From contig JARGPR010000002.1 of the NCBI GenBank assembly GCA_029210125.1, positions 18,919-82,918 of the forward strand: DNA of 64,000 nucleotides, in the 5' to 3' direction. Each line of letters begins with the position of its first letter. Positions within the stretch are counted from its first letter, which is position 1. This stretch comes from Pseudomonadales bacterium. Lineage in GTDB: Bacteria; Pseudomonadota; Gammaproteobacteria; Pseudomonadales; JAHRWD01. Both the position numbers and the translations under genes were made by a program. Below are positions 1 through 64,000 of the stretch, one piece after another. Below the pieces are notes generated by a model. The model did not search any database and was not told the DNA's origin. It saw only the letters and a program-made list of their open reading frames with translations.

Positions 1-2
1 TC

Positions 3-548
3 GGCGGTGCCGTTAAGCGGCCTGATCTGGTTAAAGGCCTTATTCTCACCGAGCCGTTGATTCCGCCAACAGTCGGTAACATTCCCGAACGTCCCTATAA
101 CCCCGTCGACAATCCATTACCAGAAGCCGCTCGTAATCGCCGCAGCCTATTCCCATCCCGTGAAGCAGCCATTGAGAGTTACATCGATCGAGGGCTATTT
201 AAAACCTGGGACCGTAGCTGGATTGAGGATTATATCGACGGTGGCACGCGGCTGCGGGAAGATGGCCAGGTCGAACTGACATGCGAACCAGAATGGGAAG
301 CACGTTCATTCGAAACAGCCGAAAATAACCCCTGGCCACAGGTAGAAAAACTCAGCTGTCCTACCCTCATCATGTACGGAGCCAGCCACTCGACCTGCAA
401 CCCCAGCGGCGTTGAAAAATACTGTGACTTACAGCCAGACACTGAAGCTATCGAAGTTGAAGGAACCGGACATTTTTTACCCATGGAAAAATCCGAACTA
501 GTAGCAGAAAAAATACTCGACCTGATTAACCGAATTGAATCCTCTTAA
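3..548 (+). CDS. alpha/beta-fold hydrolase, C-terminal part (5' end outside window)
   Basis: The frame is open from base 3 (GGAVKRPDLVKGLILTEP...) to the stop at 546-548. C-terminal 'VEGTGHFLPMEKSE' resembles the catalytic-His region of alpha/beta hydrolases. Position 57 in the ORF track is only the first TTG. Confidence 0.65.
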   Translation, partial: GGAVKRPDLVKGLILTEPLIPPTVGNIPERPYNPVDNPLPEAARNRRSLFPSREAAIESYIDRGLFKTWDRSWIEDYIDGGTRLREDGQVELTCEPEWEARSFETAENNPWPQVEKLSCPTLIMYGASHSTCNPSGVEKYCDLQPDTEAIEVEGTGHFLPMEKSELVAEKILDLINRIESS

Positions 549-590
549 TCAACGTCTAATTCTCATCATACTCTTTTAAGCGGGAACGCT

Positions 591-1406
591 ATGCCGGACC
601 AACCCTTCGCAGGAAAAACCATCGCTATCCCGGAAAGCCGCATGCTGGATGTGCTGGCTAACCTGTTTGAACAGCGTGGCGCCAGGACCATTCGATGTCC
701 ATTAGTGGCTATACACGATAACCCCGATCGTACTCAGGTAGACCAATGGATCAAAAATTTTATCGATAACCCACCTGACCGATTCGTCATTTTTACCGGC
801 GAAGGTATCAGGCGGTTACTGAAGTTTGCTGAGCAACTTGGAGTTAAGGATCCCTTTATTACAGCCATAGCCTCTACCAACACTCTCGCACGCGGGCCTA
901 AACCAATAGCGGCCCTTCGCAGCATTTCACTCCAGCCAAACCAGGTAGCTGAGCAGCCCCGCACCGATGGCATTATGGCCACCTTGTCCTCAGCTGACCT
1001 CAGCGGATCAAGAGTCGCGGTACAACTATACGGCCAGGAGCCAAATCAAAAATTCATTGATTTCCTTGAGGAAAAAGGTGCTCTCATCGAACCCGTTTCG
1101 CCCTACATCTACGCCAGTGATACAGAGCAGCAACAGGTTGTAAAATTGATCGAAACCTTGATCGAAAAAAAACTCGATGCGATGGTTTTTACCAGCACCG
1201 CGCAACTTAACCGATTACTCAGAGTTTCAGCTAAACTAAATACCGATCAATCGCTCATTGACGCTCTTAACGCGATCAAAATTGCGGCGGTCGGCCCTGT
1301 AGTTGGCGATGCATTACGTTGTGCTGATATCCGCGTCGATTTCATGCCAGAGAGTAAATTTTTCATGAAACCGATGGTGGCAGAAATGGCCAAAAGTTGG
1401 CATTGA
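591..1406 (+). CDS. uroporphyrinogen-III synthase (HemD/HEM4) family protein
   Basis: 271-aa ORF with a two-lobe HEM4-like pattern ('FVIFTGEGIRRL', 'DAMVFTSTAQLNRL', 'IAAVGPVVGDAL'). It stands alone and is not in a hemCDXY context. Confidence 0.6.
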   Translation: MPDQPFAGKTIAIPESRMLDVLANLFEQRGARTIRCPLVAIHDNPDRTQVDQWIKNFIDNPPDRFVIFTGEGIRRLLKFAEQLGVKDPFITAIASTNTLARGPKPIAALRSISLQPNQVAEQPRTDGIMATLSSADLSGSRVAVQLYGQEPNQKFIDFLEEKGALIEPVSPYIYASDTEQQQVVKLIETLIEKKLDAMVFTSTAQLNRLLRVSAKLNTDQSLIDALNAIKIAAVGPVVGDALRCADIRVDFMPESKFFMKPMVAEMAKSWH

Positions 1407-1603
1407 GCAGCAAAATGCAAACAAAACTATTGGGAATAACTTAGATCAAATCGTAATGAATGTACCTTTTCAAACGATCATTCAAATCAGCTAATATAGG
1501 CGCGCCTATTTGGGCGCTCCATTGCCAATCATGATTACAGGATGTCGTGGGCGCAATCTCGTTATTTACCGCATCACAAATATGGATTATTAAGGAACAA
1601 TAT

Positions 1604-2860
1604 ATGTCCGCAGTTAAAGCAGAACCCCTACTCAATAGAGACCCCTATAGCATCCCACTAGATCAGTTTGATCTGACACAACCGGCGTTGTATCAAACCG
1701 ATACCGTTTGGCCTTTTCTTGATCGTTTAAGAAAGGAAGACCCGGTCAACTATTGCTCCAATTCGCTCTTTGGACCCTATTGGTCAGTGATGCGCTACAA
1801 AGATATTATGGAAGTTGAAAGCAATCCTGAGATCTACTCCTCGGAGCCTACTATCTCAATTCCTGATATTCCGGACGATATGCCCATTGAAATGTTCATC
1901 TCGATGGATGAACCCCGGCATGGCGAACAACGCAAAGTAGTTCAACCAGTGGTTGCCCCCACCAACCTGGCAATAATGGAGCCGATCATCCGTGAACGTA
2001 TCTGCGAAATTCTTGATGCTCTGCCGGTTAATGAAACCTTTGATTGGGTCGATAAAGTCTCGATTGAACTTACCACCCAAATGCTCGCAACCCTGTTTGA
2101 TTTTCCATTCGAAGATCGCCGTAAACTGACCTTCTGGTCCGATGCTGCATCAGCAATTCCCAAGCCTGGTGCTGTGGTTGAGACCTACAAGGAGCAGATG
2201 GATGCGATGATGGAATGCCTCACTACATTCACTGAAATCTGGAATGAACGTGCGGCGGCCAAAACACCCGGCAACGATCTGATTTCCATGTTGGTAAATG
2301 GCGAAGCCACTCGCAACATGGACCCCATGCAGTATCTCGGCAATTTGCTGTTACTGATCATTGGCGGTAACGATACTACCCGGAACTCACTCTCTGGCGG
2401 CGTAGTGATGTTGAATGATAACCCCGGTGAATACCAAAAACTACGGGACAATCCAGGCCTTATTCCCAAAATGGTGCCTGAAATTATTCGTTATCAAACA
2501 CCTATTATCAGCATGCGCCGTACCGCCACCCAGGATACTATTCTGGGAGGGAAGCAGATTAAGGCTGGCGAAAAAATTATCATGTGGTATGTCTCAGGTA
2601 ACCGTGACGAAGATGCAATTGAACGGCCTTATGATTTTATTATCGACCGTGACAAACCGCGCCAGCACCTGTCATTTGGTTTTGGTATTCACCGCTGCAT
2701 GGGTAACCGCCTGGCAGAGATGCAGCTTCGCGTAACCTGGGAAGAAATCATGAAGCGCTTCGAAAAGGTTGAAGTGGTGGGCGAACCCGTCCGTGGTTAT
2801 TCTTCACAGATTCGTACTTACACAGAACTACCCGTGCAGCTTCGACCTTTGAAGAAGTAA
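1604..2860 (+). CDS. cytochrome P450, CYP153 (alkane/terminal hydroxylase) family
   Basis: Cys-ligand loop 'HLSFGFGIHRCMGNRLAE', I-helix 'LLLIIGGNDTTRNS' and 'EIIRYQTP' ExxR. An AAGGAA RBS lies 6 nt before ATG 1604, so the 1547 start in the track is probably an artefactual extension. Confidence 0.9.
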   Translation: MSAVKAEPLLNRDPYSIPLDQFDLTQPALYQTDTVWPFLDRLRKEDPVNYCSNSLFGPYWSVMRYKDIMEVESNPEIYSSEPTISIPDIPDDMPIEMFISMDEPRHGEQRKVVQPVVAPTNLAIMEPIIRERICEILDALPVNETFDWVDKVSIELTTQMLATLFDFPFEDRRKLTFWSDAASAIPKPGAVVETYKEQMDAMMECLTTFTEIWNERAAAKTPGNDLISMLVNGEATRNMDPMQYLGNLLLLIIGGNDTTRNSLSGGVVMLNDNPGEYQKLRDNPGLIPKMVPEIIRYQTPIISMRRTATQDTILGGKQIKAGEKIIMWYVSGNRDEDAIERPYDFIIDRDKPRQHLSFGFGIHRCMGNRLAEMQLRVTWEEIMKRFEKVEVVGEPVRGYSSQIRTYTELPVQLRPLKK

Positions 2861-2893
2861 TGTAAGAAACAAAAAACCAATCGGTTTTTATAG

Positions 2894-2939
2894 GCGCCCT
2901 GTTGAATCTACCCTTAGTAGTTCGACAGGGCGTTTTTTT
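2894..2939 (+). terminator. rho-independent terminator after the P450 gene
   Basis: GCGCCCTGT (2894-2902) pairs with ACAGGGCG (2925-2932) and is followed by a T7 run. It lies between convergent genes. A weaker AAAACC/GGTTTT hairpin sits just upstream. Confidence 0.7.
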
Positions 2940-2975
2940 ATGTCTGTAAAAATATCCTAACCCGCAAGGAAAACC

Positions 2976-3965
2976 CTAAAATAATCTCAATATAGGTTCA
3001 TCCAACGCAAATAACTGCTCTCTAAGCTCCAAAATATGCTCCCCCCAATAACGCTCAGTATTAAACCAGGGAAAAGCTCGCGGGAAAGCAGGGTCATGCC
3101 ATCGATTCGCCAACCAGGCTGTGTGATGAAGAATACGCAGGGTTCGCAGGGGTTCAATCAAACCAAGCTGACGGGGCTGAAAGTCGGCAAATTCGTTATA
3201 ACCTTCAATCAGCTCCGATAGCTGTCCGGTTTGCTGTGAGCGATCACCGGATAAAAACATCCACAAATCCTGAATAGCTGGAGCCATCCGCGCATCGTCG
3301 AAATCAACAAAATGCGGCGTCTCGTCACGCCATAAAATATTGCCAACATGGCAATCACCGTGGCAGCGTATTTGCGGTACATCGCCCACATTAGCTATTT
3401 TTTCATCGACCAATTGAAGCAGGTCACGGGTCAGACTCACGTAGGATTCTTTAAGGGAGGGTGGGATATGATGCTCACTCACCAGATCCACAGATCGATG
3501 CCCATAACTTTGGCTATCGATACCGGGTCGATATTTAAAGGGTTTAACCGCACCTACCAAATGGATACGACCCATTAGACGACCTAGAATCAGTAGATGA
3601 TCCAGGTTATCCAGCTCCGGCGCGTGACCTCCACGACGCACAAACAGGGCAAATTTAAAGCCGCCGAATTGAAACAGCGATTCGCCATTTTCATTCTTCA
3701 TCGGTGCGACCACAGGAATTTCCTGATCAACCAGCTCATCGCAAAACCGATGTTCTTCGAGAATCTGCTCATCGCTCCAACGATCAGGCCGATAGAACTT
3801 ACAGATCAGCGGATCGGACTCCTCAATGCCCACCTGGTAAACCCGGTTTTCATAACTATTAAGCGGAAATAATCTACCATCGCAGAGGTACCCTAAACTT
3901 TCTACCGCATCCAGCAAAAACTCAGGTGTAAGGCTATCAAAGGGATGTGGCAGTTGTTGTATCAT
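2976..3965 (-). CDS. srkA: stress-response Ser/Thr kinase SrkA (YihE/RdoA family)
   Basis: 'LNSYENRVYQV', 'HGDCHVGNILWRD' and 'VDFDDA' motifs. Start chosen at MIQQLPHPF (3965) by analogy with YihE N-termini. Confidence 0.85.
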   Translation of the reverse strand: MIQQLPHPFDSLTPEFLLDAVESLGYLCDGRLFPLNSYENRVYQVGIEESDPLICKFYRPDRWSDEQILEEHRFCDELVDQEIPVVAPMKNENGESLFQFGGFKFALFVRRGGHAPELDNLDHLLILGRLMGRIHLVGAVKPFKYRPGIDSQSYGHRSVDLVSEHHIPPSLKESYVSLTRDLLQLVDEKIANVGDVPQIRCHGDCHVGNILWRDETPHFVDFDDARMAPAIQDLWMFLSGDRSQQTGQLSELIEGYNEFADFQPRQLGLIEPLRTLRILHHTAWLANRWHDPAFPRAFPWFNTERYWGEHILELREQLFALDEPILRLF

Positions 3966-4040
3966 AAAACACGCAACCCAGAACAATATATGACTCGAAG
4001 CGCGCATCATATCACTCAAAACAGTGACTCAGCGGCTCGT

Positions 4041-5207
4041 ATGAATGACAGACACCTCAATTGGACTCCTAACTTGAATATACAGATACACCGGCAGATC
4101 AACGAGATCCCTGCCCAACAATGGAACAAGCTGATTGAAGGGAATAATCCGTTCCTGCGCCACGAATTTCTAAACGCATTGGAACTCCATCAATGTGTCG
4201 GTACCAAGTCCGGGTGGATTCCTTGCCACATCGCCATTTTCGAAGATGACGTACTCAAGGCAGCGATGCCGATGTACCAAAAATACAACTCCCAGGGCGA
4301 ATTTGTATTCGACCACGGTTGGGCCGATGCCTATCATCGCAACGGTATTCAATATTACCCAAAGCTGGTTTCGGCAGTCCCCTACACGCCTACGCTGGGG
4401 CAACGATTTTTATGTAAGCCGGAGGATGAGGAACAGATGTTTCCACTGCTGTTACAGTCCGCAATTCAGGTTGCGGAACAGATAGAAGCGAGCAGTATTC
4501 ATTGTCTTTTTTCCATCGAATCACAGCATCCATTTTTGGAACAGGCGGGGCTGCTGGTTCGTCATGACTGTCAATATCATTGGCATAATGATAATTACAC
4601 AGATTTTGACGATTTCCTTAGTCGCCTTAGTTCGCGAAAACGTAAAAATATCAAACAGGAACGCCGTAAAGTAGCGCAGGCAGGAATACAGTTCCGACTA
4701 CTGGATGGACACACAGCAAGCGAAGAAGACTGGAATATTTTTAATCAATTTTACAGTAGAACTTTCCATGAAAAATGGAATACACCAAAATTCAACCTCG
4801 ACTTTTTTATCGACGTAGCCAGGCAACTACCCGATCAAACTTTTTTGGTGCTCGCGGATCATAACGATCAATGTGTCGCTGGCGCACTGATGTACCGAAG
4901 TGATACTCACTTGTATGGTAGGCATTGGGGCAGTTCCCACAATTTTGACAGCCTGCATTTCGAAGCCTGTTATTACCAGGGTATTGAATATTGCATCCGG
5001 GAAAAACTCTCTATTTTTGAACCGGGTGCCCAGGGTCAACACAAAATATCCAGAGGTTTTATTCCAACTCGAACCTTATCTGCACATTGGATTGCCGATC
5101 CCCGATTTGAGCAAGCTATCGAACAATTTTGCAAAGAGGAACGTCAAGCCATGGCTGAACGAATCAGTTACCTTGAAACAACTACCCCTTATCGGAAAGA
5201 TATCTAA
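4041..5207 (+). CDS. FemAB-like / GNAT-fold N-acyltransferase family protein (COG3146, DUF482 type)
   Basis: 'FEPGAQGQHKISRGFIPTRTLSAHW' and 'FEACYYQGIEYCI' are characteristic of this family. Start taken at ATG 4041, because the 3945 start would overlap the divergent srkA. Confidence 0.65.
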   Translation: MNDRHLNWTPNLNIQIHRQINEIPAQQWNKLIEGNNPFLRHEFLNALELHQCVGTKSGWIPCHIAIFEDDVLKAAMPMYQKYNSQGEFVFDHGWADAYHRNGIQYYPKLVSAVPYTPTLGQRFLCKPEDEEQMFPLLLQSAIQVAEQIEASSIHCLFSIESQHPFLEQAGLLVRHDCQYHWHNDNYTDFDDFLSRLSSRKRKNIKQERRKVAQAGIQFRLLDGHTASEEDWNIFNQFYSRTFHEKWNTPKFNLDFFIDVARQLPDQTFLVLADHNDQCVAGALMYRSDTHLYGRHWGSSHNFDSLHFEACYYQGIEYCIREKLSIFEPGAQGQHKISRGFIPTRTLSAHWIADPRFEQAIEQFCKEERQAMAERISYLETTTPYRKDI

Positions 5208-5815
5208 TGAACGATCGAAAAACAGTATTACCTTTTTCACAGGCATGTGAAAACAATAAAGTTCCTATTCTATCGGTCATTCAATCACTTTTTGCCAAAG
5301 CAAACACCATACTGGAAGTAGGTAGTGGCACCGGGCAACATGCCGAATATTTTTCAGAACAGATGCCACATTTAACCTGGCAATGCAGTGACCAAAAGCT
5401 CAACCTGGCCAACCTTGAAGCGAGACTAGGCAACCACGAATCAGAGAACCTTCCTACGCCTATCGAACTGGATCTGCTTAAAAACCGTTGGCCTGACCTT
5501 ACTATCGATGCCGTGTTCAGTGCCAATGCCGTACATATCATGCCATGGCAAGCAGTTGAGATACTATTCAATGCCGCAGGTAAGGCACTGCCTGAAAGCG
5601 GTCAGTTAGTGCTATACGGGCCATTCAATTACGATGGAAAATATACCAGTGAGAGTAATGCCAATTTTGACCAATGGCTTAAAAAACAGCATTCAGAATC
5701 GGCCGTTCGTGATTTCGAAGCCCTTGATCAACTTGCGAACCAAGCAGGTTTAGAGTTACAAGGGGACTATCCACTGCCGGCCAATAACAGAATTTTACAC
5801 TGGCTTAAAAAATAA
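5207..5815 (+). CDS. DUF938-type class I SAM-dependent methyltransferase
   Basis: 'ACENNKVPIL' N-terminus and 'LEVGSGTGQHAEYF' SAM-binding motif. TAATG stop/start overlap with the upstream gene. Confidence 0.7.
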   Translation: MNDRKTVLPFSQACENNKVPILSVIQSLFAKANTILEVGSGTGQHAEYFSEQMPHLTWQCSDQKLNLANLEARLGNHESENLPTPIELDLLKNRWPDLTIDAVFSANAVHIMPWQAVEILFNAAGKALPESGQLVLYGPFNYDGKYTSESNANFDQWLKKQHSESAVRDFEALDQLANQAGLELQGDYPLPANNRILHWLKK

Positions 5816-6070
5816 AAATTCAGGCAAGCAGTTTGAGCTACTTTCCAGCTAAGGCACTCCATTTTTTCTAACATATATTCGAGCTTTCCATTTCGAACAT
5901 AATGCAGCGGGAGTGCCCATCAACATCACTATTCAGCTCTTCAAATAAATCCTGCTAAGCAAGCCCTGACTTGTCAATACAAAATATGAATAGATAAGGG
6001 CATCCTCGTATGTTGGTGGGTGATTGGCGTGCGAGGGCGGCGACTTCCAGTAAGTCGCACTTAGTTTCGG

Positions 6071-8935
6071 TTAACCACAAAAAATCACCCGAATACTATC
6101 TACCCTTAGTTTGGCCTGTTCGATATGTTGTCGTAACTGTTGCTGTTTACCTTGCAGGCTATCAATCTCTTGCTGCCGAATATTAGGGTTACGTTTTTTT
6201 AGTTCCTTCAGTCGGCGAATCTCTGCATCGTGTTCCTGATCGACTTTTTCCAACGCCCGTTCCAATAGCTGAGATAGTTGATCTTGCCCTACTTGCTCTA
6301 CCTGTTTGAGTGTTTTCTGGATCGGCGCGCGCATATTATTAATCAGCAAAACCGCTGTCTTTTTCTCGATATCCTGCAAGGCATCCATGCGGTCTATAAC
6401 GCCCTGTTTAAGGGTTCCATCGGGCAGCGCTGATAGGCGCAAACCCGCAGTAGGCAGATATCGTTGTAGCTGCAAATGTTTAGGTGCCTGGCAACTCAGG
6501 GTAAATTGAACCTGTAGATAAAATTGCCCTGTTTTGTAAGCATGCTTTTCAAGATAGGCAACACAGCTGTTTCCCGTTGATTCGTTGAGCAGTAACTCCA
6601 TCGCACCGCAGATAAGCGGGTGTTCCCAGCTAAAGAACTGAATTTCATCCCGTGACACCGCCATTTCACGATTACAGGTGTAGGTGAGTCCCTCTTCCGG
6701 AAGATGCGGAAACTGAGGGTGAACCATATGATCGCCAGGCCTTAATATATGACAATCAGCGCTATGATAATCCTGTTCAATACCATATAGATCACAAACC
6801 CTATCAATAAAAGGTTGTAGCTGCTCGGCACTTTGCAGGTCAGTTTCCTGCAGGGAGGTCACTATTTTGGAGGCTTGTTGCTCGTCACAGGAGTGGCGCT
6901 CTAGTAACCAGTCGCGACCCTGCTCAAGGGCTTGATCAAGCGCACGTCGCTCCGGTACCAGCTGCTCAATCAATTGATTCAACGCTTCAGTGCTAGTACC
7001 GGTGCGGGTGCTGTCAAAGCTACCGATTAGTTCGGTGACTTGCTCAAAATGCCGCTCCAGCAAACCCTGAGCGGAAACACGGGTCGACTCAAACAGATCA
7101 AAACCCTGGTGATATATCTGCACCAACGCTTCGCTACCATGGCCTTCAAAATAGGGTACGTGAATCTGAATTTCGTGTTGCTGGCCGATTCTGTCGAGCC
7201 GACCAATACGCTGTTCAACTAGGTCACAATTGAGAGGTAGATCAAACATCACCAGATGATGGGAAAACTGGAAGTTACGCCCTTCACTACCGATTTCTGA
7301 ACACAGCATCAGCTGACAGCCATATTCGGAATCTGAGAAGTAGGCAGCGGCGCGATCCCGTTCGATAATCGTCATGCCCTCATGAAACACGGCGCAGTGC
7401 AGACCTTCCCGCAGGCGTAGCTGTTCATTCAACTCAAGTACGGTTGCTGCCCGGTGGCAGATCAACAATATTTTCTGGCCCTTATACTGCTTGAGCAATT
7501 GGATTAGCCAGTCGATACGAGGATCATGTTTATACCACCCAGCTAAACGGCACTCCGGATAAAGGGATGCTTCGTAGCTCTTTTCGTGTGTCGTGTCTTC
7601 GAGGGCATCATCAGCTAAATATGCCGCTGGAAGTAATAACGGCGCGGGTACAAATTTGCGCGGAGGAAAACCTTTTATGGCTGAACGTGTATTTCTAAAC
7701 AGCACTCGACCGGTACCATGACGATCAATCAACTGCTGCAGCCATTGCTGGCGCTGTTGATCGCTGGGTTCGGTACAGGCAGGTTCATCCAGCCGTTGCT
7801 CAAGTTCTGTGACCTGAGCTGCAGTTAACGACTGTTGCTCCAATAGCGAACGTGCCGCTTCAGCCACGGGTCGATAGGTTTGTTCCTCTTTGATAAAGGC
7901 CTCAAGATCGTGAAAGCGCACCGGATCAAGCAATCTTAGCCGTGCAAAATGCCCCTCAATCCCTAGCTGTTCCGGGGTGGCGGTGAGCAATAGTAATCCG
8001 GGACAACTGGCCGCCAGCGCTTCTACCAGCCGATACGCATTATCCACGGCGCTTTCTTCCGGCGACCACTGCAAATGATGGGCTTCATCTACAATCACCA
8101 GATCCCATTCGGATTCCAGCAGTTGTGATACCCGATGTTCACGATTGGCCAACTCATCTAATGAGCCCAATACCAAGCGCTGCTGCTGAAATGGATTAGC
8201 CTGTGGATGCTCCATCTCAAAGGTTACACAACGCTCTTCATCCATCACCGAAAAGGCCAAATTAAAACGCCGAAGCATTTCAACTAGCCATTGATGAATC
8301 AGATTGTCCGGCAATAAGATCAGCACTCGTTCAATACGGCCGAGCAATAATAACCGATGCAAAATCAAACCGGCTTCGATGGTTTTCCCTAACCCTACTT
8401 CGTCGGCTAAGAGTACCCGCGGTACTTCGCGGTCTGAGACCTGTTGGGCGATATAGAGTTGGTGGGGTAATAATTGAGTACGTGCGCCAGCAAAACCGTA
8501 TTGGTCGTCGGCTTTTAGCTTACTGATTTTTTGTAGCGCAGAAAGGCGTAACTCATAGGCTCTAAGTTTATCCAGTTGCCCTGAAAAAAGTCGATCCGAC
8601 GCCTGGTTTAACTGAATCAGCCCGCTCAGGCTGGTTTCCGGAATCCAGCTTGTACCGTCATCGTAAAAGATAACCCCGTTCTGCTCACGCAGATCAAGCA
8701 CTTCAACATCTGAGGTGGTCGGGGTACCCGCTTCATCCTGCTCCTGTTGCAACTGAATACGATCACCAACATTAAAACGCACCCGGGTCAGGGGTGCATT
8801 GGCCATGGCGTATCGTCGGGATTCATCTGTAGCGGGAAAATAGATTAAAACCTGGCGGCCATCGATCTCGTCGACCATACCAAGTCCAAGTTCCAGTTCC
8901 GTATCACTGATCCAACGTTGACCCACTGCAAACAT
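6071..8935 (-). CDS. rapA: RNA polymerase-associated SNF2 ATPase RapA (HepA)
   Basis: 'FAVGQRWISDTELELGLG' N-terminus and SNF2 motifs 'LLADEVGLGKTIEAG', 'DLVIVDEAHHL', 'GSEGRNFQF'. Length is 954 aa. Confidence 0.95.
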   Translation of the reverse strand: MFAVGQRWISDTELELGLGMVDEIDGRQVLIYFPATDESRRYAMANAPLTRVRFNVGDRIQLQQEQDEAGTPTTSDVEVLDLREQNGVIFYDDGTSWIPETSLSGLIQLNQASDRLFSGQLDKLRAYELRLSALQKISKLKADDQYGFAGARTQLLPHQLYIAQQVSDREVPRVLLADEVGLGKTIEAGLILHRLLLLGRIERVLILLPDNLIHQWLVEMLRRFNLAFSVMDEERCVTFEMEHPQANPFQQQRLVLGSLDELANREHRVSQLLESEWDLVIVDEAHHLQWSPEESAVDNAYRLVEALAASCPGLLLLTATPEQLGIEGHFARLRLLDPVRFHDLEAFIKEEQTYRPVAEAARSLLEQQSLTAAQVTELEQRLDEPACTEPSDQQRQQWLQQLIDRHGTGRVLFRNTRSAIKGFPPRKFVPAPLLLPAAYLADDALEDTTHEKSYEASLYPECRLAGWYKHDPRIDWLIQLLKQYKGQKILLICHRAATVLELNEQLRLREGLHCAVFHEGMTIIERDRAAAYFSDSEYGCQLMLCSEIGSEGRNFQFSHHLVMFDLPLNCDLVEQRIGRLDRIGQQHEIQIHVPYFEGHGSEALVQIYHQGFDLFESTRVSAQGLLERHFEQVTELIGSFDSTRTGTSTEALNQLIEQLVPERRALDQALEQGRDWLLERHSCDEQQASKIVTSLQETDLQSAEQLQPFIDRVCDLYGIEQDYHSADCHILRPGDHMVHPQFPHLPEEGLTYTCNREMAVSRDEIQFFSWEHPLICGAMELLLNESTGNSCVAYLEKHAYKTGQFYLQVQFTLSCQAPKHLQLQRYLPTAGLRLSALPDGTLKQGVIDRMDALQDIEKKTAVLLINNMRAPIQKTLKQVEQVGQDQLSQLLERALEKVDQEHDAEIRRLKELKKRNPNIRQQEIDSLQGKQQQLRQHIEQAKLRVDSIRVIFCG

Positions 8936-8945
8936 TCAATACTCT

Positions 8946-8976
8946 CCATTATGTGAGTGCCATTTTTTAAATACGG
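8946..8976 (-). other. perfect 9-bp stem-loop in the rapA leader
   Basis: GTGAGTGCC (8946-8954) and GGCACTCAC (8968-8976) with a 13-nt A/T loop. It ends about 10 nt before the GGAGAG SD of rapA and has no U-tract. Confidence 0.4.
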
Positions 8977-9155
8977 CACTCACAACGACCCATCAATTTG
9001 AGGCGGGATTGTATAGTAATCCACAGGAGCTGTTAACGGCGGTGATATCAGGGAATAGAAAGGATATAAAGAGAGGAGTAACCGTTCAGAAAGGGCTTTA
9101 AAGAAAGCACCCATTACGAGCGCCATTGCGACGCCCATCAATTCTAAAAAGTGAC

Positions 9156-10337
9156 TCAGATACGATCGGCAATACTACCAGTCAAGCGACCAAGAGCTTG
9201 ATTGGCCTGATCTTGAAGTTGCGCCAACATATCCACAAAACGTTGATCCTGTTGCACAAACTCAGTTAACAAACTGCTCGCAGTACTGCTTTGTTGGGCG
9301 GGAGTATCTTGGGTAGGCCGTGCCGCGTCTACAAAATCCCGCGCAAAGGATGCAAGCTTATCGATGGGTGACAATACATTTGATTCTCGGGCTGGGCCTG
9401 ATACGCGAGTATAAACCGATTCAGTGACTTCTATTCTCTGCTCTTGCTGCAGATTCAACGCAAAGTTGGCGATAGACTCGTCATCGAAGCCCAGCTCACC
9501 CGCCTGCTCAAATGCACTTATTAAATCGCCATTAAAGAATTGATCCGCCAGGCTGTTCACTTTACCCAGTAGCTCTTCGATGGCTGCGGTTTCATCTGCA
9601 CTCAGGTTGCCCTGCACTTCAAAATTAACGGAGGAGTAGGATTTAAACCTGCTCACTTGCTGAATCGAAGCGCCCTCTTCCGAGTTCCTGGCATTGGTCA
9701 CTTCCATCATGCGGCTGGATCGGTCAATCTGGATGCTGACCTGGTCACCTTCCTGAGTGGTAATCTGCAGATCAAAACGGCTACTGGATTCAGCTTTAGA
9801 AACATTGTGATAACGGCTTTTGATATCCGTGATGGCACTGGGGGATGTGGGCGAAATCTGCCCCGCTAATTTGTCCAGCCCTTCGGCCATCAATGTTCCG
9901 ACATCTGCGATACCTTTGTCCAGCTCTTCGGTCATCAGGCCCATGCCGTTGATCGCCTCAGTAGCCTGCTGCAGGCCAAGTTCAACACCTTTTCGAGCGT
10001 CAGCCAGCGCAGTTTCCAGCTCTTCCTCCGAAGCCCCGTTAACCCTTAATCGGTCGACATGATTTTGCACAAAACCCAACACATTGTCGGCGACTTTTTT
10101 GGCCGAAAAGTCACCGGGCTGTACTTCAGCGGGTTTATCTACTGGACGTACCCCGAGTTTGTCTCCAATCGAACTGGTTAGTCGCTGGGACAACATCTGC
10201 TGCAGACTGACTCCGGAAAGCCCTTCGTTATGGGGTTTTATTTGAATACTGTTTGGATGAAACAATCGATTATTCGATTGCTGATGACTGACATCCCGTA
10301 GAGGTGTGAGAACATGGCTAAGGTTCATAATCGGCAT
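9156..10337 (-). CDS. acidic hypothetical protein, DUF5610-like
   Basis: 393-aa ORF. 'FSAKKVADNVLGFVQNHVDRLRVNGASEEELETALADARKGVELG' resembles DUF5610 proteins. No catalytic motif recognised. Confidence 0.5.
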   Translation of the reverse strand: MPIMNLSHVLTPLRDVSHQQSNNRLFHPNSIQIKPHNEGLSGVSLQQMLSQRLTSSIGDKLGVRPVDKPAEVQPGDFSAKKVADNVLGFVQNHVDRLRVNGASEEELETALADARKGVELGLQQATEAINGMGLMTEELDKGIADVGTLMAEGLDKLAGQISPTSPSAITDIKSRYHNVSKAESSSRFDLQITTQEGDQVSIQIDRSSRMMEVTNARNSEEGASIQQVSRFKSYSSVNFEVQGNLSADETAAIEELLGKVNSLADQFFNGDLISAFEQAGELGFDDESIANFALNLQQEQRIEVTESVYTRVSGPARESNVLSPIDKLASFARDFVDAARPTQDTPAQQSSTASSLLTEFVQQDQRFVDMLAQLQDQANQALGRLTGSIADRI

Positions 10338-10393
10338 CCATAGAACGGAATTAGAGTGATTCGTTAACCGATGTATCGGCCAGAGGCACCGAC

Positions 10394-10422
10394 ACTTTAG
10401 AACTTTTTTTACTTTAGAACTT
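10394..10422. repeat. two perfect 12-bp direct repeats, ACTTTAGAACTT, at 17-bp period
   Basis: Copies at 10394-10405 and 10411-10422, in the 98-bp spacer between the feoB stop and the start of the DUF5610-like gene. Confidence 0.6.
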
Positions 10423-10435
10423 GCTTAGAGGTTTG

Positions 10436-12691
10436 TTAGATTTGCCTCAAAGGCACAAATAAACGGTTGTGGCGCTTACCCCGCAAGTGCATGGCAACCA
10501 CGAAGATAGCAATCAGCGCCACTGAAAACAGAATCCAGAATCCAGAGCTGAGTGGGTGCCGCATAAAGGTCGCGCTTTGATAAAAGATCGTTGCGGTGGA
10601 AAAGGCCAGTGAAGTACACCAGGCCCCAGAAAATATTGCCCAATTGTAGCTGGTTTCACGAACCAATACGGCAATCGTGGATGCACAGGGGAAATAGAGC
10701 AGAACAAATAGCAAGTAGGCAAAAGCTCCAATTTTTCCGTCAAAACGTTGAACCATAGCCCCAAAGGTGCTGGCGGTAACATCCTGTTCTTCGGCCGCGG
10801 AGTCGCTGTCGCCTGCGCTTTCCAGTACTCTTAATCCTAATGGATCCGATAGGTTTTGCATCACGTCAACCAGATTTTCCGGTACGGTTTTAAACGCATC
10901 GGTAACGGCAGGGATCAATTCAAAGGGTTGCTCCTGTTGTTCCACACCCTCCTCCAGATCAATAGCTGAATAAATTGCATCCAGTGTGCCGACTACTACC
11001 TCTTTGGCGAGTACTCCGGCAAAAATACCTACGGTAGCGGGCCAGTTATCCTCTTCGATTCCCAGTGGATGGAGTAGAGGTGTCGCCACACGACTGACGG
11101 CACTGAGCACTGAATTGCGGCTGTTTTCATGACCAAATGAGCCATCGGTACCTAGTGAATTGGCTACATTGATAATAAATACCATCACCAGAATCACCTT
11201 CCCGGCTCGCAGTACAAAACCTTTCAGTTTGTCCCATGTATGCAGCAGTACATTTTTGAGGGTAGGTAAATGGTATGCGGGTAGTTCAATCATCAGCGAA
11301 TCTGATACGCCTTTCAGCACGGTTTTCTGCAAAATCAGCCCGGTAAGCACAGCAAAGGCAATTCCAATCACATAAAGCAGGAATACCATGTTTTGCCCAC
11401 CCACCGGAAAAAATGCGGCGGCAAATAGTGCGTAAACCGACAGTCGTGCTCCGCATGACATAAAAGGCGCCATCATTGACGTCATGATACGTTCACGTTC
11501 AGATCCCAGTGCACGGGTAGCCATAACAGCGGGCACGTTACAGCCAAAACCGATAATCAGCGGCACAAACGCTCGACCGGAAAGACCAATTCTGCCCAGA
11601 AAGCGGTCCATTACAAAGGCGGCCCGGGCCATATAACCGGAATCCTCCAAAAATGCCAAAAATAGATACAGCCCACCGATCACCGGGATAAAGGTAGCAA
11701 CTACCTGGATACCGCCGCCGATACCGTCGGCGATCAATACCCGCAGCCAGTCGGGGCTGCCAGCCATGCTTAACAAGTGACCAACACCATCTACAAAGAG
11801 AGCACCGCTGATTTGGTCAAAAAGATCTATAAAAGCACTGCTGATGTTGATGGAGAATAGAAACATCAGGTAGATCACCATAAAGAAGATCGGCATTCCC
11901 AGATATCTATGCAGTACTATCCGATCAACAAAATCCGAAAAGCCACCACTGCTTTTTTCAGCCTGCGATACTACCTGATTGGCGATATGCTGTGCGTATC
12001 GGTAACGATAACCATCCACTTCAATACGTGCGGCATGCGGATTTTGCTCTTTCGCATCCTCCTGTTGACACCAGTTCTCCAGTAATTGCCAACGATTTAG
12101 AGTCTCGGCTTTCGGCTCCGCCTGAATGCTAGCCATCGCGAGTTCAATTTCGTCTGAATACTGGAGTGTTGTTGTGGGTGTTTGAGGCTGGTTGCAATAA
12201 TTGTGAATCACGCTGAGCAGGTTTTTCATACCCTGGCGCCGGTGAGCCACTGTGCTAAGCACCGGACAACCAAGCTGCTCCTCAAGCAGATCGAAATTGA
12301 CCTGGTATCCAGCACGCTCAGCAGTGTCGACCATATTGACCACCACGACTAAAGGAGCGCCCATCTCGATCAGTTGCAGGGTCAGGAATAACCCACGTTC
12401 AAGATTGCTGGCATCAACAATATTGATAACCAGATCCGCTTCACCCTGCTGGATATACTCCGTGGCGATTTTTTCATCAATCGCTTCGCGATCATTGGTT
12501 AATGCATAACAGCCAGGCAGATCAATCAGACGATAATCCTGACTTTTGTAACGAAAGCTGCCTTCCTTGCGATCTACGGTGACACCGGGCCAATTGCCGG
12601 TCTTTTGGCGAGCGCCTGTCAAGGCGTTAAATAAAGTGGTTTTGCCGCAGTTAGGGTTGCCGACTACTGCAACCGTACGGTTGTTACCCAT
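10436..12691 (-). CDS. feoB: ferrous iron transporter FeoB
   Basis: N-terminal G domain ('VGNPNCGKTTLFNALTG', 'DLPG', 'NMVD') followed by a polytopic membrane domain. Length is 751 aa. Confidence 0.95.
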   Translation of the reverse strand: MGNNRTVAVVGNPNCGKTTLFNALTGARQKTGNWPGVTVDRKEGSFRYKSQDYRLIDLPGCYALTNDREAIDEKIATEYIQQGEADLVINIVDASNLERGLFLTLQLIEMGAPLVVVVNMVDTAERAGYQVNFDLLEEQLGCPVLSTVAHRRQGMKNLLSVIHNYCNQPQTPTTTLQYSDEIELAMASIQAEPKAETLNRWQLLENWCQQEDAKEQNPHAARIEVDGYRYRYAQHIANQVVSQAEKSSGGFSDFVDRIVLHRYLGMPIFFMVIYLMFLFSINISSAFIDLFDQISGALFVDGVGHLLSMAGSPDWLRVLIADGIGGGIQVVATFIPVIGGLYLFLAFLEDSGYMARAAFVMDRFLGRIGLSGRAFVPLIIGFGCNVPAVMATRALGSERERIMTSMMAPFMSCGARLSVYALFAAAFFPVGGQNMVFLLYVIGIAFAVLTGLILQKTVLKGVSDSLMIELPAYHLPTLKNVLLHTWDKLKGFVLRAGKVILVMVFIINVANSLGTDGSFGHENSRNSVLSAVSRVATPLLHPLGIEEDNWPATVGIFAGVLAKEVVVGTLDAIYSAIDLEEGVEQQEQPFELIPAVTDAFKTVPENLVDVMQNLSDPLGLRVLESAGDSDSAAEEQDVTASTFGAMVQRFDGKIGAFAYLLFVLLYFPCASTIAVLVRETSYNWAIFSGAWCTSLAFSTATIFYQSATFMRHPLSSGFWILFSVALIAIFVVAMHLRGKRHNRLFVPLRQI

Positions 12692-12917
12692 TTAGAGGTT
12701 TCACTCCAATTCGGTTCGCTATTTTTTTGCCCAGCGCTATCCGCAGTCTATTGCGGCCAACTACAACTGAGCCCTTACGGTTGTGCAATATTTCAAGCTC
12801 AACACCCGGCGGTATACCCATACAAAGCAGACGCCGGCTAAGCTGGCCATCTTCAATATTAGACAACATGACATGTTGGCCTGAAGGTATCTCTGACAAA
12901 AACTGGAACTGGGACAT
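12684..12917 (-). CDS. feoA: ferrous iron transport protein FeoA
   Basis: 77-aa ORF that overlaps the feoB start by 8 nt. FeoA-like 'G..V.I.........LRRLL.MGI.PG..' pattern. Confidence 0.85.
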   Translation of the reverse strand: MSQFQFLSEIPSGQHVMLSNIEDGQLSRRLLCMGIPPGVELEILHNRKGSVVVGRNRLRIALGKKIANRIGVKPLNG

Positions 12918-12947
12918 AGGAGTTATAGCGAACTCTATCGCACTTCT

Positions 12948-12969
12948 TAATGATAACGATTTTCATTAT
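12948..12969. promoter_or_regulatory. candidate Fur box upstream of feoAB
   Basis: TGATAACGATTTTCA (12951-12965) matches the 7-1-7 Fur motif TGATAATnATTATCA at 12 of 14 positions. It lies 34-48 nt upstream of the feoA start codon. Confidence 0.6.
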
Positions 12970-13161
12970 AGATTAGAGGCCTCTGTACCGCAATCCATAC
13001 GCCCGCAAATACCACTCAACCCGAGCTTTACCCTTGACTTATGTGACCTGCATCAAGCCATTGATTCAGACCCATTTGAGAAATCCTTGTGCCCTCAAAT
13101 TATTACCCTATCGAACGAAGGCCTCATGCTTTGCCTAATCCGCAAACAACCCGCCCTTGCA

Positions 13162-16100
13162 TCAGAGTTCTGATGCCGCTTTATCGTAGTCAAATTCTTT
13201 AAAACTGACACGATAAAATATCGAATAAAGCAGCGGAATAAAGCCAAGGGTTAACAGGGTCGCCAATGCCAATCCAAATACAATCGCGATAGCCATGGTA
13301 TCGAACATACTGCCAGTCAGCATCAGCGGCATCAAACCACCAATTGTAGTGGCTGTGGTCACGAGAATCGGCCTTAGTCGACGCTGGGCTGCAACGACTA
13401 TCGCCATATCTGGCTTCATGCCATTTTGGGTAATTTCAATATTGACTCGATCGAGCAGTACAATCGCATTGTTCACCACAATTCCAGCCAGCGAGATAAT
13501 GCCCAGGAAGGTCAGAATACCGAAATAGCTGTTCATCATCAGCAAGCCGGCTACCACACCAATCAGGCTCATGGGAATGGTGCAGAGGATAATGAGCGGT
13601 TTACGGAAGGAGTTAAACTGCCAGATAAGCAGCATGATGATCACCATCACACCAATTGGCATTTTCGCTTGGATTGCACCGCTTGCCTTGGCTGATTCGT
13701 AGGCTGCTCCGGTCACTTCATAGCGATAACCCGCGGGCCAACTAGTGGCCTGCTCATCAAGCCACACAGACAATTCAGCGGAGATTGCCTCGGAGGTAAA
13801 CCCTTCTTTAAGCTCTGACGAAACCGTCACTGCGCGGGAGCGATCACGGCGGAAGATTTTAGCGGGTTCCCAGACCACCTCAACCGCAGCAACCTGACTC
13901 AGCGGAACCGAAGTACCACGAGACTGGGAGTAAACCTGCATACTTTCAAGCTTATCCAGACCCGGTCGTGTAGCCTGCACTGAACGCAGGGTTACCGGAA
14001 TCAGATCCACATCTTCACGAAAATGGGTCACGTTAATGCCGCTTAATCCAGCCTGCAATGAAGTTGCAATATCCTGACTACTGACACCGGCTCGACGGGC
14101 TTTGGCCTGGTCGATTCGAATGTAAAACTTCTTCGCCCAACTGCCCCAGTCATCCGATACTTCGTGGGTACCTTCCATCGATTCAAGTTTTCGCTGAACC
14201 TGACCTGCAATTTCAAACAGGGTATTTATTTCTTTACCGGTCAGCCTCACACCCACAGGCGATTTGACGGGGGGCCCCTCAACCGTTCGCTTTACCACTG
14301 CTGTGACGTCCGGATAATTTTGAAATATAAAATCATTCATACCTGCAACGATGTCCGGAACGATATCGGAATCAGTGGTATTGATCATCATTGATGCGTA
14401 TTCCGATGTGGGTGGTTCCGGGGTCCAGTTAAGCGTATAACGGGTTCCACCGCTGCCGATAAAACTTGCCCAACTGTCGATACCCCGGCCATCTTCTCTG
14501 TTTTCCGCTTTCCATGTTTTTGACATGTAGGCTTCCAGATCCGACACCATCGCCTCGGTTCGTTCAATCGGCGCACCCACAGGCAGATCAATTTCAGCGG
14601 TGATCAGCGGCACCATCGCCTTAGGGAAAAAGGCCTTCGGTAATATTGCAAAGCCCTGCATACTGCCAATAAAAATAGCGATCAACGCAACCAATGTTAA
14701 CAGACGATGTTTCAGTACAAATATCAACGCACCCCGGTAACTTCGGTACATCACGCTGGTGTAACTTTCCGATAATGAACGCGCAACACTATCTTTTGTT
14801 TTAAGGAAAACAACACAGAGAAGCGGGATCATCGTTAAGGTCAACACAAATGAGCTCAGCAACGTGATCGTTACTACCTTGAACAATGCGGAGGTAAATT
14901 CACCGGAAACAGATTCGGCCAAAAATTGTGGTAGAAATGCAGCGGAGGTGGTCAACGAAGAGGTTAGTAATGGAATCTTTAATTCATTAGCGGATTCAAT
15001 CGCCGCTTTCGCGGTTGATTTACCCTGACGAGTCAACACCACAATCGACTCTACCATCACCACGGCATTATCCACTAACAGACCAAGCGAGATCATCAAA
15101 GCCGCCATCGAAATTTTGTGCAGGCCGATATCGAGAAAATTCATCACAATGAAACCCAGCAAAATTGCCATTGGCATCAAGGTGGACACGATTAAACCAT
15201 TCCGGATTCCTAATGCCATCAGCGCAATAATAGCGACGGCAAAAATTGCCTGCGCCAGGCTCAAAAAGAACTCGCTTAACATCTGTTCTACTTTAACCGG
15301 CTCAAACGCGACGATATTGAATTCAACACCAATCGGATAAATGCTTTTTAAGCGCTCAACCAAAGACTGGCTTTCTTCCCCTAACAACAGAATGTTTTCA
15401 CCATCAACCATTGAAATCGCAATGCCTAACGCGGTAACACCATTGGCATGCATACGGGCCACCGCAGGGTCCACATATCCAGAACGAATAGTGGCTATAT
15501 CCCGCAGATAAACCAGCTGTTTTTTACCTGGAATATCGATAATGGTATTACCAAGGTCTGCAATCGTTTCGTAGTTACCACTGGGTTCAATGGAGATACG
15601 CTCCATGCCAGTTGAGATCGATCCGCCGGGATCGATAATATTCCGATTGCGCAAAGCTTGCGCGAGCTGAGCGGGAGATATCCCAATTTCAGCAAGACGG
15701 GTATTGTCATACTCAATGAAGAAGCGCTCTTCTTGGGCTCCTAAAATATCGACCTTCGCAACCGCATCCAGCATCAGGAATTCGTCACGGACTTCATCGG
15801 CAATATCCTTCACTTCGGCGTAGCTATAATCCTCGCCAGTGATCGAAACAATAATGCCAAATACATCACCAAATTCATCATTTACAATTGGGCCAACTAC
15901 TCCAGGCGGTAAGGCGGACGTGGCTTGTTCGACCTTGCGCCGAAGGTTGTCCCATATTGGTCGCAGGTCAAAATACTTCTCTTTCAGAGCAACAATTATG
16001 ATCGAGGTGCCGACCTTAGATTCACTACTGATAAAATCCAGTTCAGGAATTTCCTGAACCTTTTTTTCAATTTTGTCAGTAATCAGTTTTTCAACACGTT

Positions 16101-16269
16101 CCGGGCTGGCACCGGGAAGCAATGTCACGATTCGCGCCACACGAATGGTTATTTGTGGATCTGCAGAACGCGACAAACTAAAAAATGAACTAATTGAAAC
16201 GATCAACACCAGAGTCAATGCAAATAGAGTAACCCGACTGTTTTTTAACGCATATTCAGTAATACTCAC
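13162..16269 (-). CDS. RND efflux transporter permease (AcrB/HAE family)
   Basis: 1035 aa with a 12-TMS two-loop RND layout. It follows an adaptor gene with a 2-nt gap. Confidence 0.9.
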   Translation of the reverse strand: MSITEYALKNSRVTLFALTLVLIVSISSFFSLSRSADPQITIRVARIVTLLPGASPERVEKLITDKIEKKVQEIPELDFISSESKVGTSIIIVALKEKYFDLRPIWDNLRRKVEQATSALPPGVVGPIVNDEFGDVFGIIVSITGEDYSYAEVKDIADEVRDEFLMLDAVAKVDILGAQEERFFIEYDNTRLAEIGISPAQLAQALRNRNIIDPGGSISTGMERISIEPSGNYETIADLGNTIIDIPGKKQLVYLRDIATIRSGYVDPAVARMHANGVTALGIAISMVDGENILLLGEESQSLVERLKSIYPIGVEFNIVAFEPVKVEQMLSEFFLSLAQAIFAVAIIALMALGIRNGLIVSTLMPMAILLGFIVMNFLDIGLHKISMAALMISLGLLVDNAVVMVESIVVLTRQGKSTAKAAIESANELKIPLLTSSLTTSAAFLPQFLAESVSGEFTSALFKVVTITLLSSFVLTLTMIPLLCVVFLKTKDSVARSLSESYTSVMYRSYRGALIFVLKHRLLTLVALIAIFIGSMQGFAILPKAFFPKAMVPLITAEIDLPVGAPIERTEAMVSDLEAYMSKTWKAENREDGRGIDSWASFIGSGGTRYTLNWTPEPPTSEYASMMINTTDSDIVPDIVAGMNDFIFQNYPDVTAVVKRTVEGPPVKSPVGVRLTGKEINTLFEIAGQVQRKLESMEGTHEVSDDWGSWAKKFYIRIDQAKARRAGVSSQDIATSLQAGLSGINVTHFREDVDLIPVTLRSVQATRPGLDKLESMQVYSQSRGTSVPLSQVAAVEVVWEPAKIFRRDRSRAVTVSSELKEGFTSEAISAELSVWLDEQATSWPAGYRYEVTGAAYESAKASGAIQAKMPIGVMVIIMLLIWQFNSFRKPLIILCTIPMSLIGVVAGLLMMNSYFGILTFLGIISLAGIVVNNAIVLLDRVNIEITQNGMKPDMAIVVAAQRRLRPILVTTATTIGGLMPLMLTGSMFDTMAIAIVFGLALATLLTLGFIPLLYSIFYRVSFKEFDYDKAASEL

Positions 16270-16271
16270 AG

Positions 16272-17405
16272 CTAGACACCTGACATACGTTTGAGCTTGA
16301 CGACCTGCCCCGGATTGATCCGGGATACGCCCGCAGTAATCACGTGGGAACCGCTATTTAGGCCATCGATGATTTCGATTGTGGTGGAACTCAAGCGGCC
16401 CACGGTAACCTTAGCTCGCTTTACCTTGGCGAAACCCTTACGATTCGGCAACGGTTCGGCCACATAGACAAAGCGACCACTACTGTCCTCACTCACAGCG
16501 GAGAGAGGTACGCTATAAATAGGGGTATCTCGTGTTTCCGGCATTTGAAAAATAACCTCTGCCGACATTCCCGATTGTATTTGCGGCGCTGCGGTTTTCA
16601 GCATAAGTGTTACGGGATACATGGAGCCAAACTCGGTAGCAGCGATACCGACCTCATTAACCGTTGCTACAAATAATTGTTCCCCAAGGGCGGAAAATTT
16701 TAACTGGGCTTCAACGGATTTATTGAGTTTTTGAATCAGGGTAGCGGGCACCGCTGTGGTAATTTCTACTTCGTCACCGCAGTTTAATACGGCGACTACC
16801 TGACCGGCAGCTACGTTTTCATCTGCCTCGGTATTGAGTTGCGCCACCAGACAATCCGCTGGCGACTGTAGCTGGGTGTATCCAAGTTGGCGATGAGCCA
16901 GATCAAGCTGGCTTTTGGCGGCTCGCACCCCCGCATCTACTGAAGATTTTTTGGAACGCATATCATCAAGGGAGCTGATCGATGCATTGCCGCGATCATA
17001 TAGACCTTTGATACGCTCCAGTGTCAAACGTGCATTTTCAGCATTGGCCTGGGCTTGCTCGAGGCCAGCCTCGGCGGAGCTAAGTCGCAATTTATAGTCT
17101 GCTTGTTCAAGCTTGGCGATCAAACCACCCTTTTTAATTCGATCCCCAACCTCAACAGCCACCTGAGTGACTAAACCCGGAACTCGAAAACTCTGTTTCG
17201 ATTCAACTTTAGAGCGTGCTGTACCAGGATAGCGATAGAGGCGAACATTGGAGTCGGGCTGAGCAATAAGGTAGCGAACCGGTCGAATCAGTTCCTCTTT
17301 GGTTTCGGTCTCTTTTTTGGAGCAACCGCTTAGTAGGGGTGTGAGCAGAGCTGCTGACAACAGAAAAAAGACAACGACTTTGCGTCGATTTCCGAAAAAA
17401 ATCAT
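16272..17405 (-). CDS. RND efflux periplasmic adaptor (membrane fusion) lipoprotein
   Basis: Lipobox 'LLSGCSKK', coiled-coil hairpin and beta-barrel regions typical of HlyD/AcrA-type adaptors. Start chosen at MIFFGNRRK (17405). Confidence 0.85.
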   Translation of the reverse strand: MIFFGNRRKVVVFFLLSAALLTPLLSGCSKKETETKEELIRPVRYLIAQPDSNVRLYRYPGTARSKVESKQSFRVPGLVTQVAVEVGDRIKKGGLIAKLEQADYKLRLSSAEAGLEQAQANAENARLTLERIKGLYDRGNASISSLDDMRSKKSSVDAGVRAAKSQLDLAHRQLGYTQLQSPADCLVAQLNTEADENVAAGQVVAVLNCGDEVEITTAVPATLIQKLNKSVEAQLKFSALGEQLFVATVNEVGIAATEFGSMYPVTLMLKTAAPQIQSGMSAEVIFQMPETRDTPIYSVPLSAVSEDSSGRFVYVAEPLPNRKGFAKVKRAKVTVGRLSSTTIEIIDGLNSGSHVITAGVSRINPGQVVKLKRMSGV

Positions 17406-17609
17406 AATAATCTCTGGGGATATAGTCTGGAAATATAAATAGTCAGGTAAAAACAGAAAACCGAGCAACGCCATCCTGAGCTGCATAGCTTTGGTGATAT
17501 CAGGCGATATTCCAAACAGCTAAATGTTTCTAGTGACTACATGTTTGTGGTGTACGCAAACGGGGCATTTAAACCGCCGAGCAGTATAGCAAATTAATCA
17601 ATAAATATA

Positions 17610-18233
17610 TCAGCTTGAGTCCGGGGTTGGTTCACGCCGGACAACTTGAGAAAGCATCTTTGTCAACGGCATGCGCATGATCATCAATAGCGTATAGACT
17701 AGCAAATAAATAGCTGGTTCGAACCAGCCCAGTTTGATTAACAAAAAATAGTGCAGTATACCAAGAGCGGCAATCAAATATACTGATCGGTGCAGCTGTT
17801 TCCAGCGCTTCCCCAGTCGCCGCATCATTTTTTTAGTTGATGTGATGGCAAGAGGAATCAACAAAACGAATGCCACCATACCGGCCATTATGAAGGGTCG
17901 CTCTACCAGGTCGTAGTAGATTTCATACCAGTCAAAAAACTGGTCAAGAACAATATAGCTACTGAGGTGAACCGTAACGTAGAAAAACCCAAAAAGCCCT
18001 AGCATCCGTCGAATACGGAATGGCCAAACGGCACCCAGGCCACGCTGAAGCGGTGTAGCCATTAGAGCAATCAGTAGCATTCGCAGTGCCCAGGTACCGC
18101 TAAAACGCGTAACCCATTCGATAGGATTTGCGCCAAGTTCATCCATCAAAAACAGAGTCGCCAAATAGGCCAACGGTAGACAGCAAAGAACAAAACAGAC
18201 TGGCTTTATATGTTTTACAAGTAAGGTACGCAT
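17610..18233 (-). CDS. msrQ: protein-methionine-sulfoxide reductase haem-binding subunit MsrQ (YedZ)
   Basis: 207-aa six-TMS ferric-reductase-like protein, immediately downstream of msrP. Confidence 0.85.
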   Translation of the reverse strand: MRTLLVKHIKPVCFVLCCLPLAYLATLFLMDELGANPIEWVTRFSGTWALRMLLIALMATPLQRGLGAVWPFRIRRMLGLFGFFYVTVHLSSYIVLDQFFDWYEIYYDLVERPFIMAGMVAFVLLIPLAITSTKKMMRRLGKRWKQLHRSVYLIAALGILHYFLLIKLGWFEPAIYLLVYTLLMIMRMPLTKMLSQVVRREPTPDSS

Positions 18234-18267
18234 CTGCGATCTGTATTCGTTGAAAGTTTTGGATTAA

Positions 18268-19230
18268 CTAGAAATAGCGCTTTAGATCCATACCCTGATA
18301 AAGACCGGCCACCTGATCACCATAGCCGTTAAAAGCAAGGGTTGGCCGCTTGCGGAACTCTCCGATACGTCGCTCTTTGCGTTGACTCCAACGAGGGTGA
18401 TTCACCTTCGGGTTTACGTTGGCGTAAAAACCATACTCCCGTGGATTGGCGAGATTCCAGCTTGTGGCGGGTTCAGTTTCCGTAAAGCGGATGACTACAA
18501 TCGACTTAATACTTTTAAAGCCATATTTCCAGGGAACTACCAGTCGAAATGGTGCGCCATTTTGCCCCAGTAAGTCTTTTCCATAAAGGCCCGTCGCCAT
18601 AAATGCCAAAGGGTGCATCGCTTCATCAAGCCGCAGTCCTTCAACATAGGGCCAGTCCAACGCCCTACCCTTTTGCCCTGGCATTTGCGCCGGATCATAC
18701 AGGGTTTCAAATTGCACATATTTTGCGGCAGAGGTGGGTTTGAGTTTATTGATTAGGTCGGAAAGGGCAAAACCGTACCAGGGAATCACCATTGACCAGG
18801 CCTCAACACAACGCAATCGATAGATTCGTTCCTCCTGTTGAACACCCTTTAGTAGATCCTCCAGATCGAAAGTGCCTGCTTTTTCGACCGCACCCTCTAC
18901 TTTCACGCTCCAGGGTTTAACCTTGAAGTCCGCCGCATATTTCGCCGGATCAGACTTACCCAGACCAAACTCGTAAAAATTGTTATAGCTCGTCACATCT
19001 TTATAGGGTGTCAGTTCATCCGCCGCTTGTGCAGGTTGAGAGGACGCCTGATCCCGGCCGTCATCGGTAGCTGCGTCGCTGCAGGCGGACAACAGCAACG
19101 ACGGCGCGATGGCTGCCAGGCCCAGACCACGGGCCGACACCTCCATAAATCGACGGCGCTGAAGATAGAGCGAATGATCGGTGACTTCAGATTCAAGGCA
19201 ATCATGCGTGCTGCGAGATTTAATCAACAT
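18268..19230 (-). CDS. msrP: protein-methionine-sulfoxide reductase molybdopterin subunit MsrP (YedY)
   Basis: Tat signal '[17 protein letters not shown]' and the '[10 protein letters not shown]' motif typical of YedY. Confidence 0.9.
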
Positions 19231-19624
19231 GTTGAAATATACCTTAATGTGTAAAACTGCTCGGGGCGGTTAAAACCGCAGAGTTCGATCAATGGACATT
19301 TTGCAGTCAAAGCTAACAGTAGATGTTCAATTGCCACTCGAATCCTGAAAATTGCATAAATTATATTCTGTTCTAGGCTTAACGTGATAGATGGCACACT
19401 AGATCCCGCTTTTACTTTGTGTGGAATAGTGTTTTATACGTGGAAAAATACTGGCATCCACAGTACTCAATTGATAGATAACCACAGAGTCATCATTGAG
19501 CGTGACCACTGAACCAAAACAATTGACCTTGATTACAAGCAAAGAGTTCCGCAGAGACCTGTTGTTCAAGTTTTGGTGCGTAAATAATAAAAACGAATAA
19601 GTTGCCAATAAATGGAAGTTGATT

Positions 19625-22600
19625 ATGGCTACACACCAGGATGATCCGACAATACAAAAGGATATTATTTACATTGTAGGGGAAAGCAGCGGTGTAAAGA
19701 GTGCGTTACATGCCTCTATTCACTCCGACAGATATTGCGTAGAAATTTACAAGAATTACCCCGAATTTGAATCCGCATGTCGGGTCAAAAAACCTACCGT
19801 TATCTTGTTTGACGTGGCTTCCCCCGAAAGCGCCGAAATTTCAGACTGTATTGTAAACTTACAGGCAGGAGTTGCTCATCAGCCACCGGTTATAGCTATC
19901 GGTAATTCTAATCAGATCGAACAACGCCTCCATGCGGCCCGTTGTAGTGCAAGCCGTTACATAACGAATCCCATAGATCCTGTGCGGCTACTCCATTCGA
20001 TTGATGATCTTGCTGAATCCACAAGCCGCTCCGCTTTTCGTATTCTATTAATTGATGATGAAGTGGAAATACTGGCCTGTTATTCAGAGTTACTTAGTGA
20101 CGCCGGGATGGTAACTGAAACACTCAGTGACCCATACCAGGTGCTGCCAGCTCTGGAAACATTTACTCCAGACCTCATATTGCTTGACCTTCACATGCCT
20201 GATCTTACAGGGCTTGAGTTGGGCAAAGTGATTCGACAGGATTACCGGCACGACCACATCCCGATTGTTTTTCTATCCTCAGAAACCAACCTACAGCATC
20301 AGAAAGAGGTGTTTAGTTTTGGCGCAGATGGTTTTGTGACCAAGCCGCTAAAGAATTCAAACATATTTGTATCGGAAATCAGAGCAAGGGCCCGAAGAGC
20401 CCGCAGGTCCAAAAGAATATCCGATGACTACCTGTCTGCCTTGCGGGAAAGTCTCTCCCGCCAGGAAGTGATAGACCGCCATGCCATCGTCAGCATTACC
20501 GACACCCATGGCAACATAACCTATGTAAATCAAAAATCCTGTGAAGTCAGCGGCTACGAAACCGATGAACAGGTCGGGAAAAATTGCCGGATACACAGTT
20601 CAGGGCATCATCCCCGCTCATTTTATAAAGAGATTTGGGCTTCACTAAAAACTGGAAAAACCTGGAACGGTACGTTTTGTAATCGGCATAAAAACGGTAC
20701 GGAGTACTGGCTAGAGTCCACAGTTGTGCCGTTTTTAGATGAAAATGGAACACCCTACCAATACGTATCCGCCAGTACAGACATTACAGTGATGAAATCC
20801 AGTGAAGAGCGACTTCGTAGAAGTCAGGTCTTTGCAAACATAGGTACCTGGGACTGGGACATTAAAACCGGTAAGGTTTTTTGGTCCGAATGCGTAAGCG
20901 AAATGCTTGGCTGCGACAAACCAGAAATACAACATACACCCAAGCGGTTTATTAACAGCATGTACGAAGGCGACCGAGAAAAGTCGGCGCTGGCGATAGA
21001 AAACTGCATCGAAAGAGGTGAATCATATGAGATCGAATACCGAGTCATTTGGCCAGACGGTAGTGCTCACTGGATTCACGAAAAAGGAGATGTGCTACGG
21101 GATGAAAATACCGGGGAACCGCTGCGTATGTTGGGTATCGTGCAGGATATATCTGAACGCAAAACGCTTGAGAAGGAGTTATCTCGTCACAAAAGTGCAA
21201 TGGATGCATCTATGTACGGAATGGCGATACTAAATCTTGATGAAACCTTTCGATACGTCAACCCAGCATGGGCGAAATTGCACGGGTATAGCAACGTAGA
21301 TGATATACAAAATAAAAACTGGAAAAAGTTGGTGCCCGTTGACACTCACTCACAATACTACGACGAAATTTTTCCCTCACTAGAAACCACTGGCCATTGG
21401 CAAGGCGAGTCAGTGAGCATCAAACAAGACGGAACCTGTTTCAAGCAACGGCTGTTTCTGGATGTCCTTGGAAAAATTGGGATCGTCTGCACAATTCAAG
21501 ATATTACAATCGAAAAAAAGAATGAGAAAATTCTACAAAACGCTGCGCGGCAAGCAGAGAAAGCAAATCAGGAAAAGTCCAATTTTCTTTCGAGCATGAG
21601 CCATGAGTTACGAACTCCACTAAACGCAATACTGGGGTTTGGTCAGCTGATTCAACTAGAGGCTGGCCCATCTTCCGAGAACCCAATCAAGGAATATACC
21701 GATGAGATCATCAATGCCGGAAATCATCTGTTAACACTTATAAATGAAATACTTGATCTCTCAAAAATTGAATCTGGAAATATTAAACCAGAGATACAAC
21801 CAGTACTCTTACTCGATCTAATTATTGAATGTATCTCTCTTCTGACATCTCTTGCAGCTGAAAACAATATTGAAATACTATTAAAATCAGCCGACTCTTT
21901 TATCCATTCGACAACTGAAGAGCACACTTCGTTATGTTGTGATGTAGATCCTACTCTGACCAAACAAGCGCTGATCAACCTGATTGGAAATGCAATCAAG
22001 TACAATCGTGAACACGGCAAGGTAACCATTGAATGCGATGTGGTTTTTGGAAAAAAAATACGCATCAGCATTAAGGACACCGGATACGGTTTATCAAAAA
22101 GCCAACAATCAAAACTGTTTCAGCCATTTCAAAGACTGATACCTGAACATAAAAAGAGTGTTATTGAAGGTACAGGAATTGGTTTAACCATCACCAAGAA
22201 TTTGATCGAACTTATGCATGGCTCTATTGGTTTTGTAAGCCAACCCACTAAGGGAAGCACGTTCTGGATTGAATTACCCCAAACCAACTCTATCGACCAC
22301 GGCAAAACAGATAACCAGGTCTCACCCAGTAAAATCGAATTGATACCGACTACCCCCTCGGACCACAACTATTCCATACTTTATATTGAAGACAACCCCG
22401 CCAACCTGAGGTTGGTGGAAGGGTTATTAGGCCACCGAAACAACCTAAACCTTATTACCGCCAATGAACCATTTTCAGGTATAGAGCTAGCAGAAAAACA
22501 GGTTCCTGATTTGATCCTGCTAGATATTAACCTACCAGAAATGAACGGATTTCAAGTCATGGAAAAGCTTTCAAAACACGAAATAACTAGGGAGATCCCT

Positions 22601-22735
22601 GTGATAGCAGTCTCTGCAAATGCGATGCCGGAGGATATTTCAAAAGCACTTGAAGCCGGATTTTATAGCTACGTAACAAAACCGATTGAGCTCTCCGCGA
22701 TGATCGAATCGATCGAAGACGCTCTACAAGGTTAG
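19625..22735 (+). CDS. hybrid sensor histidine kinase: pseudo-REC, REC, 3x PAS, HisKA, HATPase, REC
   Basis: The first receiver-like domain lacks the DD pair and Lys ('IVGESS', 'ITNPID'). The second is canonical ('LLIDDE', 'LILLDLHMPD', 'FVTKPL'). H-box 'SHELRTPLNAILGF', N/G boxes 'NLIGNAIKYN', 'DTGYGL', 'GTGIGLTI'. The C-terminal REC is 'LILLDINLPEMNG...YVTKPIE'. Confidence 0.9.
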   Translation: MATHQDDPTIQKDIIYIVGESSGVKSALHASIHSDRYCVEIYKNYPEFESACRVKKPTVILFDVASPESAEISDCIVNLQAGVAHQPPVIAIGNSNQIEQRLHAARCSASRYITNPIDPVRLLHSIDDLAESTSRSAFRILLIDDEVEILACYSELLSDAGMVTETLSDPYQVLPALETFTPDLILLDLHMPDLTGLELGKVIRQDYRHDHIPIVFLSSETNLQHQKEVFSFGADGFVTKPLKNSNIFVSEIRARARRARRSKRISDDYLSALRESLSRQEVIDRHAIVSITDTHGNITYVNQKSCEVSGYETDEQVGKNCRIHSSGHHPRSFYKEIWASLKTGKTWNGTFCNRHKNGTEYWLESTVVPFLDENGTPYQYVSASTDITVMKSSEERLRRSQVFANIGTWDWDIKTGKVFWSECVSEMLGCDKPEIQHTPKRFINSMYEGDREKSALAIENCIERGESYEIEYRVIWPDGSAHWIHEKGDVLRDENTGEPLRMLGIVQDISERKTLEKELSRHKSAMDASMYGMAILNLDETFRYVNPAWAKLHGYSNVDDIQNKNWKKLVPVDTHSQYYDEIFPSLETTGHWQGESVSIKQDGTCFKQRLFLDVLGKIGIVCTIQDITIEKKNEKILQNAARQAEKANQEKSNFLSSMSHELRTPLNAILGFGQLIQLEAGPSSENPIKEYTDEIINAGNHLLTLINEILDLSKIESGNIKPEIQPVLLLDLIIECISLLTSLAAENNIEILLKSADSFIHSTTEEHTSLCCDVDPTLTKQALINLIGNAIKYNREHGKVTIECDVVFGKKIRISIKDTGYGLSKSQQSKLFQPFQRLIPEHKKSVIEGTGIGLTITKNLIELMHGSIGFVSQPTKGSTFWIELPQTNSIDHGKTDNQVSPSKIELIPTTPSDHNYSILYIEDNPANLRLVEGLLGHRNNLNLITANEPFSGIELAEKQVPDLILLDINLPEMNGFQVMEKLSKHEITREIPVIAVSANAMPEDISKALEAGFYSYVTKPIELSAMIESIEDALQG

Positions 22736-22784
22736 CTAATATCGACTTTTGTACTTACGAAACAGACACCACGAACCCAAAACT

Positions 22785-25700
22785 ATGAGCTTCATTCCCA
22801 CCAAAGCAGATAAAGAAGATAAGTTGATTGAGCAACTGGCGTATCACCACCAAACCTTCTTTTCCTTTATTCAGAATAATGCATCCAAGTTATCCCTGTT
22901 GTGGAAGAGATACGGCGATACCAAAAACCCAATCGACATCTATGTAAAACCATCACAACAAGCGGTTGAGAGTATGATGGAATACGCATCTGTCATGGAT
23001 CATCCGGCTCTGTACGCGAATATCGTAGGGATAAGAAATAGCCTTAAAAAAATTGAAACCGGTATAGCACATCAGCAACGGGAGCAAGTTGCCGATGAAG
23101 TCCTTGCCATCACCAAAAAATTTGCGGTTTTGATAGCCGAATCCGAATATTGTTCTGCAACTACTCGCGATTCGAAATTACAACTGATGTTTGAGCGTTT
23201 AACGGCCCTTAGATCCTTCGATATAAATCATGAAGTGTCACAGGGCGTCACCATTTTCTCAAAATATTCAGATGAGCTTCGTGGTTGTCATGCAAATTTC
23301 AGAGGGTTTGATTACGTCATTCACGAACCCAATAATATTCTGGAATTGGAGCGATTATATGAGGGAAAAAACCCGACCGTTCTCATCATAGATGATGAAA
23401 AACTCGATGAGCCTGGGGTAAAGACGCTCATAATAAAAATCAAGAGCGCGCTTACCGAAAGGTTACGGTTGATACTGATTTCAAATTCTAACTCCCACGA
23501 GAGCGAACTCGCAGCGGTTAGGATAGGGGCTAACCAACACCTGGTGAGACCCATCGACAAATTCAGGTTAACCGATATATTAAAAAACACAGCTCTCATA
23601 CGATCAACAAGCCTTACTGGCCTTGTTGTTAATCAGATAGCGGCTCTTAACGATTATATCGAATTTATATTTAGCTTCGTCGGAATAGATATCATAAAAG
23701 CCATTAACGCCAAACAAGTATCACCAAAGATAAAACAATATAGACCTGAATTTGTAATACTATCCGATGCTGATCCAAGTATTGAAGCACATGAAATAGC
23801 AAAATTTATACGATATGACCAAAAAAATTCCGCAATCTGCATTCATCAATTATCCAACTCCAGCACGATTAAAAGCAGGTTTGGCAGCGTACAACAAAAC
23901 ATTAACCAAACAATAAATGGGCCTATATCTGCAGAATCTTTGATTCAAACAATATTCGGCAAAACACTCGAGTTCTATTCCGTCGCGGCAAGGCAACCAA
24001 CCTTCGAAAAAGAATTACTGAGCACGCTTAATCAACACGCCATCGTATCCGTAACCGATAGAGCCGGTATTATTGACTACGCCAACGATCAGTTTTGTAA
24101 AGTCAGCAAATATGATCGCAAAGAACTGATCGGCAGAGATCATAGCCTGCTCAACTCAGATCATCACCCAACTGAATTTTTCCGGCAGATGTGGCGCACC
24201 ATTTCAGCCGGAAAAACCTGGAAAGGTATCGTTAAAAACAAAGCAAAGGATGGTTCAACGTACTGGGTCGATTCTACCATCCACCCAGTTTTGAATGATC
24301 TTGGTGTAGCATATCGGTATATTTCAATTCGGACTGACATCACTGATTCTGTATTGTTGAAGCACCAATACGAAGAGCAACGAAACGAGCTTCAGTTAAT
24401 TATTGATTCAGCTCCAAGCATACTCTTGTTCGTAGACCAGAATGGAGTACTCCGAAAAGTTAATAGATCAGCCTCTAAAGCCTTTGCTAAACCAGTAGAT
24501 CAACTTGAAGGTTTTCCTCTTGCACAATTCTTTGATAGCGATGATATCGAAACCATCACATCCGGTTGCCGTCGGGTCATACAATCTGGAAAAGCTGAAT
24601 ATGGGGTAGTTGAGCAGATAAACGTCATGGGGTCTGCTCGCTGGATCAGCTCCAGCATTATTCCCTTTACGGATACCATGATTCAAGCATCGGGAGCGCT
24701 TATCTTTGCAGATGATATCTCAGACTTAATTGAATCCCGCAAGGAGCTAGAAGCCAGTGAAAAACGGCTACAAACCAGCCAGTCCTTAGGCAAGATTGGC
24801 AGCTGGGATTTCGATGTAACCAGCAGCATCATTCATATTTCAGATGCTTTTTTTGACATTTTGGGCATCCCGTCCTCGCACCGAGGTGAAGGTCTCTCGG
24901 AAGAAATACTTGCTATGGTTCATCGCGAAGACCAACCAAAATACAGTAATATTTTACGTGCAGCAATCGCTGGAGAACACCCAAACGGTTTTACTTTTGA
25001 CTACCGGGTCATTCGAAATGACAGATCTGTTATCTGGCTTAGCCTGACAGCAAATTCAACCCGTGATCCAGACGGTTCCAATATTCATTTAATGGGTGTT
25101 ACCCGAGATATCACAGCTCAAACACATCTTATGCAGCAGCGGGATGAATACGAAAAAAGGCTCATTGATGCTAAGAATGAAGCAGAGACAGCCAACAGAG
25201 CAAAATCAATTTTTCTCTCTAGCATGAGCCATGAACTAAGAACACCATTAAACGCAATTATCGGCTTTAGCCAGCTAATGCTTATGGAGGCCGATTCAAA
25301 TACTGACCCACAATTGCTGAGCTATCCAACGGAAATTTTTAATGCCGGGCAGCACCTGCTAGATCTTATAAACGATATATTAGATCTCGCTCGAATCGAG
25401 TCGGGAAAACAGGAAGTTTTGATTAAGTCTGTTGAATTATCAACTCTACTCTCGGAGACCATTAGCCTTATTAGTCCACTGTTATCCGAGCATTTTCTCA
25501 CGTTAAATATTTACTTTGATGGCACCGCTACACTTGCAGGGCAGGTATCTGCCGAAATCCTTGTACGGGCAGATCGGAAACAACTGAAGCAATGTCTGCT
25601 CAATTTGATCAGCAATGCGATAAAATACAATCGTAAAGGCGGTCAAATCGATATACATATCAACACATGTGACGACGGTCAGGTTTATATTGGAGTTGCT

Positions 25701-26339
25701 GATTCCGGCATTGGGCTGTCGGAACAGCAGCAGGAAAACTTGTTTCAACCCTTTTCCCGACTTTCCGAAAACCATGATGAAATAGAAGGAACTGGGATTG
25801 GACTAGTCATCACCAAACAAATGATCCAACAAATGCACGGTACCATCGGTGTCAAAAGTACCCTCGGAGAAGGCAGCACTTTCTGGATAAAACTTCCGGG
25901 AATCCACCGGGCCAACACTTTTGAAGCAGAAGCAGAAGCAATCAGTTTGGCCTCATCTATGTCCACCACTGCCACCCAACATATATTGTATGTTGAAGAT
26001 AATCCGGGAAACCTTAATCTGATTGAAAATATATTAAAAAGCCGCCCATCAATTAAGCTTGTAACTACAGAGGATCCGCAGATGTGCATCCCGTTAGCGA
26101 GTAAACACCAGCCGAAGTTGATTTTACTTAACGCCAATCTTGCTGACCAAAATGGCTACAATTTACTTGTCGAACTAAGTAGGCAGAAAGAAGCTGCTGC
26201 AATTCCAGTCATATCTATCGGCCATCCAATCGCTGGCATTCCATCAAAGAAACAGAGTGGAGCGGGTTTCGATCATTACATATCCCATCCCATCAATATT
26301 CATGAGCTACTGAAAAACCTCGATCGCTTGATTGACTAA
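22785..26339 (+). CDS. hybrid-type sensor histidine kinase paralogue with degenerate receivers
   Basis: Unknown 190-aa N-terminus, two degenerate REC-like domains, three PAS domains and H-box 'SHELRTPLNAIIGF' plus HATPase boxes. The C-terminal receiver has Asn at the phospho-Asp position ('LILLNANLADQNG') and His for the conserved Lys ('YISHPIN'). Start at ATG 22785. Confidence 0.9.
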   Translation: MSFIPTKADKEDKLIEQLAYHHQTFFSFIQNNASKLSLLWKRYGDTKNPIDIYVKPSQQAVESMMEYASVMDHPALYANIVGIRNSLKKIETGIAHQQREQVADEVLAITKKFAVLIAESEYCSATTRDSKLQLMFERLTALRSFDINHEVSQGVTIFSKYSDELRGCHANFRGFDYVIHEPNNILELERLYEGKNPTVLIIDDEKLDEPGVKTLIIKIKSALTERLRLILISNSNSHESELAAVRIGANQHLVRPIDKFRLTDILKNTALIRSTSLTGLVVNQIAALNDYIEFIFSFVGIDIIKAINAKQVSPKIKQYRPEFVILSDADPSIEAHEIAKFIRYDQKNSAICIHQLSNSSTIKSRFGSVQQNINQTINGPISAESLIQTIFGKTLEFYSVAARQPTFEKELLSTLNQHAIVSVTDRAGIIDYANDQFCKVSKYDRKELIGRDHSLLNSDHHPTEFFRQMWRTISAGKTWKGIVKNKAKDGSTYWVDSTIHPVLNDLGVAYRYISIRTDITDSVLLKHQYEEQRNELQLIIDSAPSILLFVDQNGVLRKVNRSASKAFAKPVDQLEGFPLAQFFDSDDIETITSGCRRVIQSGKAEYGVVEQINVMGSARWISSSIIPFTDTMIQASGALIFADDISDLIESRKELEASEKRLQTSQSLGKIGSWDFDVTSSIIHISDAFFDILGIPSSHRGEGLSEEILAMVHREDQPKYSNILRAAIAGEHPNGFTFDYRVIRNDRSVIWLSLTANSTRDPDGSNIHLMGVTRDITAQTHLMQQRDEYEKRLIDAKNEAETANRAKSIFLSSMSHELRTPLNAIIGFSQLMLMEADSNTDPQLLSYPTEIFNAGQHLLDLINDILDLARIESGKQEVLIKSVELSTLLSETISLISPLLSEHFLTLNIYFDGTATLAGQVSAEILVRADRKQLKQCLLNLISNAIKYNRKGGQIDIHINTCDDGQVYIGVADSGIGLSEQQQENLFQPFSRLSENHDEIEGTGIGLVITKQMIQQMHGTIGVKSTLGEGSTFWIKLPGIHRANTFEAEAEAISLASSMSTTATQHILYVEDNPGNLNLIENILKSRPSIKLVTTEDPQMCIPLASKHQPKLILLNANLADQNGYNLLVELSRQKEAAAIPVISIGHPIAGIPSKKQSGAGFDHYISHPINIHELLKNLDRLID

Positions 26340-26481
26340 CCTCAACAAGTTCTCAATAGATAAACCTCGATCGGATGAGAATACAAAATGAAGACGAATA
26401 TCGGCCATTCGCACAGGCATGGACTACAATTTTTTATAGCTTTCACAAAAAAACACTAATGGCCGAACAAGGAATCCGTAG

Positions 26482-27594
26482 ATGAGTAACCACTCTCCGG
26501 CAATCAAACTCGATATAAAAAGCGCCTCGCTGCTCCTGGTGGATGATGAAGCAGCCAACCTGCGACTTTTGAGCACCGTACTCGTGCAAGCCGGTTACAC
26601 CAACATTGTATCAACTGAAGATCCGCGTGAGGCTTTACCCCTGCAGCTTGAGCACAACTGCGATCTGGTATTACTCGATCTCAATATGCCACATATGGAT
26701 GGCTATGAGGTTATGGAGCAGTTCAGCGCTGTTTTAGGGGATCAATTACCCCCAATACTGATAATAACCGCCCAGGAATTCCAGGGCCTCCGCCAACGGG
26801 CCTTTGATGCAGGTGCCCGTGATTACGTCACTAAACCCTTTGATGTTGCAGAACTATTGTCCCGGGTCTGCAATCTGATTGAAATGAAATTAGCCTATGA
26901 CTACATTTCACAACAAAACGAAAAATTAGAACAACGAGTATGGGACAGAACCGCGGAACTGATCAATACACAAAAAGAGCTTCATGATAGTCGATTACAG
27001 GTTGTACGCCGTTTAGGCCGCGCATCCGAGTACCGAGACAATGAAACCGGCTTGCATATCATTCGTATGAGTGAATTTGCAGCATGTATTGGAAAAAGCA
27101 TTGGAATGGACAGATACGTTTGTGACCTGCTGCTCAATGCATCGCCAATGCACGATATTGGCAAGATAGGTATACCCGATGGAATCCTACTTAAAAATGG
27201 GAAACTTGATGCCGACGAATGGGAAATCATGAAAACCCACGCTCAAATTGGTGCCGACATTCTGGCCGACCCCGACTCAGATTTATTGATAATGGCCGCC
27301 GAAATCGCGTTATCCCACCATGAAAAATGGGATGGATCCGGCTACCCCAACGGCCTAAAAGGGGAAGAGATCCCCATTAGTGGTCGCATCACGGCGATAG
27401 CAGATGTATTTGATGCCTTAACTTCCGAACGTCCCTACAAAAAAACCTGGCCTGTTGACGATGCCGTAGATTTGATCAAAAAGGAAAGTGGTCATCATTT
27501 CGACCCGATGCTCGTTGAACACTTCCTCAAGGTTTTGCCGGAAATCATTGAACTCAAGAACCTATATCAGGAGCCGGAAGATAGTCATGAATAG
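26482..27594 (+). CDS. response regulator with HD-GYP domain (c-di-GMP phosphodiesterase type)
   Basis: REC ('LLVDDE', '[13 protein letters not shown]', 'YVTKPF') followed by HD-GYP ('[11 protein letters not shown]', '[14 protein letters not shown]'). Confidence 0.9.
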
Positions 27595-28765
27595 TCAACT
27601 AATTAATACCTGGCCAGCATGGATGGCTTCGTTCATGGTTGCTGCCATCTGTTACTTTGTAACAACGTTGACTACTCCAATCGCATTGGTGTTAATAATC
27701 TCTGGCATCTGGATGCTGCAAGCGACCTTCACAAATATTGGATATTCACCATCTCTTTCCCAGGCGCAAGAAGACAGCTCCCACGACATTCCAGATCTAT
27801 CTGCACAGATAGAAAAACTGGCTATACATATAAGCCACGAGATCACTCCACTGCTAGAATCATTGGATCAGATTCGGTCTGTGGTATCAGATGCCAATGG
27901 TAAACTGCAAAATGGTTTTGTAAATTTGACCAAAAATTCAGATACCCAAAATGACCTTACCCACGGTATCCTCACTCAACTCCGATCCGAAGTCGAAGAT
28001 AATCAGTCAGCACTTGTCTTTGACACCTTCGCTGACGAGACCCTAGTGGTGCTGAAGAACTACGTTGACCTTGCAATTAACGTCAGCGATAAAAGCATTG
28101 AAGCCGCCTATAAGATGGAAGATATGCTGGTTCATATGGAGGCTATGGAAACCCTTCTTTCTGATATTAGCTACATATCCAGCCAAACCGGTTTACTTTC
28201 CCTGAATGCCGCAATCGAAGCGGCGCGGGCTGGTGAACATGGACGAGGTTTTGCCGTTGTGGCCACGGAGATACGGAACCTTGCTGAACAATCAAAAGAT
28301 ATTAACGACAGAGTCCAGCAACAGCTCACACTCAATAAGCTAGCGGTTAATGAGAGCAGCAGGATTGTTGGGGAAATTGCTACCCTGGATCTAGATTTGG
28401 CACTTGATGCAAGAGAGAAACTGGATGATATGGTGCAGGAGCTACAGCAGGTTAACCGCTACGTATCAGAGAACCTATTAACCTCTTCCACGATTACCAA
28501 CGCGATTCGATCAGATGTTTCCAATATCGTCACTGCACTTCAATACGAGGATATAGTATCACAGCTGGTGTCGTTTATTGATTCAAAATTAAGCGCTGTA
28601 AATCAAGCTGCTGACGCGGTGCAAAAGAAACTTAACAACAATAGCGGACTGAACGAAATACTCGAAGCCATTGATGATATCGATCAAAACCACCCGCTAT
28701 CAAAAACTGATCATCGTGCGGTCACGTCGACGACAATTGAAGAAGGCGAAGTCGAATTATTCTAG
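27587..28765 (+). CDS. methyl-accepting chemotaxis-type transducer without a sensory domain
   Basis: N-terminal TM hairpin with no periplasmic loop or HAMP. Conserved MCP hairpin tip '[34 protein letters not shown]'. ATG 27587 overlaps the upstream stop by 8 nt. Confidence 0.85.
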
Positions 28766-28833
28766 TTAGCAGCGGTAACCATGCATAAATTGATTATAAA
28801 AATACTGTATGAAGCAGTAAACGGAATATAAAG

Positions 28834-29139
28834 ATGAATGTAAGAAGCGTGTTTTCGCCAGATAACAACAACCTTAAAATTGAGGTGACCGGAAAGTTCG
28901 ATTACAGTCTACTCAGTAAGTTTAGAGAAGCCTATAGTGATGAAAATCACCGCGACGCCAATATCACACTGGATCTACGTGATACGACATCTATCGACAG
29001 TTCAGCATTGGGAATGCTGTTGAATATGAGGCGTTATATGGGGGATCAAACCGATAATATCGTCATAATAAACTGCAATACGAGCGTAAAGAAAATACTC
29101 ATGATTTCACGTTTTGATCAGCAGTTTTCTATCGAATGA
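28834..29139 (+). CDS. STAS-domain anti-sigma-factor antagonist (SpoIIAA/RsbV/HsbA type)
   Basis: 101 aa. 'LDLRDTTSIDSSALGMLL' retains the DSS phosphorylatable-Ser motif (codons 28996-29004). Confidence 0.8.
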   Translation: MNVRSVFSPDNNNLKIEVTGKFDYSLLSKFREAYSDENHRDANITLDLRDTTSIDSSALGMLLNMRRYMGDQTDNIVIINCNTSVKKILMISRFDQQFSIE

Positions 29140-30350
29140 AAATAAAAAAAAATTCCTTTAATACCATCCTTATTGTTGACGACATCAGCTCAAATCGAGT
29201 GCTGTTAAGAAAGATGCTGACACACTTGGGTTTCGAAACCATTGAGGCTACCAACGGCCAGGAAGCCATCGAACTATTTAGGACTTCTTCACCGGATCTA
29301 ATATTAATGGATATTAATATGCCGGTTATGAATGGTTATGAAGCATCAACGGCAATCAAAGCGATGGCCGGTGAAAATCACGTACCGATCATTTTTGTAA
29401 CAGCCCTGTCAGCCAACCTGTCGTTAACAGAGGCACTACAATCCGGTGGCGATGACTACGTAAACAAACCCATAGATCTCCGTATTCTCGAGTCAAAGAT
29501 CGCCGCACATCTAAGAATTCGGGAACTCAATCAGAAAATACTAAACCACAATCAAGAGTTGCTATACGAACAGGAGACCATCGAGCATTTCTTCAATAAA
29601 GCACTTAGCCAAAGTCACCTTGATCCACGCTATATTAATTACCATTTATCCCCGATGTCGGCATTTAATGGTGATATTTTACTGGCCGAAAAAGGTCCAA
29701 ACGGAAGCCTCTATCTTATGCTTGGGGACTTTACTGGGCATGGGCTGAGAGCGGCAATGGGAACCCTGCCGGTAACACAAACTTTTTTTCCTCTCGCGCA
29801 GCAAGGCACATCTATTGGGGATATCGCAGCGCAACTCAATCAACAATTGCTGGACGTAATGCCAGTGGATATGTTTTGTGCGGCGACCCTGGTTGAGTTA
29901 GATCAAACTGGAAAGCGTCTCACCATCTGGGCTGGAGGTATGCCTGATCTATACTGGGTTGACCCAACTGGCGAACTTAAAGGAACCATTCATTCACAGC
30001 ATATGCCGCTAGGTATCTTACCTGATCAGCAATTCAACCGAAGCAGCGAAACTCTGTTCCCGGAAGAAGGTGATCAGCTCTACCTCTACAGTGACGGGAT
30101 CATAGAGGCTGGTGTTCTTGATGGTAAACCCTATGGCGAATCACGCCTCAAAGATCAACTAACGAGCCCCAAACAGAATCGCTTTGAACGGGTTCTGACG
30201 GATATAAGTGCTTTTCGCGACGGCCGTGAGCAGGAAGATGATATTACACTCGTCGAACTTACCTGTGATGCCCGGACGGCTCCCCCTCGCATTGACGGTA
30301 CTACTACAGATACGATTGATAGTGAAAATAGTACGATCCCTATCAGTTAG
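29136..30350 (+). CDS. response regulator fused to a PP2C/SpoIIE phosphatase (RsbU/HsbR-like, no kinase domain)
   Basis: REC ('ILIVDDIS', 'LILMDINMPVMNG', 'YVNKPI') followed by PP2C ('FNGDILLA', 'LMLGDFTGHGLRAAMG', 'LYSDGIIEA', 'DDITLVEL'). ATGA overlap with the STAS gene. Confidence 0.9.
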   Translation: MKIKKNSFNTILIVDDISSNRVLLRKMLTHLGFETIEATNGQEAIELFRTSSPDLILMDINMPVMNGYEASTAIKAMAGENHVPIIFVTALSANLSLTEALQSGGDDYVNKPIDLRILESKIAAHLRIRELNQKILNHNQELLYEQETIEHFFNKALSQSHLDPRYINYHLSPMSAFNGDILLAEKGPNGSLYLMLGDFTGHGLRAAMGTLPVTQTFFPLAQQGTSIGDIAAQLNQQLLDVMPVDMFCAATLVELDQTGKRLTIWAGGMPDLYWVDPTGELKGTIHSQHMPLGILPDQQFNRSSETLFPEEGDQLYLYSDGIIEAGVLDGKPYGESRLKDQLTSPKQNRFERVLTDISAFRDGREQEDDITLVELTCDARTAPPRIDGTTTDTIDSENSTIPIS

Positions 30351-30448
30351 AAACTGTACTCGACACCAGTAGATCTCTCACCTATTCTTTATCTATTACA
30401 GGGATACAATAGCTGTTGTAAAAACCGAAACAACCGAGAATTTATTGC

Positions 30449-31342
30449 ATGTCTCTACAAAAAAAAATCGGGGCTATTATTTGCGCAGTTCTGCCACTAG
30501 CCACTTTTCCGTTGTTTGCGGATGAGCCGAGAAATTGTTACGTCAAGGACGGAGAAATCATCTGCCAAACCACGGTAGATCCATTTTCAACCCTCGAACC
30601 CGCCGAAAAAGCACAAGTAGTGTATCGTGAATTAGGTGACCGTAACGGTGCAACGATGGGGTTTGGCGGCAGTGGTTATGTTGATGGCCAATCAATGCTC
30701 ACCGCGACTATCAAAAAAAACGGTACCACCCTTCAGCGCCAGGTTAAGATGCGGTTTCTGGAAAGGGATAACGAGCAGGACAAGCGGATTATTGTCATCA
30801 ACAATCCAAAAGAGGCAAAAGGAACCGCCCTGCTAACGATATCAAACCAAAATGGATTGGATGATCAGTGGATCTATTCGCCGGAAAACAAACAGGTTAA
30901 GCGGGTTGCCCGCAATAACTCCGGCAGTTCGTTTGCGGGCACGGAAGTCTTTTTTGAAGACCTGAGCTTACAAAGCTTAAGCAAGTACAATTTTGAATAC
31001 CTTCGCAAGGAAACCCTGGGCGGGCGTGAAGTGCATGTTATCGCACGCTACCCAAAGGATCAGTACTCTGCTTATAACAAGCTGCTAACCTGGGTTGATA
31101 CTGAGCACTATTATCCGGTCAAAATCGTGTATTACGACAAAAAAGATCAGCTACTGAAAACCCTTATAGCGACCGACTACAAGTTATATAACAAAAAGTT
31201 CTGGCGCGCCGGCACCATGAATATCGTCAATCATCAAAACAGCACTGAAACACAGCTGGATTGGTCTGACTATCAGTTCAATATTGGTTTATCCGAGCAA
31301 AACTTCAGCCTTAACAGCTTGCAGAGAGCCAGAAATTTTTAA
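30449..31342 (+). CDS. LolA-like outer-membrane lipoprotein-sorting family protein
   Basis: Signal peptide. 'DDQWIYSPENKQVKRVARNNSGSSFAGTEVFFEDL' and 'FWRAGTMNIVNHQNSTETQLDW' match the pattern of the LolA_like family. Confidence 0.7.
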   Translation: MSLQKKIGAIICAVLPLATFPLFADEPRNCYVKDGEIICQTTVDPFSTLEPAEKAQVVYRELGDRNGATMGFGGSGYVDGQSMLTATIKKNGTTLQRQVKMRFLERDNEQDKRIIVINNPKEAKGTALLTISNQNGLDDQWIYSPENKQVKRVARNNSGSSFAGTEVFFEDLSLQSLSKYNFEYLRKETLGGREVHVIARYPKDQYSAYNKLLTWVDTEHYYPVKIVYYDKKDQLLKTLIATDYKLYNKKFWRAGTMNIVNHQNSTETQLDWSDYQFNIGLSEQNFSLNSLQRARNF

Positions 31343-31402
31343 CTGCAATACCGATTGAATTTGAGCAACGGCCATGGGTAGGTGGGATGATCAACCCAAA
31401 TC

Positions 31403-32773
31403 ATGATAGAAAAATCTGATGATCGCTATATCGTTTTCGACGGTAACCTACTACCTGGTATAAGCAAAACTGAAGCACTTGCTCAACTCCAATTACTCAC
31501 AGGCTTAAGTGAAGAGGAGCTGATCGAAGACGTATTTTCCGTTAAACCCGTCATTCTAAAAAAAACCTCGGAACCTGAACTTGCAGAACACTTTGCAGCA
31601 AGCTTTAAACAAGCAGGGTTGCAGGTAACGGCACAGCCCCACTCCCACACGCTGGAATCAGTGATAGAGGTCGACCTTCCATTCGCCTATACGCAGAATT
31701 CATCTGCTGAATCGAAATTAGAAACCAATCTTAAAAAAATATCTCTGGCCACCAGCCCGGGAGCCTCACGTAAGACCGTTGAAGGAAGTGGCTACCGGCT
31801 GATATTCGATGGCGAATGTTTAGAAAACATGGAATTGGAGGTTGTATTCAATAATCTCCAACACCTAACCTGCGCATCCAGGCAACAGGTTCAAGAGGAA
31901 CTATTTTCAGTTAAACCTTTGATCATTATTGAATCTAGTGATATCGAGGTCATTGATGAATATAAGCACGCTTACACTCAAGCGGGTTTAAGGCTACGCC
32001 AGGAAAACCCAACACCAAACCCTATCGAGTTATTTAATACCCGGCTTCGTATTCGCCACGACAAACCCGAAAAGAACCTTCGAAAGCCCTCCTACTTTAC
32101 GACCTTTGGACTCGTGTTACTGGTTGGGCTAGGATCCATGGGCTGGATACGTGCTCAAAACCAATGGATAAGCCCTTTCGCGATAAAACCCGCCGTCAAA
32201 ACAATATCGGTTAATCTCGACAACCGATCAAAAAAACAAACTATTTCAAATGAACCTGTACCGCCAAAGGTAGCATCAACTACACCTCCAGCCGTTACCT
32301 CTCCACCTGTACCCGTTCCAGAAAAGGTTCGAAAAAAACCAGTAGCGCCTATGCCTCCGGAACCCCCTAAAAAGGCCACAGCTGAAAAGCCAACAGAAAA
32401 ACCCACAGATCATCCTCCACAGCAAACCGTTGCCGAAAAAGAGCAACAACTGCAGAGGATGCAAACACAACGGGAGCAATACTCGAATCGATTGAGACTA
32501 TGGCTAGCGCAACAACAAAACTCCGCACCATCAATTAATCAAGCTGGTATGCAGGGCAAGGTAAAGCTATTGATCAAAATCGCCCGTAGCGGCGCCATTA
32601 TCAATGCAAAGGTACTCTCGATCTCAGGACCCACCGAACTAAAAAAAATCGCAATCAGTGATGCGCAAAACGCCAGCCCTTATCCCAAAATACCGCAATA
32701 CCTTCAAGGCCAAAGCTTCGCTCTTGAGGTCACCATTCGTTATCAATCATCAACAAATACAGCAGGTAACTAA
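31403..32773 (+). CDS. TonB-C-like single-pass protein with a duplicated cytoplasmic N-terminal domain
   Basis: Two ~70-aa repeats ('YIVFDGNLL...FSVKPVIL...KQAGLQV' and 'YRLIFDGECL...FSVKPLII...TQAGLRL'), TM 'YFTTFGLVLLVGLGSMGWI', a Pro/Lys-rich linker and a TonB_C-like end 'GKVKLLIKIARSGAIINAKVLSISG...ASPYPKIP'. Confidence 0.6.
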   Translation: MIEKSDDRYIVFDGNLLPGISKTEALAQLQLLTGLSEEELIEDVFSVKPVILKKTSEPELAEHFAASFKQAGLQVTAQPHSHTLESVIEVDLPFAYTQNSSAESKLETNLKKISLATSPGASRKTVEGSGYRLIFDGECLENMELEVVFNNLQHLTCASRQQVQEELFSVKPLIIIESSDIEVIDEYKHAYTQAGLRLRQENPTPNPIELFNTRLRIRHDKPEKNLRKPSYFTTFGLVLLVGLGSMGWIRAQNQWISPFAIKPAVKTISVNLDNRSKKQTISNEPVPPKVASTTPPAVTSPPVPVPEKVRKKPVAPMPPEPPKKATAEKPTEKPTDHPPQQTVAEKEQQLQRMQTQREQYSNRLRLWLAQQQNSAPSINQAGMQGKVKLLIKIARSGAIINAKVLSISGPTELKKIAISDAQNASPYPKIPQYLQGQSFALEVTIRYQSSTNTAGN

Positions 32774-33770
32774 TATCTATTCGCAATTAAAGGTTGTAGC
32801 CGCACTCACATTACTGCTGCTTTCAGAACCGGCCCTCAGCCAGTGGTATGCCTATCAACAGGCCATAATGGGCACATCTGTCAGGGTTGAGGTATGGCAT
32901 GAAAACAAAAAACAGGCTGACTCAGCCAGCAACGAAGTATTTGACGAAATGCGACGCATTGAACGCGTTATGAGTCCACTAATGACCGGCAGTGAACTGA
33001 GTAAAATCAATCTTATTGCAGCAGCAGGTCCAGTCCATATTTCCGTTGAGCTTTACCAACTACTGCGAATATCGAAACAGATCTCCGACATGAGCGGCGG
33101 TATATTTGATGTCAGCTTTTCCTCACTGGGCTATCTATATGACTTTAGGAAAGGCAAAAAACCTAGCGACCAGCAAATTGATCAATTAGTGGGAAAAATC
33201 GATTATAGGGCCATTATTCTCGACAACAAAACTCAAACTGTATCCTTTGCTCATACCGGTATGAAATTGGACCTGGGCGGCATTGCCAAGGGGTATGCGG
33301 TGGACAGGAGCATAGAAATATTAGATGAACAAGGCATTCGGCATGCCATTGTCACCGCAGGGGGTGACAGCCGCGTGCTTGGAGACCATAGAGGCAGAGA
33401 CTGGATGGTCGGTATCCAGGCACCAAGGAATCGAATCAAAGTGGCTACGGCCGTTCCACTTTCAGATGCTGCAATCTCCACCTCCGGTGATTACGAACGA
33501 TTTTTTATCGAGAAAGGTGTTCGTTTTCACCACATTATCAATCCAAAAACGGGTGATTCTGCCCGCTCACTGCAAAGTGCGTCTGTTATTGGCCCGAAAG
33601 CAACGATGACCGATGCGCTCTCCACCACTGTGTTTATATTGGGAGTAAAGCAAGGGATTGCGCTAATCGAAACGCTTGAGGGTTACGATGCCATATTGAT
33701 CGATCAAAATTCAAAAATGCATTTCAGTTCAGGGCTACAGTCAGCTTTTAGCTCACCCTCATCGAACTAA
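32658..33770 (+). CDS. apbE: FAD:protein FMN transferase ApbE (start uncertain)
   Basis: 'MGTSVRVEVW', 'LDLGGIAKGYAVD', 'AISTSGDYERFF' and 'HHIINPKTG' motifs. The only upstream ATG (32658) overlaps the preceding gene by 116 nt. Confidence 0.8.
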   Translation: MMRKTPALIPKYRNTFKAKASLLRSPFVINHQQIQQVTNIYSQLKVVAALTLLLLSEPALSQWYAYQQAIMGTSVRVEVWHENKKQADSASNEVFDEMRRIERVMSPLMTGSELSKINLIAAAGPVHISVELYQLLRISKQISDMSGGIFDVSFSSLGYLYDFRKGKKPSDQQIDQLVGKIDYRAIILDNKTQTVSFAHTGMKLDLGGIAKGYAVDRSIEILDEQGIRHAIVTAGGDSRVLGDHRGRDWMVGIQAPRNRIKVATAVPLSDAAISTSGDYERFFIEKGVRFHHIINPKTGDSARSLQSASVIGPKATMTDALSTTVFILGVKQGIALIETLEGYDAILIDQNSKMHFSSGLQSAFSSPSSN

Positions 33771-33889
33771 CAGTAAATATTAAGAATCCATCACATTAAT
33801 CACGATAAAACACTCCAAAAACCTCAACGCTAGCTAAAATTAACTGAGAATCTGCGCAATATATTGTTAATAACCCTTTCACGGGTGCT

Positions 33890-34495
33890 ATGAGGGATTT
33901 TCAAGTGACATTATCTGAATCGTACCGGTTGTGCTCAAAGCTGGTTTTGATGCTATGCCTTGCCGCTGGGCCGGCCTTTTCCTCGCCGAATCCCGAACCA
34001 TCGTCAGATTCCGGAGTTGATGCAGTCAACATAACTCCAGCAGCAATGGCGGAGCAGCCCCTTGCAGTTCAGATTGAATCCCTAAAAAAACAGTTAATCA
34101 AATTGAACCGTGATCTCTTCATTCTGGAGGAGGAACTGTTATTCCCCGCCAGCACCCAGGTTTCGGTGTTGCTTGCTGTTGATGCGGACAAAACCTTCAG
34201 CCTTGACTCGGTCAAACTCAAGATTGATGACGAGGTTGTAACCCAATATTTGTATACGAAACGCCAAATGCATGCTTTGCAACGCGGAGGCGTACAACGA
34301 CTGTACATGGGAAACCTTCGCGCAGGAGAACATGAAGTAACCGCTGTATTTATTGGGTACGGTCCCGACCAACGAGAGTATAAAAGAGCGGCGACACTCA
34401 CCTTCACTAAAGAAACTGGTCAGAAAACGATTGAATTGAAAATCTCTGCCTCCGAAGGTAGCTATCAACCTGAATTTTCAGTCATCGAGTCTTAG
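33890..34495 (+). CDS. exported hypothetical protein, first gene of the Ton/Tol-type operon
   Basis: Signal peptide 'LVLMLCLAAGPAFS', a short coiled coil, then a beta-rich C-terminal half. No recognisable family. Confidence 0.6.
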   Translation: MRDFQVTLSESYRLCSKLVLMLCLAAGPAFSSPNPEPSSDSGVDAVNITPAAMAEQPLAVQIESLKKQLIKLNRDLFILEEELLFPASTQVSVLLAVDADKTFSLDSVKLKIDDEVVTQYLYTKRQMHALQRGGVQRLYMGNLRAGEHEVTAVFIGYGPDQREYKRAATLTFTKETGQKTIELKISASEGSYQPEFSVIES

Positions 34496-34522
34496 GATAC
34501 TTCGGTAAGCAGTGACGACACC

Positions 34523-36610
34523 ATGACCTCGCCTTGTACTTCAACCTACTATTGGGCCAGACAGGCTCGTGCCTTGTTATGCCTGGTTTTGGCTCTATTT
34601 GTGCCACAAACCTGGGGCCTTGACTACATAACGCCTCAGCTTCAAGAATCAGCCATCGATCAAAATACGCTTCAGGAAACCAACAACTCAACCCAAAAAC
34701 TGCAACAGGCTTTTGGCATCGCTCTTTATGAGTTCCAGCAGGGTAACTATTTTCAGGCATTAGTAGAGATCAGTGCCGCTAACCTTCGACACCCAGTCAA
34801 TCCGAGCGATGCTAATACCAGCCAACAAGCAATGAAAACCCTTGAAGCCGGCATCATGCTGTCATACGGAATGCAGAATCACGCCAGGGATCTAATCAGT
34901 AACGTAGCCACAAAAACCTTAGGAGGTCCCCAGCAGGATCTGGCATGGTTCTATCTTGCGCAGCTTTATACAAACAAACAGGATTGGCCGCAGGCTTACC
35001 AAACCATGCAAAAAATTGGCGATCAACTACCGCCTACGCTGCACAAAAAACTAGACCAACTAAAAGCCAATATCTACATCAATAATGGCCAGATTGCCGA
35101 AGCTCAACAGCTTCTCAAAAAAAACCAGGACCCTGTATTAGGCGCGTACACCTCTTTTAATTTGGCTGCGGCAGAGCAAAAGAAACAAAATGGCAACGCT
35201 GCGTTATCGCATCTCAACAATATCATAGGGTTACCAGGCACCCAGCTGGATGTTCGATTACTTAAGGACCGCGCCCATCTTGCAGCCGCTCAATTGTATG
35301 CATCAGAACAAAATTACCCACAGGCTTTTGAGCACTTCAACCAAATCAAGATCGACAGCCCCTACTCCAGCGAAGCGCTATTTGGACAAGGGTGGGCTGC
35401 GTACCACACCGACAAACCTAGTCAGGCTCTGGCCTCCTGGAACTTGTTGCAAACCAACTACGCTTTCCACCCCCAGTCTCAAAAAACTCAAATCGCAATT
35501 CCATTTGTATATCTATCCATGGACTACCCGGACACAGCACTGCAAAAATACAGGCAGGCTGTGACCTACTATGATGAGCTGATGACTCAACTTGAGGGAG
35601 CGAAAGCTAATACCCACAACCAACACATGTTTGGTTTTATGAATAAATTTCGGACAGGTGAAGTAACCGATTGGCATTTGGAACCGGTTGAGTTTCCTGT
35701 CACCCCTGAAACCGCGCTGGTGGGCAACCTACTGGAACAACAAAATATACATGAAGAGCTCACCGCTTTAGCTGAGCTTTATCAACTGAGTTACGCAGTA
35801 AAGAAACGTCGCAACGATCTAATCTCATTTAGCTACCTGATAGAAAACAACGACCGCAATCACAAGGAAAAAGCACCGTTAATATCCGCTGAGGCTAAAA
35901 AACTACAACGCTCAAACGCTCTAATTCAAGCAAAAAACCTAAGAAAACAAATCACCAAAATCAGAAGTGATCATTCAGTTTTTTCATTGATGAATACGGA
36001 TGAGCGTGATTACGCCAAACGCATCCAACGATCCACTGAAACGCTTTCGCTAATTGATGATGTAGACAAAAAAAATGGATATGAGCGGCGCATTAAGCGA
36101 GTGGATGGAATTTTGCTGTGGAACCTTACCGAAGCATATTCAGAACGCATATGGAATGCTCAAAAAGGGCTAAAAGCAATCGAAAAATCAATAGCTTCTT
36201 CACAAAAGATACAGGGAAAACTTGAAGCCATTCTTACTCAGCATTTGACTAAGTCCGGCCCCATAACCGATAAAGTCGCTTTATTTGAACAACAACTCCA
36301 ACAGACCGCAGATAAAACCAAATACCTGATCGAACAACAGGAGCAAAAAATTCAGACTATGTTCATGCTGGCTCTTAACCAAAAACAGGAAGAAATTCGT
36401 AACTACCTGGTACACAGTCATCTCGCTATTGCGCGACTTACCGATAAGCCAAAACCAATAGCCAGTTCTAGCTCAATTTCGGATACTATCGATGATAAAA
36501 ATAGTGCTGAACCGCCTACGTCTGGAGAATTCAACCCGGTAACAAGCGCTACTAGCACAGAGCTATCACCGATGTCTGGAGCCTCGTCTACTAAGGGTTC
36601 GTTACCATGA
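34523..36610 (+). CDS. exported TPR plus coiled-coil protein
   Basis: 695 aa. Signal peptide 'LLCLVLALFVPQTWG', TPR-like helical repeats in the N-terminal half and a long coiled coil in the C-terminal half. Confidence 0.7.
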   Translation: MTSPCTSTYYWARQARALLCLVLALFVPQTWGLDYITPQLQESAIDQNTLQETNNSTQKLQQAFGIALYEFQQGNYFQALVEISAANLRHPVNPSDANTSQQAMKTLEAGIMLSYGMQNHARDLISNVATKTLGGPQQDLAWFYLAQLYTNKQDWPQAYQTMQKIGDQLPPTLHKKLDQLKANIYINNGQIAEAQQLLKKNQDPVLGAYTSFNLAAAEQKKQNGNAALSHLNNIIGLPGTQLDVRLLKDRAHLAAAQLYASEQNYPQAFEHFNQIKIDSPYSSEALFGQGWAAYHTDKPSQALASWNLLQTNYAFHPQSQKTQIAIPFVYLSMDYPDTALQKYRQAVTYYDELMTQLEGAKANTHNQHMFGFMNKFRTGEVTDWHLEPVEFPVTPETALVGNLLEQQNIHEELTALAELYQLSYAVKKRRNDLISFSYLIENNDRNHKEKAPLISAEAKKLQRSNALIQAKNLRKQITKIRSDHSVFSLMNTDERDYAKRIQRSTETLSLIDDVDKKNGYERRIKRVDGILLWNLTEAYSERIWNAQKGLKAIEKSIASSQKIQGKLEAILTQHLTKSGPITDKVALFEQQLQQTADKTKYLIEQQEQKIQTMFMLALNQKQEEIRNYLVHSHLAIARLTDKPKPIASSSSISDTIDDKNSAEPPTSGEFNPVTSATSTELSPMSGASSTKGSLP

Positions 36611-39576
36611 ATAAATATCGCCGGTATTTATTCATTTGCCTGATGGGCCTTTCAGCGTGCTCAGTATTCGAGCGCAAACAGGAGGTCACTACCGATACCC
36701 TTGCCAGTCTATTGCTACAAAATGCGAGCCCGCAGACAGATGCACCGCAATTACCAGTAAAATTGCCCAGATCGCAGCCGCTGCCCGTAACCACACACGA
36801 GGATATTGTTACTAACTATCAACGACTCCTGACACTGGCAAAGGACCCGTTGGTCATTGTTAATATGCAGCAGCGGCTGGCCGAGCTTGAGATGATAAAA
36901 AGTGAACAACTGGATTCAAATCTGGAAATTCAAGACACCAAATCATCTGAGCAGAAAAGCACGATTGAACCCAGTAAACACCCATCAAACAGTCTGGCTA
37001 AAGTGGCTACGCCATCGGCCCCACTTACACCGTCTGACAAGCCCTACGACAGCAGTTTTTACACCAAAACCATCGAAGCCTATGTCGCACTGCTGGATAC
37101 CTACCCAGACCGGCCTGACAACGATGAAATACTATATCAGCTCTCAAAAGCCTATGAACTGGACACCCAGCTTGAAGAGGCAATCGAAACCCTTACTCGG
37201 CTAACCGAGAACTTCCCGGATTCGAAACATTGGGTCGAAGCACAATTTCGTATCGCCGAATTTTTATTTTCTGATCTGCAATACCATCGGGCAGAACAGG
37301 CCTACCTATCGGTAGTGGAGAACGAAAACACTTCGAGCATGTATCAAAATTCGCTCTACATGCTAGGCTGGAGTCGCTTCAAACAGGAGCATTTTGATTC
37401 GGCCCTCGAAGCTTTCATTTCATTTCTGGATCATCGTTTTACAGGCCAGATACCCCCCGCTTCAATTGATCCAAACAAACAACAACAGCTAAGCGATGTA
37501 CTCAGAGTCATGAGCTGGATTTTCACTGAGCGAGGTGGGCCAAAATCTATTGCCAGCCTGTTGAATAATACCCGTGCGCGGGCCTATGAGCATCTCCTGT
37601 ACAGTCGCTTAGCAGGGGAATATCTGGCCAAGAGCCGCTATATCGACGCAGCCAATAGCTACCAGGCATACATTGAAAAACATCCGGCTAATCAATACGC
37701 TGCCATCTATTCCGGTTTAAAAGTGGATGCCTATCTGAGCGGTTCTTTTTTGGAGTTAGCGTTTAGGGAAAAAATCTCCTTTGTCGCCAAATATGGTTTT
37801 GTAGCCGCCACTCAAGCCATAAACCCAGGAGTGGGCAACGGACAGGAAGATACCCAAACCAGACTTAAGCAATATGTGCACGAACTGGCTACCCATTACC
37901 ATGCGTTGGCCCAAAAGACGGATGATAAACAAAAAAGTAACGCTCATTATTTGCAAGCCATAAATTACTATCAACAGTTCGTTAGGTTATTCCCATCGGA
38001 TCAGGCCACACCTGCCGCCTACTACTATTTGGCTGAAACACTCAATAAAACAGGCCAGTACCCTCTAGCGATACAGGCCTATGAGCAATCGGCCTATCAA
38101 TACCCGGCCGAAGAACATTCCGCCAATGCTGGTTACGGCGCGATTCATAGTTATAGAAAGCTGTTGGCATCGATACCAAAAGAACAGGAGACGCAGCGCG
38201 AGCAAATCAGCAATCAAAAAATTGAATCACAGATTCGGTTTACTGAAAAATTCAGCGATGATGCCCGAGTTGCTGCGGTACTGACTAAAACCATCGAAGA
38301 ATTATTTTCAAAAAATAGCTACCAGTCAGCAATCGATACCGCAACGCGATTGTTCTCATTACCTCAAGAAAGAACTACGCGATCACAGCTAGATATTTCA
38401 CGTAGAGTTGTCGCCCACAGCTTGTTCGAACTGAAAAATTATCCCGAAGCAGAAATCGCTTACCTTAACTTAAGAGAAGTTAGCACACCCAAAAGCAGAG
38501 ATTACAAAACTCTCAATGAGCGCTTTGCAGCATCGATATATAAGCAGGCTGAACAGGCAATGGCGCTAGAAGAACCCCAGCGGGCAATCCATCATTTTAT
38601 GAGGATCATTAAGCTCGCACCGGACTCAACCATCCGTACCTCGGCTCAGTACGATGCAATTGTGCAAATGGTCGCAACCAAACAGTGGGCAGCGGCAACC
38701 GATCAAATAGTGGATTTTCGCAGACGCTTCCCAAAAAGCTCACTCAATGCCAATACCCCTCATTTACTGATCACCGCTTTACAAAAGCTTGAACGCTGGC
38801 CTGATGCGGCGGATGAACTGGTTAAACTTTCTATATCATCGGAACTGGCGGATGAAAAACGCACGACACTATTTTTGGCAGCCCAGACCTATGAGAAAGC
38901 AAAAGACATCGCTCAGTCGATTCGCTATTACAAAAAATATGCCCACGCATACCCAATGCCACTGGATGACGCACTGGAATCACGACATAGGCTGGAACAG
39001 CTTTACTTGGCAATGGGGGAAGATTCGAAAAGGCGCTACTGGCTAAACAAGATTATCAAATTAGACAGTTCAGCGAAGACAACCGAACGAACTGATCGCT
39101 CTCGATATTTGGCCGCACAGGCATCACTGGTGTTTGCTGAAGATGCACGGATTGGTTTTGAACAAATTAGACTCAAGTTGCCGATCAACAAATCCCTCAG
39201 CAAAAAGAAAAAATCTTTCGATAAAGCAATCAATCGATATAACCGAGTATTGAGTTATCAGATTGCAGAATTCACGACCGTAGCCAACTTTAAAATGGGC
39301 GCTATTTACCAGCAATTAAGCGCTGATTTAATCGACTCGCAAAGGCCAGCGAATCTTAATGAACTTGAGCTGGAGCAGTATGAAATGTTGCTTGAAGAAC
39401 AGGCTTATCCCTTCGAGGAGGAAGCGATCGCCATTCACGAAACCAATGCCCAGCGATCCTGGATCGGCATCTACGATAAGGGGGTTCAACGCAGTTTTGA
39501 TTCATTGTCCGAGCTACTGCCCGCCCGCTATAACAAACATGAGGCAGTCATAATTTACAGCGATGAAATTCTTTAA
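36607..39576 (+). CDS. large TPR-repeat lipoprotein
   Basis: 989 aa. Lipobox 'LMGLSACS' and many TPR/YbgF-like repeats (e.g. 'YQLSKAYELDTQLEEAIETLTRLTENFPDS'). ATGA overlap with the upstream gene. Confidence 0.75.
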   Translation: MNKYRRYLFICLMGLSACSVFERKQEVTTDTLASLLLQNASPQTDAPQLPVKLPRSQPLPVTTHEDIVTNYQRLLTLAKDPLVIVNMQQRLAELEMIKSEQLDSNLEIQDTKSSEQKSTIEPSKHPSNSLAKVATPSAPLTPSDKPYDSSFYTKTIEAYVALLDTYPDRPDNDEILYQLSKAYELDTQLEEAIETLTRLTENFPDSKHWVEAQFRIAEFLFSDLQYHRAEQAYLSVVENENTSSMYQNSLYMLGWSRFKQEHFDSALEAFISFLDHRFTGQIPPASIDPNKQQQLSDVLRVMSWIFTERGGPKSIASLLNNTRARAYEHLLYSRLAGEYLAKSRYIDAANSYQAYIEKHPANQYAAIYSGLKVDAYLSGSFLELAFREKISFVAKYGFVAATQAINPGVGNGQEDTQTRLKQYVHELATHYHALAQKTDDKQKSNAHYLQAINYYQQFVRLFPSDQATPAAYYYLAETLNKTGQYPLAIQAYEQSAYQYPAEEHSANAGYGAIHSYRKLLASIPKEQETQREQISNQKIESQIRFTEKFSDDARVAAVLTKTIEELFSKNSYQSAIDTATRLFSLPQERTTRSQLDISRRVVAHSLFELKNYPEAEIAYLNLREVSTPKSRDYKTLNERFAASIYKQAEQAMALEEPQRAIHHFMRIIKLAPDSTIRTSAQYDAIVQMVATKQWAAATDQIVDFRRRFPKSSLNANTPHLLITALQKLERWPDAADELVKLSISSELADEKRTTLFLAAQTYEKAKDIAQSIRYYKKYAHAYPMPLDDALESRHRLEQLYLAMGEDSKRRYWLNKIIKLDSSAKTTERTDRSRYLAAQASLVFAEDARIGFEQIRLKLPINKSLSKKKKSFDKAINRYNRVLSYQIAEFTTVANFKMGAIYQQLSADLIDSQRPANLNELELEQYEMLLEEQAYPFEEEAIAIHETNAQRSWIGIYDKGVQRSFDSLSELLPARYNKHEAVIIYSDEIL

Positions 39577-40270
39577 TTATCTTCTAAATTGCCTTAAAAA
39601 CTGCTTTATAAGTAGTCGCTCCACTAACCGAGCCACGGCTACTGTAGCGACTACCATGACTCTAGTTCTGGCCGCTTGCACTGCCCAACAGCAGCAACCT
39701 GATATGCCAACCTCAAGTAATACGGCTGGTAATGTAGAAAGGGCTATTCCCAAAGCACTTAAAACACGATACCAAACCGCTATAACGCAGTTACAAAATG
39801 AACAAATCGAACTAGCATCCCAGGGATTTCGTGCCTTAACTATTGATTATCCCACCTACTCCGGAGCCTACATAAACCTTGGCCTCATTGAGTTGAAAAG
39901 AAAACAAACCGACGAAGCCGAAAACCTATTTAGACAGGCTATATCAGTAAACCCAGAAAGTTTTTCCGGTCATCATCAGCTTGCAATTTTATATCGGAAA
40001 AAAGGCCAGTTCGACCAGGCTGAGAGTCACTATTTACACGCCATAAAAATTGATCCGAGCAGCCCCGAAGTTCATCGAAACCTGGCGATTTTATACGACC
40101 TATATATGGGAAAGCTGACTCAGGCCCTGACACTTTATCAGACTTATCAAAGCCTGCTGCCTGAACCAGACCCTGTATTAAAGGGCTGGATTATTGACAT
40201 AAAAAATCGAATCAAAGCTCAAAACAAAAACCCTGATAAAAATATAGATAGTGCAATCACAGAAAACTAA
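39563..40270 (+). CDS. TPR-repeat lipoprotein
   Basis: 235 aa. Lipobox 'LVLAACT' and three to four canonical TPRs ('AYINLGLIELKRKQTDEAENLFRQAISVNPES...'). 14-nt overlap with the upstream gene. Confidence 0.75.
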   Translation: MKFFNYLLNCLKNCFISSRSTNRATATVATTMTLVLAACTAQQQQPDMPTSSNTAGNVERAIPKALKTRYQTAITQLQNEQIELASQGFRALTIDYPTYSGAYINLGLIELKRKQTDEAENLFRQAISVNPESFSGHHQLAILYRKKGQFDQAESHYLHAIKIDPSSPEVHRNLAILYDLYMGKLTQALTLYQTYQSLLPEPDPVLKGWIIDIKNRIKAQNKNPDKNIDSAITEN

Positions 40271-40340
40271 TTAGCCGCTTTTCATTCGCACCCACATCTC
40301 TTCAAAAGTAGATATGGACTCAAAACCAGGACATTTCAAT

Positions 40341-40649
40341 ATGCGCTCCCTACCCCTAGCCAGCTTCCTGATCTTCGCTTTTACTCTGATGTTCGGCAGC
40401 CAAGCATTGATTGCCGAAGAAAAGCTAATACAGCTCGAAAGCTCAAAAATCCTTGGTAATGAAGAGCAGCCCGGAATTATGTATATCGTGCCCTGGGGAC
40501 AGCCCAAAAGGTCGGATTTTTTATCGGAGTCGACGGTTCCGATCGTAAACATTGACGCAGTTCTCAAACCTGTCACCCCTCAGTCCATAGCTCGAGAATT
40601 GAACTATTATAAAAAAGTACAACTTTTGAGCAGCGCAAAATCCCGTTGA
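40341..40649 (+). CDS. small exported hypothetical protein
   Basis: 102 aa starting at ATG 40341. Signal peptide 'MRSLPLASFLIFAFTLMFGSQALIA'. No family recognised. Confidence 0.5.
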   Translation: MRSLPLASFLIFAFTLMFGSQALIAEEKLIQLESSKILGNEEQPGIMYIVPWGQPKRSDFLSESTVPIVNIDAVLKPVTPQSIARELNYYKKVQLLSSAKSR

Positions 40650-40686
40650 TTGGTAGCTGCCTTATAACTTTTTCGAGACTTTGGCT

Positions 40687-41355
40687 ATGGATATCTACAA
40701 TACAATTGTGCGGTTTTTTCAAGATGGAGGGCTTTTTATGTATCCCATCGCGGTGGTGCTGACCTTTGGGCTTGCCATTGCGTTAGAGCGCTATCTATTT
40801 TTGACCAAAGCAAAGATCACAAATCGAAAGGCATTCAACGAGCTGATGCCATTACTGAAAAAAAAGGAATATAACACTGCCCATCAAGTAGCGCGTTCGA
40901 TTAAAGCACCCCTCGCCGACATCATCGCCGCGGGTCTATTCCGAACCACCCAAAGTCCAAGACGCGAAGATGTAGAATATGCAATGGAAGAGAGTGTAAT
41001 GGAGGCGTTACCACCACTTGAAAAGCGTACCCAATACCTCGCAACCCTGGCCAACGTCGCAACCTTACTAGGTTTGCTTGGCACCATCATCGGCCTAATT
41101 GCAGCATTTACTGCGGTGGCCAATGCCGACCCATCGGAAAAAGCATCGCTACTATCCCAAAGTATCTCGGTCGCCATGAACACCACTGCCTTTGGACTCA
41201 TTACGGCTATTCCACTGTTACTAACCCACGCGCTCCTTCAAACTAAAACGGCCGAAATTGTCGATGGCTTTGAAATGGCGGGAGTCAAGTTCATGAATAT
41301 CCTCTCGGGTACTCGTATCACTCCAGCTCAAACTCGCACTACTGACAACAGCTAA
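40687..41355 (+). CDS. MotA/TolQ/ExbB-family proton channel subunit
   Basis: Three TMS. 'LATLANVATLLGLLGTIIGLIAAF' and 'ISVAMNTTAFGLITAIPLLL' are typical of TolQ/ExbB. Confidence 0.9.
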   Translation: MDIYNTIVRFFQDGGLFMYPIAVVLTFGLAIALERYLFLTKAKITNRKAFNELMPLLKKKEYNTAHQVARSIKAPLADIIAAGLFRTTQSPRREDVEYAMEESVMEALPPLEKRTQYLATLANVATLLGLLGTIIGLIAAFTAVANADPSEKASLLSQSISVAMNTTAFGLITAIPLLLTHALLQTKTAEIVDGFEMAGVKFMNILSGTRITPAQTRTTDNS

Positions 41356-41891
41356 TGTTTACTACAAAACAAAATCGCCATGATCGACATCAGGATGCGG
41401 AGCTCGATATTACTGCGTTCATGAACCTGATGATCGTATTGGTACCGGTATTGTTGCTCGGTATGGTATTTTCTCAAATTACCGTGATTGAGTTAAAACT
41501 GCCCCGCTCTGCTATAGCTGCAGAACAAGCCGGTGAAGAACGCCAGCTAGAAGTGGTGATCCTTACAGATGCGCTCCGAGTAAACTATCCCGAAGGCGTG
41601 TTGCTTCGTGAAATTCCCAAAAAAGATGGAGTTCAGGATGTAAAAACATTATCTATATTTCTACAGCAGGTAAAACGGCAACTCAGCGAAAAAGGCATTC
41701 AAAAAAAGAATATTTCCCTGTTGTCGATGGAATCCACGACCTATCAGGAAATTGTATCGGTCATGGATAGCGTACGTTCCTTTCAAGCGGTTATAGCCGC
41801 GTCTGTGGTAAATGCAGAGCTATTCCCTGAGATAGCCCTGGGCGATGCACCTTCTGAATTACCCCATATAGCGAGTTCAAATACCCCGTGA
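41355..41891 (+). CDS. ExbD/TolR-family protein 1
   Basis: 'LDITAFMNLMIVLVPVLLL' N-terminal TM signature followed by a periplasmic domain. TAATG coupling to the ExbB-like gene. Confidence 0.85.
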   Translation: MFTTKQNRHDRHQDAELDITAFMNLMIVLVPVLLLGMVFSQITVIELKLPRSAIAAEQAGEERQLEVVILTDALRVNYPEGVLLREIPKKDGVQDVKTLSIFLQQVKRQLSEKGIQKKNISLLSMESTTYQEIVSVMDSVRSFQAVIAASVVNAELFPEIALGDAPSELPHIASSNTP

Positions 41892-42400
41892 AACAATCAG
41901 TTCGCGCCAAAAGGATGAATAAACGACTGCGTAAAATGAAAGGCAGTCCAACGCTCAACCTGGTCTCATTGATGGATATTTTTACCATTCTGGTTTTCTT
42001 TTTGATGGTCAATTCATCAGATGTCGAGATACTTCAGCAGAATGACTCGATCAAATTACCGGAATCCGTCGCAGAACGTAGACCGAGAGAAAACATCATG
42101 ATTCTAGTCAATGATAAGGAGATCATTGTGCAGGGACGCAAGGTAGTCAACGTCGATGAAATCAGCAGACGCGATGAAACGATCGCAGCACTGACCAGCG
42201 AGCTGAGCCATCATGCTTCACGCTCAACAGTTACCAATCAAGACACACCAGAACATGCGGTCACCATCATGGGTAATCACAACATACCCTATCAGCTATT
42301 AAAACAGGTCATGACAACCTGCGCTGACGCGAATTACACCGACATCTCTCTAGCGGTCACCAAAACCGCGAACAAATCATCCGTCGCGCCCGAGGTATAA
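41888..42400 (+). CDS. ExbD/TolR-family protein 2
   Basis: 'LNLVSLMDIFTILVFFLMV' signature. A GTG start overlaps the upstream TGA (GTGA). An in-frame ATG 9 codons downstream (41915) is an alternative start. Confidence 0.85.
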   Translation: MKQSVRAKRMNKRLRKMKGSPTLNLVSLMDIFTILVFFLMVNSSDVEILQQNDSIKLPESVAERRPRENIMILVNDKEIIVQGRKVVNVDEISRRDETIAALTSELSHHASRSTVTNQDTPEHAVTIMGNHNIPYQLLKQVMTTCADANYTDISLAVTKTANKSSVAPEV

Positions 42401-42404
42401 CACC

Positions 42405-43364
42405 TTGTCAACTAGCGCTTATTCACACGAAACATCTATGTCATGGTCCTCAACCGCCGGCGGTGACCCCCAGTTTCGCAAAATACTGATCGGACTATTT
42501 GTTCTGTTACTGGCGATCAGTATCGTAATCCCGCTTGTGAGCGTCCCCGAAATAAAACGTGAACAGGCCGAAAAACTACCGGAGCATCTCGCACGAGTCA
42601 TTATCAAACGAAAAAAACTGGCACCACCCCCCCCACCAAAGGTTGTAGCCAAGAAACCGGATGAAAAACCCAAAAAGCTAAAAGAGATCAAACCAAAAGA
42701 AGCTCCCATAAAGAAAGTAGAAACCGTTAAAAAAGTAGCTAAACCTGTACAGACGGTAGCTCAGGCTAAAAAGAAAGCCGCCACATCGGGCCTGTTGGCT
42801 TTTCAGGATGACCTGCTGGCGATGCGCCAACAAATTAAGCCATCGCAGCTTTCCAATCAACGCTTGAGCAATTCCGGAGCCAAAGTTGCTAAAAAAACAC
42901 GCACTTTAATTGGTGCAAAACAACTGAAAGGCAGCGGTGGCATTCGTACAGCCAATCTGAGTCGCGATACGGGTCATACTTCGCTTTCTGCACACCAAAG
43001 CACCGAGATGGTAAGTGAGATTCAATCTTCGAACGCAAGTCAACTTGCTAAAAATGAACTTGAGGATGCGATTAAGTCTAGAAGTATTGAAGAAGTCAGA
43101 AGAATATTTGATCGTAACAAGGGCGCGATCTACGCACTGTACAACAGAGCCATTCGAAAAAATCCAGGCCTTCAGGGCAAAGTAGTACTGGAGCTTGTAA
43201 TTGAACCTTCAGGGATTGTATCTACCTGTCAAATTGTCAGCAGCGAGCTAAACCACAAAAAACTTGAACGCAAACTCATCACTCGAATCAAGATGTTTTC
43301 ATTCGGTGAAAAGGATGTCAGTGTGACGCGAGTAAATTACCCTATCGAATTTTTGCCATCGTAA
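42405..43364 (+). CDS. TonB-like energy-transducer protein with an AgmX/PglI-type C-terminal domain
   Basis: Single TM 'ILIGLFVLLLAISIVIPLV', a Lys/Pro-rich linker ('KKLAPPPPPKVVAKKPDEKPKK') and a TonB_C-like end 'LQGKVVLELVIEPSGIVSTCQIVSS...VNYPIEF'. The start (TTG 42405 or ATG 42438) is uncertain. Confidence 0.7.
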   Translation: MSTSAYSHETSMSWSSTAGGDPQFRKILIGLFVLLLAISIVIPLVSVPEIKREQAEKLPEHLARVIIKRKKLAPPPPPKVVAKKPDEKPKKLKEIKPKEAPIKKVETVKKVAKPVQTVAQAKKKAATSGLLAFQDDLLAMRQQIKPSQLSNQRLSNSGAKVAKKTRTLIGAKQLKGSGGIRTANLSRDTGHTSLSAHQSTEMVSEIQSSNASQLAKNELEDAIKSRSIEEVRRIFDRNKGAIYALYNRAIRKNPGLQGKVVLELVIEPSGIVSTCQIVSSELNHKKLERKLITRIKMFSFGEKDVSVTRVNYPIEFLPS

Positions 43365-43398
43365 CTTTATTAATAACTCTCTTAACAACTTCTCAAAT

Positions 43399-43450
43399 AA
43401 AAAAGGGGTGGTGAATTCAACAATATGCTGAATTCACCACCCCTTCTTAT
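43399..43450. terminator. strong bidirectional rho-independent terminator
   Basis: AAGGGGTGGTGAATTC (43403-43418) and GAATTCACCACCCCTT (43430-43445) form a perfect 16-bp stem. It is flanked by an A-run upstream and a T-rich stretch downstream, between convergent genes. Confidence 0.85.
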
Positions 43451-43483
43451 TTAGTATTTCAGCCGCTACTTGATCCGCTATTT

Positions 43484-43876
43484 TCACAGCAGCTTCATCA
43501 CCAGCGCGACGCACAGCGCTAACCCGAAAACATAGGTTCCCAGCGCACCAAGCAACCTCATTGGGTTGGGTTTGGCCATTGTTTCTGGAAAAATCAGACC
43601 AGCAACAATTAGATACCGGGAAAAGGTCACCAAACCCATACTCCAGATCACCCATGTTGATGGATAGGTGGTGCCTAATACAAAAATCAGAATCGCCAGC
43701 ATCGGCGCAAATTCAACCGTATTACCGTGGGCGCGCATTGCTTTATTGAGTACATTATCCGGGGCGTCGATACCTCCAGTAATGGTCTCTGTTTTACCTC
43801 GACAGATCGAAACGTATAAACCTAGAACAAGGACTAAAAAACCTAACAACGCAATACATATCAATGCTACCTTCAT
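43484..43876 (-). CDS. MAPEG-family membrane protein (YecN-like)
   Basis: 130 aa from ATG 43876. 'MRAHGNTVEFAPMLAILIF' matches the MAPEG 'R.H.N..E..P' motif. The 188-aa track ORF is an upstream extension. Confidence 0.75.
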   Translation of the reverse strand: MKVALICIALLGFLVLVLGLYVSICRGKTETITGGIDAPDNVLNKAMRAHGNTVEFAPMLAILIFVLGTTYPSTWVIWSMGLVTFSRYLIVAGLIFPETMAKPNPMRLLGALGTYVFGLALCVALVMKLL

Positions 43877-44632
43877 ACTGTCACCTTTTATTATTTGTCG
43901 CAGTTTCGGATAATAATTGCATTTGGTCAGGGGGAAGCTCACTGCTAGAGTCGGCGCTTCGCGCGACCAAAAGATAAAGCTCCGATGAGCTATAACCAGC
44001 CGGCCGAGAGCGAACGATACCAGATTTACAGCCGGAAAAAAGCCAGACATTCACAGGTAGACATTCCTCTACCATCAGTCGAGGGCTATGCCGCAACACT
44101 GGTCTGAGTGGTTACCGCCCCGAGCAGCCACAAAAGCAGCCGGATGTCCGGCGTCATACACTTTATCGATAGTCTCTTTATGCCTTGTACAAAAGGGGAT
44201 CGTCCTGATGCTTTACTACAAGGTGCAAGCAACCTCGCCTTCCTTGAGCTATTTAGCCAGAGTACAGACGATGGCGTCTTCACCGTAGAATACTGCGCAA
44301 CCGGCCGTTTGCGGACTCGTGGAAAGTGAAAAGGATGTATTGCCGATCCATAATTCGATTCATCAACAGAAGGTGTGAATCAATCGGTTACAGCAATCGC
44401 CCCGTAGATAAACCCAGAATAAAAATACCAGCGACAAATGGTATCGACGCTACAGCTGTTAGGTGCCGGATGACTGGGAGTGTTTTGTTTCGATACCGCA
44501 GCCCATGAAAAATGGGATGCCATTTTCTGGTAAGTTCGCTTGATTTTTGAGACGGTACCTGAGGTTCCCCAATAAAACGGATGATTTAATTATTCATCGA
44601 TTTATGTTCAAACTATACGGGTGTTGCGCAGA

Positions 44633-44809
44633 CTAGAAACGTATCTCGCCTCTTTTACTCATGCTGCAACGTAAGCCATTTTCCCTGAGTTGTTGCTGAT
44701 AAGTGCAGGATGCGTAAGTACTGCCCTGATCTGAATGCAGGATCACATTAAATGCCTCGAGCTTAAACTCATTGGAGTAAGTTTTGTAGGGCTTTCTTTT
44801 TGATGTCAT
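44633..44809 (-). pseudogene. internally deleted IS3-family transposase relic
   Basis: A 58-codon ORF, MTSKRKPYKTYSNEFKLEA|FNVILHSDQGSTYASCTYQQQLRENGLRCSMSKRGEIRF*. It joins an OrfA-type N-terminus directly to the 'HSDQGSxY...SMSxxG' part of the OrfB DDE core, then stops. Confidence 0.65.
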
Positions 44810-44879
44810 TAGAACACTCCTTTTAAAAGCAATCGCCTCTCGCTAAAAAGCGTCCGTTGAACTGGGGGAGGTTCAGTCA
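44810..44879 (-). mobile_element. putative left end of the IS3-family relic
   Basis: On the minus strand, TGACTGAACCTCCCCCAGTTCAACGG starts at 44879, about 70 nt upstream of the orfA-like ATG. It begins with the TG typical of IS3-family terminal repeats. I could not find the partner end. Confidence 0.35.
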
Positions 44880-44983
44880 AAGGTGAGCTAATATTTTTTG
44901 CCTTGTTCTGCTTCTGATCATCCTTGGATTCAAATAAGTGTGTTTCACCTAAAGCAGCTATTTAGATGTAATTTGCATATGAT

Positions 44984-45304
44984 TTATAGCGTATCAAAAC
45001 TGCCCGCTGTTAAAACCGGTAATATCCAGTAGCGCACGGCTGCACTTGCACATACTGGCTTGAGCGCCGTTAGAACAGTTGCTGTTTCATCACTGTCCAG
45101 GAATATTTCAAAGCGGTGAAATTTCCGATAGCCTTCCACTTGTTCCCGAATATCGAACTGACTATGTTCACGGCTGTAGCCGTTAATTTCGCTAAGGCTA
45201 AAACCAGATAATTGTGATAATCCCATCAGTTGATCAACAATATCATCTTTAATTTCATTTGGCGCAATGAGTATCAATTGCTCGCTTTTACTTTTATTTA
45301 TCAT
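44984..45304 (-). CDS. small PII-like protein (DUF3240 type) downstream of the CzcA-like gene
   Basis: 106-aa ORF directly after the HME-RND pump gene. The size and position fit the DUF3240 family. Assigned from memory of that family. Confidence 0.55.
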   Translation of the reverse strand: MINKSKSEQLILIAPNEIKDDIVDQLMGLSQLSGFSLSEINGYSREHSQFDIREQVEGYRKFHRFEIFLDSDETATVLTALKPVCASAAVRYWILPVLTAGSFDTL

Positions 45305-45343
45305 GCTTATTTTCCAATCATATTCCGTTCGTGTGGCTTTTGG

Positions 45344-48300
45344 CTAAGCGATTCTTTCCCGGCGTTTATTTTCCAGTCGATAATAAAACAGTGGTAACAG
45401 GTATAAGGTGGTGATGGTGGAGGTGATAAGCCCTCCTATGACCACGATGGCCAGCGGTTTTTGTACTTCGGCACCTGGGCCGGTGGCAAATACCAGGGGT
45501 GCCAGACCGAACATGGCGGTTGTCGCGGTCATTAATACGGGGCGTAAGCGGCGAACTGATCCAGTAATAATGCGTTGTTGTAATTCTGGCACGACAAACC
45601 GTATTTGCTCGAAGTAGCTAATCATCACTACGCCGTTAAGCACCGCCACCCCTAATAGTGCGATAAAGCCGACGGATGCGGGTACAGATAAATAAGCACC
45701 ACTGATAAACAGCGCAAAAACGCCTCCCATCACCGCAAAAGGAATATTAGCAAGTATCAAGCTGGCTTTACTTAGTGAGCGAAAGGTGGTGAATAGAATA
45801 ATAAGCACCAGTGTGAGCGCTACCGGTACAACGATAAGCAGGTTGGTCATGGCGCGTTGTTGATTTTCAAACTCTCCGCCATAGACGATGGTGTAGCCGG
45901 TTGGCAGAGTGATCTGCTGGTTTATTTTTGCACTCAATTCATCCACAAAACTCACTACGCCTCTACCGGTGACGTTGGATGTGACAACGGCAAAGCGATT
46001 GCCTTTTTCACGCTCAATCAGCAAAGGGCCGTGCTTATAGTTCACTCGTGCAATATCTTGCAGGGTTGCCAGGCGATGATCAGGCATCACTAACAAGCGC
46101 GCTTTTAATTGTTTAATGGTATTAATGGATGATTCGCTTTCTTGCCCTATAGCAAGAACCAATGGGGTTTTTTTCTTACCTTGAACAATTTCTGAAATGC
46201 TGACGCCTTCTAATTGAGATTTAAGGTAACGACTGAATTCGACAACAGACATGCCGTATTGTTGAGCGATTTCTGGCATCAATTCGATATTAAGATAGCG
46301 GCCCCCTTCGATAGTGGATGCCTGCACATCAACACTACCTTCGGTGTCGCGGGCGATGTCGATAATGCTGGCGGTTAACGATGCCAGTTTCTCAATTTCG
46401 TTACCAAATACTTTAATACTGACATCACCCGTGCTGCCGGTTAGCATTTCGGTGGTGCGCATTTGAATGGGTTGAGTAAAACCGATATTCATACCGGGGA
46501 AACCTTCGAGCACCTTTCTTATTTCCTGAATCAGTGCTTCCTTGTCATTAAAGCGCCATTGTTCTGAGGGTTTTAATTCCATAAAAATATCGGTTTCATT
46601 TAAACCCATTGGGTCAAGGCCCATTTCGTCTGAACCGGTGCGTGCAACAATTTGTGCAATTTCGGGAATGTTATCTAATAGTGCTCGTTCAACTTGTTGG
46701 TCTAACTCAATAGAGCTTTGTAATGAAATGTTCGGCGATTTTTCCAATTGAACAATGATGTCGCCTTCATCCAGTACCGGCATAAAGGCTTTTTCTAATT
46801 GCGTAAATAAGCCTGCGCTGATAAATAAAATTAGCAATAGGGTAATAATGAGCCCCCGTGGTTGATGCAGCGCCTTTACTAAACTACGTCGATAAATGCT
46901 CTGTAGTTTGACCACAAGCCAGGGCTCTTTGCTTGCACCGGGTTTAATCAGCAGGGAGGCAATGGTGGGGATTACAGTCAGTGATAGGACTAAAGCAGAC
47001 AACATTGCGAATACAATGGTGAGTGCGACTGGAGAAAATAACTTGCCCTCCAGGCCCTGCAGTGTCATTAGAGGCGAAAAAACAATCATTACAATAAGGG
47101 TGCCTGAAAAAACCGGCACGGCAACTTCTTTGCTGGCTCTATAAATTAAATGCAGGCGTGGTAGGCGGCTATTTTTTTCGAGTTGGTTGACGATGTTTTC
47201 AACCACGACAACAGAGGAGTCCACGATCATTCCAATGGCAATCACCAACCCCCCCAGGCTCATTAAATTTGCGGATAAATTCATTTTTTCCATCAAGAAA
47301 AATGTAGAGAGCGCTGCGAGGGGTAAGGACAGTGAAACCACCACGGCGGAACGTACATCACCCAAAAATATTGCTAACAGCAGGATAACTAAAACAACTG
47401 ATTGAGCTAACGCGATAGATAGTGTGTTGACGGCGGTATTAATTAAATTGCTGCGGTCGTAGAAAACATTCAACTGGGTGCCTGCCGGCAGAGATGCTTC
47501 AATGGCAGATAGCTTTTCCTTAACGCCCTTTACCACTTCGGCGGTATTGCTATTTTTTAATGCGATGACCAGTGCCTCGGTGGTTTCTGCGCCATCTCGG
47601 GTGACTGCGCCATAGCGGGCGAGGTGGCCGATGCCAATTTCTGCAACATCTTTTAGCCGATATATTTTTTGGCCATCGACTTTCACAACCAAGTTTTTTA
47701 GTTTTTGTAGGTCATCAATTCGCCCTTCGGATCTGACAATGAGGGCATCATTGCCCTTGATTAAACGCCCCGCTCCGCCATTCACATTGTTGTTGAGAAT
47801 GGCGGCTTCAAGGCTTGAAAAATTGAGCCCCGCATTCGCTAGTCGTACTGCATCAGGGGTGATCTGAAAGGTTTTGGCGTAGCCCCCCAGTACATTCACA
47901 TCGGCAACACCGGGAACGGTGCGTAATAGAGGGCGAATTTCCCAGTCCAACAGCTGGCGTCGTTCAAGGAGCGATAAATTGGGGTTTTCAATGGAAAACA
48001 TAAAAATTTCGCTGAGTGGTGTACTCATAGGGGCGATGCCGCCGTTTATATCAGCAGGCAAGTTTTCCCAGAGATTTGATAAGCGCTCGTTGACCTGTTG
48101 ACGTGCCCAATAAATATCTGTGCCATCGTCAAAATCGAGGGTGATATCTGTAATGGCATATTTGGTGGTGGAGCGCAGCATCTGTTGAGCAGGTATGCCA
48201 AGAAGCTCCGTTTCAATTGGCTGGGTAATTTGTGCTTCAATTTCTTCTGCGGTCATACCCGGCGCTTTGATGATAATTTTAACTTGCGTCGGTGAGATGT

Positions 48301-48424
48301 CGGGAAAGGCGTCTATGGGAATATTTAGCCATGCTCTGGCGCCCAGGGCGACAAAGGTTGCTGCGACGATCAGTACAAAAAGTCGCTGGGTAAGGGAAAA
48401 TCGCAGAATGGAGTTTAGTATCAT
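45344..48424 (-). CDS. CusA/CzcA-family heavy-metal-efflux RND permease
   Basis: 1026 aa. N-terminus 'ILRFSLTQRLFVLIVAATFVALGARAWLNIPIDAFPDISPTQV', 'DIYWARQQVNERL', and TM4 motif 'AIGMIVDSSVVVVEN'. Confidence 0.9.
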   Translation of the reverse strand: MILNSILRFSLTQRLFVLIVAATFVALGARAWLNIPIDAFPDISPTQVKIIIKAPGMTAEEIEAQITQPIETELLGIPAQQMLRSTTKYAITDITLDFDDGTDIYWARQQVNERLSNLWENLPADINGGIAPMSTPLSEIFMFSIENPNLSLLERRQLLDWEIRPLLRTVPGVADVNVLGGYAKTFQITPDAVRLANAGLNFSSLEAAILNNNVNGGAGRLIKGNDALIVRSEGRIDDLQKLKNLVVKVDGQKIYRLKDVAEIGIGHLARYGAVTRDGAETTEALVIALKNSNTAEVVKGVKEKLSAIEASLPAGTQLNVFYDRSNLINTAVNTLSIALAQSVVLVILLLAIFLGDVRSAVVVSLSLPLAALSTFFLMEKMNLSANLMSLGGLVIAIGMIVDSSVVVVENIVNQLEKNSRLPRLHLIYRASKEVAVPVFSGTLIVMIVFSPLMTLQGLEGKLFSPVALTIVFAMLSALVLSLTVIPTIASLLIKPGASKEPWLVVKLQSIYRRSLVKALHQPRGLIITLLLILFISAGLFTQLEKAFMPVLDEGDIIVQLEKSPNISLQSSIELDQQVERALLDNIPEIAQIVARTGSDEMGLDPMGLNETDIFMELKPSEQWRFNDKEALIQEIRKVLEGFPGMNIGFTQPIQMRTTEMLTGSTGDVSIKVFGNEIEKLASLTASIIDIARDTEGSVDVQASTIEGGRYLNIELMPEIAQQYGMSVVEFSRYLKSQLEGVSISEIVQGKKKTPLVLAIGQESESSINTIKQLKARLLVMPDHRLATLQDIARVNYKHGPLLIEREKGNRFAVVTSNVTGRGVVSFVDELSAKINQQITLPTGYTIVYGGEFENQQRAMTNLLIVVPVALTLVLIILFTTFRSLSKASLILANIPFAVMGGVFALFISGAYLSVPASVGFIALLGVAVLNGVVMISYFEQIRFVVPELQQRIITGSVRRLRPVLMTATTAMFGLAPLVFATGPGAEVQKPLAIVVIGGLITSTITTLYLLPLFYYRLENKRRERIA

Positions 48425-49491
48425 TATTCTGCTCCTAGTCCTAGCAGTATGCCTTGTGCGGCACTGACCGATGAGGTGAGAACCTCTCGTTCTGATAGCT
48501 CTGTCGTTGCACTAATCAGGTAGTGTTTTTTTTCACTAGAAATAAGTTGCACAGGAATAGCCTGGAGTGAGTGGTTGCTTTTTATCCATATGTGGTTTTT
48601 GTCTTGCCATTCAAATACGGCTTGCTGAGGGATGCGGAAGGCGGAGGCGCTAAAAAAAGGTTTTACTCGCACGGCTTGCCCAAGTTTTAACGCACAGTTG
48701 GACGGCAATGGTTTTGACCAGGCTTCGAGAAAGACATTCTGCGCTACATTACCGACGCGATTGATTTCTACTTGGCAGTGTTCGGGGCTGAGGTTTTCTA
48801 CTTGAAGGTAGGAAAGCGGATCCGTGTAGCGAATGGGTAGCGCGAGATTCAAAGCAAGAGAGGAGGAGCTCATAAATTCGGCAAGCGTTCCACCCGATTG
48901 GAATGTGCCCTTGTTGGAATAGCTTATTATACCGTTAATCGGTGCGGCCAGTGTCAGAGACGGGGCTGTTTCATCTTTATGGATCACTAAGGTAAAAAAA
49001 TGGCGTAGGTGTTCGTACTCTAACTTCGCTTGATAATATTCTCTGCTGATGTCTATCCATAGGCTTTCATTGATGGCTTGTTTGTTAAGCAGTGTTTTAT
49101 TATTTTTATAACGCTTTTTGCGCAATAAATAGTCGGCCTTTTTGCCTTCGAATTCGTTGACGAGATGATGTACCGCTGGCCCACGAATGACTAACACGGC
49201 CTCACCCGTGGTAACGTGTTTGCCTTGTGCAAACAGGAAGTCTACCTGCTGAATATCCATCGGCGCTAAAAGGGGGTGGCTTTTTCCTGGGATGGAGGAA
49301 ACCTCTGCAGGCAAGTATTCGCCTGGATAGTGGGTCACTTTTTTCGCTTTCTGAAAGTTGATGTCCAGCTGCCCTAAGTCTTCAATCGCCAGCATTATTG
49401 GTTTTTCTATCGACGGTGTTTCAGCATAGATCCAGCTTGAAAAAAGGAGTGCTATGAGGCTGGCAATACGTATTTTGTTGGTGTTGTTCAT
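48424..49491 (-). CDS. divergent efflux periplasmic adaptor (CzcB/CusB-like)
   Basis: 355 aa with a signal peptide. It lies between the OMF and pump genes and overlaps both (the 4-nt ATGA junction with the OMF gene and a 1-nt overlap with the pump gene). Beta-rich with a short hairpin. Assignment rests mostly on context. Confidence 0.55.
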   Translation of the reverse strand: MNNTNKIRIASLIALLFSSWIYAETPSIEKPIMLAIEDLGQLDINFQKAKKVTHYPGEYLPAEVSSIPGKSHPLLAPMDIQQVDFLFAQGKHVTTGEAVLVIRGPAVHHLVNEFEGKKADYLLRKKRYKNNKTLLNKQAINESLWIDISREYYQAKLEYEHLRHFFTLVIHKDETAPSLTLAAPINGIISYSNKGTFQSGGTLAEFMSSSSLALNLALPIRYTDPLSYLQVENLSPEHCQVEINRVGNVAQNVFLEAWSKPLPSNCALKLGQAVRVKPFFSASAFRIPQQAVFEWQDKNHIWIKSNHSLQAIPVQLISSEKKHYLISATTELSEREVLTSSVSAAQGILLGLGAE

Positions 49492-50753
49492 AGTGAAATT
49501 CCTGCTGCCTGCCGAAGCATTGCGTGGTTTTGATGGATCAATATTTGGTTTAAAGATGCTGCTGCTTGGCTATCAATGGCATCTAAAGTGCGACGTATGA
49601 TGATTTCCGGATTGAGCTCGTTGCGTGCTGATAAAGACTGAACTTGCACATTGATACCTTTCGCAAGAGAGACATTTTCAGCGAGAAGCGTTTGCTGCTG
49701 TTGTAGTGACCTCGATGCCTGTATGCGTTGTTGCCATTCATCGAGTAGCGCTAGAAATAGTTCGCTTCGCTGTTGCTGGTAGCTAGTTCGCGCGTTGATA
49801 TGCTCGCTTCGGTGGGACTGGGCGTTACGCTTAAAAAAAGTCAGTGGCACCTGTAGTCCCACACCGAGCTGCGTTTCTGTAAACCCAGAGGTATCGATTT
49901 CCTTAGCGGAAATAGCCAGTGCCCATGGTTCAGCCCGACTACTGCTGATTTGCAGCATGGTTTGATGTTGACGCCACTGAGCGTCTAAGGCCAGCAAGGC
50001 GGGATGACCCTCCAGCAAGGAGGTTTCTGGGCGCATCGCTAAACTGGGTGTGTCCTCAAGAACAGAGGCGGGCAGCGAGTCCAGGCCTGTGGTTTGTCGG
50101 TAGGATGCGAGCCATCGGCTTGCTTCTTGTTGTGCCCGCAATGTGTCAAGTTCGGTGCTGGTAATCTCCTTCTGAACCATCAACAGGGCATAACGAGGGA
50201 TGGCGTTGACCTTAAGAAGTTCCGTTTGGCGTTTTTCCAAGTCACCGAGCACGCGTAACTTTTCTTTGCCACTCTGGTGTTTAAATTGGGCGATGCGATA
50301 AGACCAGATGGCTTTACGGATAAGCCCGGAATAGTAAAGCGCCTGCAAGGCAGTGGCTTGTTCCTGGCCTGAAGCCGTTAGTGCCCGCAATCGTTTATCG
50401 GCCTGGTACTGGTACCGGGATTTGAGGGGCAAGTTGAGGCTCAATTCGGTTTCGTTACTACCCAGCTGTTCACGGCTATCAAGATAGTTGGCGCTGATAC
50501 TCGGTGAAGCGGCAAGCCATTGGTAAGCACGGTGAGAAGCTGTTTGGCCAGTATCTGATTGGACAAGGCCCTTTTTTATGGCGGCATCAAGAGCATCCCT
50601 TAAAGTAATCTGTGTGGCCTGGCCGGGGCTATTTGTTAACTGATCGGAGAGAGCGCTTAGCGGACAAACAATTAGCGCTGCGGCCAGGCATCCTGATAAC
50701 CGCAATCTTCGAAGGTGAAGGGTAAGGAAGGCAGTCGGGTGGATAATTTTCAT
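49488..50753 (-). CDS. TolC/CzcC-family outer-membrane efflux protein
   Basis: 421 aa with a signal peptide and two repeated halves of long helical segments typical of OMFs. It is the first gene of the three-gene efflux operon. Confidence 0.7.
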   Translation of the reverse strand: MKIIHPTAFLTLHLRRLRLSGCLAAALIVCPLSALSDQLTNSPGQATQITLRDALDAAIKKGLVQSDTGQTASHRAYQWLAASPSISANYLDSREQLGSNETELSLNLPLKSRYQYQADKRLRALTASGQEQATALQALYYSGLIRKAIWSYRIAQFKHQSGKEKLRVLGDLEKRQTELLKVNAIPRYALLMVQKEITSTELDTLRAQQEASRWLASYRQTTGLDSLPASVLEDTPSLAMRPETSLLEGHPALLALDAQWRQHQTMLQISSSRAEPWALAISAKEIDTSGFTETQLGVGLQVPLTFFKRNAQSHRSEHINARTSYQQQRSELFLALLDEWQQRIQASRSLQQQQTLLAENVSLAKGINVQVQSLSARNELNPEIIIRRTLDAIDSQAAASLNQILIHQNHAMLRQAAGISL

Positions 50754-50884
50754 CTAGCTTTGCTCCGGTATTGTCTGCGCTCTACTCTACTGGGTTGGAG
50801 GTACAACGCATTGGACAAATGGCCCGATTTGGGTCATGGTACATATGCCTAATGATTATTAACGTATTGTTTTACAAGGGTTTT

Positions 50885-51400
50885 ATGAAAGACAAGGTTG
50901 TTGCGGTAGTACTTTTTGTTGTTATGATCCTCAATTGCTTTGACGTGATTACTGATATCCATCTAGGGGTGCCGCTTTGGCATATTTTGGAAGAATCGCT
51001 GATTGTTTTGGTATCAGGTTTATGTGCGGTCTATGTGGTGTTTGAAATGCACCAGCGTAGCCAAAAGCTCCATGGCATTGCCGCTCGTCTTGCCCATGCG
51101 GATCAAGAGCTGAAAAATATTACCGAAGATATGCGTGTTGCCCGCAGTCAATACAGCGAGGTTATACACCAGCAGTTTAAAGCCTGGGCATTGACGGAAG
51201 GTGAGCAGCAAGTGGGTCTACTGCTACTTAAAGGTTTGAGCTTCAAAGAAATTGCAGAAGTCAGAAACACCAAGGAAAAAACGGTTCGCCAGCAGGCATC
51301 TGGCTTGTATGCGAAGGCCGGTTTGGAAGGGCGGCATGAGTTTTCTGCCTGGTTTTTGGAAGACTTTCTGAGTCACTCTCAAGCACAAGAAGCGCCTTAA
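50885..51400 (+). CDS. membrane-anchored LuxR/GerE-family transcriptional regulator
   Basis: Two N-terminal TMS ('VVAVVLFVVMILNCFDVI', 'LIVLVSGLCAVYVVFEM') followed by a GerE HTH ('LLLKGLSFKEIAEVRNTKEKTVRQQASGLYAKAG'). Divergent from the efflux operon. Confidence 0.8.
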   Translation: MKDKVVAVVLFVVMILNCFDVITDIHLGVPLWHILEESLIVLVSGLCAVYVVFEMHQRSQKLHGIAARLAHADQELKNITEDMRVARSQYSEVIHQQFKAWALTEGEQQVGLLLLKGLSFKEIAEVRNTKEKTVRQQASGLYAKAGLEGRHEFSAWFLEDFLSHSQAQEAP

Positions 51401-51696
51401 GCTCTCTGGGTGTTTGAGGAGTTTGCCTTGGTTAAGCCTATGTTTTTAAAAGTCTGAAAGAGAGCTTATGCTGCATACGAACAGAGGTGTTGAATACCGA
51501 GGGGTAAAATACCAGAAAGCTCTTAAGCGACCTGGTATCTTGCACAGTTTGAACCGCTCGGTAAATGTACCGACAATGCTCATATGGAATCACTCCTCCA
51601 TGCATTGAAGGCGGAGTTAATCCGAGGAACCCACTTTCAGTCACGCGAAAATTTGAAGATAGTTCGTTTTTACGTATCTTGTATAAGGAAACCAGA

Positions 51697-54426
51697 ATGA
51701 AACCACCCGTATCCAACTCAGATAGTCATGCGCCTTTACGAAACGATATTCGTCTTCTGGGTGGTTTGCTAGGGGAAACCATTCAGGAACAAAACGGGAA
51801 TCAGGTTTTTGAGTTAGTCGAGCAAATCCGAAGGTTCTCAAAGGATGCGTCAGCGGATAATGCCAATTCATATCAACAGCTTGAGCAGTTGCTGACGGCA
51901 CTTCCGGACGACCAGTTGATTCCCATTGTTCGCTCCTTCGGACTGATGTTAAATCTGATGAATATCGCTGAGGAGTACCACCGGGTTCGGCGATTACGTG
52001 GCACCGGTCACCACAGCAGTCCCGGCGGCCATCGCAAATCCTTGCCACAGCTGCTGACCCACCTCGAAAGCCAGGGTATACCTAAATCACGTATTTCCGA
52101 ATCGATTGAAAATCTGACTATTGAGTTAGTGCTTACTGCTCATCCTACTGAGGTTTCTCGCCGAACGGTGAGTCAAAAATATGACCGTATTGCAGATCAT
52201 CTCGAAACCCTCGACCAGGTAAACCTGTCCGACTACAAGCGCAATACAATCAAAAACGAGCTGCGCCGAGAGATCGCCTCGTTATGGGCAACGGATGAAA
52301 TTCGGCATAACAAACCAACTCCCGTCGACGAAGCCAAATGGGGCATCACCACCATCGAGCAAACCCTGTGGACCACAGTCCCGGAGTTACTCAGACAGCT
52401 CAGTACCCATCTGAATGAACAGCTAGGCGAGGGATTAAGCATTGATGCCGCCCCGATCCGTTTCGCTTCCTGGATGGGTGGCGACCGTGACGGCAATCCC
52501 AATGTCACAGCAGAAACCACTGATCAGGTTTGCTGGCTATCTCGCTGGCAGGCAGCGGAATTATTGCGAAAGGATATCGAGCAACTACGTTCCGAGCTTT
52601 CAATGTCGAGCTGTAGTGACGAGTTACGTGAAGTGGTGGGTAATCACCCAGAGCCCTATCGGCAGTTACTACGTGGGATAGTCAACCGGCTTGTAATAAC
52701 CCGAGATGCCTTAACAGCAAAGATCAACGGCGAACCCGCTGTTGACGAAGGTGCGATCTATTCCGATGTTGATGAGCTCAAACAATCGTTACTGCTTTGC
52801 TATCGCTCACTAATCAGCCAGGGCATGGGCATCATTGCCGATGGCCGATTGACGGATATTATTAGATGCATCAATTGCTTTGGTTTGAACTTAACACCAC
52901 TGGATATCCGTCAGGAATCATCGCGCCACGCTGAGGTACTGGATGCGGTGACCCGTTATATCGGTATCGGCCATTATTCCGAGTGGAGCGAAACCAGGAA
53001 GCTGGCCTTTTTGACTGAGGAGCTGAAGCAACAACGACCATTGATCCCCGCCGTTTTTTTGAATCAAACCGTCGATTCAGAATGGGTGAATTCGCTGCAT
53101 CAGCAAGTCGATTATTCTATCGATAACGTTTATGAGGTGTTAAAAACCTGCCAGACCATTTGCAAACATCCACGCAGTAGTTTTGCCAACTACATCATTT
53201 CAATGGCCCACTCTGGCTCAGATGTACTGGCAGTAATGTTGTTGCAACGGGAAGCAGGTGTCACTGATCCGTTGCCGGTAATGCCCTTGTTTGAAACACT
53301 CAATGACCTCGAAAATGCACCGGAGATTATTAATAACTTATTCCAAACTAAAGGTTATCTAGAATCGATAAATCGATGCCAACAGATCATGGTCGGGTAC
53401 TCTGATTCAGCCAAGGATGCGGGATTTTTAGCTGCCTCATGGGCGCAATACCAGGCTCAGGAAAAGCTGGTAGACATATGCCGTGCTAATCACGTGCAGC
53501 TACGTTTGTTTCATGGCCGTGGCGGATCCATGAGTCGTGGTGGTGGCTCTGCCCACGACGCACTGCTCTCGCAGCCTCCTGGAGCGGTAAAGGGTTATGT
53601 ACGTATCACTGAACAGGGTGAGATGATTCGCTTTAAGTTCGGCCTGCCCGGCATCGCATTCAGAACGCTAGAGCTATACACCTGCGCAACCCTGGAAGCG
53701 ACTTTGCTGCCGCCGCCAAAACCTTCGGATCAATGGCGTGAATTGATGGACAGGCTGACCACCTACTCGCTGGAAAGTTATCGAAACGAGATCCAGAACC
53801 CGAAATTTTTGGAATATTTTCACAATGCAACACCAGAGCAAGAGTTACAGCGCCTTTCGCTTGGCAGCCGCCCAGCCAAAAGAAAATCCAGTGGAGGCAT
53901 TGAAAGTTTGCGCGCAATTCCCTGGGTCTTTGCCTGGACTCAGACTCGCTTACTAATTCCCGCATGGCTCGGCTCCGATAGCGCACTCGAGAAAGCGGTC
54001 AATGATGGTGATCTAGAGCTGATCCAAAAAATGTCAGCCGACTGGCCCTATTTTTCTTCAATTATCGATATGTTGGAGATGGTACTGGCAAAAGCGGAAC
54101 CATTGGTTTCCGAATACTATGAGCAGCGTTTAGTTGACGAGTCGATGCAGGAAGTGGGCACACAACTTCGAACTCGTCTCGCATCGGTGGTGAATTCAGT
54201 CAACAAGGTACGGGGCTCAGAACAACTACTGCAGGGAAGCCCGGTAATACAGCATTCGATAAAAGTAAGAAACCCTTATGTCATGCCGTTACATTTTTTA
54301 CAGGCTGAAATCATGAGGCAACTGCGCTTAGCAGAAGAAAGCAGCCCAATATCCAAAGATATTTATGAACAGGTACTAAAAATATCGATTACCAGTATTG
54401 CGGCAGGAATGCGTAATACTGGTTGA
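51697..54426 (+). CDS. ppc: phosphoenolpyruvate carboxylase
   Basis: 'LRNDIRLLGGLLGETI' N-terminus, 'VLTAHPTE', 'GYSDSAKDAG', 'FHGRGGSMSRGGG' and the C-terminal 'GMRNTG'. Start at ATG 51697. Confidence 0.95.
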   Translation: MKPPVSNSDSHAPLRNDIRLLGGLLGETIQEQNGNQVFELVEQIRRFSKDASADNANSYQQLEQLLTALPDDQLIPIVRSFGLMLNLMNIAEEYHRVRRLRGTGHHSSPGGHRKSLPQLLTHLESQGIPKSRISESIENLTIELVLTAHPTEVSRRTVSQKYDRIADHLETLDQVNLSDYKRNTIKNELRREIASLWATDEIRHNKPTPVDEAKWGITTIEQTLWTTVPELLRQLSTHLNEQLGEGLSIDAAPIRFASWMGGDRDGNPNVTAETTDQVCWLSRWQAAELLRKDIEQLRSELSMSSCSDELREVVGNHPEPYRQLLRGIVNRLVITRDALTAKINGEPAVDEGAIYSDVDELKQSLLLCYRSLISQGMGIIADGRLTDIIRCINCFGLNLTPLDIRQESSRHAEVLDAVTRYIGIGHYSEWSETRKLAFLTEELKQQRPLIPAVFLNQTVDSEWVNSLHQQVDYSIDNVYEVLKTCQTICKHPRSSFANYIISMAHSGSDVLAVMLLQREAGVTDPLPVMPLFETLNDLENAPEIINNLFQTKGYLESINRCQQIMVGYSDSAKDAGFLAASWAQYQAQEKLVDICRANHVQLRLFHGRGGSMSRGGGSAHDALLSQPPGAVKGYVRITEQGEMIRFKFGLPGIAFRTLELYTCATLEATLLPPPKPSDQWRELMDRLTTYSLESYRNEIQNPKFLEYFHNATPEQELQRLSLGSRPAKRKSSGGIESLRAIPWVFAWTQTRLLIPAWLGSDSALEKAVNDGDLELIQKMSADWPYFSSIIDMLEMVLAKAEPLVSEYYEQRLVDESMQEVGTQLRTRLASVVNSVNKVRGSEQLLQGSPVIQHSIKVRNPYVMPLHFLQAEIMRQLRLAEESSPISKDIYEQVLKISITSIAAGMRNTG

Positions 54427-54455
54427 TAGTAAAACCGAAAACGCCCCTGTATAAA

Positions 54456-56882
54456 TTAATCCGTCTCAACTACTTCCTGGATTATTTGATGCACTTCAGA
54501 GCTAATTGACAGGGTTAAATCAACAACAAATTCTTCAGGGAAGGTATCAAAACTCAGTTGGCGCTCATCATCCAATCGGATCATGCTAGTGGATTTCAGC
54601 GTTTGAATAAAGCCTCTGATCAAACCTCGATCGGAGTGGTCGGCTTCACTAACTCCTAACAACTGAGTGATACGTTTTAGGACTTTAAAATAGCGTTTCT
54701 CTAGTACGATCTGCTTTAGCTGCCCACTACCACTTTTGTTCAGTAACTCTACAAGCATGGCGTATCGTTGCAAGGTGGGTTGTATCAAAGTTGAAAAACT
54801 TTCCAGGGCAACTAAATCACTGCTAACGTGATAAATGCGCCAGAAATCATTTTCTAAAACAATCATTCCCTGGTCACTAAAGGAACTTAAGCACTGCTGG
54901 ATATGAGCTGCTAGCTCAGCATCATTCCAATGCAAAATAAAATCTTCCCTTAGAAAAGGATAAATATTAAAAACCGCCTTAACCAGGCGTTCGTTCGTAA
55001 TTTCACCGTGCAACTTAATCAACTTAATAATAAGAGCAGGTATCACAAAAATATGAATAATATTATTACGGTAGTAACTCATTATGGGTGCTGAAGCCGA
55101 ATCAAAACCAACAACTGAATCTACGTGATCTAGAAGCTTCAACTCCTCAACATATGTGATGATCTCTGCCGGACTCAATGCCGTTACCGAAATATCCCTA
55201 CTGTAGGGCGCATGCTTACAAAGTTCTAAACAGATGCTAAGTTCTGCTTCAAGCTGATTGATAGATGCTTTTCCTTGGGATGAGCAAAGTAGCATCAAGG
55301 AAACGAGATTGACGGGATTAACCGCAGCTGCACGGTTAATACGCGTGACAACCTGATCTCCAATCTGATTTACTGCCTGATTTAACCAGCCTGGCTTATC
55401 ATTTCCAGATTCAAGCGTTTTTCTCCAGTCCGGTTTATATTCGTCGAGAAAATGACCCACGATGATGGGTTCTGAAAAATTTACTGTCACTTTCCCGAAC
55501 GAATCTCTCAAACCTTTCAGGGTTGAAAATACATCAAAAACCGATTCACTCTTTTTTGTCGCTCCCTCCAACTCTTTCTGATAACTAGTAACTTCAATTA
55601 TCTTTTCATAACCAATATATACCGGTACAAATACCAACGGTTTTTGCTCTCGTAGATAGGTTCGAGCGGTCATGGAAATCAAGCCGGTTTTTGCTGGTAA
55701 CGTGCGGCCGGAACGACTACGGCCGCCTTCAACAAAATACTCCATTGAGTGCCCGCGCGCATAAACCATTCCCATATACTCATTAAATACCGCAGTATAT
55801 AAGCGCTGATTCTTAAAAGAACGGCGCATATAAAACGCACCTACTTTGCGTAGCAGAGCCCCTGCAACTGGCATATTTAGATTCACCCCAGCAGCAATAT
55901 GCGGAAGCGCAAGGCCCTGGCCATATAGAACGTAGGACAGTAACAAATAGTCGATATGGCTGCGATGGCAAGGTACGTAGACAATCGCATTTTCCTTTGC
56001 GATATCTTTAACGCGGTCGGCATGATTAACTTCAATACCTTTATACATGCGCTTCCAGAGCAGCGTCAGACCCCAGTCAAATATTTTTACTACCGGATAG
56101 CTCAGATCTGAACATATCTCGAGAGCGTCTTTTTTCGCTTGCTTACGCACATCTGCGTAATGTCTGTTTTGATCTTTTGCTTCCAGTTCGATTGCTTTAC
56201 GGACTGAAGGGGAATCGATCAGGGTATTGATCATGGTTTTTCGATGGGATAATTCAGGCCCCACAATTGAGGTGCGCACCTGCCGGAAATGAACACGTAA
56301 TACTCGAAATAGTTTACGCTCAGCCCTGGCTGATTCCATTTTTTCATCGATCAATGCCCGCACGGAAACAGGTCGGCTAAATTGAACGAAGACGTTGCGC
56401 CCATTCATCAAAATGATCAAAAATTTCCGGAATGGGCTGGCTAACTTTCGCCCACTCCCAAATAACATGGATTTGAGACCACGTTGCTTCTCAGGATGAT
56501 AGCCCCAATAAACCGATACTGGAATTAACTGCACATCTTCTAATTGATCTGCGCATAGTAGGCTCACTAATTCCGTAGCTGAATCTGAATACTGGCGACT
56601 GCTGCTACGTTTGAACAACACGCCTTCGTTCCGCTTAAGAACAAAAAAACCACGTTTTTGGGCAAGTTGATCGATCTCAGAATACTGATACGGGCTTGGT
56701 AAATTGTTGTCCTTGCATATCTGGTCTACCACCAGCAGGTCAGCGTAGGAGCGATACTCAAGCACATAAAATATGGGCTGGTCTTCACGCAACACCTCTT
56801 TCAATTCACTATTACCGTGAACTTTTGTTTTCACCCAGGCGTTGAGAAGTGACCTATAGACCCTGTAGACGAATGTTCGCAT
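54456..56882 (-). CDS. plsB: glycerol-3-phosphate 1-O-acyltransferase PlsB
   Basis: 808 aa. Acyltransferase HX4D motif 'CHRSHIDYLLLSY', 'YFVEGGRSRSGR', 'VPVYIGYEK'. Confidence 0.95.
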   Translation of the reverse strand: MRTFVYRVYRSLLNAWVKTKVHGNSELKEVLREDQPIFYVLEYRSYADLLVVDQICKDNNLPSPYQYSEIDQLAQKRGFFVLKRNEGVLFKRSSSRQYSDSATELVSLLCADQLEDVQLIPVSVYWGYHPEKQRGLKSMLFGSGRKLASPFRKFLIILMNGRNVFVQFSRPVSVRALIDEKMESARAERKLFRVLRVHFRQVRTSIVGPELSHRKTMINTLIDSPSVRKAIELEAKDQNRHYADVRKQAKKDALEICSDLSYPVVKIFDWGLTLLWKRMYKGIEVNHADRVKDIAKENAIVYVPCHRSHIDYLLLSYVLYGQGLALPHIAAGVNLNMPVAGALLRKVGAFYMRRSFKNQRLYTAVFNEYMGMVYARGHSMEYFVEGGRSRSGRTLPAKTGLISMTARTYLREQKPLVFVPVYIGYEKIIEVTSYQKELEGATKKSESVFDVFSTLKGLRDSFGKVTVNFSEPIIVGHFLDEYKPDWRKTLESGNDKPGWLNQAVNQIGDQVVTRINRAAAVNPVNLVSLMLLCSSQGKASINQLEAELSICLELCKHAPYSRDISVTALSPAEIITYVEELKLLDHVDSVVGFDSASAPIMSYYRNNIIHIFVIPALIIKLIKLHGEITNERLVKAVFNIYPFLREDFILHWNDAELAAHIQQCLSSFSDQGMIVLENDFWRIYHVSSDLVALESFSTLIQPTLQRYAMLVELLNKSGSGQLKQIVLEKRYFKVLKRITQLLGVSEADHSDRGLIRGFIQTLKSTSMIRLDDERQLSFDTFPEEFVVDLTLSISSEVHQIIQEVVETD

Positions 56883-56940
56883 AATCGTTACGCAACCTGT
56901 TTGGAAATTTCAGGAAGTAGATAAAAACCAAGCAGGCCGG

Positions 56941-57384
56941 TCAAATCCCGCTTATAAAACGCCGTATAAGCGGAAGTTGTTTATACATATCAAAACCAGC
57001 GTTAGCAGCTAGCTCAAGGTATTTGTGGGATTGCTCAATATCACGTCTGATGGAAATTATGGACCAAAGGATCGTACAGCGATTTCCAGTTCGGCAAAAT
57101 GAAAACACTGGCGCTGCTGCGTTATCTAATGCCGATTGCATTGCATTAATTTCGGCTTCGCTGATGGTATTTAGATTGATAGGTATAAAATGATATTCGA
57201 GACCAAGCTTTGCAGCCATCTCTGAAAACTCAGCATTTGAAGGTTGGTCATCGGCTTCATGATCAGGACGATTGTTGATCACCGTCTTAAAACCCAAAGC
57301 CTTAACCTCTTTCAGATCAGAGACTGCAATTTGCATATTTGAACTGAATATATCAGATAATTTTGCAGGCTTTAACATGTCCAA
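56941..57384 (-). CDS. DUF442/TIGR01244-type phosphatase-fold (sulfur-transferase-like) protein
   Basis: 147 aa. 'VINNRPDHE' and the 'FCRTGNRCT' Cys-loop resemble the BLH/DUF442 family. Confidence 0.55.
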   Translation of the reverse strand: MDMLKPAKLSDIFSSNMQIAVSDLKEVKALGFKTVINNRPDHEADDQPSNAEFSEMAAKLGLEYHFIPINLNTISEAEINAMQSALDNAAAPVFSFCRTGNRCTILWSIISIRRDIEQSHKYLELAANAGFDMYKQLPLIRRFISGI

Positions 57385-57420
57385 ATCCTGATCGCTTTTA
57401 CGAATATTTTTAGCAATTCA

Positions 57421-57457
57421 AAACGAAACAAGCCCGCAATAAAGCGGGCTTGTTTTC
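57421..57457 (-). terminator. rho-independent terminator after rplS
   Basis: ACAAGCCCGC (57428-57437) and GCGGGCTTGT (57444-57453) form a 10-bp stem. On the minus strand it is followed by TTTCGTTTT. Confidence 0.8.
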
Positions 57458-57473
57458 ACATAAAGAAATTTGT

Positions 57474-57827
57474 TTAGCCAACTTTCTCTTTGATTCGAGC
57501 AGCTTTACCGGCAAGTTCGCGCAGATAGTACAACTTGGCTTGACGCACATCACCACGTCGTTTGACGACGATTTCAGAAATCAAGGGACTATGGGTCTGA
57601 AACGTACGCTCAACACCGACACCATGGGAAGTTTTACGAACGGTGAATGATGAGTTGATCGCCCGATTTTTCTTTGCAATCACAACACCTTCGAAAGCCT
57701 GAAGTCGCTCACGTGTTCCTTCTTTCACTTTAACCTGAACAGTTACAGTATCGCCAGGGCTAAACTCTGGCAAATCGGTTTTCATTTGTGCCGCTTCAAT
57801 TTCAGAAATAATCTTGTTGGTGCTCAT
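57474..57827 (-). CDS. rplS: 50S ribosomal protein L19
   Basis: 117 aa. '[36 protein letters not shown]'. Confidence 0.97.
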
Positions 57828-57884
57828 AACGCGCTCTTTATGTAGTTCAGGTTATTGTTCAAATATTTTGTCCGGACCACCAAA

Positions 57885-58640
57885 CTAACTGGTGGTTTCC
57901 GACTGTTGCCACTCTTTAATAAATTCTTCCAGAAGCTGTTCTTGCTCCGGACTTAATTCCTTATCCTTGAGTAAATCCGGTCTTTTCAACCAGGTAACCC
58001 CCAGGGATTGCTTGAGACGCCAGCTGCGGATTCGCTCGTGATTCCCACTAAGCAAAACCTCCGGAACAGGCCGCCCTTCAAACATTTCTGGCCTAGTGTA
58101 GTGGGGAAAATCCAGCAACCCTTCTGAAAAAGAATCACTCTGGGCTGATGCATCATGCCCTAATACCCCGGGGATCAAGCGTGTTACCGCATCGATCACC
58201 ACCATTGCCGCAAGTTCGCCCCCGGACAGTACAAAATCACCGAGGGACCACTGCTGATCGACTTCCATATTGATCAATCTTTCATCGATACCTTCGTATC
58301 GACCGGAGATCAAAAGTAATTTTTTCTGATCAACTAATGTATTCAATTTCTCCTGGTTTAGCCTCTCACCCTGGGGTGAAAGATAGACTGTCAACACGTC
58401 AGCCCCCAGATTTTGCCTTGCCGCAGAGATTGCATCTCGCAATGGCTCTACTTTCATCAACATACCCGGGCCACCACCGTAGGGTCGGTCATCCACGGTT
58501 CGATGCTGATCCTGAGTATAGTCTCGAGGGTTCCAGCATTGCAGAGACAGTAACTCTCGTTTGACTGCTCTGCCGGTAACTCCATACTTGATGACCGTTT
58601 GAACCATCTCGGGAAAAAGTGTGATCACCCCAATTTGCAT
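57885..58640 (-). CDS. trmD: tRNA (guanine37-N1)-methyltransferase TrmD
   Basis: '[12 protein letters not shown]...YGVTGRAVK...[17 protein letters not shown]'. Start at 58640 by alignment to known TrmD N-termini. Confidence 0.95.
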
Positions 58641-58662
58641 TGAGTTTCCCCAGAGCTGTTTG

Positions 58663-59199
58663 CTAAAAATCTTCGTCCCAGTCAACCGTGATCATTTCTG
58701 AATCAAGATTAACACTCTGAACCACTGTACCGGGTAAATATGGTATCAACCGTTCCTTTTTATCGACGCTATTGTCACAGGCTTTCACCACTAATACGTC
58801 GTTTGCGCCGGTCTCTAACATTGAATCGACACGGCCTAACAGCCTTATTTCGGTACTTTGTACCTTAAGCCCAATCAGCTGGCTCCAGTAGTAATCGCCC
58901 TCATCCAGTTCCGCCAATGCTGATCTCGGAACGGAAAATTCCACACCACGATACAACTCTGCCTGGGTTCGGGTATCGCACCCCTTCAGGTATGCAACAA
59001 AACCTTTACCATGAGGCTTCCACTCTTCGATTTTGATCGGCAGCGGTTTTGGGTCAGATACTTCAAGCCGAATACCGGAGTACTGAAAAAAATTCTCTTC
59101 AGGCTCTGTATAGGAATGAATTCGAACCCAACCATGTACACCAAAAGCTGCAGTGATTTTCCCGATAATGACCTTTCCAGTATTTTCGGGACGATTCAA
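58663..59199 (-). CDS. rimM: 16S rRNA processing protein RimM
   Basis: '[21 protein letters not shown]' N-terminal motif. Positioned between rpsP and trmD. Confidence 0.9.
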
Positions 59200-59241
59200 T
59201 TACTAGACCTAGTCAATCTACTAAATTTAGCAAGAAAACCC

Positions 59242-59502
59242 TTAAGCTGCAGCCGCTACTGAAGCTGAGTTTTTCTTCAGCAAGCCGGCAACACGATCAC
59301 TCGGCTGTGCGCCCTGAGAAATCCAGTAATCAATGCGAGCCTGGTCAACACGAAGTGTTTCTTCCTGACCACGAGCCATAGGGTTAAAAAAACCTACACG
59401 CTCAATAAATGCACCATTACGAGCACGGCGACTATCCGCTACGGTCAAATGATAAAAAGGACGCTTCTTAGAGCCCCCGCGAGCTAGACGAATAGTTACC
59501 AT
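59242..59502 (-). CDS. rpsP: 30S ribosomal protein S16
   Basis: '[41 protein letters not shown]'. Confidence 0.97.
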
Positions 59503-59680
59503 CCAGTCAATCTCCTAATATTTTAAATATTTTAATGGGCCACCCCCCAAATCCGGCCATAGGCGCGGATAACAGAAGATAACTGTAACAAAAAAAGGTG
59601 CGGTATTTTACGCGATTACAGAAGCATTTGAAATACTAAATAGTAAAAAATCACGCTACAGGTCGTTAGATTAGGCAAAT

Positions 59681-61777
59681 TCAGTGGGTTTGCGGACCTA
59701 TTTCAGATGAAGGCCGAGCTGGGCACAGGTAAATCGCACCAATGCTCAGCAAACCCAGGCCGGACAACCACCCATTTCCATGGGGCCATAACAACAGAAC
59801 AGTAGCCACCACCAAAACCAATCGTATCCATATCGATAATGCTGACTTCATATATCCTTGAAATGCGGCAGCTATCGCATACAGGCCTACCGCGGACATC
59901 GCAAAAACTGTACTTTTTTCCAGCAAGTTTCCAGTTATCAAGGGCGAATAGGCAAACAACAACGGTATTAAATACAGCCCTTTAGCCATCTTCCAGGCCG
60001 TGAAGCCTGTTGCCATTGGCGGGCTTCCGGAAATCGCGGCAGCGGAAAACGCGCACATACAGACCGGCGGCGTTACATTGCTATCCTGGGACAGCCAAAA
60101 AATAATCAGGTGTGCGCTCAGCAGTATCAGCGATATCGAGACTGGATCGATCATTTGGTCACGAACCAAAGATAAAAAATCGACGGGGATTTCCGCTAAT
60201 AAACGTTCTGCCTCAGTGATACTCAGACCCTGACCAAGGTCATAACCCATCGCACCAGAAAACATCGACAACATGGCGATTACATCCTGCGACAGGTCAC
60301 CGGCCGCTATCATTTCGACCAACTGCGCGCGTGTCATCAACTCATACAACAATGGAGCACAAAGTGTCGCCATAACAATGTAAGAAGCCGTTACGGGCAG
60401 CCCTGCTCCGAGAATCAATGATGCCCCCGCGATCAACACAATCGCAAACAACAAACTACCACCAGACCATTCCACGATCATCAGGGAGAAGGTATTGCCG
60501 AAACCGGTTGTAGTGACGACGTTGACGATCAGGCCAATCGCGATCAACAGGCTCGCCGTCGGTATCATATTCTTGGTTCCATCAACCAGCGCTTGCTGGA
60601 TATCCTTCAGCTTCATCGGCTTCGGCGATATCCACGATGCTGCAATTACAGCCAATATTGCGATTACAGCAGAAAAACTGGCACTAAAACCCCAAACCAA
60701 CATCGTCACTAGTGTTGCTAGAGGAATCAAATAGTGCCAGCCCTGAGAGATCACAGCCCTCACAGAAAGCCTAGGCTCATCCATTTCACTCAAACCCAGC
60801 CGCCTGGCTTCGATTCGCACATAAAATGCTACCGATAAAAAATAGAGCAATGCGGGCAGAATCGAAACTGCAACGATTGTCATGTAAGACATCTGCGTGT
60901 AACTGGCCATCACAAAAGCTCCAGCCCCCATCACCGGCGGCATAAGCTGCCCGCCAGTGGAAGCCGCTGCCTCTATTCCAGCTGCAAAACGTGGTGTAAA
61001 TCCAAAACGCTTCATCATTGGAATGGTCACAACCCCGGTAGATGCTGTATTAGCTACCGCCGATCCGGAAACTGATCCCATCAACCCGGACCCTACTACC
61101 GCCACCAACCCTGGGCCACCAACTGTACGACCAGCCAAACAACGAGCCAGATCTATCAAAAACTCACCGGCGCCCGAAACCAATAAAAAGGCACCGAATA
61201 AAATAAATGGGTAGACATAACTTGCGGAAATAATGGTGATGCTTCCCAAAACCCCTTCACCACCAAAATAACTTCTAAACAACATGGTTTCGAGACTGAT
61301 ACCAGGGAAGGAAAATACACTGTCAAGCCAACTACCCCATACCGTTGAGTAGCTAAACGCTGCTACCACTAATACTGGGATTATCCAACCCGAGCTGCGA
61401 CGACAGAACTCAACAGCAAGTAACACTGCGGCGCCAGAGACCAGCCAGTCCCAGTTATTAAATTCGGTACCGCGCTGATATAAGTCCTCTTCGAACAACA
61501 TCAGGTAAAGCGCACAAGCTACCGCGACCAGGCCGATCAATAGATCCGCCATTAGTGCGATATAACCCCCGCCTGGGCTGCTTTCGGCAATGCTTCCGAA
61601 CGAAGCTGATTTGAATAGCGGAAAACCAAGAGCCACTAGAAGCCCGAAGCAACCAAAATGTATGGCCGCAAACCACAATTCGGACAAAGTTCCGAAGGTG
61701 TTCAAATATAGGTGCATCAGTGCCACGACCAACGCAACTAGTTGAATCAAACCCACTCGTATTTGATCAGCGCTCAT
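59681..61777 (-). CDS. TRAP transporter fused permease subunit (TAXI type)
   Basis: 698-aa polytopic protein. Fused DctQ/DctM-like layout, downstream of the TAXI binding-protein gene. Confidence 0.85.
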   Translation of the reverse strand: MSADQIRVGLIQLVALVVALMHLYLNTFGTLSELWFAAIHFGCFGLLVALGFPLFKSASFGSIAESSPGGGYIALMADLLIGLVAVACALYLMLFEEDLYQRGTEFNNWDWLVSGAAVLLAVEFCRRSSGWIIPVLVVAAFSYSTVWGSWLDSVFSFPGISLETMLFRSYFGGEGVLGSITIISASYVYPFILFGAFLLVSGAGEFLIDLARCLAGRTVGGPGLVAVVGSGLMGSVSGSAVANTASTGVVTIPMMKRFGFTPRFAAGIEAAASTGGQLMPPVMGAGAFVMASYTQMSYMTIVAVSILPALLYFLSVAFYVRIEARRLGLSEMDEPRLSVRAVISQGWHYLIPLATLVTMLVWGFSASFSAVIAILAVIAASWISPKPMKLKDIQQALVDGTKNMIPTASLLIAIGLIVNVVTTTGFGNTFSLMIVEWSGGSLLFAIVLIAGASLILGAGLPVTASYIVMATLCAPLLYELMTRAQLVEMIAAGDLSQDVIAMLSMFSGAMGYDLGQGLSITEAERLLAEIPVDFLSLVRDQMIDPVSISLILLSAHLIIFWLSQDSNVTPPVCMCAFSAAAISGSPPMATGFTAWKMAKGLYLIPLLFAYSPLITGNLLEKSTVFAMSAVGLYAIAAAFQGYMKSALSIWIRLVLVVATVLLLWPHGNGWLSGLGLLSIGAIYLCPARPSSEIGPQTH

Positions 61778-61817
61778 ATGAACTCACTATTTTTAGGAAC
61801 CTACAAATTATGAATAT

Positions 61818-62885
61818 TTACAACGCAGTAGGTGGAATGAGTTGCTCGGGAATCACTCTGCCCGCCTCACGATAAAATTTCAGCGCGCCAGGATGCAAAG
61901 GCAGTGGCAAGCCATCTACGGAGTGCTTCAGCGAGATTGCTTTAGTCGCTTTATGGATACTTCCCAAAAACCCAAGGTTTTCATAAATCACCCGGGTGAT
62001 TTCATAAACAGACTGCTCATCCACATCGGCTCGCACTACCAGTAATGTGGGTTGGGATGCGGTATTAACCGGTTTTGACTGGTACGGATAAGTACTCGCT
62101 GGGATCGTGTAACGGCTCCAGAGCGGGTACCGCTGGTTAATCCTTGCTAGTTGATCATCACTGACCTCCAATATTTTTAGTTGTCGCCCCCGTGCAGCAA
62201 ATACTCGTGTCACCGCACCAACCGGTGGCCCAGCAGGAATATTCATGCCTTTGATAACACCGTTTTGCAACGCCTGTGCGCTTGCCCCGTAACCCATGTA
62301 GACCGCTCTGTAGTGTTTGCCCTTAACGATACCCAGGCTTTCCAATATATGAAAACCAGACCCCGCTGTACCAGAATTACGTTTTCCCATCGAAAATTTT
62401 TCTAATTTTAGGTTCGCAAGATCAGCCAGAGAACCGCTACCCACCACCGCCTCATCGACCACAAAATGCTCAACGTTTTGCCATAACATGGTTACCGCCC
62501 GCAGCTCTGTTTGAGCGCCCTGCTTCTCAAAAGGGCCCTCACCGCTCCATGCCCAGGCCGCGTACAAACCCTGCAATATCGCAAATTGAACTTCATTTTT
62601 TCGCAGCATTTTGATGTTTTCAGCTGAACCTGCGGAGCTAATTGCGGACAGGGAGATACCCGTACCGGGCATCAATCTGAGCTTGGTTAAAGTAGCCAAA
62701 GCAACCCCAACTGGATAGAATGTACCGGCTGTTGTGGCCGTAGCAAGTATGTGCGCCCTGCTGGACTTATTATCAGCTTGATCCGTGGCGAGCGAGTATG
62801 GACTGAATACCAGAGCGGTAACACCAACACTAATAAACACCGCCCAAACACTTCTAAATCGGCTCAAAAATCCAAGATTCACCAT
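61818..62885 (-). CDS. TAXI-family TRAP transporter solute-binding subunit
   Basis: Signal peptide. 'LATATTAGTFYPVGVALATL', 'SAGSAENIKMLRKNEVQFAILQG' and 'PLHPGALKFYREAG' are typical of the TAXI/Imp family. Confidence 0.85.
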   Translation of the reverse strand: MVNLGFLSRFRSVWAVFISVGVTALVFSPYSLATDQADNKSSRAHILATATTAGTFYPVGVALATLTKLRLMPGTGISLSAISSAGSAENIKMLRKNEVQFAILQGLYAAWAWSGEGPFEKQGAQTELRAVTMLWQNVEHFVVDEAVVGSGSLADLANLKLEKFSMGKRNSGTAGSGFHILESLGIVKGKHYRAVYMGYGASAQALQNGVIKGMNIPAGPPVGAVTRVFAARGRQLKILEVSDDQLARINQRYPLWSRYTIPASTYPYQSKPVNTASQPTLLVVRADVDEQSVYEITRVIYENLGFLGSIHKATKAISLKHSVDGLPLPLHPGALKFYREAGRVIPEQLIPPTAL

Positions 62886-63004
62886 TTAATTTACGCCTTT
62901 CTTCAATTGTTTGATTGTAAGAACAGGGTGTTACGTTGCGTAACCACCCCGTAACAACACTAAAATTTGAGTAAGCCGCTGGCAGAACCTGCGGCCGGTA
63001 CATT

Positions 63005-64000
63005 ATGCTAAAAAATATCGCATTCTATTCATTTTTCTCCATTATATCCGCTGGCCTGTTCATCCCATTAGCCTCAGCGCACGAAGACCCTGAACACTTA
63101 CTAGAGCGCAGAATCCAATATCTCGAACAGATGATCGAAAAGCTTACCGAGCGTCTGGATAACGATGACAAGCACACGGTATATTCAAAACATGAACCGA
63201 TAGAGGCGAACTTGAGCGGCGGCCTCAAACTAAAAACAGCGGATAAAAAACGTGATTTCCAGGTAGGTGGACAAATCGCCATCAATCATGAGTGGATTCG
63301 CGGAGCCTACAATGCAGACCAACAAAATGGCACCCTCGCAACAGCTAATATGGGAGGTACTGCCCAAAAAACCGAAATGAGAAGCTTCTGGTTCCGCTTT
63401 TCGGGAACTGTCGACTACGACTGGAAATACCAGATGATGTTCGACATGAACAGCGGTCGGCCGTTTATGGGCTACATCCGCTACCAAGGCTTTGATGCTG
63501 GCAAGATCACCTTTGGCAAACAACGCGAAAGTTTTGGGCTGTCACGATTCAGTTCTGGACTAGCAGCGGAGGCCTCTGCGGTCTCACTGCGTATGGCACC
63601 ATTATTAAGCATGGGAATTGCCTTTAACGGCTATCACGATCGGTTCACCTATGCCTTCGGTATATTCCACGAAGATGAAAGCGATCCATTGCTGGACACC
63701 GATAATAGCGAAGAATACGCATTCTCGACCCGTGGCACTTGGGACCCAGTTCGAGAGCCCGGCGATATTTTACATTTTGGGATTTCGTTATCGAAACGCG
63801 ATTTTGGTGGTGGGCCATTCCAGATGATAAGCCGTATGGGCGCGCACACCATCGGCAGCTTCTATCCTGCCCAATCCGCGTCCTTTAATGCTAAATCCGG
63901 TGACTATGTAGGACTTGAGTTCGCTCTGGTTAATGGCCCCTGGACCGTATCCAGTGAACTGGTAAACGCACGGATCGATGAATTCAACAGCCCAACCACC
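63005..64000 (+). CDS. phosphate-selective porin O/P (OprO/OprP) family protein, 3' end outside window
   Basis: It is absent from the ORF track because it has no stop in the window. My manual translation from ATG 63005 is open for 332 codons to base 64000. Signal peptide 'FSIISAGLFIPLASA', coiled-coil 'LEQMIEKLTERL', 'ITFGKQRESFGL' and alternating beta-strand pattern. Confidence 0.7.
   Translation, partial: MLKNIAFYSFFSIISAGLFIPLASAHEDPEHLLERRIQYLEQMIEKLTERLDNDDKHTVYSKHEPIEANLSGGLKLKTADKKRDFQVGGQIAINHEWIRGAYNADQQNGTLATANMGGTAQKTEMRSFWFRFSGTVDYDWKYQMMFDMNSGRPFMGYIRYQGFDAGKITFGKQRESFGLSRFSSGLAAEASAVSLRMAPLLSMGIAFNGYHDRFTYAFGIFHEDESDPLLDTDNSEEYAFSTRGTWDPVREPGDILHFGISLSKRDFGGGPFQMISRMGAHTIGSFYPAQSASFNAKSGDYVGLEFALVNGPWTVSSELVNARIDEFNSPTT

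Follow-up and report, generated by a model that had tools for sequence, protein, structure and literature searches.

The window, that is, the whole stretch of 64 kb of DNA that was analysed, contains a cluster of nine open reading frames (ORFs) that occupy positions 33890-43364 of the plus strand and are called g1 to g9 here. An earlier note on this DNA had counted ten genes, but the ORF table gives nine and the note's own list also totals nine; ten would require the inclusion of the ApbE gene upstream. The four junctions given in that note agree with the coordinates, namely ATGA between g2 and g3 (36607-36610), a 14-nt overlap of g3 and g4 (39563-39576), TAATG between g6 and g7 (41353-41357) and GTGA between g7 and g8 (41888-41891), and the g2/g3, g3/g4 and g7/g8 overlaps were found again in the related loci inspected. 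Luciano et al. (2011, PLoS Genet) reported clusters of this type from marine bacteria that do not glide. When 80 related genome loci were fetched, the nine-gene order was kept in essentially all of the sufficiently long ones, and the synteny spans many gammaproteobacterial families; the arrangement is therefore not due to chance. Wherever a related locus is long enough to include both, TPR and motor genes are linked, and the missing linkage that would have spoken against the earlier interpretation was not seen.

Upstream of g1, at a distance of 119 nt, lies a gene for ApbE (FAD:protein FMN transferase; 32868-33770, plus strand; Pfam ApbE, 270.9 bits), for which the identical public contig has a gene call of 300 aa. 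Of the 62 related loci reaching g1, 45 have an ApbE gene next to the cluster and on its strand, placed before g1 or immediately behind g9. ApbE is a conserved neighbour that may be co-transcribed with the cluster; its membership in the machine is not proven, and no literature description of an ApbE gene beside such clusters was found. Across lineages, the flanks of the 80 loci share no gene family other than ApbE and, at some loci, a redoxin or a single uncharacterised protein; the conserved neighbours include neither an outer-membrane barrel or secretin nor a gene for polysaccharide synthesis or a variable cargo. Downstream, a bidirectional intrinsic terminator hairpin (43403-43445) separates g9 from a convergent MAPEG gene (-31.2 kcal/mol, z = -8.4). 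The perfect terminator proposed for the end of the run is thus a real hairpin, but its perfect stem has 17 bp instead of 16, and it also serves the convergent gene, with the better T-run on the minus strand, downstream of MAPEG. Every ORF of at least 600 aa in the window is something else than a TonB-dependent receptor, which agrees with the absence of such receptors claimed for the 64 kb, and no receptor-sized gene family is common to the cluster flanks surveyed. The window also encodes FeoB, a TonB-independent iron transporter (10436-12691), and a separate bona fide TonB_C protein 1 kb upstream of the cluster.

The motor subunits and the transducer

The profile-HMM searches recommended in the earlier note, run against Pfam and NCBIfam, returned MotA_ExbB in g6, ExbD in both g7 and g8, an AgmX/PglI end in g9 and TPR in g3 and g4, so that the proposed set of one MotA/TolQ/ExbB and two ExbD/TolR subunits is confirmed. 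The AglR-like g6 (40681-41355, 224 aa) is a proton-channel subunit of the TolQ/ExbB/MotA family, presumably a pentamer by analogy, with 98.4 bits against MotA_ExbB (PF01618); against PDB entries it scored 33.7 bits for TolQ, 30.8 for ExbB and 20 for MotA. Its Thr135 is invariant, while Asn167 and Thr168 are conserved in 76 and 74 of 77 sequences, respectively. The first TolR/ExbD-like subunit, g7 (41355-41891, 178 aa), is in the AglQ position and matches ExbD (PF02472) with 39.5 bits. It lacks the channel Asp: an Asn occupies the column of TolR D23, ExbD D25 and MotB D32, and the 78 orthologues include 70 with N, 6 with S and 1 with D there. This Asn might mean a non-channel role for g7, and no literature description was found of such a replacement of the essential channel Asp in one TolR-like subunit. 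The second, g8 (41888-42400, 170 aa; 59.8 bits against PF02472), is in the AglS position and keeps the channel Asp, as Asp30 in the TolR D23 column is present in 78/78 orthologues.

It was found that g6-g8 score far under every TolQ, TolR, ExbB and ExbD equivalog cut-off of the NCBI models. The score of g6 is 61.6 bits for TolQ (cut-off 221) and 44.9 bits for ExbB (cut-off 206), and the TolR model score of the cluster is 34.9 (cut-off 127). All three are also more distant from E. coli TolQ/ExbB and TolR/ExbD than these are from each other. These scores and distances speak against a nesting inside the canonical ExbBD proteins, which had been named as an argument against the earlier interpretation.

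The last gene, g9 (42405-43364, 319 aa), encodes a GltG-like single-pass force transducer with a short cytoplasmic tip of only about 20 residues that has no FHA domains, one transmembrane (TM) helix, a Pro/Lys linker, a conserved periplasmic block (residues 120-205) and a TonB-fold C-terminal domain. This protein scores 69.5 bits against the AgmX/PglI C-terminal domain (NF033768; cut-off 40), yet it is under both TonB cut-offs, with 22.0 bits for TonB_C (24.6) and 24.9 bits for TIGR01352 (27.1). Residues 228-316 were modelled with a pLDDT of about 90, and the best matches of this domain in the PDB come exclusively from the C-terminal domains of TonB, HasB and FusB. The Lys/Pro-rich linker and the TonB-C-like, AgmX/PglI-type end read earlier from the sequence thus hold, the linker being visible and the TonB fold predicted. 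In the orthologue alignment, the TM helix has neither a conserved His nor an SHLS motif.

Scaffold and small exported proteins

As read off the translated sequences, the N-termini of g1, g2 and g5 look like signal peptides. The GltC-like g2 (34523-36610, 695 aa), found in 61 loci, had been described as an exported TPR protein; its N-terminus agrees with export, but its TPR matches (residues 129-288) are weak. Its position and size fit the proteins equated with MXAN_2541 in Table S3 of Luciano et al. (550-692 aa). The large GltD-like TPR lipoprotein g3 (36607-39576, 989 aa), presumed to be the central scaffold, matches TPR_6 and TPR_16 with 62 bits each and YbgF/CpoB-type repeats with 86.2 bits, below the cut-off of 90.1; by sequence, its repeats appear to be of the CpoB/BamD type. 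Its size fits the MXAN_4870 homologues in the same table (933-1016 aa). The small GltE-like TPR lipoprotein g4 (39563-40270, 235 aa) has strong TPR matches, but the GltE model gave merely 43 bits against a cut-off of 225, no better than the scores of other TPR families; its size fits the short proteins equated with MXAN_4869 (162-263 aa), which are in the same position in each cluster. The lipoboxes reported earlier, LSAC in g3 and LAAC in g4, are both present, and 46/70 and 60/72 orthologues, respectively, have a lipobox.

The first gene, g1 (33890-34495), has the 201 aa ascribed to it and an apparent export signal, after which a single long helix and an Ig-like beta-sandwich are predicted. 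Neither Pfam nor NCBIfam gave a family above its cut-off, the one sub-threshold match being to Miff (17.1 vs 23 bits). The AlphaFold2 model has a pLDDT of 82, with the helix at 58-84 and the sandwich at 90-200 (about 95), and the PDB comparison gave no specific fold match. This protein occurs in 62 loci with 33-91% identity, as the first gene of the cluster each time. Its 2190 homologues carry the NCBI name 'AraC family transcriptional regulator', which is a mis-naming. We conclude that g1 is a ninth conserved member, absent from the published core-complex list, and no description of it was found in the literature on such clusters.

The small exported protein g5 (40314 or 40341 to 40649, 111 or 102 aa; we use the start at 40341) is the 'additional gene' of the gammaproteobacterial core complex, and its position is that of the locus tag skipped in Table S3 of Luciano et al. 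(for example, CJA_3316 and Sde_2958). The Pfam/NCBIfam searches gave no family for it. It was found in 70 loci, and there are 99 cluster representatives at E <= 0.001. A near-invariant motif, G-N-x-E-x-P-x-[VI]-[LM]-Y-[IV]-[VL]-P-W, whose G, P, P and W are present in 71/71 sequences, has no literature description that we could find.

Proposed mechanism and rival explanations

The cluster is a typical example of the Agl/Glt 'core complex' that Luciano et al. (2011) described in gammaproteobacteria, with a one-for-one fit of gene order and protein sizes to their Table S3. Homology to AglRQS and GltCDE is suggested by that work together with the synteny and the NCBIfam GltG/AgmX models. The earlier interpretation, an Agl/Glt-like envelope machine driven by the proton-motive force and not an uptake energiser, is supported by this order and these sizes, the AgmX/PglI domain and the TPR-motor linkage. 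Since g9 passes the AgmX/PglI model and fails the TonB models, the motor is far below its cut-offs and no receptor is linked, nutrient uptake is an unlikely rival.

We consider a stand-alone Agl/Glt-type core complex with a Tol-Pal-like output to be the best explanation, and quite a probable one. Gene order, conserved residues and family assignments are what the analysis shows. The stoichiometry, contacts and output that we infer start from a proton channel in the inner membrane, of the 5:2 class to which TolQR, ExbBD and MotAB belong, which would be wired to an outer-membrane-anchored TPR scaffold. By analogy with the AglR5-AglQ-AglS assembly in an AlphaFold model of the Myxococcus machine, a g6 pentamer would surround a g7-g8 heterodimer in which g8 alone carries the proton-binding Asp. 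Proton flow would cause conformational work in g9, with its Pro/Lys-rich linker spanning the periplasm. As the GltG periplasmic segment wraps GltD in the Myxococcus model, the g9 periplasmic block and C-terminal domain may dock onto g3, which may also hold g4 and g2 in the way that GltD holds GltE and GltC. The small secreted proteins g5 and g1 would be adaptors, and g5 probably adds its invariant strand motif to the beta-sheet of the g9 domain in the manner of a TonB box, or of the GltF strand modelled on the GltG C-terminal domain. As output, the outer-membrane lipoprotein scaffold would be pulled or repositioned with energy from the motor and would thereby act on a general component of the envelope. 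A Tol-Pal-like role was chosen because the conserved neighbourhood has no genes for cargo, receptors or polymers, and it is a guess; nutrient import and motility are not favoured. The core-complex model gives no explanation for the ApbE linkage.

Suggestions in the field for the core cluster are a basal transport machine or protein secretion. The motor-transducer-TPR assembly would then carry a specific cargo, such as an exopolymer, a lipoprotein or a surface protein, through the envelope or along it, as precedented by Agl-Nfs with the spore-coat polymer and Agl-Glt with the CglB adhesin, and the conserved exported g1 and g5 could themselves be cargo or serve as its adaptors. We regard this as rather unlikely, as the 80 loci have no conserved barrel, secretin, polysaccharide-synthesis or variable cargo gene alongside and the g1 fold offers no specific lead. 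A gliding or surface-motility motor like Myxococcus Agl-Glt would have the AglRQS-type motor, the GltG-type domain and the GltC/D/E-like TPR proteins in common with the cluster. Nevertheless, it is very improbable here: no Group A component (GltA, B, F, H, I, J, K) is in the cluster or its flanks, the cytoplasmic tip of g9 has no FHA domains for coupling to a cytoskeletal track, core genes alone are insufficient for motility (Luciano et al. 2011), and gliding is not known in most hosts.

We give equally little credence to a specialised Ton system like tonB-exbB-exbD1-exbD2 of Xanthomonas, energising receptors encoded elsewhere for nutrient uptake, even though an ExbB-family protein, two ExbD-family proteins and a TonB-fold domain are all present and the separate TonB_C protein is nearby. 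Besides the model scores of g9 and its TM helix without the His/SHLS motif, g6-g8 are farther from ExbBD than TolQR is, the three TPR genes are always linked, and receptor-sized genes are otherwise assigned in the window and not shared by the flanks surveyed. Moreover, a Teredinibacter turnerae mutant without the four canonical tonB genes does not grow on low iron or cellulose, although this organism has two such clusters (Luciano et al. 2011, Table S3). The GltG-like proteins thus do not stand in for TonB, contrary to what the earlier note would have taken as evidence against its idea, and the Ton-system explanation is already largely refuted.

Comparison with known systems

When compared to Ton (ExbB-ExbD-TonB), the cluster has the same superfamilies, a TonB-fold C-terminal domain and two ExbD paralogues as in Xanthomonas, but its transducer gene is last and not first, its transducer fails the TonB_C cut-offs and has no TM-helix His motif, and in the loci surveyed it is always TPR-linked and never receptor-linked. 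Tol-Pal (TolQRA-TolB-Pal-CpoB) is similar in its 5:2-type TolQ/TolR-family motor, its inner-membrane transducer with a TonB/TolA-like C-terminal fold, its CpoB/YbgF-like TPR repeats (86 bits in g3) and its outer-membrane lipoprotein partners. However, the cluster has no TolB or Pal, two different TolR-like subunits, a Pro/Lys linker in place of the long TolA helix, and TolQ/TolR scores far below the cut-offs. Clusters of the PVC group and Bacteroidetes, made up of TPR, tolQ-like, two tolR-like and vWA-transducer genes (Mol Biol Evol 2025, msaf138), also have a TPR gene, one TolQ-like subunit, an unlike TolR-like pair and a membrane-tethered transducer; their transducer has a vWA end and keeps the SHLS/His motor-binding motif, whereas g9 has a TonB-fold AgmX/PglI end and no such motif.

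The Agl-Glt and Agl-Nfs machines of Myxococcus xanthus have in common with the cluster one TolQ-like and two TolR-like motor subunits, the AgmX/PglI-type TonB-fold transducer end, GltD/GltE-type TPR lipoproteins and a GltC-type TPR protein. The cluster differs in that it lacks outer-membrane barrels as well as a cytoplasmic platform (GltA, B, H, K, I, J, AglZ), and g9, with 319 aa and no FHA domains, is much shorter than the Myxococcus GltG of 650 aa. Both AglQ and AglS carry the membrane Asp according to a review, whereas g7 has Asn. There is no reported Myxococcus counterpart of g1, and g5 corresponds to GltF in position at most. The core clusters of Luciano et al. (for instance CJA_3312-3319 of Cellvibrio japonicus and Sde_2954-2961 of Saccharophagus degradans) have GltC-, GltD- and GltE-like genes, a small extra gene, AglR-, AglQ- and AglS-like genes and a GltG-like gene, as here. 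For example, the protein sizes are 652/963/248/118/226/182/171/330 aa at the Cellvibrio fibrivorans locus among the related loci fetched and 660/964/244/-/231/181/173/323 aa in Cellvibrio japonicus (CJA_3319-3312). Their tables list seven homologues and their text one extra gene, whereas in our loci g1 is equally conserved and ApbE is usually adjacent; in essence, the present cluster is the same as theirs.

Gene content and published relatives of the cluster

The studied cluster lies on the plus strand at 33890-43364, and our ORF table gives nine tightly packed genes there where the earlier note had counted ten. It starts with g1 (33890-34495, 201 aa), followed by the GltC-, GltD- and GltE-like TPR genes g2 (34523-36610, 695 aa), g3 (36607-39576, 989 aa) and g4 (39563-40270, 235 aa), the small gene g5 (40341-40649, 102 aa, or 111 aa if the start is 40314), the AglR-, AglQ- and AglS-like motor genes g6 (40681-41355, 224 aa), g7 (41355-41891, 178 aa) and g8 (41888-42400, 170 aa), and the GltG-like transducer gene g9 (42405-43364, 319 aa). 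The gene calls on the identical DNA in the public assembly are essentially the same. The four overlaps or abutments between genes that had been noticed earlier are borne out by these coordinates, and the related genomes inspected show them too.

A hairpin at 43403-43445 (-31.2 kcal/mol, z = -8.4) separates g9 from a convergent MAPEG gene. Its stem is perfect, as had been claimed, and measures 17 bp; the stronger T-run is on the minus strand, and the hairpin is therefore a bidirectional terminator. A search for regulatory RNA in and around the operon gave no Rfam match within 30000-45000. Convergent genes lie downstream (43484-50753, -): besides the MAPEG-family membrane protein they encode a DUF3240 protein, which precedes an RND efflux operon with a 1026-aa ACR_tran pump, and near 44.6 kb there is a short integrase (rve) remnant.

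The motor and transducer proteins belong to known families. g6 is a MotA/TolQ/ExbB channel protein (PF01618, 98 bits), g7 and g8 each match the ExbD/TolR family (PF02472), and g9 scores above the NCBI model of the AgmX/PglI C-terminal domain (NF033768, 69.5 bits, cut-off 40) and is matched by the GltG model over model positions 556-643 (E = 6e-10). Among the TPR proteins, g3 and g4 carry lipoboxes, so that these two partners of the motor are lipoproteins, a feature of GltD and GltE; the TPR matches of g2 are weak. In the family-model scan g2 and g3 matched no Glt model, and g4 reached 43 bits with the GltE model (cut-off 225), no better than with PilW or PrsT. For g3, TIGR02795 (CpoB/YbgF-type TPR) gave 86.2 bits over three stretches, just below the cut-off of 90.1. 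There was no Pfam match for g5 and a single sub-threshold one for g1 (Miff, 17.1 versus 23 bits).

The core complex of Luciano et al. (2011) is made up of homologues of aglR, aglQ, aglS, gltC, gltD, gltE and gltG plus one additional gene. Its genes cluster together in gammaproteobacteria, in one betaproteobacterium and in Geobacter and Fibrobacter, and it was assigned no function; the clusters of Cellvibrio, Saccharophagus and similar organisms were placed in the Myxococcus clade. Read from g9 back to g2, the order and sizes of our ORFs are those of the Table S3 entries of that paper for seven gammaproteobacteria (Cellvibrio japonicus, Saccharophagus, Teredinibacter, Hahella, Marinobacter, Shewanella frigidimarina and Thioalkalivibrio). 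The GltG-like proteins there are mostly 321-334 aa (535 aa in Thioalkalivibrio), the AglS-like 162-185 aa, the AglQ-like 168-188 aa, the AglR-like 205-272 aa, the GltE-like 162-263 aa, the GltD-like 933-1016 aa and the GltC-like 550-692 aa, with the extra gene appearing as a skipped locus tag. Likewise, the Cellvibrio fibrivorans locus L049, one of the loci we compared, agrees in its protein sizes with CJA_3312-3319, the published cluster of C. japonicus. As in the core complex, the gltC-, gltD- and gltE-like genes, the small extra gene and the aglR-, aglQ-, aglS- and gltG-like genes follow each other on one strand, and one TolQ-like subunit (g6) is accompanied by two unlike TolR-like subunits (g7 and g8). 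The transducer g9 has the GltG/AgmX(PglI)-type C-terminal domain, the single transmembrane helix and the Pro-rich linker. The window cluster is a further example of the kind of core complex described in 2011, and the earlier finding is correct; its reading as an Agl/Glt-like envelope machine is supported, as gene order and sizes fit the published complex and the AgmX/PglI model is passed.

Conservation and neighbourhood

When genomes were scanned with aligned g9 homologues, more than 530 species representatives proved to encode a relative; a protein search gave 4078 g9 homologue clusters. We compared the best 80 loci of the scan, nearly all of which are labelled gammaproteobacterial. Every locus on a sufficiently long contig carries the nine genes in the same order on the same strand; the ORF counts, from g9 down to g1, are 80, 79, 77, 76, 70, 71, 69, 61 and 62. 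The hosts include Cellvibrionales, Microbulbifer, Halieaceae and Spongiibacteraceae, and also Thiodiazotropha and Sedimenticolaceae symbionts, Chromatiales and Acidiferrobacterales.

The first gene is as conserved as the motor genes (33-91% identity, 62 loci) and has 2190 homologues, one of which, from an uncultured Pseudomonadales-type gammaproteobacterial MAG, is 99% identical; the window itself comes from an uncultured bacterium of this type. It is not in Table S3, and Luciano et al. (2011) name only one additional gene. The machine has nine conserved parts, not eight. Among the best 120 matches (P0121-P0240), NCBI labels g1 homologues as "AraC family transcriptional regulator" or "Miff domain-containing protein". 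The structural model predicts that g1 has a signal peptide and a single long helix, together with an Ig-like beta-sandwich that is modelled confidently, and since an exported protein of this build does not suit either name, we take both to be propagated annotation errors. Its fold search returned only generic Ig/CBM/transthyretin-like matches, none with E <= 0.001. The orthologue alignment of g5 contains a near-invariant motif, G-N-x-E-x-P-x-[VI]-[LM]-Y-[IV]-[VL]-P-W. This gene occupies the position of gltF in Myxococcus, which makes the motif a candidate docking strand.

In the 10-kb flanks of the 80 loci, ApbE is the only gene family that recurs beside the cluster across lineages. Of the 62 loci that extend to g1, 45 have an ApbE flavin-transferase gene next to the cluster and on its strand (32868-33770, +, in the window). 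Most lineages have it upstream of g1; in the group of Thiodiazotropha and Sedimenticolaceae it immediately follows g9. A ResA/TlpA-like redoxin is nearby in 19 loci, usually between ApbE and g1. A flavinylation target within the cluster was rejected: the motif [S/T][GS]A[ST] is not conserved in any of g1-g9 (62-81 orthologues each), and the family search found no FMN_bind domain in them. Such clusters do not feature in a survey of ApbE-linked systems, and the ApbE neighbour is an unexplained lead. The membership of g1, the g5 motif and the ApbE adjacency are details that we did not find in the literature consulted.

One could go further and suppose a unit of ten genes with ApbE, joined in many genomes by the TlpA/ResA-like thiol oxidoreductase, whose machine would need or deliver a flavinylated or redox-active envelope component without the known [S/T]GA[S/T] motif, and whose motor would have as its axle an obligate heterodimer of an Asp and an Asn subunit, with only one site for proton binding. 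We consider this combined proposal very improbable. If it were true, a Tol-like motor would be linked to redox chemistry outside the cytoplasm, a coupling that is previously undescribed.

Several other neighbours were recorded. A 540-600 aa protein with a twin-arginine-like signal lies upstream of g1 or ApbE in 18 loci (L002, L003, L013, L022, L037, L047, L059, L068 and others); it belongs to no family in Pfam or NCBIfam, and the window lacks it. Upstream in the window are an exported LolA_like protein (30449-31342, +; PF17131, also matching DUF1329 and MucB/RseB) and, just after it, a 456-aa protein (31403-32773, +) whose end is a genuine TonB_C domain (34.4 bits). The latter also has a linker rich in Pro, and its N-terminal cytoplasmic part holds a module of about 70 aa in two tandem copies. 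Both proteins were rejected as cluster members because they are not kept beside the cluster elsewhere; a LolA_like homologue occurs only in locus L061, about 8 kb downstream of the cluster. Farther upstream lies a signalling block (19619-30350, +), a partner-switching module. It encodes hybrid histidine kinases of 1038 and 1196 aa, both rich in PAS domains, and two response regulators, one with an HD-GYP-type domain and the other fused to a PP2C (SpoIIE) phosphatase, as well as an MCP-signal and a STAS protein.

Channel residues and transducer

The two TolR-like subunits, whose orthologues are found in 77 of 80 loci for g7 and 79 of 80 for g8, are not alike at the channel position. Aligned with TolR, ExbD and MotB of E. 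coli, all g8 orthologues (78/78) have Asp in the column of the essential membrane Asp, whereas those of g7 have Asn in 70, Ser in 6 and Asp in 1 of 78. This pattern suggests that the gammaproteobacterial motor has one proton-binding site per axle, as it seems from the aligned sequences. According to a review, AglQ and AglS of Myxococcus both carry the membrane Asp. We did not find the g7/g8 pattern described in the literature consulted; it marks Asp30 of g8 as the residue to mutate, with g7 as a natural Asn variant.

For g9, the alignment and the model place about 20 residues before the single transmembrane helix, and the AlphaFold2 model is confident only at this helix and at residues 228-316 (the latter with pLDDT of about 90). 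A conserved block at about residues 120-205 lies between the Pro/Lys linker and the C-terminal domain. The sequence of g9 gave nothing significant against PDB. The best PDB fold matches of residues 228-316 are all C-terminal domains of TonB, HasB or FusB, the top one being 6sly, also reported as a match for Myxococcus GltJ. Therefore the "TonB-C-like end" proposed for g9 holds at the level of the fold.

Possible outputs and comparison with known systems

A role in nutrient uptake, as in a Xanthomonas-type Ton system, would fit this fold and the ExbD/TolR matches, but it is unlikely, given that no receptors are linked to the cluster and its proteins do not reach the cut-offs of the TonB, ExbB and ExbD models. 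g9 stays below both TonB models (PF03544, 22.0 bits against 24.6; TIGR01352, 24.9 against 27.1), and the motor scores are 44.9 bits against 206 for ExbB, 21.7 against 123 for ExbD_2, 61.6 against 221 for TolQ and 34.9 against 127 for TolR. Compared with the E. coli proteins, g6 scores 44 bits with each of TolQ and ExbB, which score about 100 bits with each other; g8 barely matches ExbD, g7 matches nothing, and g9 had no significant TonB match there or in PDB. TonB, TolA and vWA transducers keep an SHLS/His motor-binding motif that g9 does not have, and His is not among the commonest residues at any position of its transmembrane helix (81 sequences). The earlier note saw no TonB-dependent receptor, and every ORF of at least 600 aa in the window is assigned to something else; the flanks of the related loci share no receptor-sized gene family. 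Iron uptake is represented in the window by a FeoB ferrous-iron transporter gene (10436-12691, -), which is TonB-independent and so does not contradict the earlier statement on Ton-linked genes. T. turnerae has two such clusters (Luciano et al. 2011, Table S3), and a strain without its four canonical tonB genes does not use ferric turnerbactin or cellulose, from which we infer that GltG-like proteins are no substitute for TonB. Zorya or another motor-based defence was also rejected, as the ten proteins (g1-g9 and ApbE) have no match in PADLOC-DB.

Motility, the output of the gliding machine of Myxococcus, is unlikely as well. The Group A components of that machine (GltA, B, F, H, I, J and K) are absent from the nine proteins in the family scan, with no recurring candidates in the flanks, and the cytoplasmic FHA domains of GltG (residues 1-114 and 190-329), which couple it to the motor and the cytoplasmic platform, have no counterpart in the 20 or so residues of g9. 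The main rival is a basal transport or secretion role, suggested by Myxococcus groups. We favour a Tol-Pal-like action, in which the machine would act on a general envelope component, because neither cargo nor receptor genes accompany the cluster. It is not a Tol system itself: in the family scan none of the nine proteins is a TolB or Pal, and TolQ and TolR score as given above. Keyword searches, and twelve locus tags from six published gamma- and betaproteobacterial clusters, led to no study of what the gammaproteobacterial clusters do.

In the published AlphaFold model of the Myxococcus machine, an AglR pentamer surrounds an AglQ-AglS heterodimer, the periplasmic segment of GltG wraps the GltD pillar with GltE and GltC on GltD, and a GltF strand pairs with the beta-sheet of the GltG domain. 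If this architecture is transferred to the window cluster by analogy, the motor would have 5:2 stoichiometry, g9 would dock on g3, and g5 and g1 may serve as adaptors; the output proposed here is likewise inferred. The window cluster adds no function, and the comparison sharpens experiments on an old open question. The core complex is common, is present in culturable and genetically tractable Cellvibrio, Microbulbifer and Saccharophagus, and is one of the few widespread proton-driven envelope motors without a known job; it is presumed to be the ancestor of the Myxococcus gliding and spore-coat machines.
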